Notes: generated from the letters alone by a model not told the origin. A DNA stretch of 64,000 nucleotides from Deltaproteobacteria bacterium (GCA_014191855.1 BJHF01000010.1:1121-65120); one strand, 5' to 3'; shown: positions 1 through 64,000, counted from the first letter of the stretch. Program-made: numbers and translations.

Positions 1-914
1 CGGTCGGGATGCCAGGTTTGCACCAGCCGAAGCCAGGCTTCTCGCAGCGCATCCCCGGCCGTCCCGGGCGGCACCCCCAGTGTCGCCCACGCTTCGAGCC
101 GCGGGTCGGGGTGGGCCTGCACCCCTTCGGCGGCGGTTCCGAGCGCGTCGGCCAGCGCAGCGATGTACTCTCGCTGTGCCCCCCCCGGCCAGGACTCCGC
201 GACGCCCCGCCACAACCAGCCGATGAGTCGGGCGCGCCCTTCCCCGTCGAGGTGGGGGTCGAGCCGACTGGCCACCTTCGCGGCGTCCAGCCGCGCGACG
301 TCCGCCGCCGCCAGCTCGCGGACCCATGCGCGCAGCCACGCCAGCCCGTCTTCATCGAGCGCGAGCCCTTCGATGAAGCTCTCCCGGATGAAGCGCGCGT
401 CCTCCCGCGTGAACACGCGCCCGCCGGCCCGCGCGCACGCCACCAGCGCCATCACCGCCCGGGCCGGGCCGCTGCTCCCGAGCCGCCGTACCCGGTTGGG
501 GAGCCGCACCCGGAAGGTCGCTTCGTCGCTGCGACCGGGCTCGGCGCGCACCCGCACGAACACGTCGGTTGCGTCCTCGTCCCCCAGCTCGGCGTAAGGG
601 ACGAACACCTGAGGGGCCGCGCAGGTTTCGTCGGGATCTTCCGGCGTCACCGTCGCGCGGTGCACCGTGTCGCCCACCTTCACGCGCACCTTCACGTCCA
701 CGCCGAGCAACTTTCGCGCGGTCCACACGGGCGTGAGCACGAGGCCGGGGCCGCTGTCTCCGAAACCATGATGTTGCCAGTCCAACCTGGATAGCTCCAG
801 CGCACGGCTGCTGTCTCCGAGCACATGCCCCACGGTGGCTCCCAGGCCGGCGCCGAGTGGCCCGCCGAGCATGCCGCCGATCAGGCCACCAACGAGCTTA
901 CCCGACCAGGCCAT
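1..914 (-). CDS. J-domain co-chaperone, DjlA-like (C-terminus runs off the window start)
   Basis: Absent from the ORF track because no stop lies inside the window. My minus-strand translation from ATG at 914 gives MAWSGKLVGGLIGGMLGGPLGAGLGATVGH, a Gly-rich membrane segment as in DjlA. A TerB-like middle part follows, then ...RLEAWATLGVPPGTAGDALREAWLRLVQTWHPD at nt ~90-1, a J domain with the HPD motif. The C8 run at 179-186 keeps the frame. Confidence 0.7.
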   Translation of the reverse strand, partial: MAWSGKLVGGLIGGMLGGPLGAGLGATVGHVLGDSSRALELSRLDWQHHGFGDSGPGLVLTPVWTARKLLGVDVKVRVKVGDTVHRATVTPEDPDETCAAPQVFVPYAELGDEDATDVFVRVRAEPGRSDEATFRVRLPNRVRRLGSSGPARAVMALVACARAGGRVFTREDARFIRESFIEGLALDEDGLAWLRAWVRELAAADVARLDAAKVASRLDPHLDGEGRARLIGWLWRGVAESWPGGAQREYIAALADALGTAAEGVQAHPDPRLEAWATLGVPPGTAGDALREAWLRLVQTWHPD

Positions 915-1338
915 CCCACTCGGCGCTCCCGTTCGGGGTCTCCCAGAGGCGCAGCCGCACGACACGAACGCCGGTGTCGGCGAGCAGCTCACGCGCGCGG
1001 ATCGCCAGCTCGGCGGCGAGGTTCTCTGCGGTAGGCGGCACCTTCATCCAGTACACGGGGCGCCCATAAGCGGCGTTGCTGGCGGCGAGGAGCGCGATCG
1101 CCGGGTCGGGATCCCCCTCCATCAGGATCGCGGTGTGGTCCCAGTTGGTATCGATCCACCCGCCCACCCGCTCCTTGATGACGCCGAAGTCGATGACTCG
1201 CCCGCGGTCGTCGAGCGCGTCGGCGTGGCAGGTGATCTCGACCGCATAGCGGTGGCCGTGGAAGGCGGCACACTTCGATTCGTGACGAGGGATGCGGTGC
1301 ATCGCGTCCCACTCCAGCCGCCGGGTGCAAGTCAGCAT
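898..1338 (-). CDS. queD: 6-carboxy-5,6,7,8-tetrahydropterin synthase (QueD / PTPS family)
   Basis: 146 aa. CAAFHGHRY matches the CxxxHGH motif of the PTPS/QueD family, and size and overall pattern fit. The stop overlaps the DjlA-like start by 17 nt. Confidence 0.85.
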   Translation of the reverse strand: MLTCTRRLEWDAMHRIPRHESKCAAFHGHRYAVEITCHADALDDRGRVIDFGVIKERVGGWIDTNWDHTAILMEGDPDPAIALLAASNAAYGRPVYWMKVPPTAENLAAELAIRARELLADTGVRVVRLRLWETPNGSAEWDGLVG

Positions 1339-1347
1339 GGCGCGGGG

Positions 1348-3195
1348 CTAACCCGGAGGCGTGGCGCCCGGGGCTCCGGTGATCGGGTCGGTCACGCAGA
1401 GCGGCAGGACGAGGTTGCCATAGTACCAGGCGAGCGTGCGGTCGGCCCGGTCGGCGTCCATCGGCGGGGGCTTGCCGTCGTACGAGAGCCCGTTCACGTT
1501 GACCGGGAGCTGTTCGAACGCGGACGCGCACGCCGTCGCGTTCTCTACGCGGGCCCGGCTCGGTGCGGTGGCCACCCAGTCCACGGCGGCCTGGGGCGTC
1601 GCAAAACGGGCTTCGGTGCTCGTGAAGCAGCCGAGATCCCGCAGGGGCGCGATGGTGCCGACCGAGCTGTGGTAGTATCTGGGCTGAACCGCGCGTGCGA
1701 ACGCCTGCTTTCGGGGAGCGAGCGTCGCACACATCGGGTTGTCGAGGCGTAGCCGATTGGGGTCCTGCGTCGCGAGGGCGTCGAACGCGTCCGCGAGGGT
1801 TGCGTCGCGGAAGCCCAGCTTCGCCACCCTGCCACGCTCGACCATCACGCCGTAGGCGGCGATCTGTCCGGCCGACATCAGCATCGACTCGTAGGTGTTC
1901 CCCGAGTAGCCGGCGATCAAGGCTTGAATCCGTGCGCTCATCGCCGCGTCCACTCCCGCGTTGCGCGCGCGAACGGCGATCGCGGACCACTCGAAGCGCT
2001 CGCCCAACGCAGGCTTGTCGCTCCACGGCACCTCGGCCGAGAGCCCGTGCGCCTTCACCAACTCGGCGTACCGACCCAGCTCCCCCACCTGCTCGCCGGG
2101 TGCGAGGCAACGCGCCATCGAGGCCACGAGATCCGAGGAGCTCGGCACGTCTACGAGCACGGTGGGGAAGTTGTAGAAGTAGCGGCCTACACTCGAAAAT
2201 AGCGGGGCGGCGTCGGTCTGCACCCGGAACTCGACCTCGCGGTGCCCCTGTGGGTCGGCCTTCTCGTCCGGAGAATAACCAACGTCCACCGCCAGCTTCG
2301 TCGCCTCCTTCACCAGTCGGTCGTAGCCGGCGCGATCCTGTGCCAGCTTCCACCCGACGACATCGAGGTATCGGAGCATCTCTTCCTGGCGCTGGCAGTC
2401 GAGCCCGAGCTGCTGCAACGCCATGAGCCGGAGCGCGAAGCCGGCCTGCTGCTGCTTGTCCTTGGCGTTCGTCGGTACCGGGAACGTGGCGAGGATCTTG
2501 TCCAGGATCTCGGTCCTTCGTTTGTCCTTCGCGCGCTTCTGGTCGGCCACCTGCTTGTCGAGGCTCATCCGCAGCCCGCCGAGCGCATCCTTCGCGGCGG
2601 CGAACGCAGGATCGGTCAGCAGGGCCTGCCCGAACGCCGCCTTGGCTTCGTCCACCTTGCCTTCGGACTGCCGCTCCATGCCCACGCTGTAGGCGGCGAA
2701 CGCGTCGAAGTTCTTGGTGGGCACCGACGCAAGCAGCCGCATTCGGGCGTCCTCCGCGAGCGAAACGTCGAGCCCCGAGAGCAGCGCGGTGACCAGCTCT
2801 TTCTCGACTGCGGTAAACGTCGCCACCGTGCCGTGTGCGTCTGCCGCGCGAACCACGGCGCCGGTGGCCACGCTCACGAGCCGCGCGTCCAGCAAGAACT
2901 GCTCCCCCAGCACGCTGTACCCGCCGAGCACGACGAACTCGGCGCCGACGCCCTTTCCGAGCTTCTGTGCGGTGTTCGGGTCGATGAACCCGCCCTTTCC
3001 GAGCTCGATCTCCGCCAGCACCGCGTCGAGTTGGGTGCGCTCCACCAGCGTGAGGCCCGGCGCGGCCGCGAGGTCGGAGGTGACCATCCCGGCCAGCGCG
3101 CGCCCCAGCCCTTCGTAGGTTTCGCCGCCCGCGCCGCGTTCGAGGGGGAGCACGGCAACAGTGGCGGCCAGGGCGAGGGAGGAGAGCAGCAGCAA
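1348..3195 (-). CDS. Secreted protein, N-terminal CsgG/LpoB-like domain plus helical region
   Basis: 615 aa with a hydrophobic N-terminus (LLLSSLALAATVAV). Residues ~25-130 (LGRALAGMVTSDL..LVERTQLDAVLAEIEL..FVVLGGYSVLG) resemble the CsgG/LpoB-type fold. The rest is Ala/Leu-rich and helical. The track start is a TTG, so the start is uncertain. Confidence 0.6.
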   Translation of the reverse strand: MLLLSSLALAATVAVLPLERGAGGETYEGLGRALAGMVTSDLAAAPGLTLVERTQLDAVLAEIELGKGGFIDPNTAQKLGKGVGAEFVVLGGYSVLGEQFLLDARLVSVATGAVVRAADAHGTVATFTAVEKELVTALLSGLDVSLAEDARMRLLASVPTKNFDAFAAYSVGMERQSEGKVDEAKAAFGQALLTDPAFAAAKDALGGLRMSLDKQVADQKRAKDKRRTEILDKILATFPVPTNAKDKQQQAGFALRLMALQQLGLDCQRQEEMLRYLDVVGWKLAQDRAGYDRLVKEATKLAVDVGYSPDEKADPQGHREVEFRVQTDAAPLFSSVGRYFYNFPTVLVDVPSSSDLVASMARCLAPGEQVGELGRYAELVKAHGLSAEVPWSDKPALGERFEWSAIAVRARNAGVDAAMSARIQALIAGYSGNTYESMLMSAGQIAAYGVMVERGRVAKLGFRDATLADAFDALATQDPNRLRLDNPMCATLAPRKQAFARAVQPRYYHSSVGTIAPLRDLGCFTSTEARFATPQAAVDWVATAPSRARVENATACASAFEQLPVNVNGLSYDGKPPPMDADRADRTLAWYYGNLVLPLCVTDPITGAPGATPPG

Positions 3196-3314
3196 GGCGC
3201 GATCTCGGGGGGTGGGCAGCCTATCCGACGGGGCGTGGTTGACGCGAGCGCTCCGCTCCCCCAGACTGTCCCCCGACCCGACCCCCTTCCGCCTCCGGCG
3301 CCCCCGGCAGGAAT

Positions 3315-4607
3315 ATGCACCACCTCGTCATCGGTAACAGCATCGCCGGCATTGAAGCGGCGATCACCCTCCGTCGCCGCGATCCTGCGGCCCGGATCAC
3401 CGTCGTCTCGGCCGAGAGCGATCACCCCTTCGCCCGCACCGCGTTGATGTACGTGTTCTGTGGCCAGCTACGCCACGAAGACACCGAGTTTTACGACCGC
3501 GGCCTCTACGAGCGGATGAAGTTCGAGCGCGTGCGCGCCCGCGTCGTCTCCGTGCAGCCGGGGGAGCACGCCGTCACCCTCGACGACGGCCGAACCCTCA
3601 ACTACGACCGGCTGCTGCTCGCGGTCGGGAGCGCCGCGCGCCGCCTGCCGATGCCGGGCGCGTACGACGACCCTCCGGTGCACCACTTCGTCACGCGCAA
3701 GGACTACGAGGCGCTAGACGCGGCGGCGAAGCCCGGGAAACGCGCCGCGGTCATCGGCGGCGGCCTCATCGGCGTGGAGGTGGCGGAGGTGCTTCACCAG
3801 CGCGGTCTCAAGGTGCACTGGTTGGTGCGCGAGCCGTGGACGTGGCCGGTGGCGCTCGACCCGAAGGAAGCGGGCGTGGTGGAGGAGCATGTGCGCCATG
3901 AAGGCGTGGATGTCCGCACCGCCGCCGCCGTGAACGGCATGACACGCGGCGCCGCCCTCACGCTGGATGTGAACGGCGAAGCGCTGGAGGTCGATCTCGT
4001 CGTCGGCGCCATCGGTGTCGTCCCGAACACCGGCTTCTTGGCGAATTCCGGCATCCTCCTCGCGCGCGACGGCTCGATCGAAACCGGCGACGATCTCCAG
4101 TCCACTTCCTCGCCCGACGTGTTCGCCGCCGGCGACTGCGCTTGCGTGACGTGGGCCGACGGCGCTCGGCGCCCGGAAACCCTCTGGTATACCGGTCGCG
4201 ACCAGGGGCGCGCGGCGGCGGCGGCGATGGTCGGGGATTCCGTGAAGTACCGTCGCGGAACCTGGTACAACTCCGCCAAGTTCTTCGACCTCGAGTACAC
4301 CACGGCCGGCTTCGTCCCCATCTCCGACACGGCGGGTCGCAAACATCCCGGCGGCGGCCACTGGCAGACGTGGTTCCAGAAGCACCCGACGGAAGCCGCT
4401 ACATTGCGAATCATCCTCAAGGACGACCGCGTGGTCGGCTTCAACGCATTGGGTCGTCGCTGGAGTACCGACGTCTGGCTGCGCTGGGTCCACGAACGCC
4501 GCTCGCTCGCGTTCGTCCTCGCCAACCTCGCCGAGTCCACGTTCGACGAGGAATTCATGGCTCCGTTCCCCGTGCTCCCCACCGCCACGCTCGAGGAGGG
4601 CGCCTGA
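3315..4607 (+). CDS. FAD-dependent pyridine nucleotide-disulfide oxidoreductase
   Basis: 430 aa. The N-terminal dinucleotide fold is HLVIGNSIAGIEAA. A second Rossmann motif is AAVIGGGLIGVEVAE. AAGDCA lies near the C-terminal third. Confidence 0.85.
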   Translation: MHHLVIGNSIAGIEAAITLRRRDPAARITVVSAESDHPFARTALMYVFCGQLRHEDTEFYDRGLYERMKFERVRARVVSVQPGEHAVTLDDGRTLNYDRLLLAVGSAARRLPMPGAYDDPPVHHFVTRKDYEALDAAAKPGKRAAVIGGGLIGVEVAEVLHQRGLKVHWLVREPWTWPVALDPKEAGVVEEHVRHEGVDVRTAAAVNGMTRGAALTLDVNGEALEVDLVVGAIGVVPNTGFLANSGILLARDGSIETGDDLQSTSSPDVFAAGDCACVTWADGARRPETLWYTGRDQGRAAAAAMVGDSVKYRRGTWYNSAKFFDLEYTTAGFVPISDTAGRKHPGGGHWQTWFQKHPTEAATLRIILKDDRVVGFNALGRRWSTDVWLRWVHERRSLAFVLANLAESTFDEEFMAPFPVLPTATLEEGA

Positions 4608-5953
4608 TGCAAGCCGGACTGCTCGATACCTACCAGCGGCCCACCCGTACCCGCGGCGCGATCGCCTGGGTGCTCTCGGCCGTGATCACCACGTTCTACC
4701 TGCTGCTCTACCTGCCCGGCAGCTCGTTCACGCCCAATTTTCCGGACGTACTCACCCCGATTTCCACGTGGATGCACCTCCCCTCGAAGTGGTTCCTCTA
4801 CGGCCTGTTGTACTCGATCCTGATGGTCGGCGGTGGCGTTGCGATGCTGCGGCGCCACGGGAACAGCAACTACCACCGCATCCGCACGGTCACCGTCGTG
4901 AGCGTACAGATCGTTCTGGGCTTCTCGCTGCCCCTGGTGCTCAAGCTGCTCGACAAGCCCGAGCTGTATCTCACCTATGTATGGCCGCTCTCCTATGACA
5001 AGCTGTTCCCGGACACGCTCGCTGGATTACCGGCAGCGGCGGCGATCTATTTCGTAGTGATGTCGCTCATCGGCTTCCCGCTGCTCGCCTGGCGCTACGG
5101 CAAGCGCTTCTATTGTTCGTGGGTGTGCGGGTGCGGCGGCCTCGCGGAGACTTTCGGTGATCCCTGGCGGCACCTCTCCGACAAGTCCAACAAAGCGTGG
5201 CGGATCGAGCAGTACAGCATCTACACCGTGCTGGGCCTCGTGCTGCTCACGACGGGACTGATGATCGGGGACGGCGTGAGCCGCGCTGGGCTAGTGGGAG
5301 AGGCCAAGTATGCCCCGGCGATCGCGGTGTCTACGCAGCTCGCCTCCTTGTCGGAGGCGGTGGGTCAGGGAGCGCGAACCGACCTCCCCGCCGTCGCGAG
5401 CGAGGTGTCGGCGCAGGTGGCCGAGCTGAATCCGCCGTCGTGGGTCACGGACAAGGTCAAAGAGGTGGACGCAGCGGCGGCGAAGGGGGAAGCCCCCGCC
5501 GTTTCCGAAGCCATCAAGAACCTGGCCTACTCCGTGATGCCCGAGGGGAAGCTCGGCCCGCTCGCCCACAAAGCCAAGGCGTTCTACAGCTTCTTCATCG
5601 GCGCGATGTTCTCCGGCGTACTCGGCGTCGGCCTGTACCCGCTCATGGGCACCCGGGTGTGGTGCCGATTCGGCTGCCCGATGGCGGCGCTCCTCGGCCT
5701 CATGCAGAAGCTCGGCCGCTTCCGCATCGCGGTGAAGAAGGACATGTGCATCAGCTGTGGCAACTGCTCCGCCTACTGTGAGATGGGCATCGACGTTCGC
5801 GCCTACGCCATGGGAAACATGGATGTTCGCCGGGCCAGTTGTGTCGGCTGCGGGATGTGCGCCCACGTGTGTCCGCGTGGGGTTTTGCGGCTCACCTCCG
5901 CTGCGGATGCAGGGCCCGGCGCCAAGGTCGGAGAGTGGATGGTGGATTTGTAG
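4607..5953 (+). CDS. Membrane-bound 4Fe-4S polyferredoxin-like protein
   Basis: Track ORF 4142..5953 trimmed to the ATG at 4607, which overlaps the upstream stop (ATGA). Several hydrophobic helices. Cys clusters are CSWVCGCGG, CRFGCP, CISCGNCSAYC and CVGCGMCAHVCP. Confidence 0.8.
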   Translation: MQAGLLDTYQRPTRTRGAIAWVLSAVITTFYLLLYLPGSSFTPNFPDVLTPISTWMHLPSKWFLYGLLYSILMVGGGVAMLRRHGNSNYHRIRTVTVVSVQIVLGFSLPLVLKLLDKPELYLTYVWPLSYDKLFPDTLAGLPAAAAIYFVVMSLIGFPLLAWRYGKRFYCSWVCGCGGLAETFGDPWRHLSDKSNKAWRIEQYSIYTVLGLVLLTTGLMIGDGVSRAGLVGEAKYAPAIAVSTQLASLSEAVGQGARTDLPAVASEVSAQVAELNPPSWVTDKVKEVDAAAAKGEAPAVSEAIKNLAYSVMPEGKLGPLAHKAKAFYSFFIGAMFSGVLGVGLYPLMGTRVWCRFGCPMAALLGLMQKLGRFRIAVKKDMCISCGNCSAYCEMGIDVRAYAMGNMDVRRASCVGCGMCAHVCPRGVLRLTSAADAGPGAKVGEWMVDL

Positions 5954-5971
5954 GCTCCCAACGAGTCGCGT

Positions 5972-6511
5972 TCACGCGAGGGCCGCCCGGAGCTCCGCCG
6001 CGTGGACCTCGAAGCGCCGAACACGTGCGGCATCAACGATTCTGCCCGTTCGATAAGGAGCCTGGGACAGCAACGCGTCGAGGCGCGCCACCGTCAGGGG
6101 GGCCGACGCCAGGATAGCCTTGGCGTGCTCGCGATCCTGCGGCTCCCACCGCTCCAGCTTCGACACCAGCACGTCATGAGGGTGAGGCACGACCAGCGTG
6201 ACGGCCGGCGTGTCCTCATTGGTCAGCCGCCATGCTCGATTCTGCCAGTCTTCGGGGGCCGCGAACGTCTCTGGCCCCCACACCTCGACGTAGGCGTCGT
6301 GTTTGTCCTGATACCAGGACACCTCGCCCATGAGCGCGGTGATGAGGTCGCCGCGTTCGGCCGGGAGACACCACACATCGACGTCCCGGGTGCGAGGTCC
6401 GACGGGCAGGCGCATCGCGAGGGCGGCGCTACCGAACACGAAGAGCTCGCCGGCGCCCAGGAGCCGAGCGGCGTCGCTCAGGATTCGGGGGACGTCTGCA
6501 GCATCAACCAC
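5972..6511 (-). CDS. Pol-beta-superfamily nucleotidyltransferase, DUF6036-like
   Basis: Track ORF 5972..6988 trimmed to the GTG at 6511, because the upstream part is Arg-rich with poor GC3. FVFGSAALAMRLPVGPRTRDVDVW fits the hG[GS]x9-13DxD NTase motif. The C-terminal HDVLVSKLERWEPQDREHAKAI parallels the second copy at 51039. Confidence 0.65.
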   Translation of the reverse strand: MVDAADVPRILSDAARLLGAGELFVFGSAALAMRLPVGPRTRDVDVWCLPAERGDLITALMGEVSWYQDKHDAYVEVWGPETFAAPEDWQNRAWRLTNEDTPAVTLVVPHPHDVLVSKLERWEPQDREHAKAILASAPLTVARLDALLSQAPYRTGRIVDAARVRRFEVHAAELRAALA

Positions 6512-6870
6512 GGCGCACCGGCGATGAAAGGATGGGAGGTGATCATCTGGCGGGGATTGAGGCCGTCGGGGAAGGCGAGCGGGAGCGCGGACCACGGCGC
6601 GTCTCCGTCGAGCCAACTGGCGAGCGGGTGCGCGCCGCTGAGGACGGCGCGCCACGCGCAGGTCGTGGGGTCGTTGGGGGTGCGAGAGTCCAGTCTCTCC
6701 GCGGCGATCAGCCGGTTCGCACGAACCTTCCAGCGGGCGCGAACGCGGTACGCTTGGGCTTCGAGAACCTCGGCGGGAGTGGGCACCCGGTGATCGTACC
6801 TCAAAGGGAGTCGCCCTGCGCCGCCGGCGCGCCCGAAGCTCGAAGCCCGAAGCCCCCAAAACTCTGGCAT
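6478..6870 (-). CDS. Hypothetical protein, upstream partner of the nucleotidyltransferase
   Basis: 130-aa ORF. An alternative GTG start at 6786 would give 102 aa. In a 60-nt sample (6601-6660) I counted 18/20 G/C at third positions for this frame, against 13/20 for the competing long ORF frame. It overlaps the NTase start by 34 nt and contains WRAVLSGAH (an Rx6H string). Confidence 0.5.
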   Translation of the reverse strand: MPEFWGLRASSFGRAGGAGRLPLRYDHRVPTPAEVLEAQAYRVRARWKVRANRLIAAERLDSRTPNDPTTCAWRAVLSGAHPLASWLDGDAPWSALPLAFPDGLNPRQMITSHPFIAGAPWLMLQTSPES

Positions 6871-6902
6871 ACTCCCGCTCGACCCCCCGCCCTGAGACTC
6901 CC

Positions 6903-9900
6903 ATGCGCCTGCTCCCGCTCCTGCTGTTCCCGCTCCTCGGCTGCCCGCAAACGGGCGACACCGACGTGAAGGACACCGCCACGATCAACTCGGGGACGGA
7001 CCCTCACGACGATGACCGCGACGGAGTCACCGACGAAGCAGGAGATTGCGACGACAACGATGACGACGTGTTCCCCGGCGCGCTGGAGCTCTGCAACGGC
7101 GTGGACGACAATTGCGACGGCACCGTGGACGAGGGCGTCACGCTCAAGTGGTACGCCGACGAAGACGACGACGGCTTCGGTTCGACCACCAACTTCACCG
7201 AGGCGTGCACCGCGCCCGACGGCTACGTCGACCGCGGCACCGACTGCGACGACACGAACGGCACGATCTATGCCAGTGCCCCGGAGCTCTGCGACAGCCT
7301 CGACAACGACTGCGACGGGGAGATCGACGAGTCGCTGGGCGAGAGCTGGTACACAGACGCCGACGGCGACGGGTACGGAGATCCGGCGACGGAAGTGACG
7401 ATGTGCGACGGTTCGAGCGGGCTGAGCGCCGTCGGCACGGACTGCAACGACGCGGATGCGGCCATGAGCCCCGGGGCAGACGAGGTGTGCGATGGCATCG
7501 ACAACAACTGTGAGGGGACCATCGACGAGGCCTCCGCGGTCGACGCGGCGACCTGGTACCTCGACTACGACGGCGACGGCTACGGCGGCACCCGCCTGTC
7601 GGAGACCGGATGTTCGCCGAGCGAAGGGTACGTCGACAATGCGGATGACTGCGACGACGTCGATGAGTCGGTCTTCCCCGGCGCGACCGAGACGTGCAAC
7701 CTGGTAGACGACGACTGCAACGGCCTCGTGGATGATGGCACGACGGGGGCGACGACCTGGTATGCGGACGCGGACGGCGACGGCTACGGGGATGTGAGCG
7801 TTGGCGCCGCGAGCTGTGACGCGCCGGCCGGGTATGTGGCAGACGCCACGGATTGCGACGACACGGACGCGGCGGCGAACCCGGGCGAGACGGAATTGTG
7901 CAACGGGGTAGACGACAACTGCGATGGCGCGACTGATGAAACCGGCGCCCTGGGATCGCTGACCTGGTATGCCGATGCCGACGGCGACAGCTACGGCGAC
8001 GCCGGCACCAGCACCGACGCCTGCACCCAGCCCGCGGGCTACCTGAGTGACGACACCGATTGCGACGATACGAACGCCAGCGTCAATCCGGCGGGCTCCG
8101 AGGTGTGCGACGGCGTGGACAATGACTGCGATGGATCGACAGACGGCGCCGACTCGGCAGACGCGACCGTGTGGTACTACGACTACGACAGCGATGGGTA
8201 CGGGGGCTCAACCCTGCTCGAAACCGCGTGTTCACCCTCCGCCGGCTTCGTGGCCGACTCCACGGATTGCGATGATGGAGAGGCCAACACCTTCCCCGGC
8301 GCGCCGGAGTCGTGCAACGGAGAAGACGACGACTGCGACGGCGTGGTCGATGAAGCCGACGCGACCGACGTGAAGACCTGGTATGCGGACGCGGATAGTG
8401 ACGCGTATGGGGACGCGAGTGTCACCTATGATTCCTGCGACGCGCCGGTTGGCTACGTCTCCAATGCAACGGACTGCGATGACACCGACGCGGACGTGAG
8501 CCCCGGCGACCGTGAGGTGTGCGACGGCGCCGACAACGACTGCGACGGCGTGACCGACGAAGCCGACGCCATCGACGTCACGGACTGGTTCGTAGACGCC
8601 GACAGCGATGGGTACGGCGATGCATCCGTGTCCACCGCCGCATGCGACGCGCCGGCGGGCTACGTCGCGGACGACGAGGACTGCGACGACGCAGATGCCT
8701 CGATCAACCCGGGTGAAGACGAATACTGCAATGGCACCGATGACGATTGCGATGGCGCCACGGACGAAGCCGGCGCCGTGGACGTGTCGGCGTGGTACAG
8801 CGATGCCGACAGCGATGGGTATGGGGACTCCGGCAGCTCTTCGATTGGGTGCAGCGCGCCGGCCGGCTACGTTTCCGACGCGACGGACTGCAACGATGCC
8901 GATGCGAGCATCAACCCCGGCGTGAGTGAGGAGTGCAACGGGATCGACGACGATTGCGACGGCCTCGTCGACGACGGCAGCTCCGTCGGCGCCGACACCT
9001 GGTACGCCGACGACGATGGCGACGGCTACGGCGATCCCTCCGACTCCCAAACATCCTGTACGCAGCCCAGCGGCTACATTGCCGACGACGACGACTGCGA
9101 CGACACCGATGCCGACATTTCGCCCTCCGGCGAAGAGCTGTGTGATTCGGTCGACAACGACTGCGACGGCTCGGTCGACGAGTCCGACGCGACGGACGCC
9201 ACCACTTGGTACGCCGACGCCGACGGCGACGGCTCGGGCGACGCTTCGGTGAGCACCGTCGCTTGCGATGCTCCCGTCGGCTATGTCGACAACGACGACG
9301 ATTGCGACGATACGGACCCGTCGTCGGCGGCGTGCTCCTGCACCCTCTCCGCGATCGGCGGTCCGACCAACCTGCTCATGCAGGGGCCAACGTACGGATC
9401 CTGGGTGGCGGACCCGCTCGAAACGCTCGGCGCCGGCCTGATCTGGGAAATGCCCAGCTACAGCGCCGTCACCTCCCTCACGCGCTTCGCCAGCGAAGCG
9501 AACATGATCAGCCGCACCAGCCCCACCACCACCACGCTCACCTACGGCTGGGATGGCACCGGTGGCGTCGTGTACGATGGGTACCTGTACTACAACCGCG
9601 CGGCGACCACCACGCTGGTGAAGGTCGACCTCTCCACGAACACGGTCGTCGCTACGCTGGCGCTCACCGGAGCCGGCGTGCACAACACCTACCACTACCA
9701 GTGGGGCGGATATTCCGATATCGACTTCGCGGCGGATGAGCAGGGCTTGTGGGTCATCTACGCGACGCCCGCCAATTCGGGTCGCCTCGTCGTCAGCAAG
9801 ATCGATCCGGCCACGTTCACGCTCTCCGCGACCTACAACACCACCTCCGCCGGCAAGACCAGCATCGGAAACGCATTCATGATCTGCGGCGTGCTGTACG

Positions 9901-10100
9901 CGACCAACAGCTACAGCTCGTCCACCGCCACCATCAACTACGCGTACGACACCGCCACCGGCACTTCCTCGTCGCCAGGGATTCGGATCCCCAACAACTA
10001 CGGCTACAACACCGAGCTCCAATACAACTCGAATAATGGGCGCATCTACGGTTGGGACAACTCCCACCGCGTCTACTACACGACCACGCTCGTGTACTGA
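6903..10100 (+). CDS. Lipoprotein: ~11-12 MopE-like Cys/Asp-rich repeats plus C-terminal olfactomedin (OLF) domain
   Basis: 1065 aa with lipobox LLFPLLGC. Tandem units follow D.DGDGYG..C..P.GYV...DCDD.D....PGA.E.CDG.DNDCDG..DE. For the C-terminal ~255 aa see the OLF feature. Confidence 0.9.
   Translation: [1065 protein letters not shown]
7014..9320 (+). repeat. Coding tandem array of MopE-like putative metal-binding repeats (~48-50 aa units)
   Basis: I counted 11 complete [DN]C[DEN]Gx[IVLT]D[DE] modules plus a partial one. The repeats are imperfect, in frame and without spacers. Confidence 0.85.
9330..10097 (+). other. Olfactomedin-like (OLF) domain-coding segment
   Basis: [68 protein letters not shown] and [14 protein letters not shown] match, block for block, the myocilin/olfactomedin OLF signature recalled from memory ([46 protein letters not shown], DYNP...LFAWDN). 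Confidence 0.8.
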
Positions 10101-10123
10101 GGCCAGAAGGGGTAGAGGAGGGG

Positions 10124-11044
10124 ATGCGGGCGGTGTCGTTCCTGCCGTTTCTGGGGCTCGCCGCCTGCGCCCCGGAGGCGGCCCCGGATGCTTGGGCGGC
10201 TTCGTCCTGTGATTCCTCGGCGCCCTACCTCGGTCGTGCGCGCTCCTCCAGCCGGCGGGATCTGCGCCTCGTGCTGCGCGATGGCGCGGAGCTTGCCCTC
10301 TCGACGCGCGCTCCGGACGGGATCGCCTGCGTCGGCGCGGTCGTGGAGGTTCCCCCCGGCTTCGACACCGGCACACCCTACCTCGACCGCGATCAAGCCC
10401 AGCTCCTCGCTCGGGCCGGACTGCTCGTCGTCACCTTCGATCCGCGCGGTCGCGGCGAAAGCGGCGGCGTCGACGACGAGAACGGTCCCACCGGGCAAGA
10501 CGACTTCGCGGAGGTGTTGCGCTGGACGAGCGCCCAGTCCGGCGTTGACGCGGACTCCATCGTCATCTGGTCCCGCTCCTTCGGAGGCGCGCTCGCCGGC
10601 GGGGCGATCGGCACCTTTGAGGATCTCCAGCCGCGTGCCTGGATTGACTACGAGAGCCCGGCCATGTTGGCGATCGATCTTCCGTACGCGGATGCCTTCA
10701 CCTCGGAGCGGATGTTCGCGTTGGCGGAGGCCTCGGGGGATGCGGAGGCCTGGCTCCTCGAACGCTCTCCCGCCGCGCACATCTCGTCGATGACCGCGCC
10801 CTACCATCGCCTCCAAGGGGCCTCAGACCATGCGCTCGATACGCTCGACGCCGCCGCCGAAATGCTCAATGCGGCCGCGAGCAGCGAGCACCGCCTCCTC
10901 AACGGAAAGGTCGTCACCACGCCGCTCACCGAGGACGACATCCACGACCACGCCTACGGCGGCCGCTTCGATCCCGATGGCGACATCGCGACGCGGGCGG
11001 TCATCGAGGCGTCGGGCTTTTCGCCCGGGGCGTCGGTGCGGTAG
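10124..11044 (+). CDS. Alpha/beta hydrolase lipoprotein
   Basis: Track ORF trimmed to the ATG at 10124, which is preceded by GAGGAGGGG. Lipobox FLGLAAC. The nucleophile-elbow-like segment is IVIWSRSFGGALAGG, with Asp/His candidates downstream. Confidence 0.7.
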   Translation: MRAVSFLPFLGLAACAPEAAPDAWAASSCDSSAPYLGRARSSSRRDLRLVLRDGAELALSTRAPDGIACVGAVVEVPPGFDTGTPYLDRDQAQLLARAGLLVVTFDPRGRGESGGVDDENGPTGQDDFAEVLRWTSAQSGVDADSIVIWSRSFGGALAGGAIGTFEDLQPRAWIDYESPAMLAIDLPYADAFTSERMFALAEASGDAEAWLLERSPAAHISSMTAPYHRLQGASDHALDTLDAAAEMLNAAASSEHRLLNGKVVTTPLTEDDIHDHAYGGRFDPDGDIATRAVIEASGFSPGASVR

Positions 11045-11096
11045 CGACGATCGGGTGCTACACTCGCGCCTGGCACGGCGACTCAGCGGAGGCGCG

Positions 11097-12473
11097 ATGT
11101 TCGTATTTTTCCTGACCCTGTTGCCACCCGCCGAGGCGTTCTGCGGCACCTACGTCGGCACCGACGGCTCGCCTGTCCACAACCGCGCGAGCCAGGTCGT
11201 GGTCGCCACCGACGGCAGCCAGACGGTGCTCACGCTGGCGAACGACTACGACGGCGATGCGGCGGCCTTCGGGCTGATCATCCCCGTTCCAAGCACCGTT
11301 CGGGTGGAAGACGTCACGGTCACCACCCGGGATGCGCTCGATACGCTCGACCTCTACAGCGCCCCCCGCATGGTGGCCTACACGTGCGAGGACGTGGTGT
11401 GGGTGCCGGGAGAGACGGGCGGCTGGGAGGATCTCGGCCCCGGGGGGAGCAGCTCCGGGTGCGGCGGATCCAGCTCCTCCCCCGAGTTCTCGCAGCAGTC
11501 CGACTCGGGAACGGAGGGGTACGAAACCGGCGGCGGGCTCGGGACCGGCCGCTTCGCGCGGGGTGCGAGCAGCGAACACTTCACAGCCGGCGAGTACGAG
11601 CTGGATCTGGTGGACGCCGCCGGCCCGCGAGGGCTCCAGGTTTGGCTTGACGCGAGCGGCTTTGTGCTCCCCGAAGGCGCGGAAGCCGTGCTTGCCGAGG
11701 CGGTGACCGCCGGCGCGAGCTTCCTCGTGGCCCGGGTGGTGCCGGAGGCCGTTTCCGAGGAGCGCACGTGGCTTTCGCCCATCCAGATCCGCTATGACGG
11801 CACCGAGATGGTGCTGCCGATTCGCCTGGGCGCCACGGCGTCGGAGGGCGAGCAGGACATCCTGGTGTATGGCATCGGTCCGTCAGAAACCGGGGCGCTC
11901 GCAATCGCGAATTACCCGTCATTCACCGTGGATACCCACTGCCTCATCGGGGATGATCTGTCGGGCGGCTACGAGGCGCTGTTCACGGAGGCCTACGCGG
12001 CCGCAGCGCGAGAGGGGAGGGCCGGCTGGGCGCTGGAGTTCCTCTCGGAGCAGGGTGTCTGCGATCCGCTTCCGCCCGATGGTCCTATCGAAAGCAGCGT
12101 TCTCGCCGCGCTGGGGTTCGCGGGCGGCATCGAGAACGCCACGCTGTCGCGCCTCCACGTTCGCGGGAGCGCCGGCGAGATCGACCAGGACCTTGTACTC
12201 TACGCGAGTGGCCTGAACAGCTACTGGCAGCAGGACTACATCCAGTCGGCCGATCACATGGACGCCTACTTCCGCGAGTGTGGCGCGAACACGATCGTGG
12301 GGGAGGAGTCCTGCCCCGAGCCCGACTACGACCCGCCGAGCGCGGACGTCGAGGACAACGCCGATCTCGGGCAGGACGACGACGCCTCCTCCTCCAGCAG
12401 CCTCTGCGCGTCGGGGATGATCGTGCCGCTCCTGCTGTTCTCGGCCGCCGCGCTCCGTCGCCGGCGGGCATAG
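11097..12473 (+). CDS. DUF2330-family secreted protein with MYXO-CTERM-like tail
   Basis: Trimmed to the ATG at 11097. N-terminus AFCGTYVG...NRASQVVVATDGSQTVLTLANDYDGDAAAFGLIIPVP matches the DUF2330 pattern as I recall it. The C-terminus SSSSLCASGMIVPLLLFSAAALRRRRA is Cys + hydrophobic + Arg cluster. Confidence 0.75.
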   Translation: MFVFFLTLLPPAEAFCGTYVGTDGSPVHNRASQVVVATDGSQTVLTLANDYDGDAAAFGLIIPVPSTVRVEDVTVTTRDALDTLDLYSAPRMVAYTCEDVVWVPGETGGWEDLGPGGSSSGCGGSSSSPEFSQQSDSGTEGYETGGGLGTGRFARGASSEHFTAGEYELDLVDAAGPRGLQVWLDASGFVLPEGAEAVLAEAVTAGASFLVARVVPEAVSEERTWLSPIQIRYDGTEMVLPIRLGATASEGEQDILVYGIGPSETGALAIANYPSFTVDTHCLIGDDLSGGYEALFTEAYAAAAREGRAGWALEFLSEQGVCDPLPPDGPIESSVLAALGFAGGIENATLSRLHVRGSAGEIDQDLVLYASGLNSYWQQDYIQSADHMDAYFRECGANTIVGEESCPEPDYDPPSADVEDNADLGQDDDASSSSSLCASGMIVPLLLFSAAALRRRRA

Positions 12474-12491
12474 ACCCGGGATCCCGCCGAC

Positions 12492-14531
12492 CTACAGCCC
12501 AGCCGCCACCTGCGCGCCCTGGGCGATTGCCCGCTTCGCATCCAGCTCCGCGGCTTCCTCAGCTCCCCCGATCACGTGCACGACCAGCCCCGCCTCCCGG
12601 AGCGGCGCCGCCAGTTCCGAGCGCGACACCTGCCCGGCGCACACGACGACCGTGTCAACCGCCAGCACCCGGGGTTGTCCGCCGATCGTGACGTGCAGCC
12701 CGGCGTCGTCCACCCGGTCGTAGGTCACCTCGGTGAGCAGGGTCACGCCGCGTTTTCGCAGCGAAGCGCGGTGGATCCAGCCCGTCGTCTTGCCCAGGCG
12801 CCCGCCCCCCTTCGCCGACGAGCGCTGGAGCATCGTGATCTCCCGATGAACTGCCGGTTTCGTCGGTGTCCTGAGCCCTCCCCGCGTCGATTCGGTCACT
12901 CCCCACCCGTCGTAATCCACCCCCCACTCGGCAAGGAAGGAGGCGAGCCGCTCGGCCTCGGTTCCATGATCGGCCGGCTCGGCCAGGAATTCGGCCACGT
13001 CGTGCCCGATCCCGCCCGTTCCGATGATTGCCACCCTGTTTCCGACGGGCGCCCCCAGCAAAACCTCCGCGTAGGACTTCACCTTTGCGTGGTCGTGGCC
13101 CGGAATGGTGATCCCCCGCGGCCCGACCCCTGTCGCGAGCACAACCACGTCGAAGGCGCCCTTCAGGTCGCCCACCCCAACCTTCTTCCCCAGCGCCAGG
13201 GTCACACCGGTCGCGCTGATACGTCGCTCGAAGTATCGCACCGTTTCGTTGAACTCCTCCTTGCCGGGGATGCGGCGGGCGAGGTCGAACTGGCCGCCGA
13301 TGGCGGATCCCGCCTCGAACAGCGTCACCTGGTGGCCTCGCTCGGCGGCGACGGTCGCGGCCGACAATCCCGCGGGTCCCGCCCCGATCACCGCCACCCG
13401 CCGGGGCGTTGATACACGGTGATACATCAGCTCTGTCTCATAGCCGGCGCGTGGATTCACCAGGCAGCTTGCCCGCTTGTTCTGGAACACATGATCCAGG
13501 CAAGCCTGGTTGCAGGCGATACATGTATTGATATCAAGGGCGCGTCCGGTGGCGGCCTTGTTCACGAACTCGGGATCGGCGAGGAACGGGCGGGCGAGGC
13601 TCACCATGTCCGCGGCGCCGCTCGCCAGCACCGCCTCGGCCACCTCCGGCGTGTTGATGCGGTTGCTCGTCACGATGGGGATCGAGACCACCCCGGCGTC
13701 GCGAAGGCGCTTTGTCACCCACGTGAACGCTGCCCGGGGCACCATCGTCGCGATCGTCGGCACTCGCGCTTCGTGCCAGCCGATGCCGGTGTTGAGGATC
13801 GAGGCGCCCGCCGCTTCGATCGCCGTGGCGAGCTGCAGCACCTCCGCCCACGTGCTTCCGTCGGCCACGAGGTCGAGCATGGAGAGCCGGTAGATGATCA
13901 CGAAGTCGGGCCCCACCGCCTCGCGAATCCCGCGGACGATCTCCACTGGGAAGCGGATGCGCGCCGCATAGTCCCCGCCCCACTCATCGGTGCGCCGGTT
14001 GGTGTGGCTCACGATGAACTGGTTGATGAGGTAGCCCTCGCTCCCCATTACCTCCACGCCATCATACCCGGCGTCTCGCGCGAGTTTTGCGCACTGGATG
14101 AAGTCGTGGATCGTCGAGCGAACGCCGCGCCCGGTGAGGCCCCAGGGCGCGAAGGGGCTGATCGGCGACTTCAGCCGGGTGGGAGCCACGTTCCACGGAT
14201 GGTAGGCGTAGCGGCCGGCGTGCAGGATCTGCATACAGATCCGCCCCCCTTCGGCGTGCACCGCGTCGGTGACATGCTTGTGGCGCCGCGCCTCGCGAGC
14301 CGTGCTCAACGTGGCCGCGAAGGGCTTCACCTGGCCGGCCCGGTTGGGCGCCACGCCTCCGGTCACCATCAGTCCGACTCCGCCGCGGGCACGCTCGGCG
14401 AAGTAGGCGGAGAGCTTCGGGAAATCGCCTCCTTCTTCCTCCAGACCCACGTGCATCGATCCCATGAGCACGCGGTTCTTCAGGGTGAGGTGGGCGACAG
14501 TCAGCGGCGCGAGCAGGTGCGGGTACGGCAT
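12492..14531 (-). CDS. fadH: NADPH-dependent 2,4-dienoyl-CoA reductase
   Basis: 679 aa from the ATG at 14531. The old-yellow-enzyme-like N-terminus is LKNRVLMGSMHVGLEE..GVGLMVTGG. The Cys cluster is CIACNQACLD. Two Rossmann motifs are VAVIGAGPAGL and VAIIGTGGIGHD. Length and order match FadH. Confidence 0.9.
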   Translation of the reverse strand: MPYPHLLAPLTVAHLTLKNRVLMGSMHVGLEEEGGDFPKLSAYFAERARGGVGLMVTGGVAPNRAGQVKPFAATLSTAREARRHKHVTDAVHAEGGRICMQILHAGRYAYHPWNVAPTRLKSPISPFAPWGLTGRGVRSTIHDFIQCAKLARDAGYDGVEVMGSEGYLINQFIVSHTNRRTDEWGGDYAARIRFPVEIVRGIREAVGPDFVIIYRLSMLDLVADGSTWAEVLQLATAIEAAGASILNTGIGWHEARVPTIATMVPRAAFTWVTKRLRDAGVVSIPIVTSNRINTPEVAEAVLASGAADMVSLARPFLADPEFVNKAATGRALDINTCIACNQACLDHVFQNKRASCLVNPRAGYETELMYHRVSTPRRVAVIGAGPAGLSAATVAAERGHQVTLFEAGSAIGGQFDLARRIPGKEEFNETVRYFERRISATGVTLALGKKVGVGDLKGAFDVVVLATGVGPRGITIPGHDHAKVKSYAEVLLGAPVGNRVAIIGTGGIGHDVAEFLAEPADHGTEAERLASFLAEWGVDYDGWGVTESTRGGLRTPTKPAVHREITMLQRSSAKGGGRLGKTTGWIHRASLRKRGVTLLTEVTYDRVDDAGLHVTIGGQPRVLAVDTVVVCAGQVSRSELAAPLREAGLVVHVIGGAEEAAELDAKRAIAQGAQVAAGL

Positions 14532-14643
14532 GGCGACGCGGCGTATCATCGGGGAGCGGGGCGATGCGGCGGCCAAACCGCGAGGTCAGGCGCGGCAAGG
14601 TCGCATCGCGGTTCCCCGCCGGAGCGGGCTATCCTTCGCCGCG

Positions 14644-15927
14644 ATGGTGCTCCTCTTGCTGGTCGCCTGCATCGACTACCTCTTCGAGGAGGAGCCGCGC
14701 GTGTGGTCGGGGGATCTCGTGGCCACGCTGTCGCCCATCGAGGCTGGGGTCTGCCCCGACACCGTCGCCACCGTCACGCTTGAGAACGTCGGTCGCGGCG
14801 ATCTCCACATCACGACGCTCGGCGTTGAAGGCGCGGACTGGATGTTGGAGGCCGTTGATCTCCCGCTTGTCCTCGCGCCCGGGGCCGAGGACCCCATCCA
14901 CCTCACAGGCAGCGGCGGCGAGTCCACGCTGGTGATTCGCAGCGACGATCCCGAGCAGCCGGAGGTGCAAATCCCCGTTGGGGCTGCGGGGAACGTCACC
15001 CCCGTCACGCTCATCGTGTCGCCCTATGAGGAGCAGTCCGTGCCCGTCGGCGCGGACCTCGCCCTCAACGCGTTTGTGTCCGACGCCGACGACGCCGTCT
15101 CCGACCTCACCCTGGAGTGGGTTTCCAGCCTCACGGGCAGCCTCGGCGCCGCCACCGCCGACGAGAACGGCCGCGTCGAGGGGCTCTGGCTGGCCGCGGA
15201 CCGCGAGTCCGGCCCCCAGTTGATCACGCTCCAGGCGCGCGATGCGTGCGGCGGAATCGGCGACGGCGTGCAGTTCTTCTGCCAGGACGGCCCCTTTGTC
15301 GTCCATCCGATCACCGAGGAGGCCTGGCACTACGAGGGAGCCGCCTCCATCAGCGGCGATGTCCTCACCCTCACCGAGGCCACCCCTGACCGTGTAGGCG
15401 CGGCGTTCGACCTCATTTCCATCTTCGACGGCGACCGCATCGACGTGTCGTTCTCCTTCCAGATCGGCGAGGGCACCGGCGGCGAGGGGCTCTCGGTCAC
15501 GCTCCTCGACGCGAACGAGCGCGACGGCTTCGTCGGTGGCGGCGGCTGCGGCCTCGGCTTTGGCGGCGGCGCCGACTGCACGTCCGGCCCCGCGCTCCCC
15601 GGCTGGTCGCTCGCCATCGACACCCACACCGACCCCGGCGACTGCGTCGCCGGGCCCCATCTCGCCTTCACGCTCGACGGCGATCTGCGCGCGTTCGCGC
15701 CTTGTGCCGCGATCCCCGCGGTAGACGACGGCGAGTGGCACGACCTGAAGCTCTCGGTCGCCGACGGCGCGTTGTCCGTGAGCTTGGATGGGGTCTCGGT
15801 GCTGGCCGAGCCCGTCGCCGGCCTGGTGGACTTCGCCGGATACCTTGGCTTCACCGCCAGCACCTCGTCGGCCACGAACGCCCATCGGGTTCGCGACGTC
15901 GAGATCATTGACTACACCTGCGAGTAG
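14644..15927 (+). CDS. Lipoprotein with Ig-like domains and C-terminal L-type (legume-like) lectin/ConA-like domain
   Basis: Trimmed to the ATG at 14644. Lipobox LLLLVAC. The C-terminal ~200 aa (DRVGAAF...DVSFSFQIGEGTGGEGLSVTLLD...GWSLAIDTH...GYLGFTASTSSATNAHRVRDVEI) has the bacterial lectin/LamG-like pattern. Confidence 0.65.
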   Translation: MVLLLLVACIDYLFEEEPRVWSGDLVATLSPIEAGVCPDTVATVTLENVGRGDLHITTLGVEGADWMLEAVDLPLVLAPGAEDPIHLTGSGGESTLVIRSDDPEQPEVQIPVGAAGNVTPVTLIVSPYEEQSVPVGADLALNAFVSDADDAVSDLTLEWVSSLTGSLGAATADENGRVEGLWLAADRESGPQLITLQARDACGGIGDGVQFFCQDGPFVVHPITEEAWHYEGAASISGDVLTLTEATPDRVGAAFDLISIFDGDRIDVSFSFQIGEGTGGEGLSVTLLDANERDGFVGGGGCGLGFGGGADCTSGPALPGWSLAIDTHTDPGDCVAGPHLAFTLDGDLRAFAPCAAIPAVDDGEWHDLKLSVADGALSVSLDGVSVLAEPVAGLVDFAGYLGFTASTSSATNAHRVRDVEIIDYTCE

Positions 15928-15930
15928 CCG

Positions 15931-16890
15931 CTATGGCGCTTCGCCTCTCGTAGTATGCGGCACCTCCGGCATCGGAACAGGCGTTTGCAGCACGAACGCG
16001 ATGCGGCGCCCATCGTGACTCACGGCGATGCGTTTGATGTCGCCTCTCAATTCGGGGAACGCCGCGAGCTGCACCCACGCGCCGCCGGAGGCCCCGTCCC
16101 AACGCAAGAGGCGCGTGCCGACCGCCATGAGCAGGGAGCCGTCCGGCAGCCAACAGAAGTCCTCGCTTGGATCGACCGCGCTGTCCCGGTCGGGTAGCGG
16201 CGGCGTCGCGATGAGCTCCGTCGCGGTTTCGCCGGCCGCGATCGCGGAGACCGTCCACCGGTCCGCTACGTGCTTGTCCACGAAGCTCACCCGCTTCCCA
16301 TCAGGGGTATGGCCCAGCGAACGCCCGACATCTGGAGCCAGCGGCGTCTGAACCCCGGTTGCGACGTCCACCATCACCAGCGCGTGCGGCGGGCTCGCGG
16401 TGGGGCCGACGATCACCAAAGCCACGTGGCGCTCGTCGAGCCAAGTGTGGTAGCCGACACGCCGAATCGCGGGGAACAACGGGATCTTGTCGGCGCCATC
16501 GTAGCGCCACAGGCCCTGCGACTCGGTGTAGGCTTCGGTATCCCCCGTTGGAGCACCGACCCGGACGACGGAAAAACCGCTCGCGAGCGGCGTGGGGGAG
16601 AACTCGGCCTCTGGGGTGGCAGTGACTTGGGTCGTTACACCGGTGGCGAAGTCGAAGCGGAATACGTCTGTCGGACCGGCGCCCTCGGCGGCCACAAATA
16701 ACAGCGCCGAGTCATCAAGGAGGAATGCCGGTTGGTTGTCGTATCCCCGGCGCGGGGTCACGTTGTGTGGCTTGCCCACGCGCCTAGACTTCGGATCCAG
16801 GTCCACGACGTAGATGTCTGTCTCCGGCGGTGGCTCGTCCGCGACAGCGCGTGGCAGGAGGCTCAACAGGGCAGCGGCGAGGGTCGACAT
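15931..16890 (-). CDS. Secreted TolB-like/PD40 beta-propeller protein
   Basis: 319 aa with signal-like N-terminus MSTLAAALLSLLPRAVA. Repeated strand motifs carry YDNQPAF, FSPTP and PDGKRVSF signatures. Confidence 0.65.
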   Translation of the reverse strand: MSTLAAALLSLLPRAVADEPPPETDIYVVDLDPKSRRVGKPHNVTPRRGYDNQPAFLLDDSALLFVAAEGAGPTDVFRFDFATGVTTQVTATPEAEFSPTPLASGFSVVRVGAPTGDTEAYTESQGLWRYDGADKIPLFPAIRRVGYHTWLDERHVALVIVGPTASPPHALVMVDVATGVQTPLAPDVGRSLGHTPDGKRVSFVDKHVADRWTVSAIAAGETATELIATPPLPDRDSAVDPSEDFCWLPDGSLLMAVGTRLLRWDGASGGAWVQLAAFPELRGDIKRIAVSHDGRRIAFVLQTPVPMPEVPHTTRGEAP

Positions 16891-16905
16891 GGGGTGGGCT
16901 CGGCT

Positions 16906-17505
16906 TCAGTCGCAATTGTTGCAGGGCACCTGCAGATCGAACGTCGCCGAAACATCGCCGACCTCCCAGATGCCCGACAGGGAGCCGGCGAGGGAGAGCG
17001 TTTGGAGGTCCACGTACTCGGCCTCGCTCAACGTCAATTTCCACGCGCTCGGCGTGGGCTCGTACCAGGAGAGCGTACCGCCCGTCGCATCCGTGAACAC
17101 AAAGCCCATCCCGTCCGCCGAAGCGCTCCACTCCCCCGGGTGCGGGTTCATGAAGCTCACGGTCAGCGTCAAGGCGTCAACGCAGCCGAAGCTCCCGGCG
17201 ATGTTCCCCAGGGAGTTGCTCCAGTACCGGGGAAAGCGGGTGTCGGGGTCCGACGCGGAGCAGGCATACGCGAAGGGCACGCCATTCACCTGACCGGAAA
17301 CCTCCAGTGAGCCGGGGAGGGGAGGGGAGCCGGTGTCGGAGGTGTCGGCTGTGTCGGCCGATGTATCGCCCGATGTATCGCCGGATGTATCAGCGGCGGA
17401 GTCGGCGCCGGTGTCCCGAGCCGTATCCACAGATGTGTCGCGGGATGTGTCACCCGCTTCCGGCTGCGCGCCGGTGCACGCAAGGCCAGCGATCAGCGGG
17501 ATCAT
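16906..17505 (-). CDS. Lipoprotein with Asp-Thr-Ser repeat linker
   Basis: 199 aa. Lipobox IAGLAC, followed by DTSRDTSVDTARDTGADSAADTSGDTSGDTSADTADTSDTG and then a Cys-containing globular domain. The ATG overlaps the upstream stop (ATGA). Confidence 0.75.
   Translation of the reverse strand: MIPLIAGLACTGAQPEAGDTSRDTSVDTARDTGADSAADTSGDTSGDTSADTADTSDTGSPPLPGSLEVSGQVNGVPFAYACSASDPDTRFPRYWSNSLGNIAGSFGCVDALTLTVSFMNPHPGEWSASADGMGFVFTDATGGTLSWYEPTPSAWKLTLSEAEYVDLQTLSLAGSLSGIWEVGDVSATFDLQVPCNNCD
17325..17455 (-). repeat. Coding microsatellite-like D-T-S/G repeat (GGCGATACATCG units)
   Basis: The coding strand reads GAT ACA TCC GGC GAT ACA TCG GGC GAT ACA TCG GCC GAC ACA... The GATACATC core also occurs at 60111-60180 in another gene. 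Confidence 0.7.
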
Positions 17506-18218
17506 GGGTTCTTCTTCCCGGTACGCAGCTTATTTCTAACTTCGCGCTTCACCCGCCCGGCGAGCGCGGCGTCGTGCTCGGTAAGGAACTCCGCCACGGC
17601 TTCGGCGTCGTGCTCGATGCACGCCCGCACCGCCCACGACAGCCCCTTCTGAACCATGTCGTCGCGCTCCGACACGTGCCGGGCGCACACCGCGAGCGTG
17701 CGCGGCACGTCCCCGCGCCCGCCACGCGCCTTGATGTTCAGCGCGATGGTGCTCACGATTGCGGTGCGTCGCAACCAGCGATCGGGCGAAGCCGACCAGG
17801 CGGCGATGTCCGCGTCCGTGAGCACCCCCTCACGCCACGCTGGGCCCGCCAGGTACGTTCCATACGTATCGACGGAGCACCAGTTGTCGTTGCCGGCCGC
17901 GAGCGCCAGCACCGCTTCTCGGCTCAGGCTTCGCCGCAATCGAGGCACGCTCTCCAGCAGTTGATACGCCGCTTGCCTCGCCTCGAAGATGCCATTCGAC
18001 CACAACGCGAACACGACATCCGCGTCGGGCGCGGCACGCTGCGCGCGGACCAGCGGCTGCAGGCAGGCGCGGAGCCGCGGCGTCGTGACGCCGAGGTGGC
18101 GCATCGCCGTCGGAAAGTAGCCGAGGGCGTGCTCGGCGCGAGCTGGGTCCCCGGAAGCGGCGAGGCCGTCGAAGAACGCTTGGATCAAGCCAGGATCCCG
18201 TCGATCGGCGGCGAGCAC
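17502..18218 (-). CDS. DNA alkylation repair protein (AlkD-like HEAT-repeat family)
   Basis: 238 aa with a GTG start. LGVTTPRLRA, NDNWCSVDTYG, SPDRWLRRTAIVST and QKGLSWAVR fit the DNA_alkylation (AlkD/AlkC-like) family pattern. Confidence 0.7.
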   Translation of the reverse strand: MLAADRRDPGLIQAFFDGLAASGDPARAEHALGYFPTAMRHLGVTTPRLRACLQPLVRAQRAAPDADVVFALWSNGIFEARQAAYQLLESVPRLRRSLSREAVLALAAGNDNWCSVDTYGTYLAGPAWREGVLTDADIAAWSASPDRWLRRTAIVSTIALNIKARGGRGDVPRTLAVCARHVSERDDMVQKGLSWAVRACIEHDAEAVAEFLTEHDAALAGRVKREVRNKLRTGKKNP

Positions 18219-18261
18219 CTGGTGATGGGTGAGGGACAGCGGGGCCTCGGCGGCGGGCGGT

Positions 18262-18717
18262 TCAGGGACGGGGAGAGTCTAAGGCATCCTGCCGCGATGT
18301 GCGCCCCCACCACCAGGCCAGGCCGACGGCGGGGAGCGCGACGAGGTCCGTCGCGTCCATCTCCAGGCGCGTCTTGGCCGGCTCGGTGGCGCCGAGGAGC
18401 GCTCGAAAGGGGAATTGCAGCCAACCGAGGCCCACTTCGTAGGCGGTGTGGCAGGCTGGCACCGTTTTCACGGCGGCGAACGCGGCCGCGGTGAGCACGC
18501 AGGCGATCGACAGCGCACGGCGGTAGTCGCGACCGATGACAAGCATCCAGAAGCCGTGGAGCACCAACGGAAAGAAGGCGAGCCCCGCGAAGTCGGACAG
18601 CTTGCCAGTGATGATCCCTGGATAGACATCCTTCAACCAGTGATCATTGAGGATCAGGAGCCCGATCGCGATCAACGCGCCGGGGTGGAGCAGGCCGCGC
18701 GGGGGGGCGGCCGTCAA
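18262..18717 (-). CDS. Small integral membrane protein, uncharacterized
   Basis: 151 aa with about four hydrophobic helices and the motif LNDHWLKDVYPGIITGKLSDFAGL. The track start is a TTG overlapping the downstream-neighbour stop. Confidence 0.6.
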   Translation of the reverse strand: MTAAPPRGLLHPGALIAIGLLILNDHWLKDVYPGIITGKLSDFAGLAFFPLVLHGFWMLVIGRDYRRALSIACVLTAAAFAAVKTVPACHTAYEVGLGWLQFPFRALLGATEPAKTRLEMDATDLVALPAVGLAWWWGRTSRQDALDSPRP

Positions 18718-19331
18718 GCGCCGGTGTCCTCGGTCTCGCCGCCGGTGTCCGCTTCTGCCGCGGTGTCTTCGCCGTCACCGGTGTCGTCGCCGTCACCGGT
18801 GTCGTCGGGCTCGCCCTCGATCGACGCCGACACCACGACGATCTCCGTCTCTTCGGTGCCCTGCTCGTCGGCCTCCAGCGCCGCGGTCATCGCCAGGTTC
18901 ATATAGGCGCCACCCTCGAGCACCTCGACCTCGACCTCGTAGGTGCGGCTCACCGTCGCCCCCGCGGGGAAGGACTCGTCGGGAATTTCCAGGCGCACCG
19001 GCAGCTCGGGGCTGCTGGGCTGATTCGTGACGAGCACCGCGCCCAGCTCATCGCGAATGGTGATGGCGTAGGTCAGCCCGGCCGGCTCCACCACCCCGCC
19101 AAAATAGGTCACGTGAACGGTCCCTCCCGAGGACTCGGGTGTCGTCCACGCGAACGTGGTGGTTGCGACGAACGTATCCCCCGCCTGAAGCCGCGCCGTT
19201 TCCAGCTCAACACGGGCCTCCCCGGCCCAAACCGACTCGATCCCCGGCTCCTTGATGGTTGAGGGGCTGCTGGTGGCAATGGAGGCGGCACCCGCAGTGG
19301 CCAGGGCGAGCAAGTGGAGGAAGCGGCGCAT
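18714..19331 (-). CDS. Secreted hypothetical protein with acidic DTG-rich C-terminus
   Basis: Trimmed to the ATG at 19331. Signal peptide MRRFLHLLALATAGAASIA. The C-terminus is EGEPDDTGDGDDTGDGEDTAAEADTGGETEDTGA. Confidence 0.65.
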   Translation of the reverse strand: MRRFLHLLALATAGAASIATSSPSTIKEPGIESVWAGEARVELETARLQAGDTFVATTTFAWTTPESSGGTVHVTYFGGVVEPAGLTYAITIRDELGAVLVTNQPSSPELPVRLEIPDESFPAGATVSRTYEVEVEVLEGGAYMNLAMTAALEADEQGTEETEIVVVSASIEGEPDDTGDGDDTGDGEDTAAEADTGGETEDTGA

Positions 19332-19450
19332 GAGCGGTCCGGGGTTGCTAACCGCTGAACAAACCGGGTGCCAAACCGCGCGTTCCGGATTCACGGGCTT
19401 CGTTGGGACGGATGTCCCCAGGACGATCGGGCCGACCGAAACAGGCGCGA

Positions 19451-19496
19451 CACCAAAGTCGGGCCCCGGCACCCCCGTCGGGGAGCGCCAGGGCCC
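19451..19496 (-). terminator. Candidate intrinsic terminator after the HNH gene
   Basis: The minus strand reads GGGCCCUGGC-GCUCCCCGACGGGGGU-GCCGGGGCCC, a 10-bp outer stem with one G-U and an inner CCCC/GGGG. It is followed by GACUUUGGUGU. The U tract is weak. Confidence 0.4.
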
Positions 19497-19502
19497 TCGC
19501 GA

Positions 19503-20120
19503 TCACCCCTCCGCGGTGCCCGCCGCCGCCTCCGGCGCCAGCAGCACCACACGCGGCAGGTACGTCTCCCACCCCGTGGGGAGCCGCCTCAGGCGCGCGA
19601 GCGACATCCGGAGAATGTCCGCTTGTGTAGGCAAACGCGGCAACGCACGAAGCGTCATGTTCGCCTGCTGGGGCGTACGGTTCGCCTTGTACTGGTTGCA
19701 TCGCTTGCACGCCGTGATGGCGTTTTCCCACGAGGTGGTGTTCACCCACTTGCGCGCCCAGTAAAGATACACCTTCCCCTGCCGGGCCTGCGCCCGGGGA
19801 ACCACATGGTCGAGCGTGAGCTCACCGCGGTCGGGCCGACCGTCGGGAAAAGACGGCGCCCAGCCGCAGTACTGGCAGGTGTGCTGGTCGCGCGCAAGCA
19901 CCGCCCGCGCATTGAACCGCACCCGGCTCCGCACGTTCCGGTACTTGCGCAACGCGATCACCGCGGGCCAAGGGAGCACAAGTCGCTCCGAGCGGATGTA
20001 CCGATCGGCCACGTCCTCCACGGAGATGGCGGTGCCGTCGAGCAACATCTCGACAGCGCGCTCCCACGAGGTCACCTTCATGGGCGTGTAGTCGGCGTTC
20101 AACTGGAGGACTTGTAACAT
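19503..20120 (-). CDS. HNH endonuclease
   Basis: Track ORF 19503..20312 trimmed to the ATG at 20120, because the upstream part is read-through across tRNA genes. CQYCG...LTLDHVVPRAQ...WENAITACKRCNQYKANR is the HNH/McrA-type Cys4 + His-Asn motif. Confidence 0.85.
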   Translation of the reverse strand: MLQVLQLNADYTPMKVTSWERAVEMLLDGTAISVEDVADRYIRSERLVLPWPAVIALRKYRNVRSRVRFNARAVLARDQHTCQYCGWAPSFPDGRPDRGELTLDHVVPRAQARQGKVYLYWARKWVNTTSWENAITACKRCNQYKANRTPQQANMTLRALPRLPTQADILRMSLARLRRLPTGWETYLPRVVLLAPEAAAGTAEG

Positions 20121-20190
20121 GGTGTTCACTTGGGCATAGGGGTCCACACCGCACGACTCGAACGTGTCAATCGAGCCACGTGTGGGTGAC

Positions 20191-20264
20191 TGGCGGGGTA
20201 GGAAGGAATCGAACCTTCGTCGTCCGGTTAACGGCCGGGCGCTCTTCCATTGAGCTACAACCCC
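20191..20264 (-). tRNA. tRNA-Asn (GTT), slightly off-consensus
   Basis: 74 nt including encoded CCA. My fold: acceptor GGGGUUG/CUACCCC with one U-U mismatch, and D loop AAUGGAA. The anticodon loop is CCGUUAA, where C at position 33 is unusual. The T arm is GAAGG-UUCGAUU-CCUUC. Confidence 0.75.
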
Positions 20265-20271
20265 GAATAGG

Positions 20272-20343
20272 TCGGAGAACCTGGACTTGAACCAGGAACC
20301 TCTCGGTTCCAAACCGAGCGCTCCACCATTGAGCTATTCCCCG
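20272..20343 (-). tRNA. tRNA-Pro (TGG)
   Basis: 72 nt with no encoded CCA. Acceptor CGGGGAA/UUCUCCG with one G-U, D arm GCUC-AAUGGUG-GAGC, anticodon loop UUUGGAA, and T arm CCUGG-UUCAAGU-CCAGG. Confidence 0.9.
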
Positions 20344-20351
20344 AAAAGAAA

Positions 20352-20425
20352 GGTGATCGACCGGACTCGCACCGGCTTGAAACGGCTCCACAAGCCGTTG
20401 TTTCGTCTACTTCAACCTCGATCAC
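20352..20425 (-). tRNA. Non-canonical tRNA-like gene, His anticodon (GTG)
   Basis: 74 nt with no CCA. Perfect 7-bp acceptor GUGAUCG/CGAUCAC and C73. Anticodon arm ACGGC-UUGUGGA-GCCGU. T arm GCCGG-UGCGAGU-CCGGU, with G at position 55. Position 8 is A, the D stem is only GUU/AAC, and the D loop GAAGUAGACGA has no GG. The base at -1 is U, so no G-1 is encoded. Confidence 0.55.
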
Positions 20426-20427
20426 AG

Positions 20428-20503
20428 TGGCGGCCCCGACGGGTGCTTCCCCCGCTATCTCCGCTTAGACAGAGCGGTGACTCTGATGTATGTCTCCAGG
20501 GCC
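20428..20503 (-). tRNA. Non-canonical tRNA-like gene, Asp anticodon (GTC)
   Basis: 76 nt including G73 and encoded CCA. Acceptor GGCCCUG/CGGGGCC with one G-U. Anticodon arm CCGCU-CUGUCUA-AGCGG, with U at position 37. T arm GCGGG-GGAAGCA-CCCGU, a non-UUC loop. Position 8 is G, the D stem is GAC/GUC, and the D loop AUACAUCAGA has no GG. Confidence 0.5.
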
Positions 20504-20506
20504 AGA

Positions 20507-20582
20507 TGGTGCGCGAACCCGGGTTCGAACCGGGATTTCAGCCTTCGGACGGCGGTGTCCTCTCCAATTGGACGATCCACGC
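20507..20582 (-). tRNA. tRNA-Arg (CCG)
   Basis: 76 nt including CCA. Acceptor GCGUGGA/UUCGCGC with two G-U pairs, and D arm GUCC-AAUUGGAGA-GGAC. The anticodon loop is GUCCGAA, with one C-U mismatch in its stem. The T arm is CCCGG-UUCGAAC-CCGGG. Confidence 0.85.
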
Positions 20583-20586
20583 GAAT

Positions 20587-20665
20587 TGGTGCACACGGCA
20601 GGACTTGAACCTGCGACCTCTCGATTCGTAAACGAGTGCTCTGATTCCGACTGAGCTACGTGCGC
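20587..20665 (-). tRNA. tRNA-Arg (ACG)
   Basis: 79 nt including CCA. Acceptor GCGCACG/CGUGUGC with one G-U, an 11-nt D loop containing GG, anticodon loop UUACGAA, and T arm GCAGG-UUCAAGU-CCUGC. Confidence 0.9.
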
Positions 20666-20860
20666 CTGAAAGGGGAGGTGAAAACGCAGAGAGCCCGGCT
20701 TCCTTGCGGGGCCGGGCTCTCCTGGTTGAACCTTGAGAAGGTTTACAACATGGGAACCCGGGTGGAGGGATTGTGGAGGCTCGGCTTCGCACAAATCCGC
20801 CCAGCGACGATGGAATCGTCTCGGTGGTCGGTGCTCGGCAGGCGTCGCGTCATCTTGGTC

Positions 20861-20925
20861 AATGTGGCGCTGACCGGGTTGATTGTCAAATGAAAAGTGA
20901 AAGTATTTCTTTAGTTCTCCTACCC
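20861..20925 (-). promoter_or_regulatory. Candidate promoter with A/T-rich UP-like element for the tRNA operon
   Basis: The minus strand has TTGACA (20889-20884), a 17-nt spacer, then CACATT (20866-20861). Directly upstream is GGGTAGGAGAACTAAAGAAATACTTTCACTTTTCAT, the most A/T-rich stretch nearby. The -10 element is weak. Confidence 0.3.
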
Positions 20926-20929
20926 CCAC

Positions 20930-21604
20930 TCACTCAGGAACCCTCAAGTCCTCCCGTAGTTGGGCGTTGAACCCTGCGATCACCGCGTCTGCCTGGTCCC
21001 GCGATACCCAGCGCCGCACCGGCGTTGTCAGGTGCTTCGCTGGCGGCGGCTCCGCGAACGACACCACCAACATGCCAAAGCCCGCCGCCCCCGCGACGGC
21101 CGCGCCCGCCACGAACGCATCTTGCCGGGTGAGCGCCTCCACCCACGCGGCATTCCCCACGTCCTCGTTGAGCGGACGCACCGCGGCCACGCCGAGGGCG
21201 CTCACCGCGAACGCCCCCAGGCTCAGCGTGCGCCACCCCCACTCGGTGCGTCGCGCCCGCGCCTTCGCCGCCCGTTCGTACCCGGCCCGGTCGCCCGTCA
21301 GCGCCGCCCACGTAGTCAGATCAATCTCGTGACCATGCCCGTCAACCACCGTCCACATCACCCGCTCTGTTCGGTGCAACGCGAGCTGTTCGTAGCGGGC
21401 GGCTGCGACGCCGCTCTCGATCACCGGTCCCGTCACCTCCACCGGCCCTGCCGCTCCCATCGCACCGGGGATCGCCGCCTCCTCGGGCGCGACCAGCGTT
21501 GCCGGCCCGGCCACAGTCGTCCGGGCCGGCTCCTCCGCCAGCGCCTGGCTCAGACTCGCGACGCCGACCCAGAGCGTGAACACCGACGCCTCCGCACGGC
21601 GCAC
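20930..21604 (-). CDS. Secreted/membrane hypothetical protein
   Basis: 224 aa with a GTG start; an alternative GTG lies at 21583. Signal-like VFTLWVGVASLSQALA and a C-terminal hydrophobic segment AGAAVAGAAGFGMLVV. Confidence 0.6.
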   Translation of the reverse strand: MRRAEASVFTLWVGVASLSQALAEEPARTTVAGPATLVAPEEAAIPGAMGAAGPVEVTGPVIESGVAAARYEQLALHRTERVMWTVVDGHGHEIDLTTWAALTGDRAGYERAAKARARRTEWGWRTLSLGAFAVSALGVAAVRPLNEDVGNAAWVEALTRQDAFVAGAAVAGAAGFGMLVVSFAEPPPAKHLTTPVRRWVSRDQADAVIAGFNAQLREDLRVPE

Positions 21605-21618
21605 GATAACCTGCCGCT

Positions 21619-23118
21619 GTGCTCCGCCTCCTGCTCCTGGCCCATGGGGCCGCCGCCGAAGAGTCGGCCGCCGCCGCGGTCGCGGCTGCCGTCGCCGACC
21701 ACGACGTGGAGATCTTGCGCCCGCGCTTGGGGATGGGGGCGTTCGCCGGGGTGGACGACGCGACGACGACGCCGAAAGGCGGGCTTCGCCCCTTCTGGAT
21801 CGCGCAGTACGAGCACGAGCCGGTGGTGTTCTATTCGGAGGGGAATTGGTTCGGCACGGTGGTAGGTCGGCGCTTCTGGAGCGAGCTTGGGGTCGCGTAT
21901 GGCGCGTTGCGCTGGCTCGATGTGGGCGCGGGGATCCCGGTTGCGTACAGCTTCGGGTCGGACGATACGCGCTACACGGCCGATGGTGCCGCGTTGGGGG
22001 ATCTGCAGACCATCGCCCGGGCGCGGGTGCTGCATGTTCAAACCTTCGATCTGCTCGTTCGCGCGGAGGCGTCGTGGCCGCTCGGCACCCGGAGCGCCTG
22101 GATGAGCGATCCGCTGGTTCGTCCCTCGGTGGCGGTCGTGGCCGCGCTCACCGGGGAGCGGGTACGCGGGTCCGTGGACCTTGGCGTGCTCGGCCGCCCC
22201 GTGGAAGACAGCGGCGCCCACTGGATCCTCTCGACGCAGTTCACGGGCGGCGCCGCGTTCGCGTGGGCCGCAGTGCCGCGTCGGCTGGATCTGAACTACG
22301 CCCTGGCCACCCGGATCGACACCGAGGCGCCGGGGCTGCGCTCATCTCGGGCGATTGAGCTGCTGTTTGGCGTCACCGGCCACCCGGGAAGGGGCGTGGA
22401 CGTCGCGACCGGTGGTGGGGTCGGCCTCTCCGGCGGGGTCGGAGAGCCGACCGCGCGCGCGTTCGTTGACCTCCGCTGGCTCCTCGAGCGCGCCAAGCCG
22501 AAGGTGGAGCCCGCAATCGTGGCCGACGTCTCGCTCCCCGAGGCCGAGGTGCCGGAGCCGCCGCCTCCCGAGGCCCCTCCCACCACCCGGATGGAGGTGT
22601 GGAAGGAGGATCAGCTCGCGCGCGTGGAGGAGAACGAGATCACCATCCGCGACCCGATCCAATTCGAATTCGCGAAGGACGTGATCCTGCCCGAGTCGCT
22701 GCCCACGCTGGTGGCCGTCGCGGAGCTCCTACGTACGGATGGCCGCATCCTCCACGTCGTCATCCAGGGCCACGCGAGCGACGAAGGGAGCTTCATCTAC
22801 AACTATGACCTCTCGGGTCGGCGCGCCCGTGCCGTTTGGGAGGCGCTCGTTCGGGCCGGCGTCCATCCCGATCGGATCAGCTACCAGGGGATGGGAGAGG
22901 TGGTGCCCACCCGGGTTGGCCACGAGGAGACCGAGCTCGCGGCGAACCGGCGCGTCCTGTTCCGCATCGTCCGCCTGCTTGAGCCCGGCGAAACCGCCCC
23001 TTCGCTCCCGGGCGCGATCCTGATCCCGTGGAGCGGCGAGGCCGGGCAAACGGTTACGCCGCCTCCGCCGCCCGCTCCGCCGCCGCCCCCCACCATCGAA
23101 GACGACGAGGACGAATGA
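21619..23118 (+). CDS. OmpA-family outer-membrane protein (beta-barrel-like N-domain + OmpA C-terminal domain)
   Basis: 499 aa with a GTG start and a Pro-rich linker (PEPPPPEAPP). The C-terminus IQFEFAKDVILPES...LHVVIQGHASDEGSFIYNYDLSGRRARAVWEALV..GV...I.YQGMGE..P......ELAANRRVLFRIV is the OmpA_C peptidoglycan-binding pattern. Confidence 0.85.
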   Translation: MLRLLLLAHGAAAEESAAAAVAAAVADHDVEILRPRLGMGAFAGVDDATTTPKGGLRPFWIAQYEHEPVVFYSEGNWFGTVVGRRFWSELGVAYGALRWLDVGAGIPVAYSFGSDDTRYTADGAALGDLQTIARARVLHVQTFDLLVRAEASWPLGTRSAWMSDPLVRPSVAVVAALTGERVRGSVDLGVLGRPVEDSGAHWILSTQFTGGAAFAWAAVPRRLDLNYALATRIDTEAPGLRSSRAIELLFGVTGHPGRGVDVATGGGVGLSGGVGEPTARAFVDLRWLLERAKPKVEPAIVADVSLPEAEVPEPPPPEAPPTTRMEVWKEDQLARVEENEITIRDPIQFEFAKDVILPESLPTLVAVAELLRTDGRILHVVIQGHASDEGSFIYNYDLSGRRARAVWEALVRAGVHPDRISYQGMGEVVPTRVGHEETELAANRRVLFRIVRLLEPGETAPSLPGAILIPWSGEAGQTVTPPPPPAPPPPPTIEDDEDE

Positions 23119-24206
23119 TGCTGCTGCTCCTCGCTGAATTGGCCAACGCCGCCTGCGGGAACGAGACCCTCACCCAGGATCTCAACTGCAACAACATCGA
23201 CGTTTCGCTGGAGCTGCCGGTCGACATCACCGATCCGTTCTGCGCCGCCAACGTAGATTCGACCGGCGCCCCGTACCCGAACGCCGACTGGTACTTTGAT
23301 TACACCTCCTATGGCTGCGAGTGGTACGTCGGAACGCTCGACCTGGACGGCGATGGCCTGGGGTCTGGCAGTTTCCAAGGCATCGGGGAGGATGGGATGA
23401 TCGATCTCACGATCATCCTCGAATGTGACAACTGCCCCGAGGACGCGAACCTCGATCAGGTGGACGAGGACTGCGATGACGTCGGCAACGTGTGTGACAA
23501 CTGCATCGTGGTGGAGAACCCGGACCAGGGCGACCTCGACTCCGACGGGTTCGGCGACGTGTGCGACAACTGTCCGCCGATCCCCAACCCGCTGCAATCC
23601 GACCTCGACGGGGACACGATCGGCGATGAGTGTGACAACTGCCCGCTCGTGCCCAACGGTGACCAGGACGACACCGACAACGACGCCTGGGGGGATGTGT
23701 GCGACAACTGTATCAGCATGCCAAACCTTGATCAATCCGATCTCGACGTGGATGGCTATGGCGACGTGTGTGATGCCTGCCCGCTCACCTTTGATCTCAG
23801 CAACTTCGACGTCGACACCGACTCGGTGGGCGATGTTTGCGACAACTGCCCCTCCGACGTGAACACCGATCAAACCGACAGCGACCTCGATCTGCTCGGC
23901 GACGTATGCGACAACTGCCCCGACATCCCCAACGCACCGCAGCTCAACAGCGATGGGGACCGCCGCGGGGATGTGTGCGACGATTGCCCCTTCCTCGCGG
24001 ACAAGGACGGGGTGGACTGGGACCACGATGGCTTCGCCGAGTGCGACGATGACCGTTTGCTTGGGGGCGCAGCCCGCTGCGGCGTTGAAGCGTCGGTCGG
24101 GCTCTGGCCCGGACTCTTGGCGCTCGCGCTTACGGGCACCCGTCGACGGCCACCAGGTAGGTCGCCTCCACGCGCTGGCCGCCTTCGGGGATGGCGTTGG
24201 CGTTGA
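23115..24206 (+). CDS. Thrombospondin type 3 repeat (calcium-binding) protein with MYXO-CTERM-like tail
   Basis: The ATG at 23115 overlaps the OmpA stop (ATGA). There are about 9 copies of DxDxDGxGDxCDNCPxxxNPxQ. Near the C-terminus, RCGVEASVGLWPGLLALALTGTRRR is Cys + hydrophobic + Arg. Confidence 0.85.
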   Translation: MMLLLLAELANAACGNETLTQDLNCNNIDVSLELPVDITDPFCAANVDSTGAPYPNADWYFDYTSYGCEWYVGTLDLDGDGLGSGSFQGIGEDGMIDLTIILECDNCPEDANLDQVDEDCDDVGNVCDNCIVVENPDQGDLDSDGFGDVCDNCPPIPNPLQSDLDGDTIGDECDNCPLVPNGDQDDTDNDAWGDVCDNCISMPNLDQSDLDVDGYGDVCDACPLTFDLSNFDVDTDSVGDVCDNCPSDVNTDQTDSDLDLLGDVCDNCPDIPNAPQLNSDGDRRGDVCDDCPFLADKDGVDWDHDGFAECDDDRLLGGAARCGVEASVGLWPGLLALALTGTRRRPPGRSPPRAGRLRGWRWR

Positions 24207-25647
24207 ACAGCACCGAGTTGTCTGCTGCGTTGTAGGTCCACTCCGTCCAAACGTCCCCGTCCAGGGTGACCTCCAGGGTGGTGAGCGAGGGCACCCAGGA
24301 CAACGGGAGGCGGTCCACCGGCGGTTCGGTCGCGATGGCCACGATCTCGGCGAAGTATTCCGTCCAGTCGCTCTCGCAGATGCTGAACACATCGCCACCG
24401 GTGAGGGTGGCGGCCTCGATATAGCCGCTCCCAAGGTTGGCGGTGCTGCAGCCGTTGGGCGCCGGCCCCACGATGGCGACGATGGTGGCTGTCGGCGCCG
24501 AGTCGAGGATCTGCGCCGTTACCGTGCTCCAGCCCTGTCGAGACTGCTCCGGTTCGTCGGATACCAGCAGCACCATCGTCTTGCTGTCATCCCGAACAAA
24601 CCCGGCGTTACAGCCGCCGAAGGTCTCTTCGAGCGCGTTGTTCGCCACGGTGAGCCCGGCTTCTGTCCAATTGCCGCCCCCCCGGGTGACGCCCGTGCTG
24701 AACTGCGTCGCGGCGTCCGCCACGTACGGCGAAAGGATGTCCGTGTTCCGGCAGCCGTCGTCGTCGTTGGCCACGATGAGCTGCCAGTCCGTGAGGGTGG
24801 CCTCAAGATTGTAGATGAACGTGCTGAAGTTCGAGGCGAGCCGGGCCTGGTCGTCGTCCATCGAGCCGGACTGATCGACGTACACCAGCACGTCGGTCTT
24901 GTCCCACGGGCCCGTGCCCTGCACGAGGTGATCCTCCGCTTCATCGGGAGGCTCTTCCACGTAGGCGCTCACGCCGGCGATCGTAACGCCGGCGGGATCG
25001 TTGGACGAGACGTACAACATCGCCTCGTGGTCTGCGAAGTCGGTAGATGTGAACTGGATGCCCAGCGCCGTGGACTCGTCCGGCTCCAACGAGAACGGGA
25101 ACGCGGGCGGCTCGGGCGTGGTGAACCCGCTTCCGACGAGGATCGCGCTCTCGATGGTCAACGTCGTGGTGCCGACGTTCACCAGCTCCACCTGACCATC
25201 CCGCTCGCAGCCCGGGGGAACGCTCCCCATGTCGTACGGCTTCGGCGAAACTCGCAGCGCCGGGTACAGCCCCTCGCCTCGGAGGTTCGTAGTTACGACG
25301 GGGCTCGCGACGGCGTTGCTGGTCACGATGAGGTCGGCGGTGAGCTTCTGGCTGGTCGGGGTGAACGCGATGTCCACGGTTGCGGATTCGTTCGGCCCCA
25401 ACGAGTCGGGGAGCTCGGTGAGCAGGGTGAAGGCGGCTGATCCGTCGATCGTGAACGACTCGATCGTGAGGCTCGCGTCGCCGATGTTGGTCGCGGTGAT
25501 GGTCCGGATCGCCGTCTCCGTCTCCGCGATCGCGCCGAAGTCGGCGATCATCGGGTCGAGCTGCAGGATGGGCACGAAGCCGTCGGCGCCGCCATCGCGC
25601 GCGAGATTGCTGTCGGAGCACGACGCGAGCAGCAGGATGGGCACCAT
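24130..25647 (-). CDS. Lipoprotein with Ig-like (ASH/choice-of-anchor-D-like) domains and a VWA domain
   Basis: Trimmed to the ATG at 25647. Lipobox LLLASC. Two all-beta segments carry NIGDASLTIESF and NVGTTTLTIESA. VLVYVDQSGSMDDD is a DxSxS MIDAS motif, followed by a Rossmann-like VWA pattern. Confidence 0.8.
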   Translation of the reverse strand: MVPILLLASCSDSNLARDGGADGFVPILQLDPMIADFGAIAETETAIRTITATNIGDASLTIESFTIDGSAAFTLLTELPDSLGPNESATVDIAFTPTSQKLTADLIVTSNAVASPVVTTNLRGEGLYPALRVSPKPYDMGSVPPGCERDGQVELVNVGTTTLTIESAILVGSGFTTPEPPAFPFSLEPDESTALGIQFTSTDFADHEAMLYVSSNDPAGVTIAGVSAYVEEPPDEAEDHLVQGTGPWDKTDVLVYVDQSGSMDDDQARLASNFSTFIYNLEATLTDWQLIVANDDDGCRNTDILSPYVADAATQFSTGVTRGGGNWTEAGLTVANNALEETFGGCNAGFVRDDSKTMVLLVSDEPEQSRQGWSTVTAQILDSAPTATIVAIVGPAPNGCSTANLGSGYIEAATLTGGDVFSICESDWTEYFAEIVAIATEPPVDRLPLSWVPSLTTLEVTLDGDVWTEWTYNAADNSVLFNANAIPEGGQRVEATYLVAVDGCP

Positions 25648-25672
25648 CGGGACATGATAGCATCGGAGCACG

Positions 25673-27877
25673 ATGTTCGGCACCCTCCTGGCCCTCGTGA
25701 GCGGCTGCACCTTGTTGTCCGAAGGCGACTGGGCGCAGCGCCTCGATCCCGATCACGACGGCGTGAAGTTCCCGTATGACTGCGACGATCGGGATGCGAC
25801 GGTGGGCGAGGAGGTGTTGGTGTACCTGGACGAAGACCGGGATGGCCACGGCACCGAAGCGTCGGGAACGGAGGTTGCGGCCAACAAGTGCCCGGGCACG
25901 CGAGGCTGGGCGGTGGAGCGGGGCGATTGTGACGACGCGAACGCCGTGATGAACACCGACGAGGTGGAGGTGTGCGATGGCTTCGACAACAATTGCGACG
26001 GTGAAGTCGACGATGGCTTGTTGTTCGTCGCCTATTACCTCGACGCGGATGGTGATGGTTTCGGGGTAAACAGCACGATCGAGATGGTGTGTAGCCCACT
26101 CGAGGGCTACGTCACGAGCAAGGGCGATTGCGACGACACCGATGCGCGCCGCGGCCCCGGCTTTGTCGAGGTTTGCGATGGGGTGGACAACGACTGCGAC
26201 GGTCGGATCGACGAGGGCCTGCTCGTCACCACGGCTCGCGACTTCGACGGGGACGGCTACGGCGACCCCGGGCTCACGGAGGAGCTGTGCACCGTCCCCG
26301 CCGGGTATGGAGAGCCGAGCGATTGTGACGACGGGGACCCTGCGGTGTACCCGGGCGCGCCCGAGGACTGTGAGAATGGGATCGACGAGGGCTGTCGAGG
26401 CTTCGATGAAACCGACACCATGTACCCGGACAACGACTCCGATGGATACGGGGTGACCGAGCTCGGCCAGCCCGCGTGTCCGGAACGTCCAGACTGGTCG
26501 CTCAGGGACGGCGACTGTGACGACAACAACTCGGCGATCAGCCCGGGTAAAGGAGAAGTGTGCCCCGATGGGATCGATAATGACTGCGATGGCACGATCG
26601 ACGGCGTAGACCAGTGGCAGGATCGGGACAAGGACGGCGCGGGGGACCCCGCGAGCTTCAAGAACGCCTGCTCGCTCTCCAGCGGGTGGACGACCAACGA
26701 TTTCGACTGCAACGACAGCAGCAGCGCGGCGCCCCGCTACGTCGCAACCACCGGTGTGGCTGGGGCTACCGGGACGGCGGCCGATCCGTACCCCACGATC
26801 GCGGCTGGACTGACGGGCGGGTCTGCGTGCCTGGTGCTGGCTCCCGGAACCTATGCCGAATCGCTGCAGCCGACCCACGACGTCGAGCTGTGGGGCGCCG
26901 GCGAGCTGGATGAGACCGTCCTGGCCGGCGACGGCGGAGTTTGCGCTGGCGGAGACTGGACCGCGTGCCGCGCTACCCTCGCGGTGAGCGGCGTCGACGT
27001 CACGCTGATGGACCTGACCGTGCAGGGTGGCACCGGAAGGGGGTCGGTAACGACAGAACCTGGGTTTGAAGACCAGTTTGTGTGTGGCGGCGGCGTGTAC
27101 ATCGACTCCGGCAGTGTCACGATGGAGCGCGTTGTGGTGCAGGCCGCCGTGCTCCCGGAGACCGAGACTGGGACGACGTCGGCGGGGGACGCCTATTCGC
27201 TCACGAGCGGCGGCGGCGGGCTGTGCGCGCTTGGTGGGGACGTGCAATTGACCGATACCGTCTTTGATGGGAACAGCGCGGAGCTTGGAGGCGGCGTGTA
27301 TTTCGACGGCGGCGGGTCGCTCGTCGCGCGCCGTGTGGCCTTCACCGAAAACGCCGCAACCCAGGGCGGCGCCGCGTGGCTGGGCGAGGGCTCGATGCGG
27401 TTCAACCAGGTTCGCGCATGGTGCAACGGGGCCACGGCCGGCGGCGGCGCCTACTTTGTAGGCAGCGCGTTCGCCAACGTTTCCTTCGACTACGCCGATT
27501 TTGCCTGGAACACGGCGGGGGGCGATGCCACCGAGCTCTGGGCCGAGGCCGGCTCGGTGGTGGACCTCGGCAGCGTCATCGTGGTGGGCTCCACACCGGA
27601 CATCCCCGCGCTCGACGGCGAAGGCAGTGTTCGCGCCCGTTATTCCGTGGGGTCCGAGGTGGCGGGCACCACCTTCGAGCAGGTGTGGTACGACTCGACC
27701 GTGATCACGACGGCCGACGAGTTGTTCACGCCCTCTTGCGACGGCGACCGTACGAACGACAGCTTCGTCCTCCCTGCGGGCTCCATCGCCATCGACGCGG
27801 GAGATGTGGCCGACCTCGACGCGGATGGATCCCGCGCCGACGCCGGGAGCAACGGCGGCCCAACCGGTGCCTGGTGA
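25673..27877 (+). CDS. Lipoprotein: ~4 MopE-like repeats plus Pmp-like right-handed beta-helix
   Basis: 734 aa with lipobox LALVSGC. Repeat modules are NCDGEVDDG, DCDGRIDEG and DCDGTIDGV. The C-terminal half has GGGVY/GGGAY...F.xN repeats typical of polymorphic-outer-membrane-protein/PbH1 beta-helices. Confidence 0.85.
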   Translation: MFGTLLALVSGCTLLSEGDWAQRLDPDHDGVKFPYDCDDRDATVGEEVLVYLDEDRDGHGTEASGTEVAANKCPGTRGWAVERGDCDDANAVMNTDEVEVCDGFDNNCDGEVDDGLLFVAYYLDADGDGFGVNSTIEMVCSPLEGYVTSKGDCDDTDARRGPGFVEVCDGVDNDCDGRIDEGLLVTTARDFDGDGYGDPGLTEELCTVPAGYGEPSDCDDGDPAVYPGAPEDCENGIDEGCRGFDETDTMYPDNDSDGYGVTELGQPACPERPDWSLRDGDCDDNNSAISPGKGEVCPDGIDNDCDGTIDGVDQWQDRDKDGAGDPASFKNACSLSSGWTTNDFDCNDSSSAAPRYVATTGVAGATGTAADPYPTIAAGLTGGSACLVLAPGTYAESLQPTHDVELWGAGELDETVLAGDGGVCAGGDWTACRATLAVSGVDVTLMDLTVQGGTGRGSVTTEPGFEDQFVCGGGVYIDSGSVTMERVVVQAAVLPETETGTTSAGDAYSLTSGGGGLCALGGDVQLTDTVFDGNSAELGGGVYFDGGGSLVARRVAFTENAATQGGAAWLGEGSMRFNQVRAWCNGATAGGGAYFVGSAFANVSFDYADFAWNTAGGDATELWAEAGSVVDLGSVIVVGSTPDIPALDGEGSVRARYSVGSEVAGTTFEQVWYDSTVITTADELFTPSCDGDRTNDSFVLPAGSIAIDAGDVADLDADGSRADAGSNGGPTGAW

Positions 27878-28644
27878 TCCTTCCCCTCATCGCCGGCATC
27901 GCCGCGGCCGCGTGTGACATTGTACCTGCCCCCGAGGAATTCGCGAGCCTGGTCCTACGTGCTGCGAGAGATGCGGAGGCGGCGCGCGAGGCTCGAGCGC
28001 AGCTCCCTTGTATCGGACTTGCGTTGTCGACTGCGGATGCGGCTCTGTACCATCGGGCGATGGCGGCTGATGCCTGGGCGCGGGGCGCCGACGTTGAGGC
28101 GATGGCCGAGATGCGCTCCGCTCGGGCCGCCGCCCCCGACTGGCGCCCGCCCCCCAAGCTTATTCCGCTTTGGGAGGCGGCGAAGCCTGATGCGTTGGCG
28201 CCGTCGCTCCCCTGGGACGGACTGGTGGATGGGGAGTCCGGTAAGGTGTACCTGGATCGGGCCGCGATCCTCCAGCGCTTCATCCGCGGCGAATGGGAAA
28301 CGCGCTATATGCTCCCCCTCGGCGGCGCGGGCCAGGAGCTGCCGCCTGCGCCCGACCGGAAGCTTGCGTTGTTGGCCCCGGCCGGCGTTCGCGGGCGGCC
28401 GGGCCCGGCGGTGGGGGGCCTCGTCGCGGGAATCGGGCTCACGGTAACCGGCGCGGTGGCGTTCGGGCTGAGCGTGGCCTGGAACGCCGAGTTCAAGGAT
28501 CTGGACAACCCCCGCGTGCGGGACACCGAGGACCTGGCGGAGCTGGGGAACCGTACGAATGCGGCGGCGATCTCGGCTTGGGTGTTCACGGGCGCGGGGG
28601 CGATTTGCGTCGGGGCTTCATTGGTGCATGTGGAGTTTCAGTAG
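27874..28644 (+). CDS. Hypothetical lipoprotein/membrane protein coupled to the beta-helix lipoprotein
   Basis: Track ORF trimmed to the GTG at 27874, which overlaps the upstream stop (GTGA). N-terminus ILPLIAGIAAAAC, and two C-terminal hydrophobic segments. Confidence 0.55.
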   Translation: MILPLIAGIAAAACDIVPAPEEFASLVLRAARDAEAAREARAQLPCIGLALSTADAALYHRAMAADAWARGADVEAMAEMRSARAAAPDWRPPPKLIPLWEAAKPDALAPSLPWDGLVDGESGKVYLDRAAILQRFIRGEWETRYMLPLGGAGQELPPAPDRKLALLAPAGVRGRPGPAVGGLVAGIGLTVTGAVAFGLSVAWNAEFKDLDNPRVRDTEDLAELGNRTNAAAISAWVFTGAGAICVGASLVHVEFQ

Positions 28645-28656
28645 CGCGCCGCGCCC

Positions 28657-29553
28657 CTACAACAACGATCGTGGCACCGTGAATGTGAACGTGCTCGGGT
28701 CCGAACGTGGTGCCGGCGAGGCGCCTCCACCCTCCCCCAGCGCATCGCCGAGCATGGCGCGCAGCGCCGCGATCGTGGGCGGCCGTCGCTCGCGATCCGG
28801 CTCCAGGCACGCACGGATGGCGGCCGCGCAGGCCGGTGGCAGGTTGGGGATACGCTGTTCGGGAGGTGCATATTGGCCGCGGGCGGCCCGGGTGTAGATG
28901 GTGCGCACCCCCCCATGGAAGGGCGGTGTGCCGCACAGCATCCGATAAAGCACACAGCCCAGGGAAAAGATGTCGGCGCGAACATCGGCGTGCTTGGCGT
29001 CGCTCATCTGCTCCGGCGCCATGTAGCCGGGCGTGCCCATGCCGCTGGACGAGCGGGTGAGTTGGTGCGCTTCGGCATGCTCGCCGAGCACCTTCACGAT
29101 TCCGAAGTCGGCGACCTTGGCGAGCCAACGACCGTCCACCTGGGCAACCAGCACGTTCGCCGGCTTCACGTCGCGGTGCACCATGTTGAGTGCGTGGGCC
29201 GCCTGAACCCCCGCGCACACGTCCGTGAAAATCCGATCGGCGGTATTCCAGGGCAACGAGCCGCGCCGGAGGAGCTGGTTCAGGCCGGAGCCGTCGACGA
29301 ACTCCATGACGAGGCCGGGCAAACCAGCCACATCCACGAAGTCCGTTACCGCCACGACGTTCGGGTGGCGAAGCTGGGCCTGCGCCCGGGCCTCGCGCGC
29401 GAATCGCTCCACCGCGCCAGGCGATTCCACGACCTTCAGCGCGTGTGTGCTCCCGAGGTGGGTATGTTCGACCCGGTACACCCGGGCCATCGCGCCCGAG
29501 CCCACGAGGGCGCTCACGACGTACCGCTCGATCACCGCGCCGGGTTCAAGCAT
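28657..29553 (-). CDS. Ser/Thr protein kinase, kinase domain only
   Basis: 298 aa from the ATG at 29553. Motifs GSGAMARVY, HALKVV, HRDVKPANVL, DFG and GTPGYMAPE are all present. No TM or sensor domain. Confidence 0.9.
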   Translation of the reverse strand: MLEPGAVIERYVVSALVGSGAMARVYRVEHTHLGSTHALKVVESPGAVERFAREARAQAQLRHPNVVAVTDFVDVAGLPGLVMEFVDGSGLNQLLRRGSLPWNTADRIFTDVCAGVQAAHALNMVHRDVKPANVLVAQVDGRWLAKVADFGIVKVLGEHAEAHQLTRSSSGMGTPGYMAPEQMSDAKHADVRADIFSLGCVLYRMLCGTPPFHGGVRTIYTRAARGQYAPPEQRIPNLPPACAAAIRACLEPDRERRPPTIAALRAMLGDALGEGGGASPAPRSDPSTFTFTVPRSLL

Positions 29554-30397
29554 GGTCGCCGAGCGGGGCCGCGGCCCGTGTCGTTGGCCTACCCGGCGAT
29601 TGCCACATGGGCTCGTGATCAAGCGCCTGCATGGCGGCCGCTGCGGACTGCAGGCGGGCCGCGGGATCGATAACCAGCAGGTGATCCACCACGGCCGCGA
29701 GCGCGGGATTCACGTGGGGGGCCGCCTCGATCAGCCGGGGAGCCGGCGGCGTGCGGCGCTCCAGGACACGGGGCCAGAAGCTGTCATCCGGAAAAGGGGG
29801 CCGCCCGGACACGGCTTCAAACACCATGACGCCGAGGGCGTAGAGGTCGGCCCGCGCGTCGGGCGGCGCGCCGAGCACTTGCTCCGGCGAAAGATACCGG
29901 GGGGTACCGGCCAGATCGGCGCCGACTTCGCAGGCCGCCAGATCCTGCGTTGCGTCGCGGGAAAGGCCGAAGTCGAGCAGCGTGACTCGGCCATCTTCGC
30001 TGACGAGGACGTTGCTCGGTTTGATGTCTCCATGCACGATCCCCGCGGCGTGAACCCGCGCGAGCACGGCCAACAACGCCAGGGTGCAGTGGGTGAGATC
30101 CTGACCGGTTGGGCTGCGATGGCGCCCGGGAAACGGGGTGCCATCTACCAGCTCCAGCACCAGAAAGGGCTCGGCAGCGTGTGTGCCCACCTCGAGCAGC
30201 CGCACCACCCCTTCCATCTGCAAGCGGTGCAGCGCATAAACTTCTCGGCGTACATGGGCGATATGGTGCGCTGAGGTGGTAGACAGCAGCTTGAGCGCGA
30301 CGAGGCGACCCGTGACCTTGTCCATGGCCCGCCACACGCGCCCACCAGCGCCACACGCGAGCAGGTCCAGAAGGACCCATCGGTCGTCAATCGTCAT
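29546..30397 (-). CDS. Ser/Thr protein kinase, kinase domain only (HGD variant)
   Basis: 283 aa from the ATG at 30397; the long upstream part of the track ORF is antisense shadow. Motifs GAGGRVW, VALKLL, HGDIKPSNVL, DFG and GTPRYLSPE. The stop overlaps the start of the next kinase by 8 nt. Confidence 0.85.
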   Translation of the reverse strand: MTIDDRWVLLDLLACGAGGRVWRAMDKVTGRLVALKLLSTTSAHHIAHVRREVYALHRLQMEGVVRLLEVGTHAAEPFLVLELVDGTPFPGRHRSPTGQDLTHCTLALLAVLARVHAAGIVHGDIKPSNVLVSEDGRVTLLDFGLSRDATQDLAACEVGADLAGTPRYLSPEQVLGAPPDARADLYALGVMVFEAVSGRPPFPDDSFWPRVLERRTPPAPRLIEAAPHVNPALAAVVDHLLVIDPAARLQSAAAAMQALDHEPMWQSPGRPTTRAAAPLGDHA

Positions 30398-30502
30398 TCG
30401 ATCCCACGCTGGAACTGAGTGTAAACACCGGGGAGCGAAGGAGGAAGGTGGTGCTGGCTCCGGAGGCCGCCCGGGGGTATCCTGGCGCGCCACCGGACTC
30501 CG

Positions 30503-33500
30503 ATGAAACCGCCTGTCCCTCCCTCGATCCTCCTCGTTTCCCTGCTGGTTCTCGCCGGCTGCCCCGGCGGCGGGGGCGCCGACACCAAGGTGCCCGATCA
30601 TGACTCCGGGGTGACGAGCGACGCGGATGCCGACGGGTACACGGCCGATGCCGGTGATTGCGACGACCACGAAGACAGCGTGTTTCCGGGCGCGGTGGAG
30701 CTGTGCAACGGCGTAGACGACAATTGCGATGGCGCGATCGACGAGGGTGTAACCTCGAGATTCTACGCGGATGTTGACGGCGACGGCTTTGGCTCCACCA
30801 CCGACTTCACGGAGGCTTGCTCTGGCCCGGTGGGCTTCGTTGAGCGCGGGACCGATTGCGACGACGGCAATGCGGCTGTGTACCCGGGCGCGGAGGACGT
30901 GTGCGACGACGTGGACAACGACTGCGACGGGGACGTTGACGAGGATGGCCTCACGACGTTCTACGTCGACGCGGACCGCGACGGCTACGGAGACCCTGCC
31001 GCGCCGAAAGAGGCGTGTGCGGGCTCTCCGGGCGTCGTGGCGGACGGCCGCGATTGCGACGACGACGACGCGACCAGCTACCCGAGCGCACGTGAACTGT
31101 GCGACGGCGCGGACAACGACTGCGACGGCGAGATCGACGAAGAAACCGGCCTCGATCAAGACTGGTTTCAGGATCGCGACGAGGATGGTTTCGGGGACCC
31201 GGCGCGGAGTGTGAGCGCTTGCGCGCCGCCGGACGGTTACGTTGAGCAGGGAACGGATTGCGACGATCTGGCCGCGGAGACGTGGCCGGGCGCCGAGGAG
31301 GTGTGCGACAGAGCGGACAACGACTGTGATGGCGAGCTCGACGACGGCGCGGTGGACGCCCTCGCCTGGTACGCCGACGCCGACGCCGATACATTTGGCG
31401 ATGTGTCGGTTGTGTCATGGGCGTGCACAGCGCCGATCGGCAGTGTCGCAGACGCCGGCGACTGCGACGACGCGAACCCCTCAGTCTCCCCGGCGGCGGC
31501 CGAGCTGTGCGACGGTATCGACAACAATTGTGATGGTTCAACGGATGACTCAAGCGCGGCCGACGCGGCGGTCTGGTACGCGGATGGGGATGGGGACGGG
31601 TTTGGGGATGCCACCAGCTCCGCCACGTCCTGCGCCCAACCGGCCGGCTGGCTCGCCGACTCAACCGACTGCGACGACACCTCGGCCGCCGTAAGTCCGG
31701 CTTCGGCCGAGCTGTGCAACGGTGCCGACGACGACTGTGACGGGGACACCGACGAGGACTCGGCCACCGACGCGCCCACCTGGTACCAGGACCGCGATGG
31801 CGACGGCTACGGGGACGCAGCCCGTACCGACATCGCGTGCAGCGCGCCGGCGGACTACGTCGCGGCGGGGACCGATTGCGACGATCTGGCCGCGGAGAGC
31901 TGGCCCGGCGCCGATGAGCTCTGCGATGGGGACGACAACGACTGTGACGGCACGGTGGATGAAGACGCCATCGACGCGCTGGAGTGGTACGCGGATACGG
32001 ACGGGGACGGGTTCGGCGATGCGGCGAGTGTGTCGCTCTCCTGTTCCGCGGTGGCGGGGAGCGTGGCAGACGCTTCGGATTGCGACGACACGGACGCAGG
32101 GGTCAGCCCCGATGCGCTGGAATTATGTAATGGTGTGGACGATAACTGTGATGGGGCCACCGACGAAGCCACCGCGCTGGACGCTGGAACCTGGTACGCC
32201 GACGCAGATGCCGATGGGTATGGCGAAGCAGCAACCTCCGTCGTGGATTGCAGCGCTCCGGCGGGCTGGCTCGCGGATGCCTCCGACTGCGACGACACCG
32301 CGGCCGACGTGAACCCGGGCGCGCTGGAGCTGTGCAACCTGATCGACGACGATTGCGACGGCGTGCTCGACGAGGACGACGCCATCGACGCGGCGACGTG
32401 GTACGCGGATCGGGACAGCGACGGGTACGGCGACGCGGCGCTCGGGGTGCCGGCCTGCTCCCAACCCCTGGCGTACGTGGCGGATGATACGGACTGCGAC
32501 GACCTCGACTCCGGCAGCTACCCCGGCGGCCTGGAAGTGTGCGATGGCGCCGACAACGACTGCAACGGGACCGCCGACGACGCCGCGTTGGACGCCTCGA
32601 CCTGGTATGCGGATGCGGATGGCGACGGCTACGGGGATGCTGCCGTGACCACGGATGCTTGCGATGCGCCCGCCGACATGGTGGGTGATGCCACGGATTG
32701 CGACGATGCAGACTCAAGTAGCCACCCGGGCGGGACCGAGGTGTGCGATGGCGCGGACAATGACTGCGACACGACGATCGACGAAGCTGGCGCGGTTGGG
32801 GAGCTCGACTGGTATGTGGACGGTGACGCCGATGGCTACGGCGATGAGGCCGACGCGCCGACCGTCGCCTGCGACGCGCCCGCGGGCACCGTCGCTGACA
32901 ACACCGACTGCGACGACGCCACGAGCGACGTGAACCCCGGCGAAACGGAGTACTGCGACGGCACCGACAACGATTGCGACGGCTCTGAGGATGGCACGGT
33001 CACCTTCACTGATACATCTGGCACGGTGTCGGATGTATCCGCGGCGTGGGGCGCGGGTACTCGAGCGTCGCCGGCCGGGATCACGACCAGCACGAGCGGC
33101 ACCTATGACCTGTGCGATGGCACCTACTACGTCGAGTTCACCACGTCGGCCGTGGATGTCACGCTCGAGGGGTTCAACGGATCAGCGTACACCGAGCTCA
33201 ACGCGAACGGGTCGGGGCGCGTGGTGTGGGCGACGGGCGGCGTTTCGCTCGTGGGCCTCACCCTCGCCGACGGGTATGCCGTCGGCACCGGGGGCACGCT
33301 GTTTGTGTCGGGCGGCGACGCCGTTCTCGACGATGTGATCGTCAGCGACGGCGCCGCGTCGAAGGGTGCCAACATTGGCTGCTCCTCGTGCACCCTGGAC
33401 CTTACCGACGTGACGGTGGAGAACGGGGCCGGTACGAGCGGTGGCGGCGTCTTCGTTACCGCGGGCACCGTGACCGGCAACACCGTCGTGGTATCGGGCA

Positions 33501-34012
33501 ACAGCGCGGCTTCGGGGGCGGGGATGTACTTCAGCAGCTCAAGCACCGGCACGTTCACGGGGCTCGACCTCTCCAGCAACACCGCAACCGGCAACGGCGC
33601 GGGCCTCTACCAGAGCGGCGGAACGGTGACGCTCACCCGGTCCTCCATCACGAGCAACTCCGGCGCGGACTACGGCGGGGGCGTGTACCTTTCGGCCGGA
33701 ACGTTCCGGATGACGACCTCCAACATCGACTCGAACGACGCGGCTGTTTTGGGTGGTGGCGCCTACCTTACAGGCGCTGCGAACCTGTATTGCACGGGCA
33801 GCAGCACCACCAACGCGGGGATCTGGGGCAACACTGCCCTCGTGGCCGGCGGCGCCTACCTCGCCACGACGACCGCCTACCTCAGCTCCACCACCTGCGA
33901 TTGGACGGCCTCGTCCGACAACTCGCTCTACGACATCGTCACCTCGTTGCTGAACATCTACAACAAGGGGAACAACGCGTCGTTCACGTGCACCGGCGGC
34001 TCCTGCACCTGA
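30503..34012 (+). CDS. Lipoprotein: ~12 MopE-like repeats plus Pmp-like beta-helix
   Basis: 1169 aa with lipobox LLVLAGC. There are 12 [DN]CD[GT]xxD[DE] modules. The C-terminal ~340 aa has GGGVF/GAGMY/GGGVY/GGGAY repeats with SxN turns. Confidence 0.9.
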   Translation: MKPPVPPSILLVSLLVLAGCPGGGGADTKVPDHDSGVTSDADADGYTADAGDCDDHEDSVFPGAVELCNGVDDNCDGAIDEGVTSRFYADVDGDGFGSTTDFTEACSGPVGFVERGTDCDDGNAAVYPGAEDVCDDVDNDCDGDVDEDGLTTFYVDADRDGYGDPAAPKEACAGSPGVVADGRDCDDDDATSYPSARELCDGADNDCDGEIDEETGLDQDWFQDRDEDGFGDPARSVSACAPPDGYVEQGTDCDDLAAETWPGAEEVCDRADNDCDGELDDGAVDALAWYADADADTFGDVSVVSWACTAPIGSVADAGDCDDANPSVSPAAAELCDGIDNNCDGSTDDSSAADAAVWYADGDGDGFGDATSSATSCAQPAGWLADSTDCDDTSAAVSPASAELCNGADDDCDGDTDEDSATDAPTWYQDRDGDGYGDAARTDIACSAPADYVAAGTDCDDLAAESWPGADELCDGDDNDCDGTVDEDAIDALEWYADTDGDGFGDAASVSLSCSAVAGSVADASDCDDTDAGVSPDALELCNGVDDNCDGATDEATALDAGTWYADADADGYGEAATSVVDCSAPAGWLADASDCDDTAADVNPGALELCNLIDDDCDGVLDEDDAIDAATWYADRDSDGYGDAALGVPACSQPLAYVADDTDCDDLDSGSYPGGLEVCDGADNDCNGTADDAALDASTWYADADGDGYGDAAVTTDACDAPADMVGDATDCDDADSSSHPGGTEVCDGADNDCDTTIDEAGAVGELDWYVDGDADGYGDEADAPTVACDAPAGTVADNTDCDDATSDVNPGETEYCDGTDNDCDGSEDGTVTFTDTSGTVSDVSAAWGAGTRASPAGITTSTSGTYDLCDGTYYVEFTTSAVDVTLEGFNGSAYTELNANGSGRVVWATGGVSLVGLTLADGYAVGTGGTLFVSGGDAVLDDVIVSDGAASKGANIGCSSCTLDLTDVTVENGAGTSGGGVFVTAGTVTGNTVVVSGNSAASGAGMYFSSSSTGTFTGLDLSSNTATGNGAGLYQSGGTVTLTRSSITSNSGADYGGGVYLSAGTFRMTTSNIDSNDAAVLGGGAYLTGAANLYCTGSSTTNAGIWGNTALVAGGAYLATTTAYLSSTTCDWTASSDNSLYDIVTSLLNIYNKGNNASFTCTGGSCT
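30620..33000 (+). repeat. Coding tandem array of MopE-like repeats (12 units)
   Basis: The repeat grammar is the same as at 7014-9320. The units are imperfect and in frame. Confidence 0.85.
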
Positions 34013-34590
34013 TGGGTCGCCGCGGGCTACCGGTTCTGCACACCGCGCGCCTCGTGCTGAGGCCTTGGCGCGAGCGCGATCGTGCGCCCTTCGCCGCCAT
34101 CAACGCGGATCCCGAGGTGATGGAGTTTTTCCCGTCCACCCTCACGCGCCCCGAGTCGGACTCGATGGTCGATGTGTTCCGCGCCAATGCCAAGCGGCGC
34201 GGCTTCGGCATGTTCGCCGTCGAAGAGCGTGAAACGGGCACCTTCCTCGGCATGGCGGGGCTGACGTTGCCGGACGAGGAGGCGCCGTTCATGCCCGCCG
34301 TCGAGATCGGCTGGCGCTTCGCCCGCTCGGCGTGGGGTCGGGGTTTTGCGACAGAGGCGGCGAGGGAAGTTTTGACTTGGGCGCTCCACGGGCTGCTTCT
34401 TCCCCGCGTCGTGTCGTTCACGGTCTACGAAAATAAACGTTCGTGGCGGGTGATGGAGCGCATCGGGCTGGCGCACATCGACGATACAGGCCGGCCCGTC
34501 GCCGCGGCGAGCCGGGGCCAGCATGCGCACCTCTTGTATGCCGTAGACCGGGCGGCGCTTCCCGCGGCTATGCCATCGCCGCGTCGGTGA
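34012..34590 (+). CDS. GNAT family N-acetyltransferase (RimJ/RimL-like)
   Basis: The ATG at 34012 overlaps the upstream stop (TGATG). LHTARLVLRPWRERDRAPFAAINADPEVMEFF and GWRFARSAWGRGFATEAAREVLTWA fit the Acetyltransf_3 pattern. Confidence 0.8.
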   Translation: MGRRGLPVLHTARLVLRPWRERDRAPFAAINADPEVMEFFPSTLTRPESDSMVDVFRANAKRRGFGMFAVEERETGTFLGMAGLTLPDEEAPFMPAVEIGWRFARSAWGRGFATEAAREVLTWALHGLLLPRVVSFTVYENKRSWRVMERIGLAHIDDTGRPVAAASRGQHAHLLYAVDRAALPAAMPSPRR

Positions 34591-35881
34591 TGTCCAGGGC
34601 TCGATCCAGGATCTCGAAACCATCGTTGAGCTGGGCTTCGGTGATGGAGAGCGGGGGGTTGCACATGATCCCGTCCCAACGGACGAAGGTGACGAGGCCG
34701 TTCTCCACGAGGAAACGGTTGAGTTGGGCCATGGCCGGGTGCGCATCCGGGTAGTGGGCAATCGGGTTGCCCGCCTTGTCCTGGATCTCCAGGATCCCGA
34801 ACAAGCCAAAACAACGGCCACGCCGTACCGAGGGGTGCTTCAGCCGCAGCCGCTCCATGTGGGCGCGCACGATGGGCTCCATCTTCGCCGCGTTCTCCAC
34901 CATGCCTTCGTCGATCAGCACGTCGATACACGCCAGCGCACAGGCGAGCAGCGTGGGGTGCGCGTTGTAGGTGAGCCCGCCCCAGAACACGTTCTTGCGA
35001 AAGTGTTCGGCGATGGGGTCGGACACCGCCATGGCGCCCAGCGGGAGGTAGGAGCTGGTGAGCCCCTTCGCCATGGTGAGAATATCCGGGAGGATGCCGC
35101 CATGTTCGAAGGCGAACAGCTTGCCGGTGCGCCCCCACCCGCACATCACCTCGTCGCAGATGAGCAGGATGCCGTATTTGTTGAGCAACGCGCGCAGCCC
35201 AGCCAACCAGCCGCGCGGCGGCATCAGGATGCCGTTGGTGCCGGTTACCGTTTCGATGATCATCGCCGCGATGGTGGTCGGGCCCTCAGAGCGGATCGTC
35301 TCCTCCAGATAGCGGAGGTGGTTCGCGGTGATCGTGTCTTCATCGTCGCCGAAGGAGTAGTCGTAGGGCCACGGATCGAGCACGCGCACGAACCCGGGGG
35401 CTCCGGGCTCGTTGTACCAGCGCCGGTTGTCACCCGTGGCCTGCAACGTAAGGTTGGTGCCCCCGTGGTAGCTGCGGTAGCGGGAGAGGATCTTGTTTCG
35501 ACCGGTGTAGAGGCGGGCCGCCCGGATCGCGTTCTCGTTGGCTTCTGCGCCGCCGAGCGTGAAGAAGAAGGTGTTCAGGTTGCCGGGGACGAGCTCAGCC
35601 AGCCGCTTCCCGAGCTTCGCCCTCACCTCTGTGGCGGCGCCAGGGTACGCGAAGGCGAGCGTGGCCATCTGCTCCGCCACCGCCGCGAGCACCTTCGGGT
35701 GCGAGTGGCCGATGTTCACCGACATCAGGCCGCTGTTCCAGTCGAGATACCGCTTCCCATCGACATCCCAGAGGTACACGCCCTCGGCCCGCGCGACGGG
35801 CAGCGGATCCACCTTGCCGGTGGCGGACCAGGAGTAGAGCGTGTGTTCGAGGCAGGCGGAGACGATCTCGTCGCGGTTCAT
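34568..35881 (-). CDS. Class-III (omega) aminotransferase, PLP-dependent
   Basis: 437 aa. Motifs are NIGHSHP, TLGGAEANENA, DEVMCGWGRTGKLFAFEH and the PLP-lysine context LTMAKGLTSSYLPLG. Confidence 0.9.
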   Translation of the reverse strand: MNRDEIVSACLEHTLYSWSATGKVDPLPVARAEGVYLWDVDGKRYLDWNSGLMSVNIGHSHPKVLAAVAEQMATLAFAYPGAATEVRAKLGKRLAELVPGNLNTFFFTLGGAEANENAIRAARLYTGRNKILSRYRSYHGGTNLTLQATGDNRRWYNEPGAPGFVRVLDPWPYDYSFGDDEDTITANHLRYLEETIRSEGPTTIAAMIIETVTGTNGILMPPRGWLAGLRALLNKYGILLICDEVMCGWGRTGKLFAFEHGGILPDILTMAKGLTSSYLPLGAMAVSDPIAEHFRKNVFWGGLTYNAHPTLLACALACIDVLIDEGMVENAAKMEPIVRAHMERLRLKHPSVRRGRCFGLFGILEIQDKAGNPIAHYPDAHPAMAQLNRFLVENGLVTFVRWDGIMCNPPLSITEAQLNDGFEILDRALDITDAAMA

Positions 35882-35890
35882 CCGCCCCGG

Positions 35891-36118
35891 TTATCCGATC
35901 GCCTTGGCCACGGCGCGCACGATCTCGGCCTCGTCCGGGAAGCCAGACCACGTCTTTTTGGCGACGATGCTGCCGTTCACGGCGATGGTGAAGATGCCGC
36001 CGCTGCCCTTCACGAGCGTGGCCTCGACGCCGAGCTCCTCCCGCAGCACATCCACCGCCCGGGTGGCGCGCGGGAGGTAGCCTCAGGCCGTGCAGTAGGT
36101 GATGACGATGTCGCTCAT
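35891..36118 (-). CDS. SelW/Rdx-family selenoprotein (in-frame TGA = Sec at codon 12)
   Basis: My translation from the ATG at 36118 is MSDIVITYCTA-U-GYLPRATRAVDVLREELGVEATLVKGSGGIFTIAVNGSIVAKKTWSGFPDEAEIVRAVAKAIG, ending at TAA (35893-35891). YCTAUGY matches the SelW CxxU redox motif (mammalian SelW has YCGAUGY). GGAG lies 7 nt upstream of the ATG. The ORF track only shows the first 11 codons as the tail of a spurious ORF. Confidence 0.75.
36037..36085 (-). promoter_or_regulatory. UGA codon plus SECIS-like hairpin
   Basis: The UGA is at 36085-36083. Five nt later comes CCUCCCGC-GCG-CCACC-CGGGC-GGUGG-AUGUGCU-GCGGGAGG, an 8-bp lower stem and 5-bp upper stem. The apical loop lies ~24-28 nt after the UGA, within the spacing known for bacterial SECIS elements. 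Confidence 0.55.
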
Positions 36119-36144
36119 GACGGGCTCCGGGGTTGAACGGTTGC

Positions 36145-37065
36145 TCAGACGCAGTCCTCGACCAGCTTGCGGTAGCTCTCCAGGCGCTCGGGCCAGCTCA
36201 CCGCCTCCTCGGCGACACAACCTTCGTCGCCGAGGTGGAGGCAATCGCGGAACTTGCACGGGAGGCCCACCAGCTCGGGGAACAGGTGGCGTAGCTCCTC
36301 GCGGGGCACGTGGCCGACGCCAAACTCCCGGATGCCGGGAACGTCGATGATGCGGCCGCCGCCCGGAAGGTCGTAGAGCTTGGCCGCCGTCGTGGTGTGG
36401 CGCCCTCGGCCCCAGGCGTCCAGTTCGCCGGTGAGCACGACGGCGCCCGGAACCAGAGCGCGGATGAGCGTGGACTTCCCGACCCCGCTGTGGCCGAGCA
36501 GCACGCTGGTCTTTCCGGCGAGCGCGGCGCGGAGCTCGTCGATCCCGCGCCCGTCGGTCGCCGAGACGAGCACGGACGGGTAGCCGAGCGCCTCGTAGCG
36601 GGCCACCCACTCCAGCACCTCCTCGGGCATGCCGGTGTCGCACTTGTTCACCACGAGCATCGCCGAGAGTCCGCCGGCGGCGGCGGCGACGACCATGCGG
36701 TCCACCAGGCCGGGCCGGAACGGCGGGTCGATGGCCGCGGACACGATCACCAGCATGTCCGCGTTGCTGACGACAAGCCGTGAACCTGCAGTTTCACCGG
36801 TGCGCTCCAGGCGGCTGGTTCGGGCCGCCGTTTCGACGACCACGCCTTCCGCCACCCGCACGCGGTCGGCGACCACCACGTGTGCGCCGCGTGTGGGGAG
36901 GATCCCCTCGACGCCATCGTCGGCGCGCACCCGTACGCGGCGGCCCACCATCTCCACCACCTCGTACCACCGCGTCGCCGCTACGTTTACCGCCGGTTTT
37001 GGGGCAGAGCTCCGCCGACGCCGATCGGGCGGCGCGGCTTCGGCGTCGTCTTCAAAGACTGGCAT
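36145..37065 (-). CDS. rsgA: Ribosome small-subunit-dependent GTPase A
   Basis: 306 aa from the ATG at 37065. It has an OB-fold N-terminus. The circularly permuted GTPase motifs are VVNKCD, then LLGHSGVGKSTL, then DVPG. The C-terminal zinc knuckle is CKFRDCLHLGDEGC. Confidence 0.9.
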   Translation of the reverse strand: MPVFEDDAEAAPPDRRRRSSAPKPAVNVAATRWYEVVEMVGRRVRVRADDGVEGILPTRGAHVVVADRVRVAEGVVVETAARTSRLERTGETAGSRLVVSNADMLVIVSAAIDPPFRPGLVDRMVVAAAAGGLSAMLVVNKCDTGMPEEVLEWVARYEALGYPSVLVSATDGRGIDELRAALAGKTSVLLGHSGVGKSTLIRALVPGAVVLTGELDAWGRGRHTTTAAKLYDLPGGGRIIDVPGIREFGVGHVPREELRHLFPELVGLPCKFRDCLHLGDEGCVAEEAVSWPERLESYRKLVEDCV

Positions 37066-38215
37066 CGATCGTGACCGCGCTCTGGATACGCACCGTCTCG
37101 TCGTTCGACCACGGCACGAACGCGCCCCCGCGAACATGGACGGCGGCCAGCGGGCTGAAGTACCACTTGAGGTCGGCATCCAGCTCGCCGCCGAGCGGCT
37201 CACCGGCCCCGTCCCACAGGTGGTGGACGGCGGCGTCGAGGCGCAAGGGAGGGGCAATGGTCGCCTTTGCGGTAAGCGCGGCGTCGAGCGCTCCGGCGCC
37301 GCTGCGCAAGCCGGTGTCGTCGAAGAGCCCAAGCCAGCCGAAGCGCTGGTGGGTGTCGGCGAGGGGGCGCAAGAAGGTCGGCGTTTCTCCGCCGCCGAGC
37401 CAGTCGAAGCGACCCGACAGCACCACGCGGGCGTCGTCGCCGAGCGCCCAGCCGAGCTGGCCGGACGCCATCGGGGCGGGCGCCCCGACCGTTGGCTGCA
37501 GGTACCCGTCCGCGGAAGCGCGGACGCGGCCCACTGCGGCGGATGCGGTGAGCCCGGTGGTCAAGAGCGGGCTCCGTTCCAAAGCGTAGACATCGGATTC
37601 CCAGGTGTTCACGAGGAGAAACACGGCGCCCACCTTCCATGCGGCGGAGGGGTTCTCGCGGCCGGCCCCAAGGCGTAGCGCATGGAACGCGCTGCTCCAG
37701 TCGGACCCAAACCGGTCGTGCTGAACGGCCATGCCCGTGATCGCGTCCAGCTCCCACGGGAGCGCGCGAACGCGCACTCGGCCCGCGAGGGGAAAATTAC
37801 CTTCGAGGCGTAGATCGTCGTCCCCCAGCACCGCGCCATCGTCCCATTCGAGCGGCTGAATCCCGCCGGAGAACTCCAGACCGAGGGCCGACGAGAGGGG
37901 AACGGACCAGCCGGCCCAGGCTTCGCCGAAGCGGGGGCCGTCGGTCAGCGTGATCCCGATCGGGTGCCAGACGACCGAGTCCGCGAGGCTCAGGCGGAGC
38001 CGCAGGGATTTACGCTGAGCTTCCAGGCCGAGGCGACCGGCGAGGGTGAAGAGGTCACTGCCCCCCCCGTCCGGCAGCGTAAGCTCCGACTCCACCCCGG
38101 TTCGCAGCTCCAGGACGGGTTTCCACTCCAAAACAGGCGCGCCCAGCCCGGGCCGCGCACCAGTGGCGTCGTCGCCGGCAAGCGCCAGTTGCACCGCTAG
38201 AAGCCCGGCGAACAT
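37052..38215 (-). CDS. Outer-membrane beta-barrel protein (alginate-export/porin-like)
   Basis: 387 aa with signal-like MFAGLLAVQLALA. Alternating amphipathic strands run throughout. The family assignment is tentative. Confidence 0.6.
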   Translation of the reverse strand: MFAGLLAVQLALAGDDATGARPGLGAPVLEWKPVLELRTGVESELTLPDGGGSDLFTLAGRLGLEAQRKSLRLRLSLADSVVWHPIGITLTDGPRFGEAWAGWSVPLSSALGLEFSGGIQPLEWDDGAVLGDDDLRLEGNFPLAGRVRVRALPWELDAITGMAVQHDRFGSDWSSAFHALRLGAGRENPSAAWKVGAVFLLVNTWESDVYALERSPLLTTGLTASAAVGRVRASADGYLQPTVGAPAPMASGQLGWALGDDARVVLSGRFDWLGGGETPTFLRPLADTHQRFGWLGLFDDTGLRSGAGALDAALTAKATIAPPLRLDAAVHHLWDGAGEPLGGELDADLKWYFSPLAAVHVRGGAFVPWSNDETVRIQSAVTIDASL

Positions 38216-40626
38216 GCAGGCTCCGTGGTGAGCGGGAAGGGGGCAGCCCAGCGCACGAAGCCGTCTTCAGGCAGGAGGTTGGGGTCGTCCTGGCCGGCGG
38301 GCGTGACGAGATCCCACGGCGTGGCTGCTGCGGGAAGCGTCGCAAACGTCGTTGCGTCGAGGCGGGTGTAGAGCGCGCTCGGGCGGGCGTTGTCGCGCAT
38401 CAGTCCGGACCTGTGAATGCCGTGACTGAGGCCGCCTTCCACGAACGTGCCGTTGGGCGTGACGAACAGCCGCGCGAGGTAGCGATACACGTAGTTGTTT
38501 CGTGCCAGCGCCTCGGCCTCGGTGAGGTGCGGACGTGCGAGACCCGGGTCGAAGCCCACTGGGTCCAACGCGAACGCGAAGCCGCGCAGGGAGCCGGCCG
38601 CGCCACCCGCACCGGCGCTCGTCGCGCTTCCCAGCACCTGCCAGTCGGGCGGTGGGGCATCCTCCTGGCGCGGGAGGGCGGTGAACGCAGCGGCCTCAGC
38701 GCGCCCACAATGTAGGTTTGCACGGGCGGTTCGGTCGGTCGTCGCCTTCAGTGCCGCGTCTGCGCGGTCCGCCTCGGGCGCGACCTTCGGCGCGGGCAGC
38801 GCACGATCCCACATCGCGGTCGATGTCTCGGTGGCGGCAGCGCCCTCGATGACGGCGAGATCGAGGACCACGGAAACGCCGCCTTCGGGGCTGGTGGTGC
38901 GCCCGTGGCGCAGGGTTGGCCCACGGTTGTCGAAGTCGTTGCAGATTCCGCCGATGATCGTGCTTTGAACCTGGATTGTCGTGCTATCGAGGAGGCTGGC
39001 GCCGAGGTCGAGGCCGGCGAGGCAGATGCCCTCTTCGGCGCGCGCGGCCGTGTCGATCTGGAAGCCTTGGAGCACGACTCCCGCGCCCGGCGTCGTGACC
39101 CCGATGGGCACGCGGACGGTGTACGCGGGCCGCGCCTGCTCCATCAGCTCCGCCACCGAGGGGTTCTCCCGCTCGCGGTCGCGTGGTACCACCGTGATCC
39201 GAACGCGGTAGCGCGTGAAATTCAAGCCGGGAACCCCGCTGTAGTCGGTGAGCGCCACGGCTTGCCGATTACGGCCGATCGCGCTTCGCGGAAGGAACGT
39301 ACGCGCCCACATCCCCAACGAGCCCCCAATCTCCACCTGCCAACGGCCCCCCAGCGCCCGAGTCCACGCGCCCGGCTCGCCCTCGCTGTTCTTGGCGAGC
39401 GACACGGCGAGCTGCGCCAGGCGATGGTCCCGGGCAAACCAGCGTAGATCGAAGCCGTTCAGACCGAGCGGGAGGGCATCCGGCATGCGCTCCACGGAGA
39501 TCAACCGCGCCCATGCACCGCTGTGGGGGGCCGCGGTGGGCGTAGTGAGCACCGTGGCGTTGGGGTGCCAGGCGGAGCCCGCTTCGGCGTCGTTGTCGAA
39601 GAGCACGAGCGCCTCCACGGCGTCGGACTCCGGGTTGGACGAAGGCAAGACCGCCAGTGCAGACGGCCGATCGTGGAAGATGTCGGCCAGATCGAGCGGC
39701 GTGAGCCGGTCCCCGTCTACCCTCCAGAGGCGTCCGCCGAAGGCGGGCTCGGTGTCGTAGCCGTAGCTGTCCCATGCTGAAACGGCGTAGATATGGCCGC
39801 TCTGGGTGCTCAGCCCGGTCAGCCCTTCAGCCGGGCCGAGCGGGGCACCGCTGCTGCCGTCGGCGAGCACCGAGAGGGTGGCGGCCAGCCCCATCTTCGC
39901 GTCCACCAGCGGGTAGCGCAACACCCGCAGCGCGGGGCCGGAGCACCGGCTGAGGCCCACGTACACGTCGCCCCCTTCTCGGTCGTAGGCCAACCCTTCC
40001 ACGAGCAGGTCGTCGTTGCAGTTGGCGCGGCCCCAGTCCGATAACGAGTCGCGAAGGCGGGTGATCTCGGGGAGATCCTGCTCGACCCAGGTCTGTCCGC
40101 GGCGCTCCAGCACAAAGAGCCGTTCGGTTTGACGCCGACTGCGCGCCATCAGATCGCGACGAAACCCGGTTCGGCGGCCGACCGAGGAATACTTCGTCAC
40201 CCCGATCACCCGATTGGGCCCGAATGCCGAGAGGTCCTCGACATCGAACGGGGCGCGTACGCCCTTCTCTCGCTCCAACCAGTCGATCGGCTGGGCCTGG
40301 AGGCGCACCTCGGCCCGAAAATGCCGCACATCGCAACGGGCAGAGGCGTTGTCGTCTTCGGCACAACTGTCGCGCCCATCCCGCAGCGGAAGGAGGTCCA
40401 GCAGGCCGCCCGGCCGCAGCGCCGTGTCGGGGTCCGGGGCGTACAACACGTCCGCCACGCCCTCCGCCACCGCGACCACGTGCCCGTCGTCCAATAGCGC
40501 CACCCCGCTAAGCTCCAGCGGCGCCGTTTTCCCGGGAGGCTCAAGCGAGAGCAGGGGGTAGCTCCGGTACTGGGCGCAGCCCGACGCCGCGAGCAACAGC
40601 GCGATCAACCCGGGACGCGTCGCCAC
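38197..40626 (-). CDS. Large hypothetical lipoprotein
   Basis: 809 aa with lipobox LLLAASGC. The N-terminal half has beta-propeller/phytase-like character, but I recognise no firm family. It overlaps both neighbours (19 and 22 nt). Confidence 0.7.
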   Translation of the reverse strand: MATRPGLIALLLAASGCAQYRSYPLLSLEPPGKTAPLELSGVALLDDGHVVAVAEGVADVLYAPDPDTALRPGGLLDLLPLRDGRDSCAEDDNASARCDVRHFRAEVRLQAQPIDWLEREKGVRAPFDVEDLSAFGPNRVIGVTKYSSVGRRTGFRRDLMARSRRQTERLFVLERRGQTWVEQDLPEITRLRDSLSDWGRANCNDDLLVEGLAYDREGGDVYVGLSRCSGPALRVLRYPLVDAKMGLAATLSVLADGSSGAPLGPAEGLTGLSTQSGHIYAVSAWDSYGYDTEPAFGGRLWRVDGDRLTPLDLADIFHDRPSALAVLPSSNPESDAVEALVLFDNDAEAGSAWHPNATVLTTPTAAPHSGAWARLISVERMPDALPLGLNGFDLRWFARDHRLAQLAVSLAKNSEGEPGAWTRALGGRWQVEIGGSLGMWARTFLPRSAIGRNRQAVALTDYSGVPGLNFTRYRVRITVVPRDRERENPSVAELMEQARPAYTVRVPIGVTTPGAGVVLQGFQIDTAARAEEGICLAGLDLGASLLDSTTIQVQSTIIGGICNDFDNRGPTLRHGRTTSPEGGVSVVLDLAVIEGAAATETSTAMWDRALPAPKVAPEADRADAALKATTDRTARANLHCGRAEAAAFTALPRQEDAPPPDWQVLGSATSAGAGGAAGSLRGFAFALDPVGFDPGLARPHLTEAEALARNNYVYRYLARLFVTPNGTFVEGGLSHGIHRSGLMRDNARPSALYTRLDATTFATLPAAATPWDLVTPAGQDDPNLLPEDGFVRWAAPFPLTTEPACSPGF

Positions 40627-41342
40627 AGCCGGCCTCCGCAGATGTGGGTTTGATCAATGCGAACCTCGACGTCGAACACGGATACATCCCCGCGCACACC
40701 GATACGTGTCAGATGTATCACCACGGCGTCCCCCGCCTTCGCGCTCCCGCGAAACCGGATCACCTCGGCAACCGGGACGATCTCCAGCGGATCGAACCCA
40801 AGCGCGGCGACGTGCCGGCTCAGCGCTTCGTCCGCCCAGTCCACGTAGCGCGGGTGGTTGGTGTGCCCGAGCGGATCCATCTCCGTGTACCAGGGGGTGA
40901 GGTGAAAAGGGGGGAGCACCTCCGGCGGAATCTCGTCAAACGCAGGCAGTTCGACGGGATCCGCGGGCGTTACCACGAACGCCTCGGTCACCGAAGGTCC
41001 GGCGCGCTTCGGAACCCCATCCCGCCCCACGTGGGCCCATTGCACGGTGGTTCGCATCACGTCAGCCACCCAGGTTTCCCGACGCAGCAGGATCCCCCGG
41101 CGAGACTCGGCGATACATGTATCGGTCGGGAGCACCTCGCCATACCGCGCTTCACGGAGGTGCAGGCCGCACATCTCGCGAACGACGAACGCGGTGCCCT
41201 CCTCCCGGTAGCGGCTCGCCGGCCAGCCCACCCCCTCCGACGCGAGCACCGCGGCCTCCTGCACGAGGCGCCAGAGATCCCCGGCGCGCGACGTGTCTCG
41301 CGGGGAGCAGGCGTGGCGGGGGATGCGGAGCGTCCAGGACAC
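40605..41342 (-). CDS. Acyl-ACP/acyl-CoA thioesterase-like tandem hotdog protein
   Basis: 245 aa in two halves, each with a hotdog-like pattern (DLWRLVQEAA...FVVREM; MDPLGHTNHPRYVDWADEA). This resembles the FatA/B-type thioesterase architecture. Confidence 0.55.
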   Translation of the reverse strand: MSWTLRIPRHACSPRDTSRAGDLWRLVQEAAVLASEGVGWPASRYREEGTAFVVREMCGLHLREARYGEVLPTDTCIAESRRGILLRRETWVADVMRTTVQWAHVGRDGVPKRAGPSVTEAFVVTPADPVELPAFDEIPPEVLPPFHLTPWYTEMDPLGHTNHPRYVDWADEALSRHVAALGFDPLEIVPVAEVIRFRGSAKAGDAVVIHLTRIGVRGDVSVFDVEVRIDQTHICGGRLWRRVPG

Positions 41343-42379
41343 TACCCCTCCTCGTAGATGTGGAGCAGCGCGAGCAGGAGCGCCATCAGCACTGGGCCGA
41401 CGAGGAGCCCGATCACACCGAAGGTGGTGAGTCCGCCAAAAACGCCGAGAAACACCAGGAGTGTTGGCATGTCGCTGCGGCCGCGCACGATCAGCGGCTT
41501 CACCAGGTTGTCTACGGTGCCGGTGAGCCCGATCGACCAGATCGTGATGAACAACGCCGCGCCAGCCCGATCCTGCAACAGCAGGAGCAGCGCGACGGGG
41601 ACCCAGGCCACCGCGGAGCCCACGAGCGGGATGAACGCGAGCACGCCCGTGAGCACCGCGAAGAGGATCGGGCGATCCACGCCGGCCAGCCAGTAGCCGA
41701 CGCCCGCCACCGCGCCCTGGACCATCGCTGCGACGACGCCTGCGAGGACGACGTTGCGCGCGAACTCGGCGAAGACCTCAAACAGGCGGGTCGTGTGTGC
41801 CTCCGCCAGTGGAATCATGCGCTTGGCCCAGGCGCGCAGCTCTGCGCCGCGATGGAACAGCGTTGTGAGCGCGAGGTAGAAGATGCACAGATCCAGCAGC
41901 GCGCGGGCGGTGACGCCGAGGAAGCCAGGGACGTACTGCCCAACGTCCTTGGCGACGCCGAGGAGCCCATCCCGCGCGGTGGTGCGCAGCGCTTCGGTGA
42001 GCGCCGGAGCGCCGCCCGCCTGGTCTACGAGCCACTGCACGAGGGGGACGCCGGTGATCGCCGCGCCCCAGCTCGCCAGATCACCTCGATCTAGTTCGGC
42101 CGCGAGCTGCGTGGCGAGCGCGGCAAGCTCGCGGCTCACCAGCCAGAACAGCCCGCCCACCGGGACCACGACGCCGACCGTGAGCAGGATGACGGTGAGC
42201 GCGGTGGAGATCGAGCGCGGGCCCCGTACTCGCTGAACGAGCCAGAGGTGGAGCGGCCAGGCGAGGATGGCCGCGACCGTGGCGACGAGCAATGCGTCGA
42301 GGAATGGCCGTACGAGCCAGATCACCGCGGCGAGCGTCGCGAGTAGCAGGATCCGGAGCGCGAGCGGGGGGGACGGCAT
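41342..42379 (-). CDS. AI-2E family transporter (PerM/UPF0118)
   Basis: 345 aa with about 8 TM helices. The C-terminal pattern GTVDNLVKPLIVRGRSDMPTLLVFLGVFGGL is typical of the family. Confidence 0.85.
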   Translation of the reverse strand: MPSPPLALRILLLATLAAVIWLVRPFLDALLVATVAAILAWPLHLWLVQRVRGPRSISTALTVILLTVGVVVPVGGLFWLVSRELAALATQLAAELDRGDLASWGAAITGVPLVQWLVDQAGGAPALTEALRTTARDGLLGVAKDVGQYVPGFLGVTARALLDLCIFYLALTTLFHRGAELRAWAKRMIPLAEAHTTRLFEVFAEFARNVVLAGVVAAMVQGAVAGVGYWLAGVDRPILFAVLTGVLAFIPLVGSAVAWVPVALLLLLQDRAGAALFITIWSIGLTGTVDNLVKPLIVRGRSDMPTLLVFLGVFGGLTTFGVIGLLVGPVLMALLLALLHIYEEG

Positions 42380-42525
42380 GGAAGGCGGCGCGGTGGCTAT
42401 AAGCCACGCCGGACAGCGCGACCGCTGGCCTGATGGCGCCGCGATGCCGGGCGAGGCCCGTTCGCGTGAGACCTGGCCTGCGGCATCGCCCCCATCCCCC
42501 TCGGTCTTTGTGCCGATGTCCGACC

Positions 42526-45372
42526 GTGTGCGTCAGCGGTAACGTACGTCGCGGGGTGCTCTTCGTGCCTTCCCTGATCCTCCTGGTCCTCTCCCTCCTC
42601 CCTGGCTGCACCCCGGAGCTGGATGCGCGGGCCAGGTTCGAGGCGGAGGTCGTGCCGGTTCTCCAGGCTCGATGCCTCAATTCGGCGTGCCATGGCGTCG
42701 AGGCCGGGGCCGAGCCGGAGCTGACCATCGACTGGACCCGAATGGTCGTCCAGCTCGACGCTCAGGGCGAGATCACCGACCTCGACGCCGCCTACGAAAC
42801 CGTTCGCCGCTACGTCGTAACCAACGAAGATCCGAAGTTCTCCTCGTTGCTGACCCGCCCGCTGCCCGCGGAGTTCGGCGGCACCCAGCACTACGGCGGG
42901 GCGTGCTTCACCTCTCCCGAGGATCCGGACTGGGTTGCCATGCGTGATTGGGTCGCGACCGAATCGGAGGGTGGGGAGGAACAGCCGGAGCTGAACGACC
43001 GGGAGCAGCTCTTCGCGGACACCGTACAGCCGCACCTCGTGGCCCGCGGATGCATGACCGGAAACTGCCACGGGCTCTCGGCCGCGCTGCCCTACCGCTT
43101 CGATGGCGGAGTTCAAGGGGAGTTTTCCCGCGCCTCCACCCGGGCCAACTACAGCTCGGCGCTTTCGATGGTGTCTTTGGATGGCGACGCCACGCAGTCG
43201 CGACTCATCCGGAAGGGACTCAACCTCTTCGCGGGAGGGATCATCCACAAGGGCGGGAACCAGGCGTTCTTCACCGGTCTGGGTGACGAAGCCGTGGACG
43301 CGGTAGAGGCCTGGGCGTGCGAGGAGCGCCGGGCGCGGCTCGGGGTGCCCTGCGAGGCCGCTTCGGACGGATTTGTATACGTACGCGGCCCGGTTGAGGC
43401 GGAGGACCCCTTCGACCTTGATGCGTTCGTGCCGGGCAGCGACATCTGGTGGTCCCGCGCCGACGGCAGCCGGGAGAACCTGACGGAGAGTCTACACCTT
43501 GGGGCGGCAGATGTCCGGGAGCCCGCGGTGGATCCGACGGGCACCCGGTTGGCCTTCGTGATGCGGGAGGAGGGGGACGCCGGGCATCACGCCTGGGTGA
43601 TGGACCTGAACACCCGGGTCGCGACGCAGGTGACCACGGGGGATGTCGGCGCCGACCGCGATCCCACCTGGTCGCCCGATGGAAAGTTGTGGTTCACCTC
43701 GTCCCGAGCCGGGATCCTCGCGGACGATGGCGTGCGGCTCGACGCCGAGCTGTACGAGTTGAACCTCTCAAGCGGCGAGGTGACCCGCCGCACGTGGACG
43801 CCCCACATCGAGCGCAAGCCGGTGTTCTTCGTCATTGGCACGGAAAACGGGGGGGAGGTGGGCTTCACTGCCCTGCGCGAGGCGATTCGGAGCAAACAAC
43901 GCGCCCACATCTTCCGGTTTCCGCCCGATCTGGAGACGGAGTACCACCCCCATTTTGGGATCTCCGCGCCGGAAAACATGTTCTACGACATGCGGGAGCT
44001 CCCGGACGGCCGATTCAGCGTGATCCTGTCCGAGGTGAACAACGTTTGGGAGGGAGGGCGCTTGGCGATCGTGGAGCGCAACTTCGGACCCGAGATTCCG
44101 GCGGGAGGAGAAGATTCCGCCTCGATCCCGTTCTATGCCGACCCGATCGCGCGGCTGGACGACGAGGCAGCGGCCTCGGGCGTCTCTGGCAGCCTGTATC
44201 GCGATCCTTCCGCCGAGCCGGACGGTCGCGTGTTGGTCGCGCGGGCGATCGGCCCGATTGACCTTGGAGATCCGGAAGCGACACCCGTGTTCCGCATTGA
44301 ACGCCTGACGTTGGCCGAGTCGGTGAGCGGGGAGGGCCCCTCCATCTCCGGGCGGGAGGTGGTGCTCGAAGAAGCAGGGATGTCCGTGTATGATCCGGAG
44401 CCGGTGTATGTGCGCCGCGGCGCTCCGCTGGTGGCGGAGCCGTCCTGGGATCCGGCGGAGACGACGGGGGTGGTGCGGGTGATCGGGTTGGGCACCATCG
44501 CTTCGTTGTTGCTGGACTTGCCGCCAACCGGAGCCAAGCCCGTTGCGTATGGGGTGGTGGGCGTGCGGCTCGTGGAAGCGCTGCCACTTACCCCCGCTGA
44601 GCGCGTCGCGGTGCCTGAGGCCGACCTGCGGGATGGAGCCTCGAACGCCACCAGCACCGGCATCGGCCCTTTCCCGCCCGCGCGGGTGCTCGCCGAGCTG
44701 CCGATCGCGGCGGACGGTTCGTTGTATGGGGAGCTTCCGGCGGGGGTATCGTTCCGGCTGCAGCCGCTCGACAGCAGCGGGCGGGCGATCGACATTGACT
44801 ACAATCGTTGGTACTACGTGGCCCCCGGGCAGGTGCTGACCCAGGGTGTTTCAGCGACGGACGACCATTACTACACGTTCGCGTGCGCCGTGTGCCACGG
44901 ATCGATGAGCGGGGTTCCCGAAGACGTGTTCGTCGAGCCGGACATCATGACCACCGCCTCGATCTCGCTGGCGCAGTATGTCAACAAGGATCCACGCCGC
45001 CCGATCGCGCCGCCCCAGGCGGGCGACGCGACTCGCGTGGAGGCCGATTGGCGGAGGGACATCCTGCCGATCCTCACGGGCGGCTGCGCTTGGGGCGGGT
45101 GTCACTCCGCGCAAGACAGGGCCGCGGGCCTGAGCCTGACCGCGGAGGCGACGACGTGGTTTGACGATGCGTACGAGAGCCTCTTGGGCGGGTATGTGGT
45201 GCCGGGCAGCAGCTACCAGAGCCACCTTACGGAGGTGCTCACCGGCGAGGAATTGACGGCGAGCGCTGCGCTTGCCGCGCCTGGGACACCGCACGGCGGG
45301 CTCACCACCGAGGAGATCCTGGCGATCACGCGCTGGATCGATCTCGGCGCCACCTGGCGGGGAACCCCATGA
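42526..45372 (+). CDS. Lipoprotein with PSCyt-like Cys-His motifs and PD40/TolB-like propeller repeats
   Basis: Start uncertain: a GTG at 42526 gives MCVSGNVRRGVLFVPSLILLVLSLLPGC, and another GTG lies at 42556. Motifs are VVPVLQARCLNSACHG, VQPHLVARGCMTGNCHG, FACAVCHGS and ILPILTGGCAWGGCHS. The middle carries DPTWSPDGKLWFTS-type PD40 repeats. Confidence 0.75.
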   Translation: MCVSGNVRRGVLFVPSLILLVLSLLPGCTPELDARARFEAEVVPVLQARCLNSACHGVEAGAEPELTIDWTRMVVQLDAQGEITDLDAAYETVRRYVVTNEDPKFSSLLTRPLPAEFGGTQHYGGACFTSPEDPDWVAMRDWVATESEGGEEQPELNDREQLFADTVQPHLVARGCMTGNCHGLSAALPYRFDGGVQGEFSRASTRANYSSALSMVSLDGDATQSRLIRKGLNLFAGGIIHKGGNQAFFTGLGDEAVDAVEAWACEERRARLGVPCEAASDGFVYVRGPVEAEDPFDLDAFVPGSDIWWSRADGSRENLTESLHLGAADVREPAVDPTGTRLAFVMREEGDAGHHAWVMDLNTRVATQVTTGDVGADRDPTWSPDGKLWFTSSRAGILADDGVRLDAELYELNLSSGEVTRRTWTPHIERKPVFFVIGTENGGEVGFTALREAIRSKQRAHIFRFPPDLETEYHPHFGISAPENMFYDMRELPDGRFSVILSEVNNVWEGGRLAIVERNFGPEIPAGGEDSASIPFYADPIARLDDEAAASGVSGSLYRDPSAEPDGRVLVARAIGPIDLGDPEATPVFRIERLTLAESVSGEGPSISGREVVLEEAGMSVYDPEPVYVRRGAPLVAEPSWDPAETTGVVRVIGLGTIASLLLDLPPTGAKPVAYGVVGVRLVEALPLTPAERVAVPEADLRDGASNATSTGIGPFPPARVLAELPIAADGSLYGELPAGVSFRLQPLDSSGRAIDIDYNRWYYVAPGQVLTQGVSATDDHYYTFACAVCHGSMSGVPEDVFVEPDIMTTASISLAQYVNKDPRRPIAPPQAGDATRVEADWRRDILPILTGGCAWGGCHSAQDRAAGLSLTAEATTWFDDAYESLLGGYVVPGSSYQSHLTEVLTGEELTASAALAAPGTPHGGLTTEEILAITRWIDLGATWRGTP

Positions 45373-45764
45373 TCTTTGTCCTGTTGGGCTGCATCGTAGA
45401 GGGCGAGGACGGCGCGCCGGGCGGCGGCGACAGCGGGGAGTTCTTCGCAAGCGTGGAGCCCATCCTCACGGAAGGTTGCGCGAACCCCTCCTGCCACGGG
45501 AACGGGGACCGGGCCTATCAGGTGTACGCCGTGCACCGATACCGCCTGGACGAGGCCGATCTGTGGGCCGACGGCGAGCTGAACGAGGCAGAGCACGCGG
45601 CGAATCTGGCGCAGGCGCGGGCGTTCGCAGCGCCGCCGTGGGAGCTCTGTCGCAAACCCCTGGACCCCGCAGCGGGCGGGATGTCGCATGAGGGCGGCGT
45701 GAGCTGGTTTGCGGTGGACGATGCGGACTATGAGGCGGTGCGCGCCTGGTCGGAGGCTCCATGA
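45369..45764 (+). CDS. Small lipoprotein with the same CX4CH (PSCyt-like) motif
   Basis: 131 aa with lipobox FVLLGC, and VEPILTEGCANPSCHG. The ATG overlaps the upstream stop (ATGA). Confidence 0.7.
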   Translation: MIFVLLGCIVEGEDGAPGGGDSGEFFASVEPILTEGCANPSCHGNGDRAYQVYAVHRYRLDEADLWADGELNEAEHAANLAQARAFAAPPWELCRKPLDPAAGGMSHEGGVSWFAVDDADYEAVRAWSEAP

Positions 45765-45961
45765 ATCGTTGGTGTTTCCTGGCTGTGTGGTTGGGCGGCT
45801 GCGCTCACCTGGCCCCCTACGAGCGGGCCCCGCTGATGACCCGAATCATGCAGGACCCCTATGACGAACGCGAGGCCGGGGCGGTGGCGCATGTGATCGA
45901 GGTGCGGGAGGCGATGGGCGGCGCCACGACCGGCTCGGGGGCCTCGTGTGGTTGCCGATAG
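45761..45961 (+). CDS. DUF4266 family small lipoprotein
   Basis: 66 aa with lipobox VWLGGC. APYERAPLMTRIMQDPYDE and the C-terminal GSGASCGCR match the DUF4266 pattern as I recall it (..PWERG.L....M..D..., ending GGGCGCN). Confidence 0.7.
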   Translation: MNRWCFLAVWLGGCAHLAPYERAPLMTRIMQDPYDEREAGAVAHVIEVREAMGGATTGSGASCGCR

Positions 45962-47061
45962 CGCTCGTTATTTGCGGGGGATCGTCGCGCGCGGTGGAGC
46001 CCGCCGCCGTGTCAGCCCCGCCACCCGTGCACGTGGAGGAGGCCTCCGCGCGCGTGGATGCCTTCACGGACGGGTGGATTTCAGTGGTGGGGCCCGGCGG
46101 CGCCGTTGAGGTGGGGCTCCCGAAGGGATGGTCGGTGAACGCCGCGTGGTCGGCTGACATCATCACGGGGGCGACGCCGCGCGTCGCGACGGACGCCGTG
46201 TCGTCGGCGACCCGGTTCTCGGAGCTGCGCAATGGCGTGTCGGTGGGCGCGAACCTGGCGTCGTCGGCCGAGTGGTCGGCCCACGGATCGTATTCGGGGA
46301 GCACCGAGTCTGATTTTGTGTCCCATACGGCGGGTGCCGGGGCGAAAGTGGATGCCTTCGGTCGAATGTCAACCTTCAGCCTGGACTACAAGGCGCGCTT
46401 CGAGACGACGGGACGCGTGGACGACGACGCGTATGCGGAGACGGCCGCTGCCCACATTTTGGACCTGGGATGGACCTGGATCCTCGATCGCAACACCAAG
46501 GGGACGGTTCTGGCAACCGGGGAGTGGGATGCGTGCTCAGAGGCGTTGGGGTGCGTTGCGAGCCCATACCGTAAAGTGGAAACGATGCAGGGACTCGCGC
46601 TTTCGGAGCGCCACCCGGATGAGCGGGGGCGGGTGGCGGCCGCGGTGAGGGTGTCTCGCGCGTTGGGGTCGGCCACCGCCGTTCATGGCGGGTATCGACT
46701 CTACTCCGACACCTGGGCGGTGCTGGGGCACACGGTTGATCTCTCGCTGATACGGTCGCTGTTTCACGAGGCCCTGGTATTGCGGGGGAACGCTCGCCTG
46801 GCGCGGCAGGGGGCGGCTTCGTTTTGGGCGGCGGGCTACGGCGGGGACTCGGAGTGGCGCACGGGGGACCGAGATCTGGGCGCGCTCACGGCCTGGCAGG
46901 CGGGGGTGGCGGTGGAAGGGGCGCGCTTTGGCGTTGGGCCGTTCTCCCGGTTGAGCCTGAGCGCTCACCTGGATCATCTGTGGTTGCGCCACGATGACTT
47001 CCTCCAGGACACAAGCCACGACGCCTGGTTTTTTGGCGGGGGACTCCATGCGGCCTTTTGA
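45946..47061 (+). CDS. DUF3570-like outer-membrane beta-barrel protein
   Basis: 371 aa with a GTG start overlapping DUF4266 by 16 nt. It has beta-rich alternating strands, a DAVSSATRFSELR motif, and the usual DUF4266-DUF3570 adjacency. Confidence 0.6.
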   Translation: MWLPIALVICGGSSRAVEPAAVSAPPPVHVEEASARVDAFTDGWISVVGPGGAVEVGLPKGWSVNAAWSADIITGATPRVATDAVSSATRFSELRNGVSVGANLASSAEWSAHGSYSGSTESDFVSHTAGAGAKVDAFGRMSTFSLDYKARFETTGRVDDDAYAETAAAHILDLGWTWILDRNTKGTVLATGEWDACSEALGCVASPYRKVETMQGLALSERHPDERGRVAAAVRVSRALGSATAVHGGYRLYSDTWAVLGHTVDLSLIRSLFHEALVLRGNARLARQGAASFWAAGYGGDSEWRTGDRDLGALTAWQAGVAVEGARFGVGPFSRLSLSAHLDHLWLRHDDFLQDTSHDAWFFGGGLHAAF

Positions 47062-47578
47062 CGTCATTGCGGCGCTCTCTCTCGCTGGCGCTGTGGCGTG
47101 TACCTCCGACGGGCCCGACAGCGATTCCACCGGCGGGTCGGGTGAGGGCAAGGCCGAGATCGTGTGCGAGCTGGGAACGTGGACCGCCTCGGCGGGCTTC
47201 ACCCCCCTGGCGGCGGACCCGACCTTCGAGCTTCAGATGGGGTTCCAGGGTTTCTTGTTGATCGCGGTGAACCTGCGCACCGGCGAGCCGGACTTCGCAA
47301 AGGGGAACGCCGCGATGTCGGTGAAGGTGGACGGGGCCGATACCATCAGCGGCGAGCAGCCGGCCGTTGTATTCCACGACGGCGTGAGCGACACCATCCT
47401 GATTTTCTTCACGGCGAACTACCTAAGCTACTACGTCGGTCGTGGCGCCGAGGTGGCGGTGCGCATCGAGGATGCAACGCGGTACTGCGTCGTGCCGGCG
47501 GCAGGGACACTCGTGGATGAGGACCCCTGTATCCACACCGGCGCCGAGCCCATCTGTCCGGAGGACACGGGACCATGA
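47048..47578 (+). CDS. Hypothetical lipoprotein
   Basis: Trimmed to the ATG at 47048. Lipobox LAGAVAC. 176 aa with several Cys. It overlaps both neighbours. Confidence 0.6.
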   Translation: MRPFDVIAALSLAGAVACTSDGPDSDSTGGSGEGKAEIVCELGTWTASAGFTPLAADPTFELQMGFQGFLLIAVNLRTGEPDFAKGNAAMSVKVDGADTISGEQPAVVFHDGVSDTILIFFTANYLSYYVGRGAEVAVRIEDATRYCVVPAAGTLVDEDPCIHTGAEPICPEDTGP

Positions 47579-49971
47579 CTTCCTTCCTGCTTGTTTTGGG
47601 TCTGTTCGGCGGGTGTGCCGAGAGCTCCGACTGGGTTGCAACGTCGTTGACGCCGTACGAGAACCCGTTTCCATCAGACGATCCTCAGTACGCAGCCCAG
47701 CCCCACCGCTCGAAACCACAGGAGGTCGCGACCGTAGGCAACGTCGCCTGGGTGTCGCTGCCGGGCAGCTCCGACGACCCCGACAATCGCGTGGCGGTGG
47801 TCGACCTGGCGTCGGGAAGCGTTGTCACCCGGATCGACGTCGGCTCCAACCCGATGGGCCTCGCCGTGCGCCCCGACGGGAGTGCGGTGGTCGTGCTCAA
47901 CCGCTTCTCCAATTGGATCTCTGTCCTCGACCCGGTGAACAACCGCGAAATGAGCCGGATCCCGACCGACTTCTACGCGACCGAGGCGGTGTTTTCTCCG
48001 GATGGACGGACGCTCTACGTCACCAACCGCTGGCTTGACCGCGTGGGCGTGTGGCGCCTCGACGACGAGATGGCGGCGACGTGGCTCGGCTCGATCCGGG
48101 CCGGGGTGAACCCGCGGGACCTCGCGATCAACGCGGATGGAAGCCTCGTGGCGGTGGCGAACGTGACCGGGCTGGACGTATCGATCCTCGACACCGCGAC
48201 GAACACGGAGGTGCGCCGCGTGGACCTCTCCGCACCGCCCAACGGGCTCGCGTTCGTGGGGGACTGGCTGGTGGTGGCCACGCTCTCGGCGTCCAGCAAC
48301 CATCTTCCGTTCGCCGGTCCCGACACCAACGGCGATGGCCTGCCGGGGGACGGAACGCCGAACAGCAACTTCCAGGACGTGCAGAACGAGGTCGCGGTGA
48401 TCGAACCGGTGCGCGGCGAGGTGGTGTGGCGGTACACCTCGGACACCATCTGCTGCAAGGACTTTCGGGATATCGATCCCGCCGATACCACGCTATATGG
48501 GGAGCTTTTGCCGCCGAGTGACACGTGGATTGTTGGCGGCGCGCTGCCCGAGCAGGTGGTCGCGGACGGGGAGGGGGTGTGGGTCACCTACTCCGGCTCC
48601 AACCAGTTCCAACGGTTCGGTGTGAACGCGGTGACGGGAGCGCTGTCGGCGCAGGAGGTTTTTGACACTGCCGGCCACAATCCCCACGGCATCGCGGTGG
48701 CTGGCGACGGGCGGCTGTTGATCGCACACCGGCTCGGGGAGACGCTCGGGGTGTACGGCCGCGACGGCGCGCTGCACGACGAGGTGGAGGTTGGCGACGT
48801 GTCGGGTGGGGCGTTCCCCGCCACAGACGCAGAGATCGGGGAGCTCTACAACTTCGTGACGGCCCGGTTCAGCGTAGACGGCGATCAGGTGTGCGCGAGC
48901 TGCCACCGCGAGCAGGACAACATCAGCAAGGTGTTTGGCATGCCGCTCTCGGTGTACGGGGGGCAAAACAGCCGGATGACCATGGCCTCGCGTGGCATGG
49001 CGGATACGCGCCCGTGGTTCTTCGAGGGCGCGATGGACCAGACCAACTTCCGGCCGGTCATCAACGAATTCGCCCGGGTGGAGAACTTCTGCTGCGAGGA
49101 CTACACGCTGTTTCCGGACGGCGCGCCGGCCGATTGCGCCACCAACCCTCCGCCCGAGTGTGACACGGAGCCGAACGCGTATACGCCGGAGGGAATTACC
49201 GCCATGCGCGGCTCACCCCTGGCTCATCCGCGTCCGACGACCTCGCTCACCCGGGAGGCCTTCTACCTGGCGCGTGCAGCCGAGGTGATTGGCCGCACCG
49301 AGACCTTCGGGGATGCCGTGTACGCGGAGGACCTGGTGACCGGCGAGCGCGCTCCGTTGTCGCTCAGCCTGGACGGGATCACCAAGTCGCTGGGGGTGTT
49401 CCTGCTCCAGAACACGGCGTTGTTGCCGAACCCGAACGATCCCGAGAGCGCTGCGGCCCGCCGCGGGAAGGCGATCTTCGAGAGCGCCACCTCCAACTGT
49501 GCGAGTTGCCACCCCGCTCCCACCTTCGCGGCATCCACTGACAACAACCCCGCAGGGGTGCCGCTCCGCATGGACCCGGTGGTGACCCCCGACTACAGCG
49601 ACGCGGGGATCAACCTCGATCTGGTTTCCGATGGCTTTCAGAGCATCTTCCCGCTCGTGGAGCAGGACTCGTGCGCCGAGGTGTGCGGTGAGTCCGTGTG
49701 CGCGGAGGACGCTGCGGTGTGTGACGACGTGCGCAACATCCGACTCAACCCCACGCCGCTCCGTGGGCTCTGGGATCGCGCCCCTCGGATGCTCCACGAC
49801 GGGCGGGCAAAGAGCCTGCGGGAGGCGATCTGCACGCCCGGGCACCCGGCGCTGCTCCCCGGGGAGGTGGGGTACAACGAGCGCAACGGGGTGCCGGATA
49901 CCAACGGGGGGACGAGCCACCTTTCGGTGGGGGAGGTGGAGGATTTGATGGTGTATCTGATGACGTTGTAG
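47575..49971 (+). CDS. Lipoprotein: YVTN-type beta-propeller fused to di-haem cytochrome c peroxidase-like domain
   Basis: 798 aa with lipobox LGLFGGC. Repeats are GSNPMGLAVRPDGSAVVV, FSPDGRTLYVTN and GVNPRDLAINADGSLVAV. Two CXXCH sites are present (VCASCHREQ and NCASCHPAPTF), the second in the CCP/MauG-like context. Confidence 0.7.
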   Translation: MTSFLLVLGLFGGCAESSDWVATSLTPYENPFPSDDPQYAAQPHRSKPQEVATVGNVAWVSLPGSSDDPDNRVAVVDLASGSVVTRIDVGSNPMGLAVRPDGSAVVVLNRFSNWISVLDPVNNREMSRIPTDFYATEAVFSPDGRTLYVTNRWLDRVGVWRLDDEMAATWLGSIRAGVNPRDLAINADGSLVAVANVTGLDVSILDTATNTEVRRVDLSAPPNGLAFVGDWLVVATLSASSNHLPFAGPDTNGDGLPGDGTPNSNFQDVQNEVAVIEPVRGEVVWRYTSDTICCKDFRDIDPADTTLYGELLPPSDTWIVGGALPEQVVADGEGVWVTYSGSNQFQRFGVNAVTGALSAQEVFDTAGHNPHGIAVAGDGRLLIAHRLGETLGVYGRDGALHDEVEVGDVSGGAFPATDAEIGELYNFVTARFSVDGDQVCASCHREQDNISKVFGMPLSVYGGQNSRMTMASRGMADTRPWFFEGAMDQTNFRPVINEFARVENFCCEDYTLFPDGAPADCATNPPPECDTEPNAYTPEGITAMRGSPLAHPRPTTSLTREAFYLARAAEVIGRTETFGDAVYAEDLVTGERAPLSLSLDGITKSLGVFLLQNTALLPNPNDPESAAARRGKAIFESATSNCASCHPAPTFAASTDNNPAGVPLRMDPVVTPDYSDAGINLDLVSDGFQSIFPLVEQDSCAEVCGESVCAEDAAVCDDVRNIRLNPTPLRGLWDRAPRMLHDGRAKSLREAICTPGHPALLPGEVGYNERNGVPDTNGGTSHLSVGEVEDLMVYLMTL

Positions 49972-50224
49972 GGCGGGGGTTCAGCCACTTGTTCTACACA
50001 CCTAGCAGTACGCCTCCGACTCGGGCTAAGTGCCGGCTTGATCGCGCATGATCGTCGAGACCGGCGTGAACGATTCCCGCGGAGGTTGCCTGACCTTGTG
50101 GCTCCCGTAACGAATCGCCGTGGGCGGCCTGTGTCGCCTTTGCCGCGGACGGGGGCCCGACGGCGCCAGGCGCCACCACCGTGCCGCGGTAACGAAGGGA
50201 GCTGCAGCTTCGGTGCCCGCTCGC

Positions 50225-50270
50225 TTGACGACATCGATAACTCGATGTATGCATCGATATACCGATATGC
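50225..50270 (+). promoter_or_regulatory. Candidate promoter plus twin inverted-repeat operator of the XRE gene
   Basis: TTGACG lies at 50225-50230. O1 is ATCGA-taac-TCGAT (50233-50246, perfect 5-4-5 inverted repeat). O2 is ATCGA-tata-CCGAT (50253-50266). The centres are 20 bp apart, and O2 abuts the ATG at 50267. This is an A/T-rich island in GC-rich DNA. Confidence 0.45.
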
Positions 50271-51052
50271 GCCGTCGTCCACACCCCTCCGACCTCGACA
50301 AGTCCCGCCGCCGGGTTGTCGCGAAGGTGCGCGAGCTGCGGACCGACCGCCGGTGGACGCAGGCGGAGCTCGCCGTGAAGCTCGGGCTCTCCCAGGCGAG
50401 GCTGAGCGAGATCGAGCGCGGTGGGGGCTCGTTCACCGCCGAACAGTTCATCGAGGTGCTTCGCCTGTTCAACGTGAACGTCGATGCGTTCACCGCACCG
50501 CAGCCGGTCGAGGACGAGCTGCAGAACGCGCTCGCCCGCCTTGGCGCGCTCCACCTGCGCGAGGTTTCCAGTGCTCTTCCAAGCGCTCGGGTCGCGGGTG
50601 TGCGGGCCGCCGTGCGAGAGACGCTCCTGGGCCCAACGGACGCGCGCCTGCTTTTGGCGCTTGCGCCCGTGTTGCTGGCGAACCTCGACACGCTGAACCT
50701 CGATGTGCTGCATGATGAACTCGTCGCCATCGGATTCCCGGCGCGCGTGCCCTGGCTCGTCGAGAACGTCCACGCCGCGCTCTTTCTCTGCCGCGTGTCC
50801 CAAGGACGCCCAGCGGCAACCCGATGGCATCGATCGGTGGCCGTCCTGGGCGACTTCGTGTCCCGGCACCCCCCGCCGGCCAGCGAAGCTCCGCGCCGCC
50901 TCGACCACATCGACGTCGGAATTCGCAGTAAACGCGCGCTCGCGCAGGTCCAGGCTGCCGCGTCCGACATCTCTCGAAAATGGGGCATCGTCAGCGACCT
51001 CCAGCCGGCTGACTTCGCCGATGCCCTGCGAGCCGCCGATGTCGCAGGTTGA
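50267..51052 (+). CDS. XRE-family helix-turn-helix protein with long uncharacterized C-terminal domain
   Basis: Trimmed to the ATG at 50267 (alternative ATG at 50249). LRTDRRWTQAELAVKLGLSQARLSEIERG is the HTH_3/XRE signature. About 190 further residues have no family I recognise. Confidence 0.8.
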   Translation: MRRRPHPSDLDKSRRRVVAKVRELRTDRRWTQAELAVKLGLSQARLSEIERGGGSFTAEQFIEVLRLFNVNVDAFTAPQPVEDELQNALARLGALHLREVSSALPSARVAGVRAAVRETLLGPTDARLLLALAPVLLANLDTLNLDVLHDELVAIGFPARVPWLVENVHAALFLCRVSQGRPAATRWHRSVAVLGDFVSRHPPPASEAPRRLDHIDVGIRSKRALAQVQAAASDISRKWGIVSDLQPADFADALRAADVAG

Positions 51053-51641
51053 GGAGTTCTTCCGGGACCTGGATCGGTCCTGGCCGCTCGCAGCTGGAAC
51101 CCCTGTCACCCTTCGCCTCCTGGGCTCGACCGCGCTCATCCTGCAGACGAGCTTCCAGCGGGGCACCAAGGACAGCGACATTCTGGAGACCGACCAGATC
51201 ACCGCCGACATCGAGTCTGCGCTCCTCGCCCTCGCAGGCAAGGAGACCGCCATTCATCGACGTCATAGGATGTACCTTGAGTTTATCGGTGCGGCGTTTC
51301 CTTTCCTTCCGGTCTACCCACTTTGGCACGCCGTGGTGCCGTCCGGGCTGGACCATCAGAACTTCCGCCTCGAAGTGCTGGATGTCGTGGACGTGGTGAT
51401 CGCGAAGTTGGCCCGGTTCCACAAGACGGATCGCGACGACATCTCGGCGATGGCGGAGCGCGACCTCATCGAACCACAACGGTTTGCTGAGCGCTTTCAG
51501 TCTGCTGTCCAGCGGTGGTGGCATGACTCCAGGGCCGACGATCTCCCGAGGATCATCAGGAACTTTCACCAGGTGCAATCCGACGAGTTGTTCGTGTGGC
51601 CATCCCGAGTAGAGTTGCCCCGGTGGGTCGAGGACGAATGA
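51039..51641 (+). CDS. Pol-beta-superfamily nucleotidyltransferase, DUF6036-like (second copy)
   Basis: The start is an ATG at 51039 or 51021, overlapping the XRE gene. LRLLGSTALILQTSFQRGTKDSDIL fits hG[GS]x9-13DxD. LDVVDVVIAKLARFHKTDRDDISAM parallels HDVLVSKLERWEPQDREHAKAI of the 5972..6511 protein. Confidence 0.65.
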   Translation: MSQVEEFFRDLDRSWPLAAGTPVTLRLLGSTALILQTSFQRGTKDSDILETDQITADIESALLALAGKETAIHRRHRMYLEFIGAAFPFLPVYPLWHAVVPSGLDHQNFRLEVLDVVDVVIAKLARFHKTDRDDISAMAERDLIEPQRFAERFQSAVQRWWHDSRADDLPRIIRNFHQVQSDELFVWPSRVELPRWVEDE

Positions 51642-51874
51642 GCATCGATCGCGTCATGCCCGCCGCGGAGTGCTCCGGAGATCACTTGCTGTCACGACCT
51701 TCCCGCCCCGCGTCCATCCTCCCACTGATACCCGGCGTTCTACGCCGCTCCGGGATCGTTTCCATTACGTAGAAGGAAACTCTCCCAGGAGAGCCACACC
51801 CCTTCCATGGCGCCCGGCCGTCGGCAGCATGGTCGCGTCGTTCTGGCTGCCAACCGAGGTCGCGCTTCACAAAC

Positions 51875-52027
51875 ATGAACCCGCAATTCGGTTTCATGGC
51901 GAAACCGCTCTCGATGTTCATGGCCACAAACATTGAGTTCGGTTGCGTGGGCAAACTGAAGTCGAGGTTCATCATGGTGACCCTCGAGTTCGGTTGGGGC
52001 GGGATCCGCCGTCGCGCCGCACGCAGC
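51875..52027. repeat. 51-nt tandem repeat (about 2.5 units) in lower-GC orphan region
   Basis: The core CAATTCGGTTT sits at 51884, and GAGTTCGGTTG at 51935 and 51986, exactly 51 nt apart. Units 1 and 2 share 31/51 positions by my count. Unit 3 matches only over its first ~28 nt. Confidence 0.65.
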
Positions 52028-52133
52028 GGTTCAGCCGCGTTGCGATGAGCCGCGGCCGCATCTGACAAAGTTACCTGGCCGCGCTCATCGCCCTCCATAG
52101 TTGCCGCGACCCGCGGGGTGGCCGGCGTTCCTG

Positions 52134-52737
52134 TCAGAACTGGTAGTTGAACTCGACCGCCTGCGGCAACCAATACAACGGAATGGTTTCAGTGGGGATC
52201 GGCAGCCCCACGCGGAGGTACCAGTGAGGCCAGGAGCACTGCCACGAGAGGGTGATCACGGAGTCGAGGTTGTCGGTGAGCGGCTTGTCGAAGTGAACTG
52301 TCGCTCCGACCTCGGTCGTTTCATCCTCGGTTTCGTAGCCGCCGCTCACGGTGCCGCTGAGCAGGATGAAGGTGGTCGTTTGAAGCACGAGGGCGTCGCG
52401 GCGATTGAACCGGAAGTCGGCGTTGAGGCGCAGTTGGGTGAGCGACAGGTTCGCGCCGGCATAGAGCGCGCCGCTTTGGGCGAGGGACTCGCCCAGCTCC
52501 TCGCTGAGGTGTCACCTTTCCGTGGGCGTTCGGGACCCCGAAGAAAAACAACGCGGTCGTTGTGCCCACGTCCACGTTCTGCCAGACCCCGAAGTCCTGG
52601 TCGAACAGGCCGATTCGGCCGTGCCCGAGCCCGAGTGGGTAGGCGCTGTAGTCGGTGGCGAGCTTGGCTTCGATGGGCGAGTCGGCCCAGGGACCGGCGA
52701 GGGCGGCGGGTACGAGCAGGGCGAGGAGAGTGAGCAC
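52134..52737 (-). pseudogene. Small outer-membrane beta-barrel gene interrupted by a 1-nt frameshift
   Basis: The frame from the start at 52737 (MLTLLALLVPAALAGPWADSPIEAK...FFFGVPNAHGKV) stops looking protein-like at ~52513. The +1 frame opens at 52511 and reads HLSEELGESLAQSGALYAGANLSLTQLRLNADFRF...LPQAVEFNYQF, with a terminal Phe typical of OMPs and high GC3. The junction is AAGGTG-A-CACCTC. Confidence 0.65.
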
Positions 52738-52746
52738 CGAGCGCGC

Positions 52747-55700
52747 TCAGTAAACCGTCAACTTGTAGAACTTGCTCGTGTCGTAGTCCGCCATGTACAG
52801 CGTGCCTTCGGTGCCGACGGTACAGGAGCCGTTGTTTCCGTGGTCCACCGGGAAGGCGGTGATCGTCGCCCAGGAATTGGCCGCCATGTCGTATTGGTAG
52901 ATCGACGTGCCGCTTGAGCCGCCGGCGGCGTAGAGGTGGCCGGACCAATCGCCACATACGATGTCGTTCAGGAAGCCTTCGGGGTGGCTGGTCATGGTGG
53001 AGAAGGTCTTGGCGCTGGCGTCAAATCGGTACAGATTGCCCGCGGAGAACGCGCCGAAGTACACCGCTTCCTCGGTCGGATCGTAAACCAGGCGGGTCTC
53101 GGACAACGAGCCGTGGCCGTCGGAGTATTGGGTGACCGTACCCGCGCTGACATCGTACTCTACAATGGAGCCGTTGTTACTGTGCCCGTAGATGTGCCCG
53201 TCGCAATCGGCGACCGTCTGGTTGTAGTCGTCGCCGCCGGCGTAGGTGCCGTGGGTGGACCAGGAGTCGGCCGAAACGTCGTACTGGTAGACGTTTCCGC
53301 ACCGGATCATCCACAGGTCCCCATCGTACGGGGCCATGCTGTTCCATACGCTGTTGCACGGCGTGCTGGAGGACACCGAGGCCCATGTGTCGTAGGTTGG
53401 ATCGTAGTAGCTGAGGTTCGTGCCGTAGGCGTTGTAGACATAATCGAAGTCGTCGGGCTTGAACGTCATCAACGAGAACAGGTAGTTCGGGGCCACCGCG
53501 AGGTGGGTCCAGCTCGTTCCGGTTGTGCCCGAGAAGCCGGGCGAGTCGCAGGTACCGGTGCCGATGGTGACGCTATCGGAGGCGGAGGGGCCGTCGTCCG
53601 TGCCGTCGTTCGCGGTGACCGTGCAGGTCCAAATCTCGCCGCGGGTGGTCGCGGATCCCGGCACGGTATCGCCCGTTTCGTAGGTGGTCGTGGCTGCGGT
53701 GTAGGCGATGCCGTCTACGTCCCACTCAATGGTGTAGCTGAGGGTGTCGCCGTCGGTGTCCGTCGCGTCGGCGGTGATCTCACAGATCAGGTCGTCGTTG
53801 CTGTCCGGCGGGTCGGGCGTGATCGCGATGGTCGCGGCGGTTGGCGCGGTGTTTTCGATGGTCACGGACGCTGACATGGGCGTGCCGTAGTCGGCGCCGT
53901 CGTAGGGCGTGGCGGTGACCGTGACCGTGTCTCCCCGATCAAACCAGGCCGTGCCCGCCAACTTGGACGAGGATGCCGCCACCAGCGCGCCGTTGATCTC
54001 CCACTCGTAGGACAAGCGCACGGTGTCTCCGTCGGCGTCAGTCGTGGTGGCGGTGGTGACGAGGGTATCGTCGGTTCCGGGCGCTGCGGGCGTCAGCGTC
54101 AAACCCGTGATCTCCGGCGGCGAGTTGCCGATGGTGATGGAGTCGGAGAGCGCGGTTCCGGTGTCGGTGCCGTCGTCGGGGGTCACCGTACACACGACGG
54201 TGTCTCCCGAAACGAAGCCGCTGCTGAGCGTGGACGCGGTGGAGACCGCCAGGCCGTTGATCGTCCACACGAGCGTCGATGCGTCGGCGTCGCCATCCGC
54301 GTCGCTCCATCCCGTCCAGGCACAGGTCAAGGTGTCCCCGTAGTAGGCGGGGTTCGGCGTGATGGCAACGCTGGTCAACGCGGGCGCCGTGTTCTCGATG
54401 GTGACGTTGGCGTTGGACGAAGGCCCATCGCTCATCCCATCATTGGGCGTTACGACGACCTCCCAGGTTTCGCCTCGCGTGGTCGCGGAAGCGGGGAGGG
54501 TGCTGGCCGTGCTCGCGGCGGACAATGTGCCGTTCACGTACCAGGCGTAGCTGTAGGTGACGGGATCCCCGTTTGGATCGGTGCTGGCGGTGTCAATCGA
54601 GACGGTGAGCACGTCGTCTGTCCAGGCGGGATCCGGCGTGAGCGAGATCCCTGGCGCCGTCGGCACGCCGTTTACTGTGAGATCAAACATCTCGCGGGTG
54701 TAGAGCCCCGTGGTGTCCGTAACCGTGACCAAGATGGTGTGTTCGCCAACGCTCAACGTGTCGAGGCCGAACAGGATGTTGCCAGACGGGTCGGCCCCAT
54801 CGAGGGAGATCGTGCCATCGAGCGTGCTTACCCACGCCACGGTGAGATCGTCGGGGTTGTCCTCGGCATCGTACACGTCGGCGTCGAAGACAACCGTTGC
54901 GCCTTCCTCCACCACATCCCCGTCCATTGGCGTGTTGACGACGATCGTGGGCGGCGTGCTGACCGTGTACTGGATCAGTTGGGAGCACGTTTCGCCCAAT
55001 TCATCGGCCACGTTCATCGAGATGGTGTGCGTGCCAGACGTGAGCGCGGACGTGCTGAACACCACGTTGCCGCTGGAGTCGGGGCTGCTCGCGCTCAGCA
55101 CCCCATCCCGGTCGCTGGCCCACTCGACCGCGAGCTGGTCGGCAGTAATGTCCGCATCGGAGACGCGCCCTTTGAAGGTGACGGAGGCCCCGGCCTGGCC
55201 CATCGTGCCGTCCGCCGGCTCCACGATGGCGCACTCTGGCGGGGTATTCGGCGGCCCGACCTCAATCACCACTGAGTCGGTGGCCGACTTGCCCCCTGAG
55301 TCGGTGACCGTGAGAGTCACGTAATGTTCGCCTTCGCTGAGGTTTCCCGCCGTCGTGGCGTGTCCGGAAGAATCCACCGCCGTGACGACGTCCAACGGCC
55401 CGGCCAGGCTGGAGCTCCAGGCGAGCGTGAGCGCCTCGGGCGCATCTTCCGCATCCCCAACCTGGGCTTCGAACACGATCAGTCGGTCGGAGTAGTACAC
55501 GCCCTCGGCGACGGGCGCGAGCAAGTCGGCGGTCGGGGCATCTGTCGCGACGACAATGAGGTTGACGTGGTCGTCGCCGTGCTGATTGTCGCTGTCCACC
55601 ACCACGAGCGACACGCTGGTGTCCTCCGGCGTAAGCGCCACTTCGCAGGTGGAGATCCCGTCGTCTGCTGGCGGCGCTGGAGGACACAGCTCGCGGGCGT

Positions 55701-55902
55701 TGGACGACCACGTGGCGATCAGATCGCTCGGTGGGTCGTCGTTGTCAATCTCGGAGCCCTGAAAGCGCTGCACCGCCCCCTCAAGTACGGTAGCGCCGTC
55801 GCCGTGCGAGAAGATCTCCACCTCCGGCGCATACTTCTGCACCGAGAGCGTGCTGTCATTGCAGGCGGCGAGCGCGAGGAGGGGGAGGGGCGTGAGGCGC
55901 AT
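52747..55902 (-). CDS. Lipoprotein: array of Ig-like (PKD/Big-like) domains plus C-terminal Kelch-like beta-propeller
   Basis: 1051 aa from the ATG at 55902, with lipobox LLALAAC. About 8 repeated ~90-aa beta domains carry W.S...G and V.V.D..G motifs. The C-terminal ~330 aa has YxYD...W repeats (YYDPTYDTWAS, YQYDVSADSWST, VEYDVSAGTVTQ, YRFDASAKTFST, YQYDMAANSWAT). Confidence 0.85.
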   Translation of the reverse strand: MRLTPLPLLALAACNDSTLSVQKYAPEVEIFSHGDGATVLEGAVQRFQGSEIDNDDPPSDLIATWSSNARELCPPAPPADDGISTCEVALTPEDTSVSLVVVDSDNQHGDDHVNLIVVATDAPTADLLAPVAEGVYYSDRLIVFEAQVGDAEDAPEALTLAWSSSLAGPLDVVTAVDSSGHATTAGNLSEGEHYVTLTVTDSGGKSATDSVVIEVGPPNTPPECAIVEPADGTMGQAGASVTFKGRVSDADITADQLAVEWASDRDGVLSASSPDSSGNVVFSTSALTSGTHTISMNVADELGETCSQLIQYTVSTPPTIVVNTPMDGDVVEEGATVVFDADVYDAEDNPDDLTVAWVSTLDGTISLDGADPSGNILFGLDTLSVGEHTILVTVTDTTGLYTREMFDLTVNGVPTAPGISLTPDPAWTDDVLTVSIDTASTDPNGDPVTYSYAWYVNGTLSAASTASTLPASATTRGETWEVVVTPNDGMSDGPSSNANVTIENTAPALTSVAITPNPAYYGDTLTCAWTGWSDADGDADASTLVWTINGLAVSTASTLSSGFVSGDTVVCTVTPDDGTDTGTALSDSITIGNSPPEITGLTLTPAAPGTDDTLVTTATTTDADGDTVRLSYEWEINGALVAASSSKLAGTAWFDRGDTVTVTATPYDGADYGTPMSASVTIENTAPTAATIAITPDPPDSNDDLICEITADATDTDGDTLSYTIEWDVDGIAYTAATTTYETGDTVPGSATTRGEIWTCTVTANDGTDDGPSASDSVTIGTGTCDSPGFSGTTGTSWTHLAVAPNYLFSLMTFKPDDFDYVYNAYGTNLSYYDPTYDTWASVSSSTPCNSVWNSMAPYDGDLWMIRCGNVYQYDVSADSWSTHGTYAGGDDYNQTVADCDGHIYGHSNNGSIVEYDVSAGTVTQYSDGHGSLSETRLVYDPTEEAVYFGAFSAGNLYRFDASAKTFSTMTSHPEGFLNDIVCGDWSGHLYAAGGSSGTSIYQYDMAANSWATITAFPVDHGNNGSCTVGTEGTLYMADYDTSKFYKLTVY

Positions 55903-55934
55903 GCCGAAGCATACCACATCGCCGGGGGGTGCCC

Positions 55935-56942
55935 TCAGTAACGCCCGTCCACACCGGGGAACGGCGTGCCATCCACGAACGTGCCTGGGCTGAAGTCGCC
56001 AATCGAGCCGGTGGCGTAGGTGTGGTGGGTGTACGCGGTGCCCCAGACGTCGGGCGCGAGAACCATGCTCGCGTCCTCAATCGCGTCGACATCCGTGCCT
56101 TCGCCGTACGCAAAAGTGGTGAGCACGCCGCCGGTGGGGTCACGCAATTCGATGTGTTCGCCTTCGTTGTTGAACGAGAGGCCGTATTCGAGGCCCGAGT
56201 CGCCGTTTACCGCGGAGACGAACTGAACGTTGGCGGCGCTGAGCGCGCTCACATCCCCGCCGCCGAACACCACGATCGCTTCGCCCGCGCGCAGCACGGT
56301 GCCGTCGGCGAAGGTGTGGCGGGGGAGGCCCGTGTAGAAGTCATCTTCGATGAGCGTGCAGCCGGCGAGGCTGACGGTGACATCGGAGAGGTTGGCGATC
56401 TCGATGAACTCGTCCTGTACGGAGTCGATGGTGCCGTCGCCGTTGGGGTCGCCGTCCACCGTGCCATCCGCGAGCACTTCGTTGATAACGAGATCAGCGT
56501 TGGTGGCGGGGACGATGCCCACGGTGAGCGCGCCTGACATGTCGACGCCCGCGTAGGAGCCGCCGATGGTGGTGACGCCCTCGCCGAGCGGCTGGATCAC
56601 CCCTGCGACGTAGATCTTTGCGACCGACTCGTCGGTGCTCGAGAACGTGCTGTCGGCGGTCACGTCGGCGGTGGAGCCATCGTCGTAGTGGGCGGTGATC
56701 ACGATGGCGAGCGTGTCGCGCGTCGTGATCGCCTGCTCCACAAAGTTCCAGCTCACGCCGTCGAGCACGGGCTCAACCGCGGTGTCGCCGGTCTCAGTGT
56801 CACCGGTCTCGGTGTCGCCGGAGTCGGCGCTGTCACCGCTGTCGGTGCCGATATCACCGGTGTCCGAGGTGTCCTTGGACGTGTCCGGGCAGCCAAGCAG
56901 GCCGAATACGCCAAGCAGGCTGCAGGTAGAGATCAAGCGCAT
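55935..56942 (-). CDS. Lipoprotein: DTS/DTG linker, Big_2-like domain and one lamin-tail domain (LTD)
   Basis: 335 aa from the ATG at 56942, with lipobox FGLLGC. The linker is DTSKDTSDTGDIGTDSGDSADSGDTETGDTETGDT. LVINEVLADG...DEFIEIANLSDVTVSLAGCTL is the LTD signature. Confidence 0.8.
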   Translation of the reverse strand: MRLISTCSLLGVFGLLGCPDTSKDTSDTGDIGTDSGDSADSGDTETGDTETGDTAVEPVLDGVSWNFVEQAITTRDTLAIVITAHYDDGSTADVTADSTFSSTDESVAKIYVAGVIQPLGEGVTTIGGSYAGVDMSGALTVGIVPATNADLVINEVLADGTVDGDPNGDGTIDSVQDEFIEIANLSDVTVSLAGCTLIEDDFYTGLPRHTFADGTVLRAGEAIVVFGGGDVSALSAANVQFVSAVNGDSGLEYGLSFNNEGEHIELRDPTGGVLTTFAYGEGTDVDAIEDASMVLAPDVWGTAYTHHTYATGSIGDFSPGTFVDGTPFPGVDGRY

Positions 56943-56956
56943 GGAATCTCCATAGA

Positions 56957-59941
56957 TCAGGGGCAGGTGCCCTGGCCGGGCGAGGAGCCGGTGGAGCAGG
57001 TGGACTTCACCCAGTTGGCCGCGGTGTCGCCCGCAGCGATGCTGGTCTTGACGATGGACTTGCCGTTGCCGGCGTCTGTTGGGTAGCTGTAGCTGTCGAT
57101 CAACGAGGCGCCATCGCTCTCGTAGAGGAACACGGGATCGTTGGTGGAGAGCCCCGAGCCGATGTTCGAGTCGTCGACCGTGAGGATCAGCGCGCCCGTC
57201 GGGATCGCGGAGTAGTCGCCGGCGTAGTTGACATCGAGGATCACCGCGTATTCGCCCGGGGCGAGGATGGTATCGTAGATGTCGGTGAAGCCGAACACGG
57301 TGTCGAGCGCATCCCCATCCCAAACGACCATGTACAACAGATCGATCGAGGCGGTGTCGTTGTTGTAGATCTCGATGAATTCGCCCGTGGACTCGTCGAG
57401 GGGGTTGGACATGATCTCGGTGATCACGAGGTCGTACACCGACTCCGTGGCGCCGGAGGAGCCGGTGGACACACAGTTGTCGGCGCCAGGAGATGAGCCG
57501 CTGCCACAGGTGCTGGCGAGCCAGTTGTCGGCCGTGTCGAGCCCGCCGGCGATGGCCACGCGCTCGATGCTCAGGCCGTTCCCCGGGTTGATCGGGTAGA
57601 TCATCGCATCGACCATGCTCTCGCCATCGGTTTCGTAGAACACGACCTCGTCCTTCACGCTCAGGCCGTTGCCGATCGTGGAGTTGCCGAGCGTCATGAT
57701 TACTGCGTCGGCCGGGATCGAATATTCGCCGGCATATTCGCTGTCCACGATGACCGCGTATTCGCCGGGCGCAAGCTCGGTCGTGCCGCCACCAAACGAA
57801 GCGATGGTGTCGTCCTCTGCGCCGTCGGTGAGCACCATCCCGGCGAGATCGATGGTGTCAACGCCCGCATTGTACAGCTCGATGAACTCCCCCGTGTCTT
57901 CGTTGAGCGGGTTGTTCATCACCTCGTTGATGAGGATCGCTTCGCAAATCCCGCCGGCGCTGCCATTGAGGCGACCGGGGGAACGGCCGCGCGTACAGGA
58001 AGCCGAGGCACGCGCCCAGTTGGCCGCGGTGTCGCCCGCGGCGTAGTCCACCTTTTCGATGGCGTACCCGTCACCCGGATCGCTCGCAAAGGTGTAGCTG
58101 TCGATAAGGGTCGTGCCGTCGGTCTGGTAAAGGTACACCTTGTCGCTCACCGAAAGGCCGTTTCCAAGGGTGGAATCGCCGGTCGTGAGCAGCACGATGT
58201 CGGTGGGCAGATAATAGTCGTAGGCATAGCCGCGGTCCAGGATCACGGCGTGCTCGCCGGGGCCGATCAGCGTGCTGCCGCCCTGGAAACCCTCCAGCGT
58301 GTCCTTGGACTTGCTGTCCTTGAAGATGAGGCCGGCAGCGTCGATCTCAAGGGTGCCGCTGTTGTAGAGCTCCACGTACTCGCCCTGGGCTTCCACCGCC
58401 GCGTTGGCCAGGACTTCGGTGATCACGAGCGCGCTCGGGTCCCCCGTCGGGGCGAAGCAGTGGGCGGCGCCGGGGGATGAGCCGGAAGCGCAGTCGCTGG
58501 CCCGCCAGTTGCCCGTCACGTCGCCGTCGGTCAGGTCCACCATCTCCATCGAGATGCCGTTGCCCGGGTCCTTCGGGAAGGAGAACGAGCTGATCAGCGT
58601 GCTACCGTCCGTCTCGTAGAGGGAGATCGGGTCACCCGTGGTGAGGCCGTTGCCAACCTCGGTGTCGCTCGTCGTCACGACGGTCACGCTCGCATCGATG
58701 GTGTAGCCGGTCGCATATTCGGGGTCGATCACGACGGCGTAGGCGCCCGGGGCGAGGGTGGTGGACCCGGCGCCAAAGGCCTTGATCGTGTCCATTTCGT
58801 CGCCGTCGGTGAGCATGAGACCGGCGAGATCCACGGAGCTGGTTCCGGCGTTGTACACCTCCACGAACTCCTGCGTGGACTCGGTGATCGCGTTCGCCAT
58901 CACCTCGGTGACGATAAGATCGTAGGTGGAGAGGGCATACTCGTCCATCCCCACATCGTACCCGGCGCCTTGGGGGCGGCTCTCGCCCTCAGAGTCCACC
59001 GCGATCGTGTACGAGCCGCTCGCGGTGTCGAGGCAGGGAGAGACGGCGGTGAGCTTGTAGTTGCCCTCGGCCGCGCCTTCAAAGAGCGGGTCCGCGCTGA
59101 TATCGCTGCCGTCGGCGGCTGCATCATTGATGTAGTCGGTGGTGTTGCCCCACACGAGGTTATTCTTCTGAACGACCGTGGTGGCCGAGTAGAGGTCCAA
59201 GCCGTAGTAGTTGCTGGTGAGGATGTTGTTGGCCACGGTCCAGGTATAGGACGAGCTGGCGTTCGCGATGCCTACCGCGCCGACGAGGTAGCTCGCCGTG
59301 CCGGAGAAGCTGTTCGCCAGGAAGTCATTGTGAATCAGGTTGGCGCCTTCGCCCCCCGAGATCGCGACACCGCCCGCGCCGTTGCTGGCGACGAGGCTGT
59401 TGTACATCGTGAGCGGGCCGGACTCGTAGCTGTACACGCCGTACCAGTTGTACCCGAGGGTGACGTCGGAGAGCACCACGCCGTCTGCGCCATTGCTGTA
59501 GATCGCGTAGTTGTAGTAGTAGGCGCCTACGTCTTCGAGGGTGGCGTACCCGCTCGTGACGGTGACGCCATTGTCGGTGTAGCGGGCGCGGGTGGCGGAC
59601 CACGTGGCGTCCACGAGGGTGAAGCCGGAGAGCGTGGTGCCGACGGCCGCACCGGCGAAGGTGACCGTGCCGACGAGGTAGGACTGGCCCTGGCCCGCAC
59701 CGTCTACGTTCACGCCGGAGCGCATCGTGATGTCTTCGCTGTAGGTACCCGCGGCGACGGCGACCGTATCTCCCGACGAAGCTGCGTCGATCGCATCCTG
59801 GATCGTGGTGAACCAGGCCTTGCCCTCGGCGAACGCGGGGTCGTCCAGCTCGCTGCCAGGGGCGATCACGAGGAGGGTTTGGCCTTCACCGGGGAGGCAT
59901 GCGCTCAGGAGGAGAACGAAGGAGATCGACATGGCCCGCAC
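56957..59941 (-). CDS. Lipoprotein: right-handed beta-helix (pectin-lyase fold) plus four tandem lamin-tail domains
   Basis: 994 aa with lipobox LLLSAC. The N-terminal ~335 aa has a DUF1565/NosD-like beta-helix pattern. It is followed by 4 units, each starting [LI][IV][IV][TN]E[VI][ML][AS]N...EF[VI]E[VLI]YN and ending in a Cys-x-SPG segment. Confidence 0.85.
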   Translation of the reverse strand: MRAMSISFVLLLSACLPGEGQTLLVIAPGSELDDPAFAEGKAWFTTIQDAIDAASSGDTVAVAAGTYSEDITMRSGVNVDGAGQGQSYLVGTVTFAGAAVGTTLSGFTLVDATWSATRARYTDNGVTVTSGYATLEDVGAYYYNYAIYSNGADGVVLSDVTLGYNWYGVYSYESGPLTMYNSLVASNGAGGVAISGGEGANLIHNDFLANSFSGTASYLVGAVGIANASSSYTWTVANNILTSNYYGLDLYSATTVVQKNNLVWGNTTDYINDAAADGSDISADPLFEGAAEGNYKLTAVSPCLDTASGSYTIAVDSEGESRPQGAGYDVGMDEYALSTYDLIVTEVMANAITESTQEFVEVYNAGTSSVDLAGLMLTDGDEMDTIKAFGAGSTTLAPGAYAVVIDPEYATGYTIDASVTVVTTSDTEVGNGLTTGDPISLYETDGSTLISSFSFPKDPGNGISMEMVDLTDGDVTGNWRASDCASGSSPGAAHCFAPTGDPSALVITEVLANAAVEAQGEYVELYNSGTLEIDAAGLIFKDSKSKDTLEGFQGGSTLIGPGEHAVILDRGYAYDYYLPTDIVLLTTGDSTLGNGLSVSDKVYLYQTDGTTLIDSYTFASDPGDGYAIEKVDYAAGDTAANWARASASCTRGRSPGRLNGSAGGICEAILINEVMNNPLNEDTGEFIELYNAGVDTIDLAGMVLTDGAEDDTIASFGGGTTELAPGEYAVIVDSEYAGEYSIPADAVIMTLGNSTIGNGLSVKDEVVFYETDGESMVDAMIYPINPGNGLSIERVAIAGGLDTADNWLASTCGSGSSPGADNCVSTGSSGATESVYDLVITEIMSNPLDESTGEFIEIYNNDTASIDLLYMVVWDGDALDTVFGFTDIYDTILAPGEYAVILDVNYAGDYSAIPTGALILTVDDSNIGSGLSTNDPVFLYESDGASLIDSYSYPTDAGNGKSIVKTSIAAGDTAANWVKSTCSTGSSPGQGTCP
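56960..58927 (-). repeat. Four ~160-aa lamin-tail-domain repeats (coding)
   Basis: The units begin at DLIVTEVMANA, ALVITEVLANA, AILINEVMNNP and DLVITEIMSNP. Confidence 0.8.
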
Positions 59942-60056
59942 GATGAAACCCCGGTTTTTTGAGGAAGCGGCGTTTCACACGGTTGTCTAGAACGTGCAAG
60001 GGGATTTGACAATTGGAGTGCCGCCCGTGGATAGCTTCGGGGGCAAGAGGTGGTTC

Positions 60057-60821
60057 ATGCGGTTGCTCTTCCTGTTGGCGCTGGGGTGTGACAGCGGGGG
60101 CGTGGAGACGGGTGACACATCTGATACATCCGACACCGGTGATACATCTGACACATCTGATACATCTGATACGGGAGACTCCGGGGTGCTGCGGACGTGT
60201 GACGACATCGTGGCGGAGTTTGATGCCGAGGCCGGCGAGATCCGGGCGTGCGTGGAAGCGGCCGATTGCGGACGAGTGCTCGACGGCACGAGCTGCGGCT
60301 GCACGCGGGACTGGGTCGCCCGCAAGGACGCTGACACCGGCGAATTCTATGCGCTGATGTCGGAGGCCGCGGACTCGGAGTGCGAGCTGGGGCTCGAGTC
60401 TACCTGCGACTGCCCCGAAACGGCCGGCTACGATTGCGTCGATGAGGTGTGTACGTGGAAGTACGTAGATGGCTACTTCGCGTATCCGATGTGCGAGGGG
60501 GCCGATGGATGGGGCTTCGACGTGGAATCTGTGACGCTGGAGGGGGACGAGATCGTGGTGGAGGTGTGGTTCAGCGGCGGCTGCGCGACGCACTGGTTCA
60601 CGACCTGCTGGCCGGACCAGGCGTTCATGGAGTCGTTCCCGGTGCAGGCCAGCCTGGACCTGCTGCACACCAGCGATGAGCCTGATGCGTGCGATGGGTA
60701 CCTCTACGAGGAGGTGCGGGTCGATCTTGTGCCGCTGAAGGCCGCGTACGAGTCGGCATACGGGGCCGGCGGGACGATCGTCGTGCACATCGAGGGGGAG
60801 TCGGTGGAGTACAGTTTTTGA
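60057..60821 (+). CDS. Cys-rich lipoprotein with DTS repeat linker
   Basis: Trimmed to the ATG at 60057. Lipobox LLALGC. The linker is GDTSDTSDTGDTSDTSDTSDTGD. The Cys-rich body follows. Confidence 0.75.
   Translation: MRLLFLLALGCDSGGVETGDTSDTSDTGDTSDTSDTSDTGDSGVLRTCDDIVAEFDAEAGEIRACVEAADCGRVLDGTSCGCTRDWVARKDADTGEFYALMSEAADSECELGLESTCDCPETAGYDCVDEVCTWKYVDGYFAYPMCEGADGWGFDVESVTLEGDEIVVEVWFSGGCATHWFTTCWPDQAFMESFPVQASLDLLHTSDEPDACDGYLYEEVRVDLVPLKAAYESAYGAGGTIVVHIEGESVEYSF
60111..60180 (+). repeat. Coding 9-nt D-T-S repeat (GAYACATCT units)
   Basis: The sequence reads GGT GAC ACA TCT GAT ACA TCC GAC ACC GGT GAT ACA TCT GAC ACA TCT GAT ACA TCT GAT ACG. The A/T-ending codons are unusual for this GC-rich window. 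Confidence 0.75.
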
Positions 60822-60926
60822 AGGAGTAGATGGGGGCGAGGCGCGCAGCCCGTGTGCGTGGTCAGGCGCGGTCGCGGCGCCTCGCGGGTGCGCGCCTGCG
60901 GCGCCGCGCGGGACAGCCGACGCCGC

Positions 60927-61229
60927 TCAGCAGTGCGGTTCCTCCCTCAGGGCGTCACAAGCTGCGCGCTGTTCGTCCGTAGCTTCGGCCACGCGCGGAT
61001 CCTCCAGGTAGTGGTCGCCGCAAATTCTATTGATGACCCAGCACTCGCCGTCGGATGTGGCAAAACGTATTTCGGCGTCTTGGCAGATGTAAGGCGATGT
61101 GTACTCATCCCAGTACCAATTGTCACCGCTGAAGGTGGTCTCGGTCCAACATTCGAGGCTCCTGTCGTATCGATCGGCCACCACCTCACCGGTGCCGACG
61201 AAGCACGCGACCAGGGAGAGCAGCATCAT
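60927..61229 (-). CDS. Small Cys-rich lipoprotein
   Basis: 100 aa from the ATG at 61229. Lipobox LSLVAC plus six further Cys. Codon third positions are visibly less GC-biased (AAT, ACA, ATA, TTT, AGA, ATT). Confidence 0.6.
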   Translation of the reverse strand: MMLLSLVACFVGTGEVVADRYDRSLECWTETTFSGDNWYWDEYTSPYICQDAEIRFATSDGECWVINRICGDHYLEDPRVAEATDEQRAACDALREEPHC

Positions 61230-61727
61230 TCCGGAGTCGCCTGGACGCGGATCGCTTCGAGGGCGGAGACGTTGGCGAGCATCGCGAAAGTTGTATTCTC
61301 GTTGGCGGAGACTGCGCAACTTTCGTCATCCGATCGCGGCGCCTCGCCGTTGCGGGTGGGGACCTCGGTTCCCAGACGGCAGCGGGGTCTGCAACCTCTA
61401 GCGATTACTGCGTGTCGCGACGAAGGTCACTGTTCGTTGATTCTCACAACCACTGGGGCGGCCGGTCCCCCCTTGCGTTGCGAGAACGTTCCGGAGGGGA
61501 ATTTCTCGGATCGGGCGGGGCGAGGGCCTCGCACTGCCCGATGTGAGAGTTTATGAGCTGAAATGCTCTCATATCTCGGAGGGGGGGTCTCACATCCTCG
61601 AGGGCGGCTCGGCCCCCACGATGCAATGAGAATCGCGCTGCGATGATGCGCCTGAGTGGCGGCCGAGCTCAAGCGAGTCGTGCACCACGTAGGTCTCAGA
61701 GGGCAGACGCGGAGGGGTGTGGCGACG

Positions 61728-62918
61728 TCACACCTCGATCAACATCCGCTCCGGGTCCTCCACGCACTCCTTGATGCGCACCAGGAATCCCACGGCCTCG
61801 CGCCCGTCCAGCAGGCGGTGATCGTAGCTCACGGCGAGGTACATCATCGGCCGAATGACAATTTGATCGTCCACCACGACCGCGCGCTTTTGGATGGCGT
61901 GCATGCCGAGGATCGCGACCTGCGGGGGGTTGAGGATCGGCGTGCTCATCATCGAGCCGAAGGTGCCGCCGTTGCTGATGGTGAAGCTGCCCCCAGTGAG
62001 GTCGTCCACGCCGATCTGGTTGGCCTTGGCCCGCTCGCCGAACGCGGCGATCGCTTTTTCGGTGCCGGCGAAGGAGAGCCGGTCGGCGTCGCGAATCACG
62101 GGGACGACGAGTCCGCGTGGGCCGCTCACCGCCACCCCGATGTGGAAGTAGTGCTTGTAGACGATGTCGGTGCCGCGAACCTCCGCGTTGGCGGAGGGAA
62201 ACGCCTTGAGCGCCTCGATGGTGGCCTTCACGAAGAAGCTCATGAACCCCATCTTCACGCCGTATTTCTTCACGAAGCGGTCCTGATAGCGCTCGCGCAG
62301 CGCCATGACGGCTGACATGTCGACTTCGTTGAAGGTTGTCAGGATCGCGGCCGTGCTCTGCGCCTCCACGAGCCGCTGCGCGATACGACGGCGCAGGGTG
62401 GTCATGGGGATGACTTCTTCGTCGGCTGCCGGAGCCGAGGGTGAGGGCGGCGCCGGGGGCGATTTGGGCGCCACAGGCGCGGGCGTCGTTTTCGCTGCGA
62501 CCGCCTTCTCCACGTCGCCCCGGGTGATGCGCCCGCTCGCGCCGCTGGGCTGCACGTCGGTTTGGTTCAAGCCGGCTTCCGCCATCGCAGCGCGCACGGC
62601 GGGGCCGGAGCGGGGCTCGGGGGACGGCGCTGGTGGCGCGATGGGCGCGGGTGCCGTTGAGGCGTGGACGGCGTCGGACGACGGCTCCTCGATCCGCGCC
62701 AGCACCGCCCCGATCGGCAGCTCCTGCCCCTCCTCCGCGAGGATCGCCTCGATCCGCCCCGCGGCGGGCGACGGAATCTCCAACGTCGCCTTGTCGGAGT
62801 CCAGCGTGACGATCGGCTCGTCCACCGCCACCAGGTCCCCGACCTTCTTGTGCCACCTCGCTACGATCGCCGACTTCACCGACTCACCGAGCGAGGGGAC
62901 CACCAGCTCCACCGACAT
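61728..62918 (-). CDS. sucB: Dihydrolipoyllysine-residue succinyltransferase (E2 of 2-oxoglutarate dehydrogenase)
   Basis: 396 aa. The lipoyl domain is [15 protein letters not shown], followed by an Ala/Pro linker. The catalytic C-terminus is [33 protein letters not shown]. Confidence 0.9.
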
Positions 62919-63010
62919 CTGGACTCCGAGCCCGGCTCCCTAACCCGCCTTGGCCTTCGCCCACGCAGACGGGGATACCGGCGCAGCGCTTGGGGCCGTG
63001 GTTTCCGCGC

Positions 63011-63583
63011 TCACCCCCCGGCCCGCACCAGCGCCATCGACCCCATCTCCCGCAGCAAAAGCCGCCAGCGGTCCGGTCGCCGCCCCCAGGCGGGGGACAG
63101 GACCGGCCAGGGGAGGGGCTCCGCGAAGCCCAGCTTTCGAGCGAGGATCAGGGCGCGCGCGAGATGAAACGGCTCGGTGACCACGTACACCCGCACCGCT
63201 TCAGGGATGAGCCCGCGCGCGAACAGGAAGTTTCCATGGGTGTTCCGGCTCTTCTCCTCGATGAGGATGCGGTCGCTGGGGACCCCGGCGCGAAGCAGGA
63301 TCTCACGGGCAACCACGGCCTCGCCCGGAGGCCCCTGGTGGTGCGCGCCCGTGGCGACGACGAGCGGCGCGCGGCCTTCGTGGAACAACGCCGCTCCCGC
63401 CGTGGCGCGCGCGAGCAGGGAGCCTGAAGGTTGGCCGTTGGGCAATACGGCCGCACCAAGGACGATGATGGCATCGGCCGGTCCGGTCTCGGCCTCCAGC
63501 CGCGTTCCCGACATCACCGCGCTCACCGCCGCAGGCAACTCGGTGAGCGCCCGCAGGGGCAGGGCCGGGTCCCATCGACGCAT
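63011..63583 (-). CDS. YdcF/ElyC family (DUF218) protein
   Basis: 190 aa. AIIVLGAAVLPNGQPS, PLVVATGA, GEAVVAREIL and EEKSRNTHGN fit the DUF218 pattern. The ATG overlaps the upstream stop. Confidence 0.75.
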   Translation of the reverse strand: MRRWDPALPLRALTELPAAVSAVMSGTRLEAETGPADAIIVLGAAVLPNGQPSGSLLARATAGAALFHEGRAPLVVATGAHHQGPPGEAVVAREILLRAGVPSDRILIEEKSRNTHGNFLFARGLIPEAVRVYVVTEPFHLARALILARKLGFAEPLPWPVLSPAWGRRPDRWRLLLREMGSMALVRAGG

Positions 63584-63981
63584 CAGGCCTTCGGACGCCG
63601 AAGATACCAGAGCGCGCCGAGGATCCCGCCCACCACTAGCGCGCCGGGAACTAACTTCTGGGCGAGCTCCGGCGAGATGGCCGACCCGGCAGCTTCATCC
63701 TCCGCAGCGTCGATGTGGGCCACGCCGATCTGGGCGGTAGCGCGCGGCTTGTCGAGGCTCGCGATCTTCTCTTTGTCCCCCGGCTTGAGGCGGCCGTCGG
63801 TGTAGGTGGCCACGGGGGCGTACCAGTCGAACTGGGCGAAGGCCTTGTCGTGCTCGGGGACGGGGCTTTTGCGCCCCCGCCGTGCCCGGATGCCGTCAGC
63901 GAGGAAGCGCCGGTCGGCCGCGCTGAGCGTGTCGATGTGGGCGGGATCGAATGCTGTGTCCGCGCGCTGCAGCATCCACAC
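63583..63981 (-). CDS. Hypothetical protein with C-terminal TM helix (start may lie beyond the window)
   Basis: The track start is a GTG at 63981, but the frame stays open to nt 64000 (..LSRALA upstream). The C-terminus LVPGALVVGGILGALWYLRRPKA looks like a tail anchor. Confidence 0.5.
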   Translation of the reverse strand: MWMLQRADTAFDPAHIDTLSAADRRFLADGIRARRGRKSPVPEHDKAFAQFDWYAPVATYTDGRLKPGDKEKIASLDKPRATAQIGVAHIDAAEDEAAGSAISPELAQKLVPGALVVGGILGALWYLRRPKA

Positions 63982-64000
63982 CGCCAGAGCGCGGCTGAGA

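What the first reader, a model, noticed from the sequence alone, without database searches (positions are those of the whole stretch)
42526..49971. Six-gene translationally coupled envelope cluster: CX4CH proteins, DUF4266, DUF3570 and a propeller-peroxidase fusion
All five junctions overlap (4, 4, 16, 14 and 4 nt), which argues for one operon. The first two products repeat a motif [VI]xP[IVH]Lxxx(x)C-x4-CH[GS] four times. The instances are ARCLNSACHG, ARGCMTGNCHG, GGCAWGGCHS and EGCANPSCHG, and one true CXXCH (CAVCH) is also present. The context resembles the planctomycete cytochrome PSCyt1 motif, but with four residues between the Cys instead of two. Next come the uncharacterised DUF4266 lipoprotein, its usual DUF3570 barrel partner, and another lipoprotein. 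The last gene encodes a YVTN propeller fused to a domain with two CXXCH sites in a cytochrome c peroxidase/MauG-like context. The pairing of DUF4266/DUF3570 with putative haem proteins hints at an outer-membrane-associated redox or peroxide/metal-handling system that has not been characterised.
Basis: partly seen in the sequence, partly recalled or inferred. Interest (0 to 1): 0.6.

Follow-up and report, generated by a model that had tools for sequence, protein, structure and literature searches.

The report
Hydrazine-synthase-like haem operon with flavin module
This six-gene operon from an uncultured myxobacterium-like genome encodes relatives of both halves of the anammox enzyme hydrazine synthase. 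They are wrapped around a flavin-carrying electron-transfer module (DUF4266/DUF3570), so it is most likely a new cell-envelope redox enzyme and not a hydrazine producer.

Summary

Gene 1 is a homologue of hydrazine synthase (HZS) alpha: profile against PDB 5C2V_A gives E=1.5e-33, and an AF2 model against 5C2V_A gives E=7e-33. Gene 6 is an HZS beta-gamma-type fusion. The CX4CH units are four copies of the HZS-alpha C-terminal haem module, each with an invariant second His. At the C-terminal copy, CX4CH and CXXCH interchange among homologues, so these are very probably haem sites.

DUF3570 is not uncharacterised. It is a published substrate of the flavin transferase ApbE, and gene 4 keeps the TGAT flavinylation motif.

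The six-gene order recurs in 21 of 40 related loci, nearly all Myxococcota MAGs, often with a TlpA-like thioredoxin and ApbE. In 14 other loci an imelysin plus DHOR di-haem gene pair replaces genes 5 and 6.

Residues specific to HZS catalysis are absent, so hydrazine synthesis is unlikely.

HZS-like proteins outside anammox bacteria (2025) and the DUF3570 system (2021) are both published. I found no report of their fusion into one operon. I rate it a new variant of a known kind. The substrate is unknown.

The parts
42526..45372 (+). g1: lipoprotein of 948 aa, a hydrazine-synthase-alpha-like tetrahaem protein. It has two N-terminal haem modules, a TolB-like propeller, an HZS-alpha middle domain and a C-terminal haem module. 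Alternative starts are 42556 (the NCBI call, 938 aa) and 42433 (longest ORF).
   Evidence: Family profile against PDB 5c2v_A: E=1.5e-33 in five collinear segments. AF2 model pLDDT 90.8. Foldseek top hit 5c2v_A, E=6.7e-33, TM 0.61, 822 columns. Pfam HZS_alpha and PD40, NCBIfam hydrazine_alpha. The lipobox Cys28 is at least 90% conserved.
42610..42975 (+). g1 haem module N1 (residues 29-150). CX4CH at C50-H56 (nt 42673-42693). Invariant second His at H122.
   Evidence: C50, C55 and H56 are present in 103 of 106 aligned sequences, the other three being gapped there. H122 is present in 106 of 106. N1 is homologous to N2 and to g2 (E=1.6e-7 and 2.9e-11).
42976..43365 (+). g1 haem module N2 (residues 151-280). 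CX4CH at C176-H182 (nt 43051-43071). Invariant second His at H241.
   Evidence: C176, C181, H182 and H241 are invariant in 106 of 106 sequences.
43369..44490 (+). g1 beta-propeller (about residues 282-655), of the TolB/PD40 type, equivalent to the N-terminal propeller of HZS-alpha.
   Evidence: PD40 and TolB hits. Profile segments align to 5c2v_A residues 56-199 and 328-355. The model is all-beta here.
44491..45000 (+). g1 middle domain (about residues 656-825) with the canonical CXXCH at C787-H791 (nt 44884-44898). This is the equivalent of HZS haem alpha-I.
   Evidence: PF18582 HZS_alpha covers residues 703-770. The profile aligns to 5c2v_A 455-549. C787, C790, H791, G792 and G796 are invariant. 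There is no Tyr at His+3 to His+5.
45001..45369 (+). g1 C-terminal haem module (residues 826-948). CX4CH at C854-H860 (nt 45085-45105). Conserved second His at H923. This is the equivalent of HZS haem alpha-II.
   Evidence: Aligns to 5c2v_A 632-769 including its CAMCH. The Cys-Cys spacing in homologues is 2 in 69, 4 in 32 and 3 in 3. H923 is present in 98 of 106.
45369..45764 (+). g2: small lipoprotein of 131 aa, a single free-standing copy of the same haem module. CX4CH at C37-H43 (nt 45477-45497). Second His at H107.
   Evidence: Homologous to g1 N1, N2 and C-terminal modules (E=2.9e-11, 6.7e-11 and 1.4e-5). All 20 family members have CX4CH, and H107 is at least 90% conserved.
45761..45961 (+). 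g3: DUF4266 lipoprotein of 66 aa with a C-terminal CGC (residues 63-65, nt 45947-45955).
   Evidence: PF14086, E=2.4e-8. The lipobox Cys and the C-terminal CGC are conserved in 28 homologues. The CXC motif is described in PMC8238504.
45946..47061 (+). g4: DUF3570 protein of 371 aa, a predicted FMN carrier and probably an outer-membrane barrel. Flavinylation-type motif D71-x-x-T74-G-A-T77 (nt 46165-46176). A degenerate second motif S86-S-A-T89.
   Evidence: PF12094, E=1.2e-13. [ST]GA[ST] is present in 28 of 29 homologues. The motif and flavinylation by ApbE were shown for the Chlorobium DUF3570 (PMC8238504). The C-terminal residue is aromatic in 19 of 29 homologues.
47048..47578 (+). g5: lipoprotein of 176 aa with no known family. 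It has four conserved Cys and a D-x-D-x-C-x-H motif near the C-terminus. It occurs only where g6 occurs.
   Evidence: No Pfam or NCBIfam hit. Conservation pattern from 19 homologues. g5 and g6 are present in exactly the same 21 loci.
47575..49971 (+). g6: lipoprotein of 798 aa, an HZS beta-gamma-type fusion. A 7-bladed YVTN propeller (about residues 48-410, nt 47716-48804) is followed by a di-haem domain (residues 411-798, nt 48805-49968). CXXCH at C440-H444 (nt 48892-48906) and C642-H646 (nt 49498-49512).
   Evidence: NCBIfam hydrazine_BC, hydrazine_beta and hydrazine_gamma. Family profile: 5c2v_B E=1.7e-23 and 5c2v_C E=8.6e-10. A profile of the C-terminal half hits only 5c2v_C in the PDB. 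AF2 pLDDT 91.6. Foldseek 5c2v_B E=2.5e-18, TM 0.73. Both CXXCH motifs, W481, H741 and H757 are invariant, and C506/C507 are present in 56 of 57.

Best explanation
The operon encodes a lipoprotein-anchored redox complex outside the cytoplasm, built from two published kinds of parts that have not been reported together.

Part 1 is a hydrazine-synthase-like haem enzyme.
- g1 is alpha-like and carries four c-type haems: two extra N-terminal bis-His modules, a catalytic-type CXXCH haem in the middle domain, and a C-terminal bis-His module.
- g6 is a beta-gamma-like fusion of a propeller and a di-haem peroxidase-fold domain.
- g2 is a small monohaem cytochrome.
- g5 is a Cys-rich partner that always accompanies g6.

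Part 2 is the DUF4266 (CXC) / DUF3570 (FMN) electron-transfer module. In most relatives it comes with a TlpA-like thioredoxin and the flavin transferase ApbE.

Proposed mechanism (inferred): reducing equivalents from the inner membrane pass by thiol exchange (TlpA-like protein, then DUF4266) to the FMN on DUF3570. From there they travel along the chain of bis-His haems (g2 and the g1 modules) to the active-site haems of g6 and g1. Those sites reduce a small diffusible oxidant, with peroxide or NO/hydroxylamine the leading candidates. As in HZS, the two subunits may act in sequence.

It is not a hydrazine synthase, because the alpha-Tyr591 haem ligand is absent and g6 carries the CCP/MauG-type Trp in place of gamma-His144.

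Shown here: the homologies, the motif conservation and the synteny. Inferred: haem and FMN attachment, complex formation, direction of electron flow and substrate.
For: HZS homology:
- g1 family profile against 5c2v_A gives E=1.5e-33 over the propeller, middle and C-terminal domains.
- The g1 AF2 model (pLDDT 90.8) has 5c2v_A as its best PDB fold, E=6.7e-33, far ahead of TolB at about 1e-14.
- g6 profile against HZS-beta gives 1.7e-23 and against HZS-gamma 8.6e-10. Its di-haem half matches only HZS-gamma in the PDB. HZS-beta is among the top two folds.

Haem sites:
- The architecture CX4CH, CX4CH, CXXCH, CX(2-4)CH is present in all close relatives with a full-length g1.
- The four modules are mutually homologous, and each has an invariant or near-invariant second His.
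- CX4CH is an established though rare haem c motif (PMC6469936, PMC11492766).

Flavin module:
- DUF3570 and DUF4266 hits.
- TGAT motif and C-terminal CGC are conserved.
- Published flavinylation of DUF3570 and the ApbE/thioredoxin/DUF4266 association.

Linkage across 40 loci:
- g1-g2-g3-g4-g5-g6 occurs in 21 loci.
- DUF3570 occurs in 30 loci.
- Among the 21 six-gene loci, a TlpA-like gene is present in 18 and ApbE in 12.
- Independent gene calls on a 6.87-Mb contig give the same order, with overlaps of 4/4/4/16/14/22 nt.

A di-haem partner accompanies g1 in 35 of 39 loci: either g6 (21 loci) or DHOR (14 loci), never both.

Not HZS:
- The NCBIfam equivalog scores are 27 and 39 bits against cut-offs of 800 and 1250.
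- There is no Tyr at His+3 to His+5 after the middle CXXCH.
- W481 is invariant 37 residues after H444.
- The window holds no HAO/HDH-like multihaem gene.
Against: - The window has no ApbE, TlpA-like, DsbD, imelysin or DHOR gene, so the flavinylation and electron-input steps rely on genes elsewhere in this genome.
- No substrate-specific evidence exists, and neighbouring genes give no hint of a pathway.
- Complex formation between g1 and g6 was not modelled.
- The second flavinylation motif of DUF3570 is degenerate here (SSAT).
- Ten of 40 loci have g1 without DUF3570, so the HZS-like proteins can work without that module.
- The link to imelysin/DHOR in 14 loci points as much to iron or peroxide handling as to nitrogen chemistry.
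- All related loci are from MAGs, so there is no physiology.
Confidence: 0.6

Rival explanations
1. A MauG/MbnH-like protein-maturation system. The di-haem domain of g6 uses peroxide or O2 to oxidise a residue in a partner protein (g5 or g1) and so create a cofactor or metal site. The remaining genes supply or remove electrons.
For: g6 has the CCP/MauG-type invariant Trp between the haems and weak local hits to MbnH, MauG and CCP_MauG models. g5 is a small Cys/His/Asp-rich lipoprotein that occurs only where g6 occurs (21 of 21 loci), which resembles the MbnH-MbnP pairing (my own knowledge).
Against: The di-haem half matches HZS-gamma and no MauG or CCP chain in the PDB. g5 has no detectable similarity to MbnP or to any family. 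This reading does not explain the alpha-like subunit or the chain of five bis-His haem modules.
Confidence: 0.15
2. An iron or other metal redox and acquisition system at the outer membrane. The haem chain and FMN-DUF3570 reduce or oxidise extracellular or periplasmic iron.
For: In 14 related loci g1 sits directly behind an imelysin (Peptidase_M75) gene and a DHOR di-haem gene. As I recall, such pairs are associated with iron uptake. Meheust et al. note VIT1 iron transporters in 25 DUF3570 clusters and suggest a role in iron assimilation. All the proteins are envelope lipoproteins.
Against: Neither the window nor the six-gene loci examined have an iron transporter, TonB receptor or siderophore gene next to the cluster. 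The imelysin variant lacks g5 and g6, so it may be a functionally different system.
Confidence: 0.15
3. A genuine hydrazine synthase, meaning anammox-type N-N bond formation from NO and ammonium in a non-planctomycete.
For: Homologues of all three HZS subunits are in one operon, with beta and gamma fused as in Scalindua. A 2025 paper interpreted comparable HzsA-like genes in ten phyla as anammox potential (PMC11828985).
Against: Identity to HZS-alpha is about 17%. The equivalog models fail by a factor of more than 20 in bits. The alpha-Tyr591 ligand is absent. Trp replaces gamma-His144 (by spacing). The window has no hydrazine dehydrogenase or HAO-like gene. Hagglund et al. reached the same negative conclusion for other non-anammox homologues (PMC12758564).
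Confidence: 0.03
4. Two unrelated systems that merely lie side by side: a DUF4266/DUF3570 module inserted between cytochrome genes, with no functional coupling.
For: DUF3570 modules occur widely without HZS-like genes. Ten of 40 g1 loci lack DUF3570.
Against: g3 and g4 sit inside the operon between g2 and g5, with overlapping stop and start codons. The same order and overlap lengths are kept at about 45-75% protein identity across 21 loci. Even a Nitrospirae locus at 27% identity keeps g1-g2 with DUF4266-DUF3570-ApbE nearby.
Confidence: 0.05

Closest known systems
Hydrazine synthase HZS-alpha/beta/gamma of Kuenenia stuttgartiensis (PDB 5C2V; Dietl et al. 2015)
   Same: g1 shares the three-domain alpha architecture: a propeller, a middle domain with a CXXCH haem, and a C-terminal bis-His haem domain. 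g6 shares the 7-bladed beta propeller and the di-haem gamma domain, including the C-terminal HDG...GGTSHL...YL motif. The genes are adjacent. Evidence.
   Different: Identity is about 17%. g1 has about 280 extra N-terminal residues carrying two more haem modules. There is no Tyr ligand after the alpha-I CXXCH. Trp stands in place of gamma-His144. About 80 extra residues lie between the two haem motifs of the gamma-like domain. Alpha is upstream of beta-gamma. All the proteins are lipoproteins. DUF4266, DUF3570 and g5 are inserted between the subunit genes.
Non-anammox HZS alpha and beta-gamma homologues, clades I-IV (Hagglund et al. 2025, PMC12758564)
   Same: Alpha-like and fused beta-gamma-like genes are co-located, with alpha upstream. 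A canonical haem alpha-I pocket lacks Tyr591. A Trp replaces gamma-His144. A Cys lies near the gamma-Cys165 position. The authors concluded that these are not hydrazine synthases.
   Different: Those clades come from Planctomycetota, Desulfobacterota, Acidobacteriota and Verrucomicrobiota. Their neighbours are FG-GAP/CRTAC1 proteins and ABC-transporter binding proteins, and clade I carries c554-type multihaem N-termini on beta-gamma. The paper mentions neither Myxococcota nor DUF3570, DUF4266 or ApbE. In the family studied here the extra haems are CX4CH modules on alpha plus a separate g2, and a probable alpha-His772 equivalent (H923) is present.
DUF3570 / DUF4266 / thioredoxin-like / ApbE flavinylation cluster (Meheust et al. 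2021, PMC8238504)
   Same: g4 is a DUF3570 with the [S/T]GA[S/T] motif. g3 is a DUF4266 with the C-terminal CXC. Relatives of the locus carry a TlpA-like thioredoxin (21 of 40 loci) and ApbE (15 of 40). Evidence.
   Different: The published clusters have no assigned terminal enzyme, and the authors state that the function 'remains uncertain'. Here the module is embedded in an operon of seven-haem HZS-like proteins. The window itself lacks ApbE and the thioredoxin. The second flavinylation motif is degenerate.
Bacterial di-haem cytochrome c peroxidase / MauG / MbnH superfamily (PF03150, TIGR04039)
   Same: Two CXXCH motifs, an invariant Trp in a PWFFE context between them, and a PxLR...HDG motif.
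   Different: The score is below Pfam's gathering score (24.5 against 25.6). No CCP or MauG chain is matched in the PDB by the family profile. The domain is fused to a YVTN propeller.

Membership tests
Hydrazine synthase (functional HZS; NCBIfam NF052339 alpha, NF052342 beta-gamma fusion) | Alpha subunit with a propeller, a middle haem domain and a C-terminal haem domain | tested here: met
   Five collinear profile segments against 5c2v_A, E=1.5e-33. Foldseek E=6.7e-33, TM 0.61 over 822 columns.
Hydrazine synthase (functional HZS; NCBIfam NF052339 alpha, NF052342 beta-gamma fusion) | Score above the curated equivalog cut-offs | tested here: not met
   Alpha scores 27.1 bits against a cut-off of 800. 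The BC fusion scores 39.3 against 1250. Gamma scores 18.2 against 625.
Hydrazine synthase (functional HZS; NCBIfam NF052339 alpha, NF052342 beta-gamma fusion) | Haem alpha-I ligated by Tyr591, four residues after the CXXCH His | tested here: not met
   g1 reads CAVCH-G-S-M-S-G. Across 106 family members His+3 is L/A/P/M, His+4 is D/S/N/T and His+5 is an invariant G. The feature itself is as described in PMC12758564.
Hydrazine synthase (functional HZS; NCBIfam NF052339 alpha, NF052342 beta-gamma fusion) | His at gamma-144 rather than the CCP/MauG Trp | tested here: not met
   W481 is invariant (57 of 57) and lies 37 residues after the first CXXCH His. Gamma-His144 lies 38 residues after gamma-His106. 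This rests on spacing, not on a residue-level structural alignment.
Hydrazine synthase (functional HZS; NCBIfam NF052339 alpha, NF052342 beta-gamma fusion) | Third thioether from gamma-Cys165 to haem gamma-I | tested here: inconclusive
   A conserved CC pair at 506-507 (56 of 57) lies 62-63 residues after H444, compared with 59 in HZS-gamma. I could not retrieve the full HZS-gamma sequence.
Hydrazine synthase (functional HZS; NCBIfam NF052339 alpha, NF052342 beta-gamma fusion) | Zn site with alpha-Cys303, and the Mg-binding Glu of the beta loop | not tested
Hydrazine synthase (functional HZS; NCBIfam NF052339 alpha, NF052342 beta-gamma fusion) | A hydrazine dehydrogenase or HAO-type octahaem partner in the genome | tested here: not met
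   No other CXXCH-bearing gene in the 64-kb window. The rest of the genome was not available.
DUF3570/DUF4266 flavinylation-associated system (PMC8238504) | A DUF3570 protein (PF12094) with an [S/T]GA[S/T] flavinylation motif | tested here: met
   PF12094 at 51 bits against a cut-off of 25. T74-G-A-T77 is conserved in 28 of 29 homologues. The second site is degenerate (S-S/G/A-A-T).
DUF3570/DUF4266 flavinylation-associated system (PMC8238504) | An adjacent DUF4266 with a C-terminal CXC | tested here: met
   PF14086 at 35 bits against a cut-off of 27. The CGC at residues 63-65 is conserved.
DUF3570/DUF4266 flavinylation-associated system (PMC8238504) | ApbE and a thioredoxin-like protein in the cluster | tested here: not met
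   Absent from the whole window when searched with HMMs built from the neighbours in related loci. Present in related loci: ApbE in 15 of 40 and a TlpA-like gene in 21 of 40.
DUF3570/DUF4266 flavinylation-associated system (PMC8238504) | Covalent FMN on DUF3570 | not testable with these tools
   Needs co-expression with ApbE followed by UV-fluorescent SDS-PAGE or mass spectrometry.
c-type cytochrome with a CX4CH haem site | Conserved Cys-x4-Cys-His plus an axial ligand, homologous to a proven haem site | tested here: met
   The motifs are invariant in more than 100 homologues. The C-terminal copy aligns with the CAMCH of haem alpha-II in 5c2v_A and alternates between CXXCH and CX4CH. Each module has a second invariant His.
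c-type cytochrome with a CX4CH haem site | Covalent haem attachment | not testable with these tools
   Needs haem staining or mass spectrometry of the expressed protein.
PSCyt1 planctomycete cytochrome domain (PF07635) | Score above Pfam's gathering threshold | tested here: not met
   Only the C-terminal module gives a hit, E=0.033 at 15.2 bits against 22. N1, N2 and g2 give none.
Di-haem cytochrome c peroxidase / MauG (PF03150) | Score above Pfam's gathering threshold across the di-haem domain | tested here: not met
   24.5 bits against 25.6, covering residues 427-485 only. The family profile hits no CCP or MauG chain in the PDB at E<=1.

The most novel reading that the evidence does not exclude
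This may be the first example of a hydrazine-synthase-type two-site haem enzyme that is wired to a flavinylated DUF3570 electron conduit, in what are presumably aerobic Myxococcota. It might carry out NO/hydroxylamine chemistry with a channelled intermediate, or even N-N bond formation other than hydrazine. If so, it would be a living representative of the kind of periplasmic enzyme from which anammox HZS evolved, and it would give the orphan DUF3570 system its terminal enzyme.
Probability: 0.12. Interest if true: 0.85.

Novelty: new variant of a known kind. Interest (0 to 1): 0.62.

Why it matters
- It gives the widespread DUF3570/DUF4266/ApbE module a concrete candidate terminal enzyme. The function of that module was left open in 2021.
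- It adds a Myxococcota clade with a distinct architecture and gene context to the newly recognised HZS-like superfamily. That bears on how hydrazine synthase arose from periplasmic haem proteins.
- It is a caution against reading HzsA-like genes as evidence of anammox in metagenomes.
- It offers a natural test of the rare CX4CH haem motif: the same module carries CXXCH or CX4CH in close relatives.

Tried and rejected
- PSCyt1 as the identity of the CX4CH modules: sub-threshold, and only for one module.
- The Geobacter CxxxxCH...CXXCH family: E=0.037 and 0.0014, both below the cut-offs.
- CCP/MauG as the best description of the g6 C-terminal half: below the Pfam threshold, and no PDB CCP or MauG is matched.
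- g6 di-haem domain against DHOR by profile-profile comparison: only the second haem motif aligns (82% probability). The two partners are therefore analogous or only remotely related.
- Search for ApbE, TlpA-like, imelysin, DHOR and c4 genes in the window: none found.
- Promoter and terminator scan: no more sites than in shuffled sequence.
- Locus search with the 57-sequence alignment failed because no stretch was conserved enough. It worked with 14 sequences.
- The third homologue search, meant to retrieve full-length HZS-gamma from three known segments, returned only a 120-aa C-terminal fragment. The check for gamma-Cys165 therefore rests on spacing.
- Dietl et al. 2015 is not held, so HZS residue facts come from PMC12758564.
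- The held supplements of PMC8238504 contain no HZS_alpha or Lactonase entries.

Full report
**Observation**

The six + strand ORFs are real and carry the codon-position GC signature of genes (GC3 0.81-0.86). Their junctions overlap by exactly 4, 4, 16, 14 and 4 nt, and each start codon is preceded by a G-rich ribosome-binding-like stretch. Chance predicts about 0.005 CX4CH motifs in g1+g2, and only 92 of 20000 shuffles gave even one. No other gene in the window has such a motif. The window is identical to a protein of an NCBI MAG labelled 'Deltaproteobacteria bacterium LBMAG42'.

**What g1 and g6 are**

g1 hits the hydrazine synthase alpha middle domain (PF18582) and the NCBIfam hydrazine_alpha model. 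g6 hits the hydrazine_BC, hydrazine_beta and hydrazine_gamma models.

For g1:
- A profile of 57 homologues matches PDB 5C2V chain A (HZS-alpha) at E=1.5e-33, in five collinear segments covering the propeller, middle domain and C-terminal haem domain.
- An AlphaFold2 model (pLDDT 90.8, pTM 0.89) has 5C2V_A as by far its best PDB match: E=6.7e-33, TM 0.61 normalised to the target, 822 columns. TolB follows at about 1e-14.

For g6:
- The family profile matches HZS-beta at 1.7e-23 and HZS-gamma at 8.6e-10.
- A profile of the C-terminal di-haem half alone matches only HZS-gamma in the entire PDB at E<=1. The match covers both CXXCH regions and the C-terminal GGTSHL...YL motif.
- The model (pLDDT 91.6) has HZS-beta as one of its two best folds (E=2.5e-18, TM 0.73).

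The operon therefore encodes an HZS-alpha-like protein and an HZS-beta-gamma-type fusion.

**The CX4CH units**

Four stretches are mutually homologous: g1 residues 29-150, 151-280 and 826-948, and g2. Pairwise E-values range from 3e-11 to 9e-3. The third stretch aligns with the HZS-alpha domain that binds bis-His haem alpha-II, with its Cys pair opposite the CAMCH of HZS.

Across about 105 full-length homologues:
- The first two CX4CH motifs and the middle CXXCH are invariant wherever the residue is aligned.
- The C-terminal site is CXXCH in 69 homologues, CX4CH in 32 and CX3CH in 3.
- Each module has a second conserved His in a GG..H.GG context: H122 and H241 in 106 of 106, H923 in 98 of 106, and g2 H107 at 90% or more.

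The pattern 4,4,2,(2/3/4) is seen in all close relatives with a full-length g1. A distant Nitrospirae relative carries CXXCH in the g1 modules and CX4CH in its g2. CX4CH is a rare but crystallographically established haem c motif.

I conclude that these are bis-His c-type haem modules. That gives seven haems in the operon: four in g1, one in g2 and two in g6. Covalent attachment remains untested. The PSCyt1 comparison does not hold at Pfam thresholds.

**The DUF genes**

DUF3570 is not uncharacterised. Meheust et al. 2021 showed that a Chlorobium DUF3570 is flavinylated by ApbE at [S/T]GA[S/T] motifs. [quoted passage not shown] The function was left open.

- g4 carries D71-x-x-T74-G-A-T77. This motif is conserved in 28 of 29 homologues. 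A degenerate second site (SSAT) follows.
- g4 ends in an aromatic residue in most homologues, as outer-membrane barrels do.
- g3 keeps the lipobox Cys and the C-terminal CGC.

**Synteny**

A scan of GTDB species representatives found 38 loci, nearly all Myxococcota MAGs. I added one 6.87-Mb long-read contig that has independent gene calls. With the window, that makes 40 loci.

- Type A, 21 loci: the full order g1-g2-g3-g4-g5-g6. A TlpA/AhpC-TSA-type thioredoxin lies upstream in 18 and ApbE is present in 12 (families identified).
- Type B, 14 loci: no g5 or g6. An unknown 450-580-aa protein, an imelysin and a DHOR di-haem oxidoreductase lie next to g1, upstream in all but one locus. g1-g2 are usually followed by DUF4266-DUF3570.
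- g6 and DHOR never co-occur.
- g5 and g6 are present in exactly the same loci.
- DUF3570 is present in 30 of the 40 loci.

The overlap lengths 4/4/16/14 recur on the independent contig. The window itself has no ApbE, TlpA-like, imelysin or DHOR gene. Its flanks are unrelated: a divergent AI-2E transporter and a thioesterase upstream, and an HTH plus DUF6036 nucleotidyltransferase pair downstream.

**Is it a hydrazine synthase?**

No, on the evidence available.
- The equivalog models fail by more than twenty-fold in bits.
- The Tyr that ligates haem alpha-I four residues after the CXXCH His is absent. In the family, His+4 is D/S/N/T and His+5 is an invariant Gly.
- An invariant Trp (W481, in PWFFE) lies 37 residues after the first haem His of g6. 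HZS-gamma has His144 at +38, and CCP and MauG have their catalytic Trp at that position.
- The window has no HAO/HDH-type multihaem gene.
- A conserved CC pair at 506-507 might correspond to gamma-Cys165, but I could not align it residue by residue.

Hagglund et al. 2025 described co-located alpha and beta-gamma homologues in Planctomycetota, Desulfobacterota and other phyla, and reached the same negative conclusion from the same residues. They mention neither Myxococcota nor DUF3570, DUF4266 or ApbE. Another 2025 paper read such genes as anammox potential in ten phyla. The present analysis argues against that reading for this clade.

**Mechanism**

Shown here: the homology of g1 and g6 to HZS subunits, the conserved haem-motif architecture, the conserved flavinylation and CXC motifs, and tight, recurrent operon linkage.

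Inferred: a lipoprotein-anchored envelope complex in which thiol-derived electrons (TlpA-like protein, then the DUF4266 CXC) reach FMN on DUF3570. They then pass through the bis-His haems of g2 and g1 to the active-site haems of g6 and g1. Those sites reduce a small oxidant, perhaps in two channelled steps as in HZS. The CCP-type Trp and the alternative DHOR/imelysin context favour peroxide-type or metal-linked chemistry. The HZS-gamma-specific similarity keeps NO/hydroxylamine chemistry open. The direction of electron flow and the substrate are unknown.

Rival readings are listed with their tests: a MauG/MbnH-like maturation of g5, iron redox handling, a true hydrazine synthase, and two unrelated systems that merely adjoin.

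**Novelty and size of the family**

A full HMMER scan of 1.84 billion representatives finds 305 proteins at E<=1e-30. About 30 of these are full-length clusters at the 50% identity level, and there are truncated and extended variants. Both building blocks are published. Only four held papers mention DUF3570 at all, and none of the three listed connects it to hydrazine synthase. I therefore rate this a new variant of a known kind, of moderate to high interest, mainly because it makes two orphan systems jointly testable.

Noticed in passing
window 30503-34012 (+): A 1169-aa lipoprotein with 12 copies of the MopE-type 'putative metal-binding motif' (PF11617, E=7e-111) followed by a right-handed beta-helix.
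   Followed up: no
window 50120-51052 (+) and 50703-51641 (+): Directly downstream of g6 lie an XRE-type HTH protein and a DUF6036 nucleotidyltransferase, in overlapping ORFs. They look like a toxin-antitoxin or defence-type pair unrelated to the operon.
   Followed up: partly
window 37052-38215 (-) and 38197-40626 (-): Two overlapping (19 nt) large genes of 387 and 809 aa, the larger with a lipobox (LLAASGC). Neither has any Pfam hit.
   Followed up: no
window 56957-59941 (-) and 52747-55917 (-): Two secreted giants: a 994-aa protein with four lamin-tail domains plus a NosD-like beta-helix, and a 1056-aa protein with PKD/Ig domains.
   Followed up: no
window 49903-49905 (g6 residue 777): g6 of this window and its closest relative have Asn where 55 of 57 family members, and HZS-gamma, have His in the D-T-H-G-G-T-S-H-L motif. 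Five family members (three among the eight rows printed) instead replace the second His (H782) with Gln. This looks like either/or retention of one His, possibly a haem ligand.
   Followed up: partly
L007, L013-L016, L019, L024, L025, L029, L031-L033, L036 (next to g1; upstream except in L015, where the three genes lie downstream on the opposite strand): A variant locus type in which an unknown 450-580-aa protein, an imelysin (Peptidase_M75) and a DHOR di-haem oxidoreductase replace g5 and g6. DHOR and g6 are mutually exclusive.
   Followed up: partly
L003 14523-17192 and 19676-22426; L037 5760-12113: L003 carries two g6 copies, the second with its own g5. L037 is a Nitrospirae MAG locus at 27% identity. 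Its g1 lacks the N-terminal modules and has an extra C-terminal CXXCH module, yet the locus keeps g2 (CX4CH), DUF4266, DUF3570 and ApbE nearby.
   Followed up: partly
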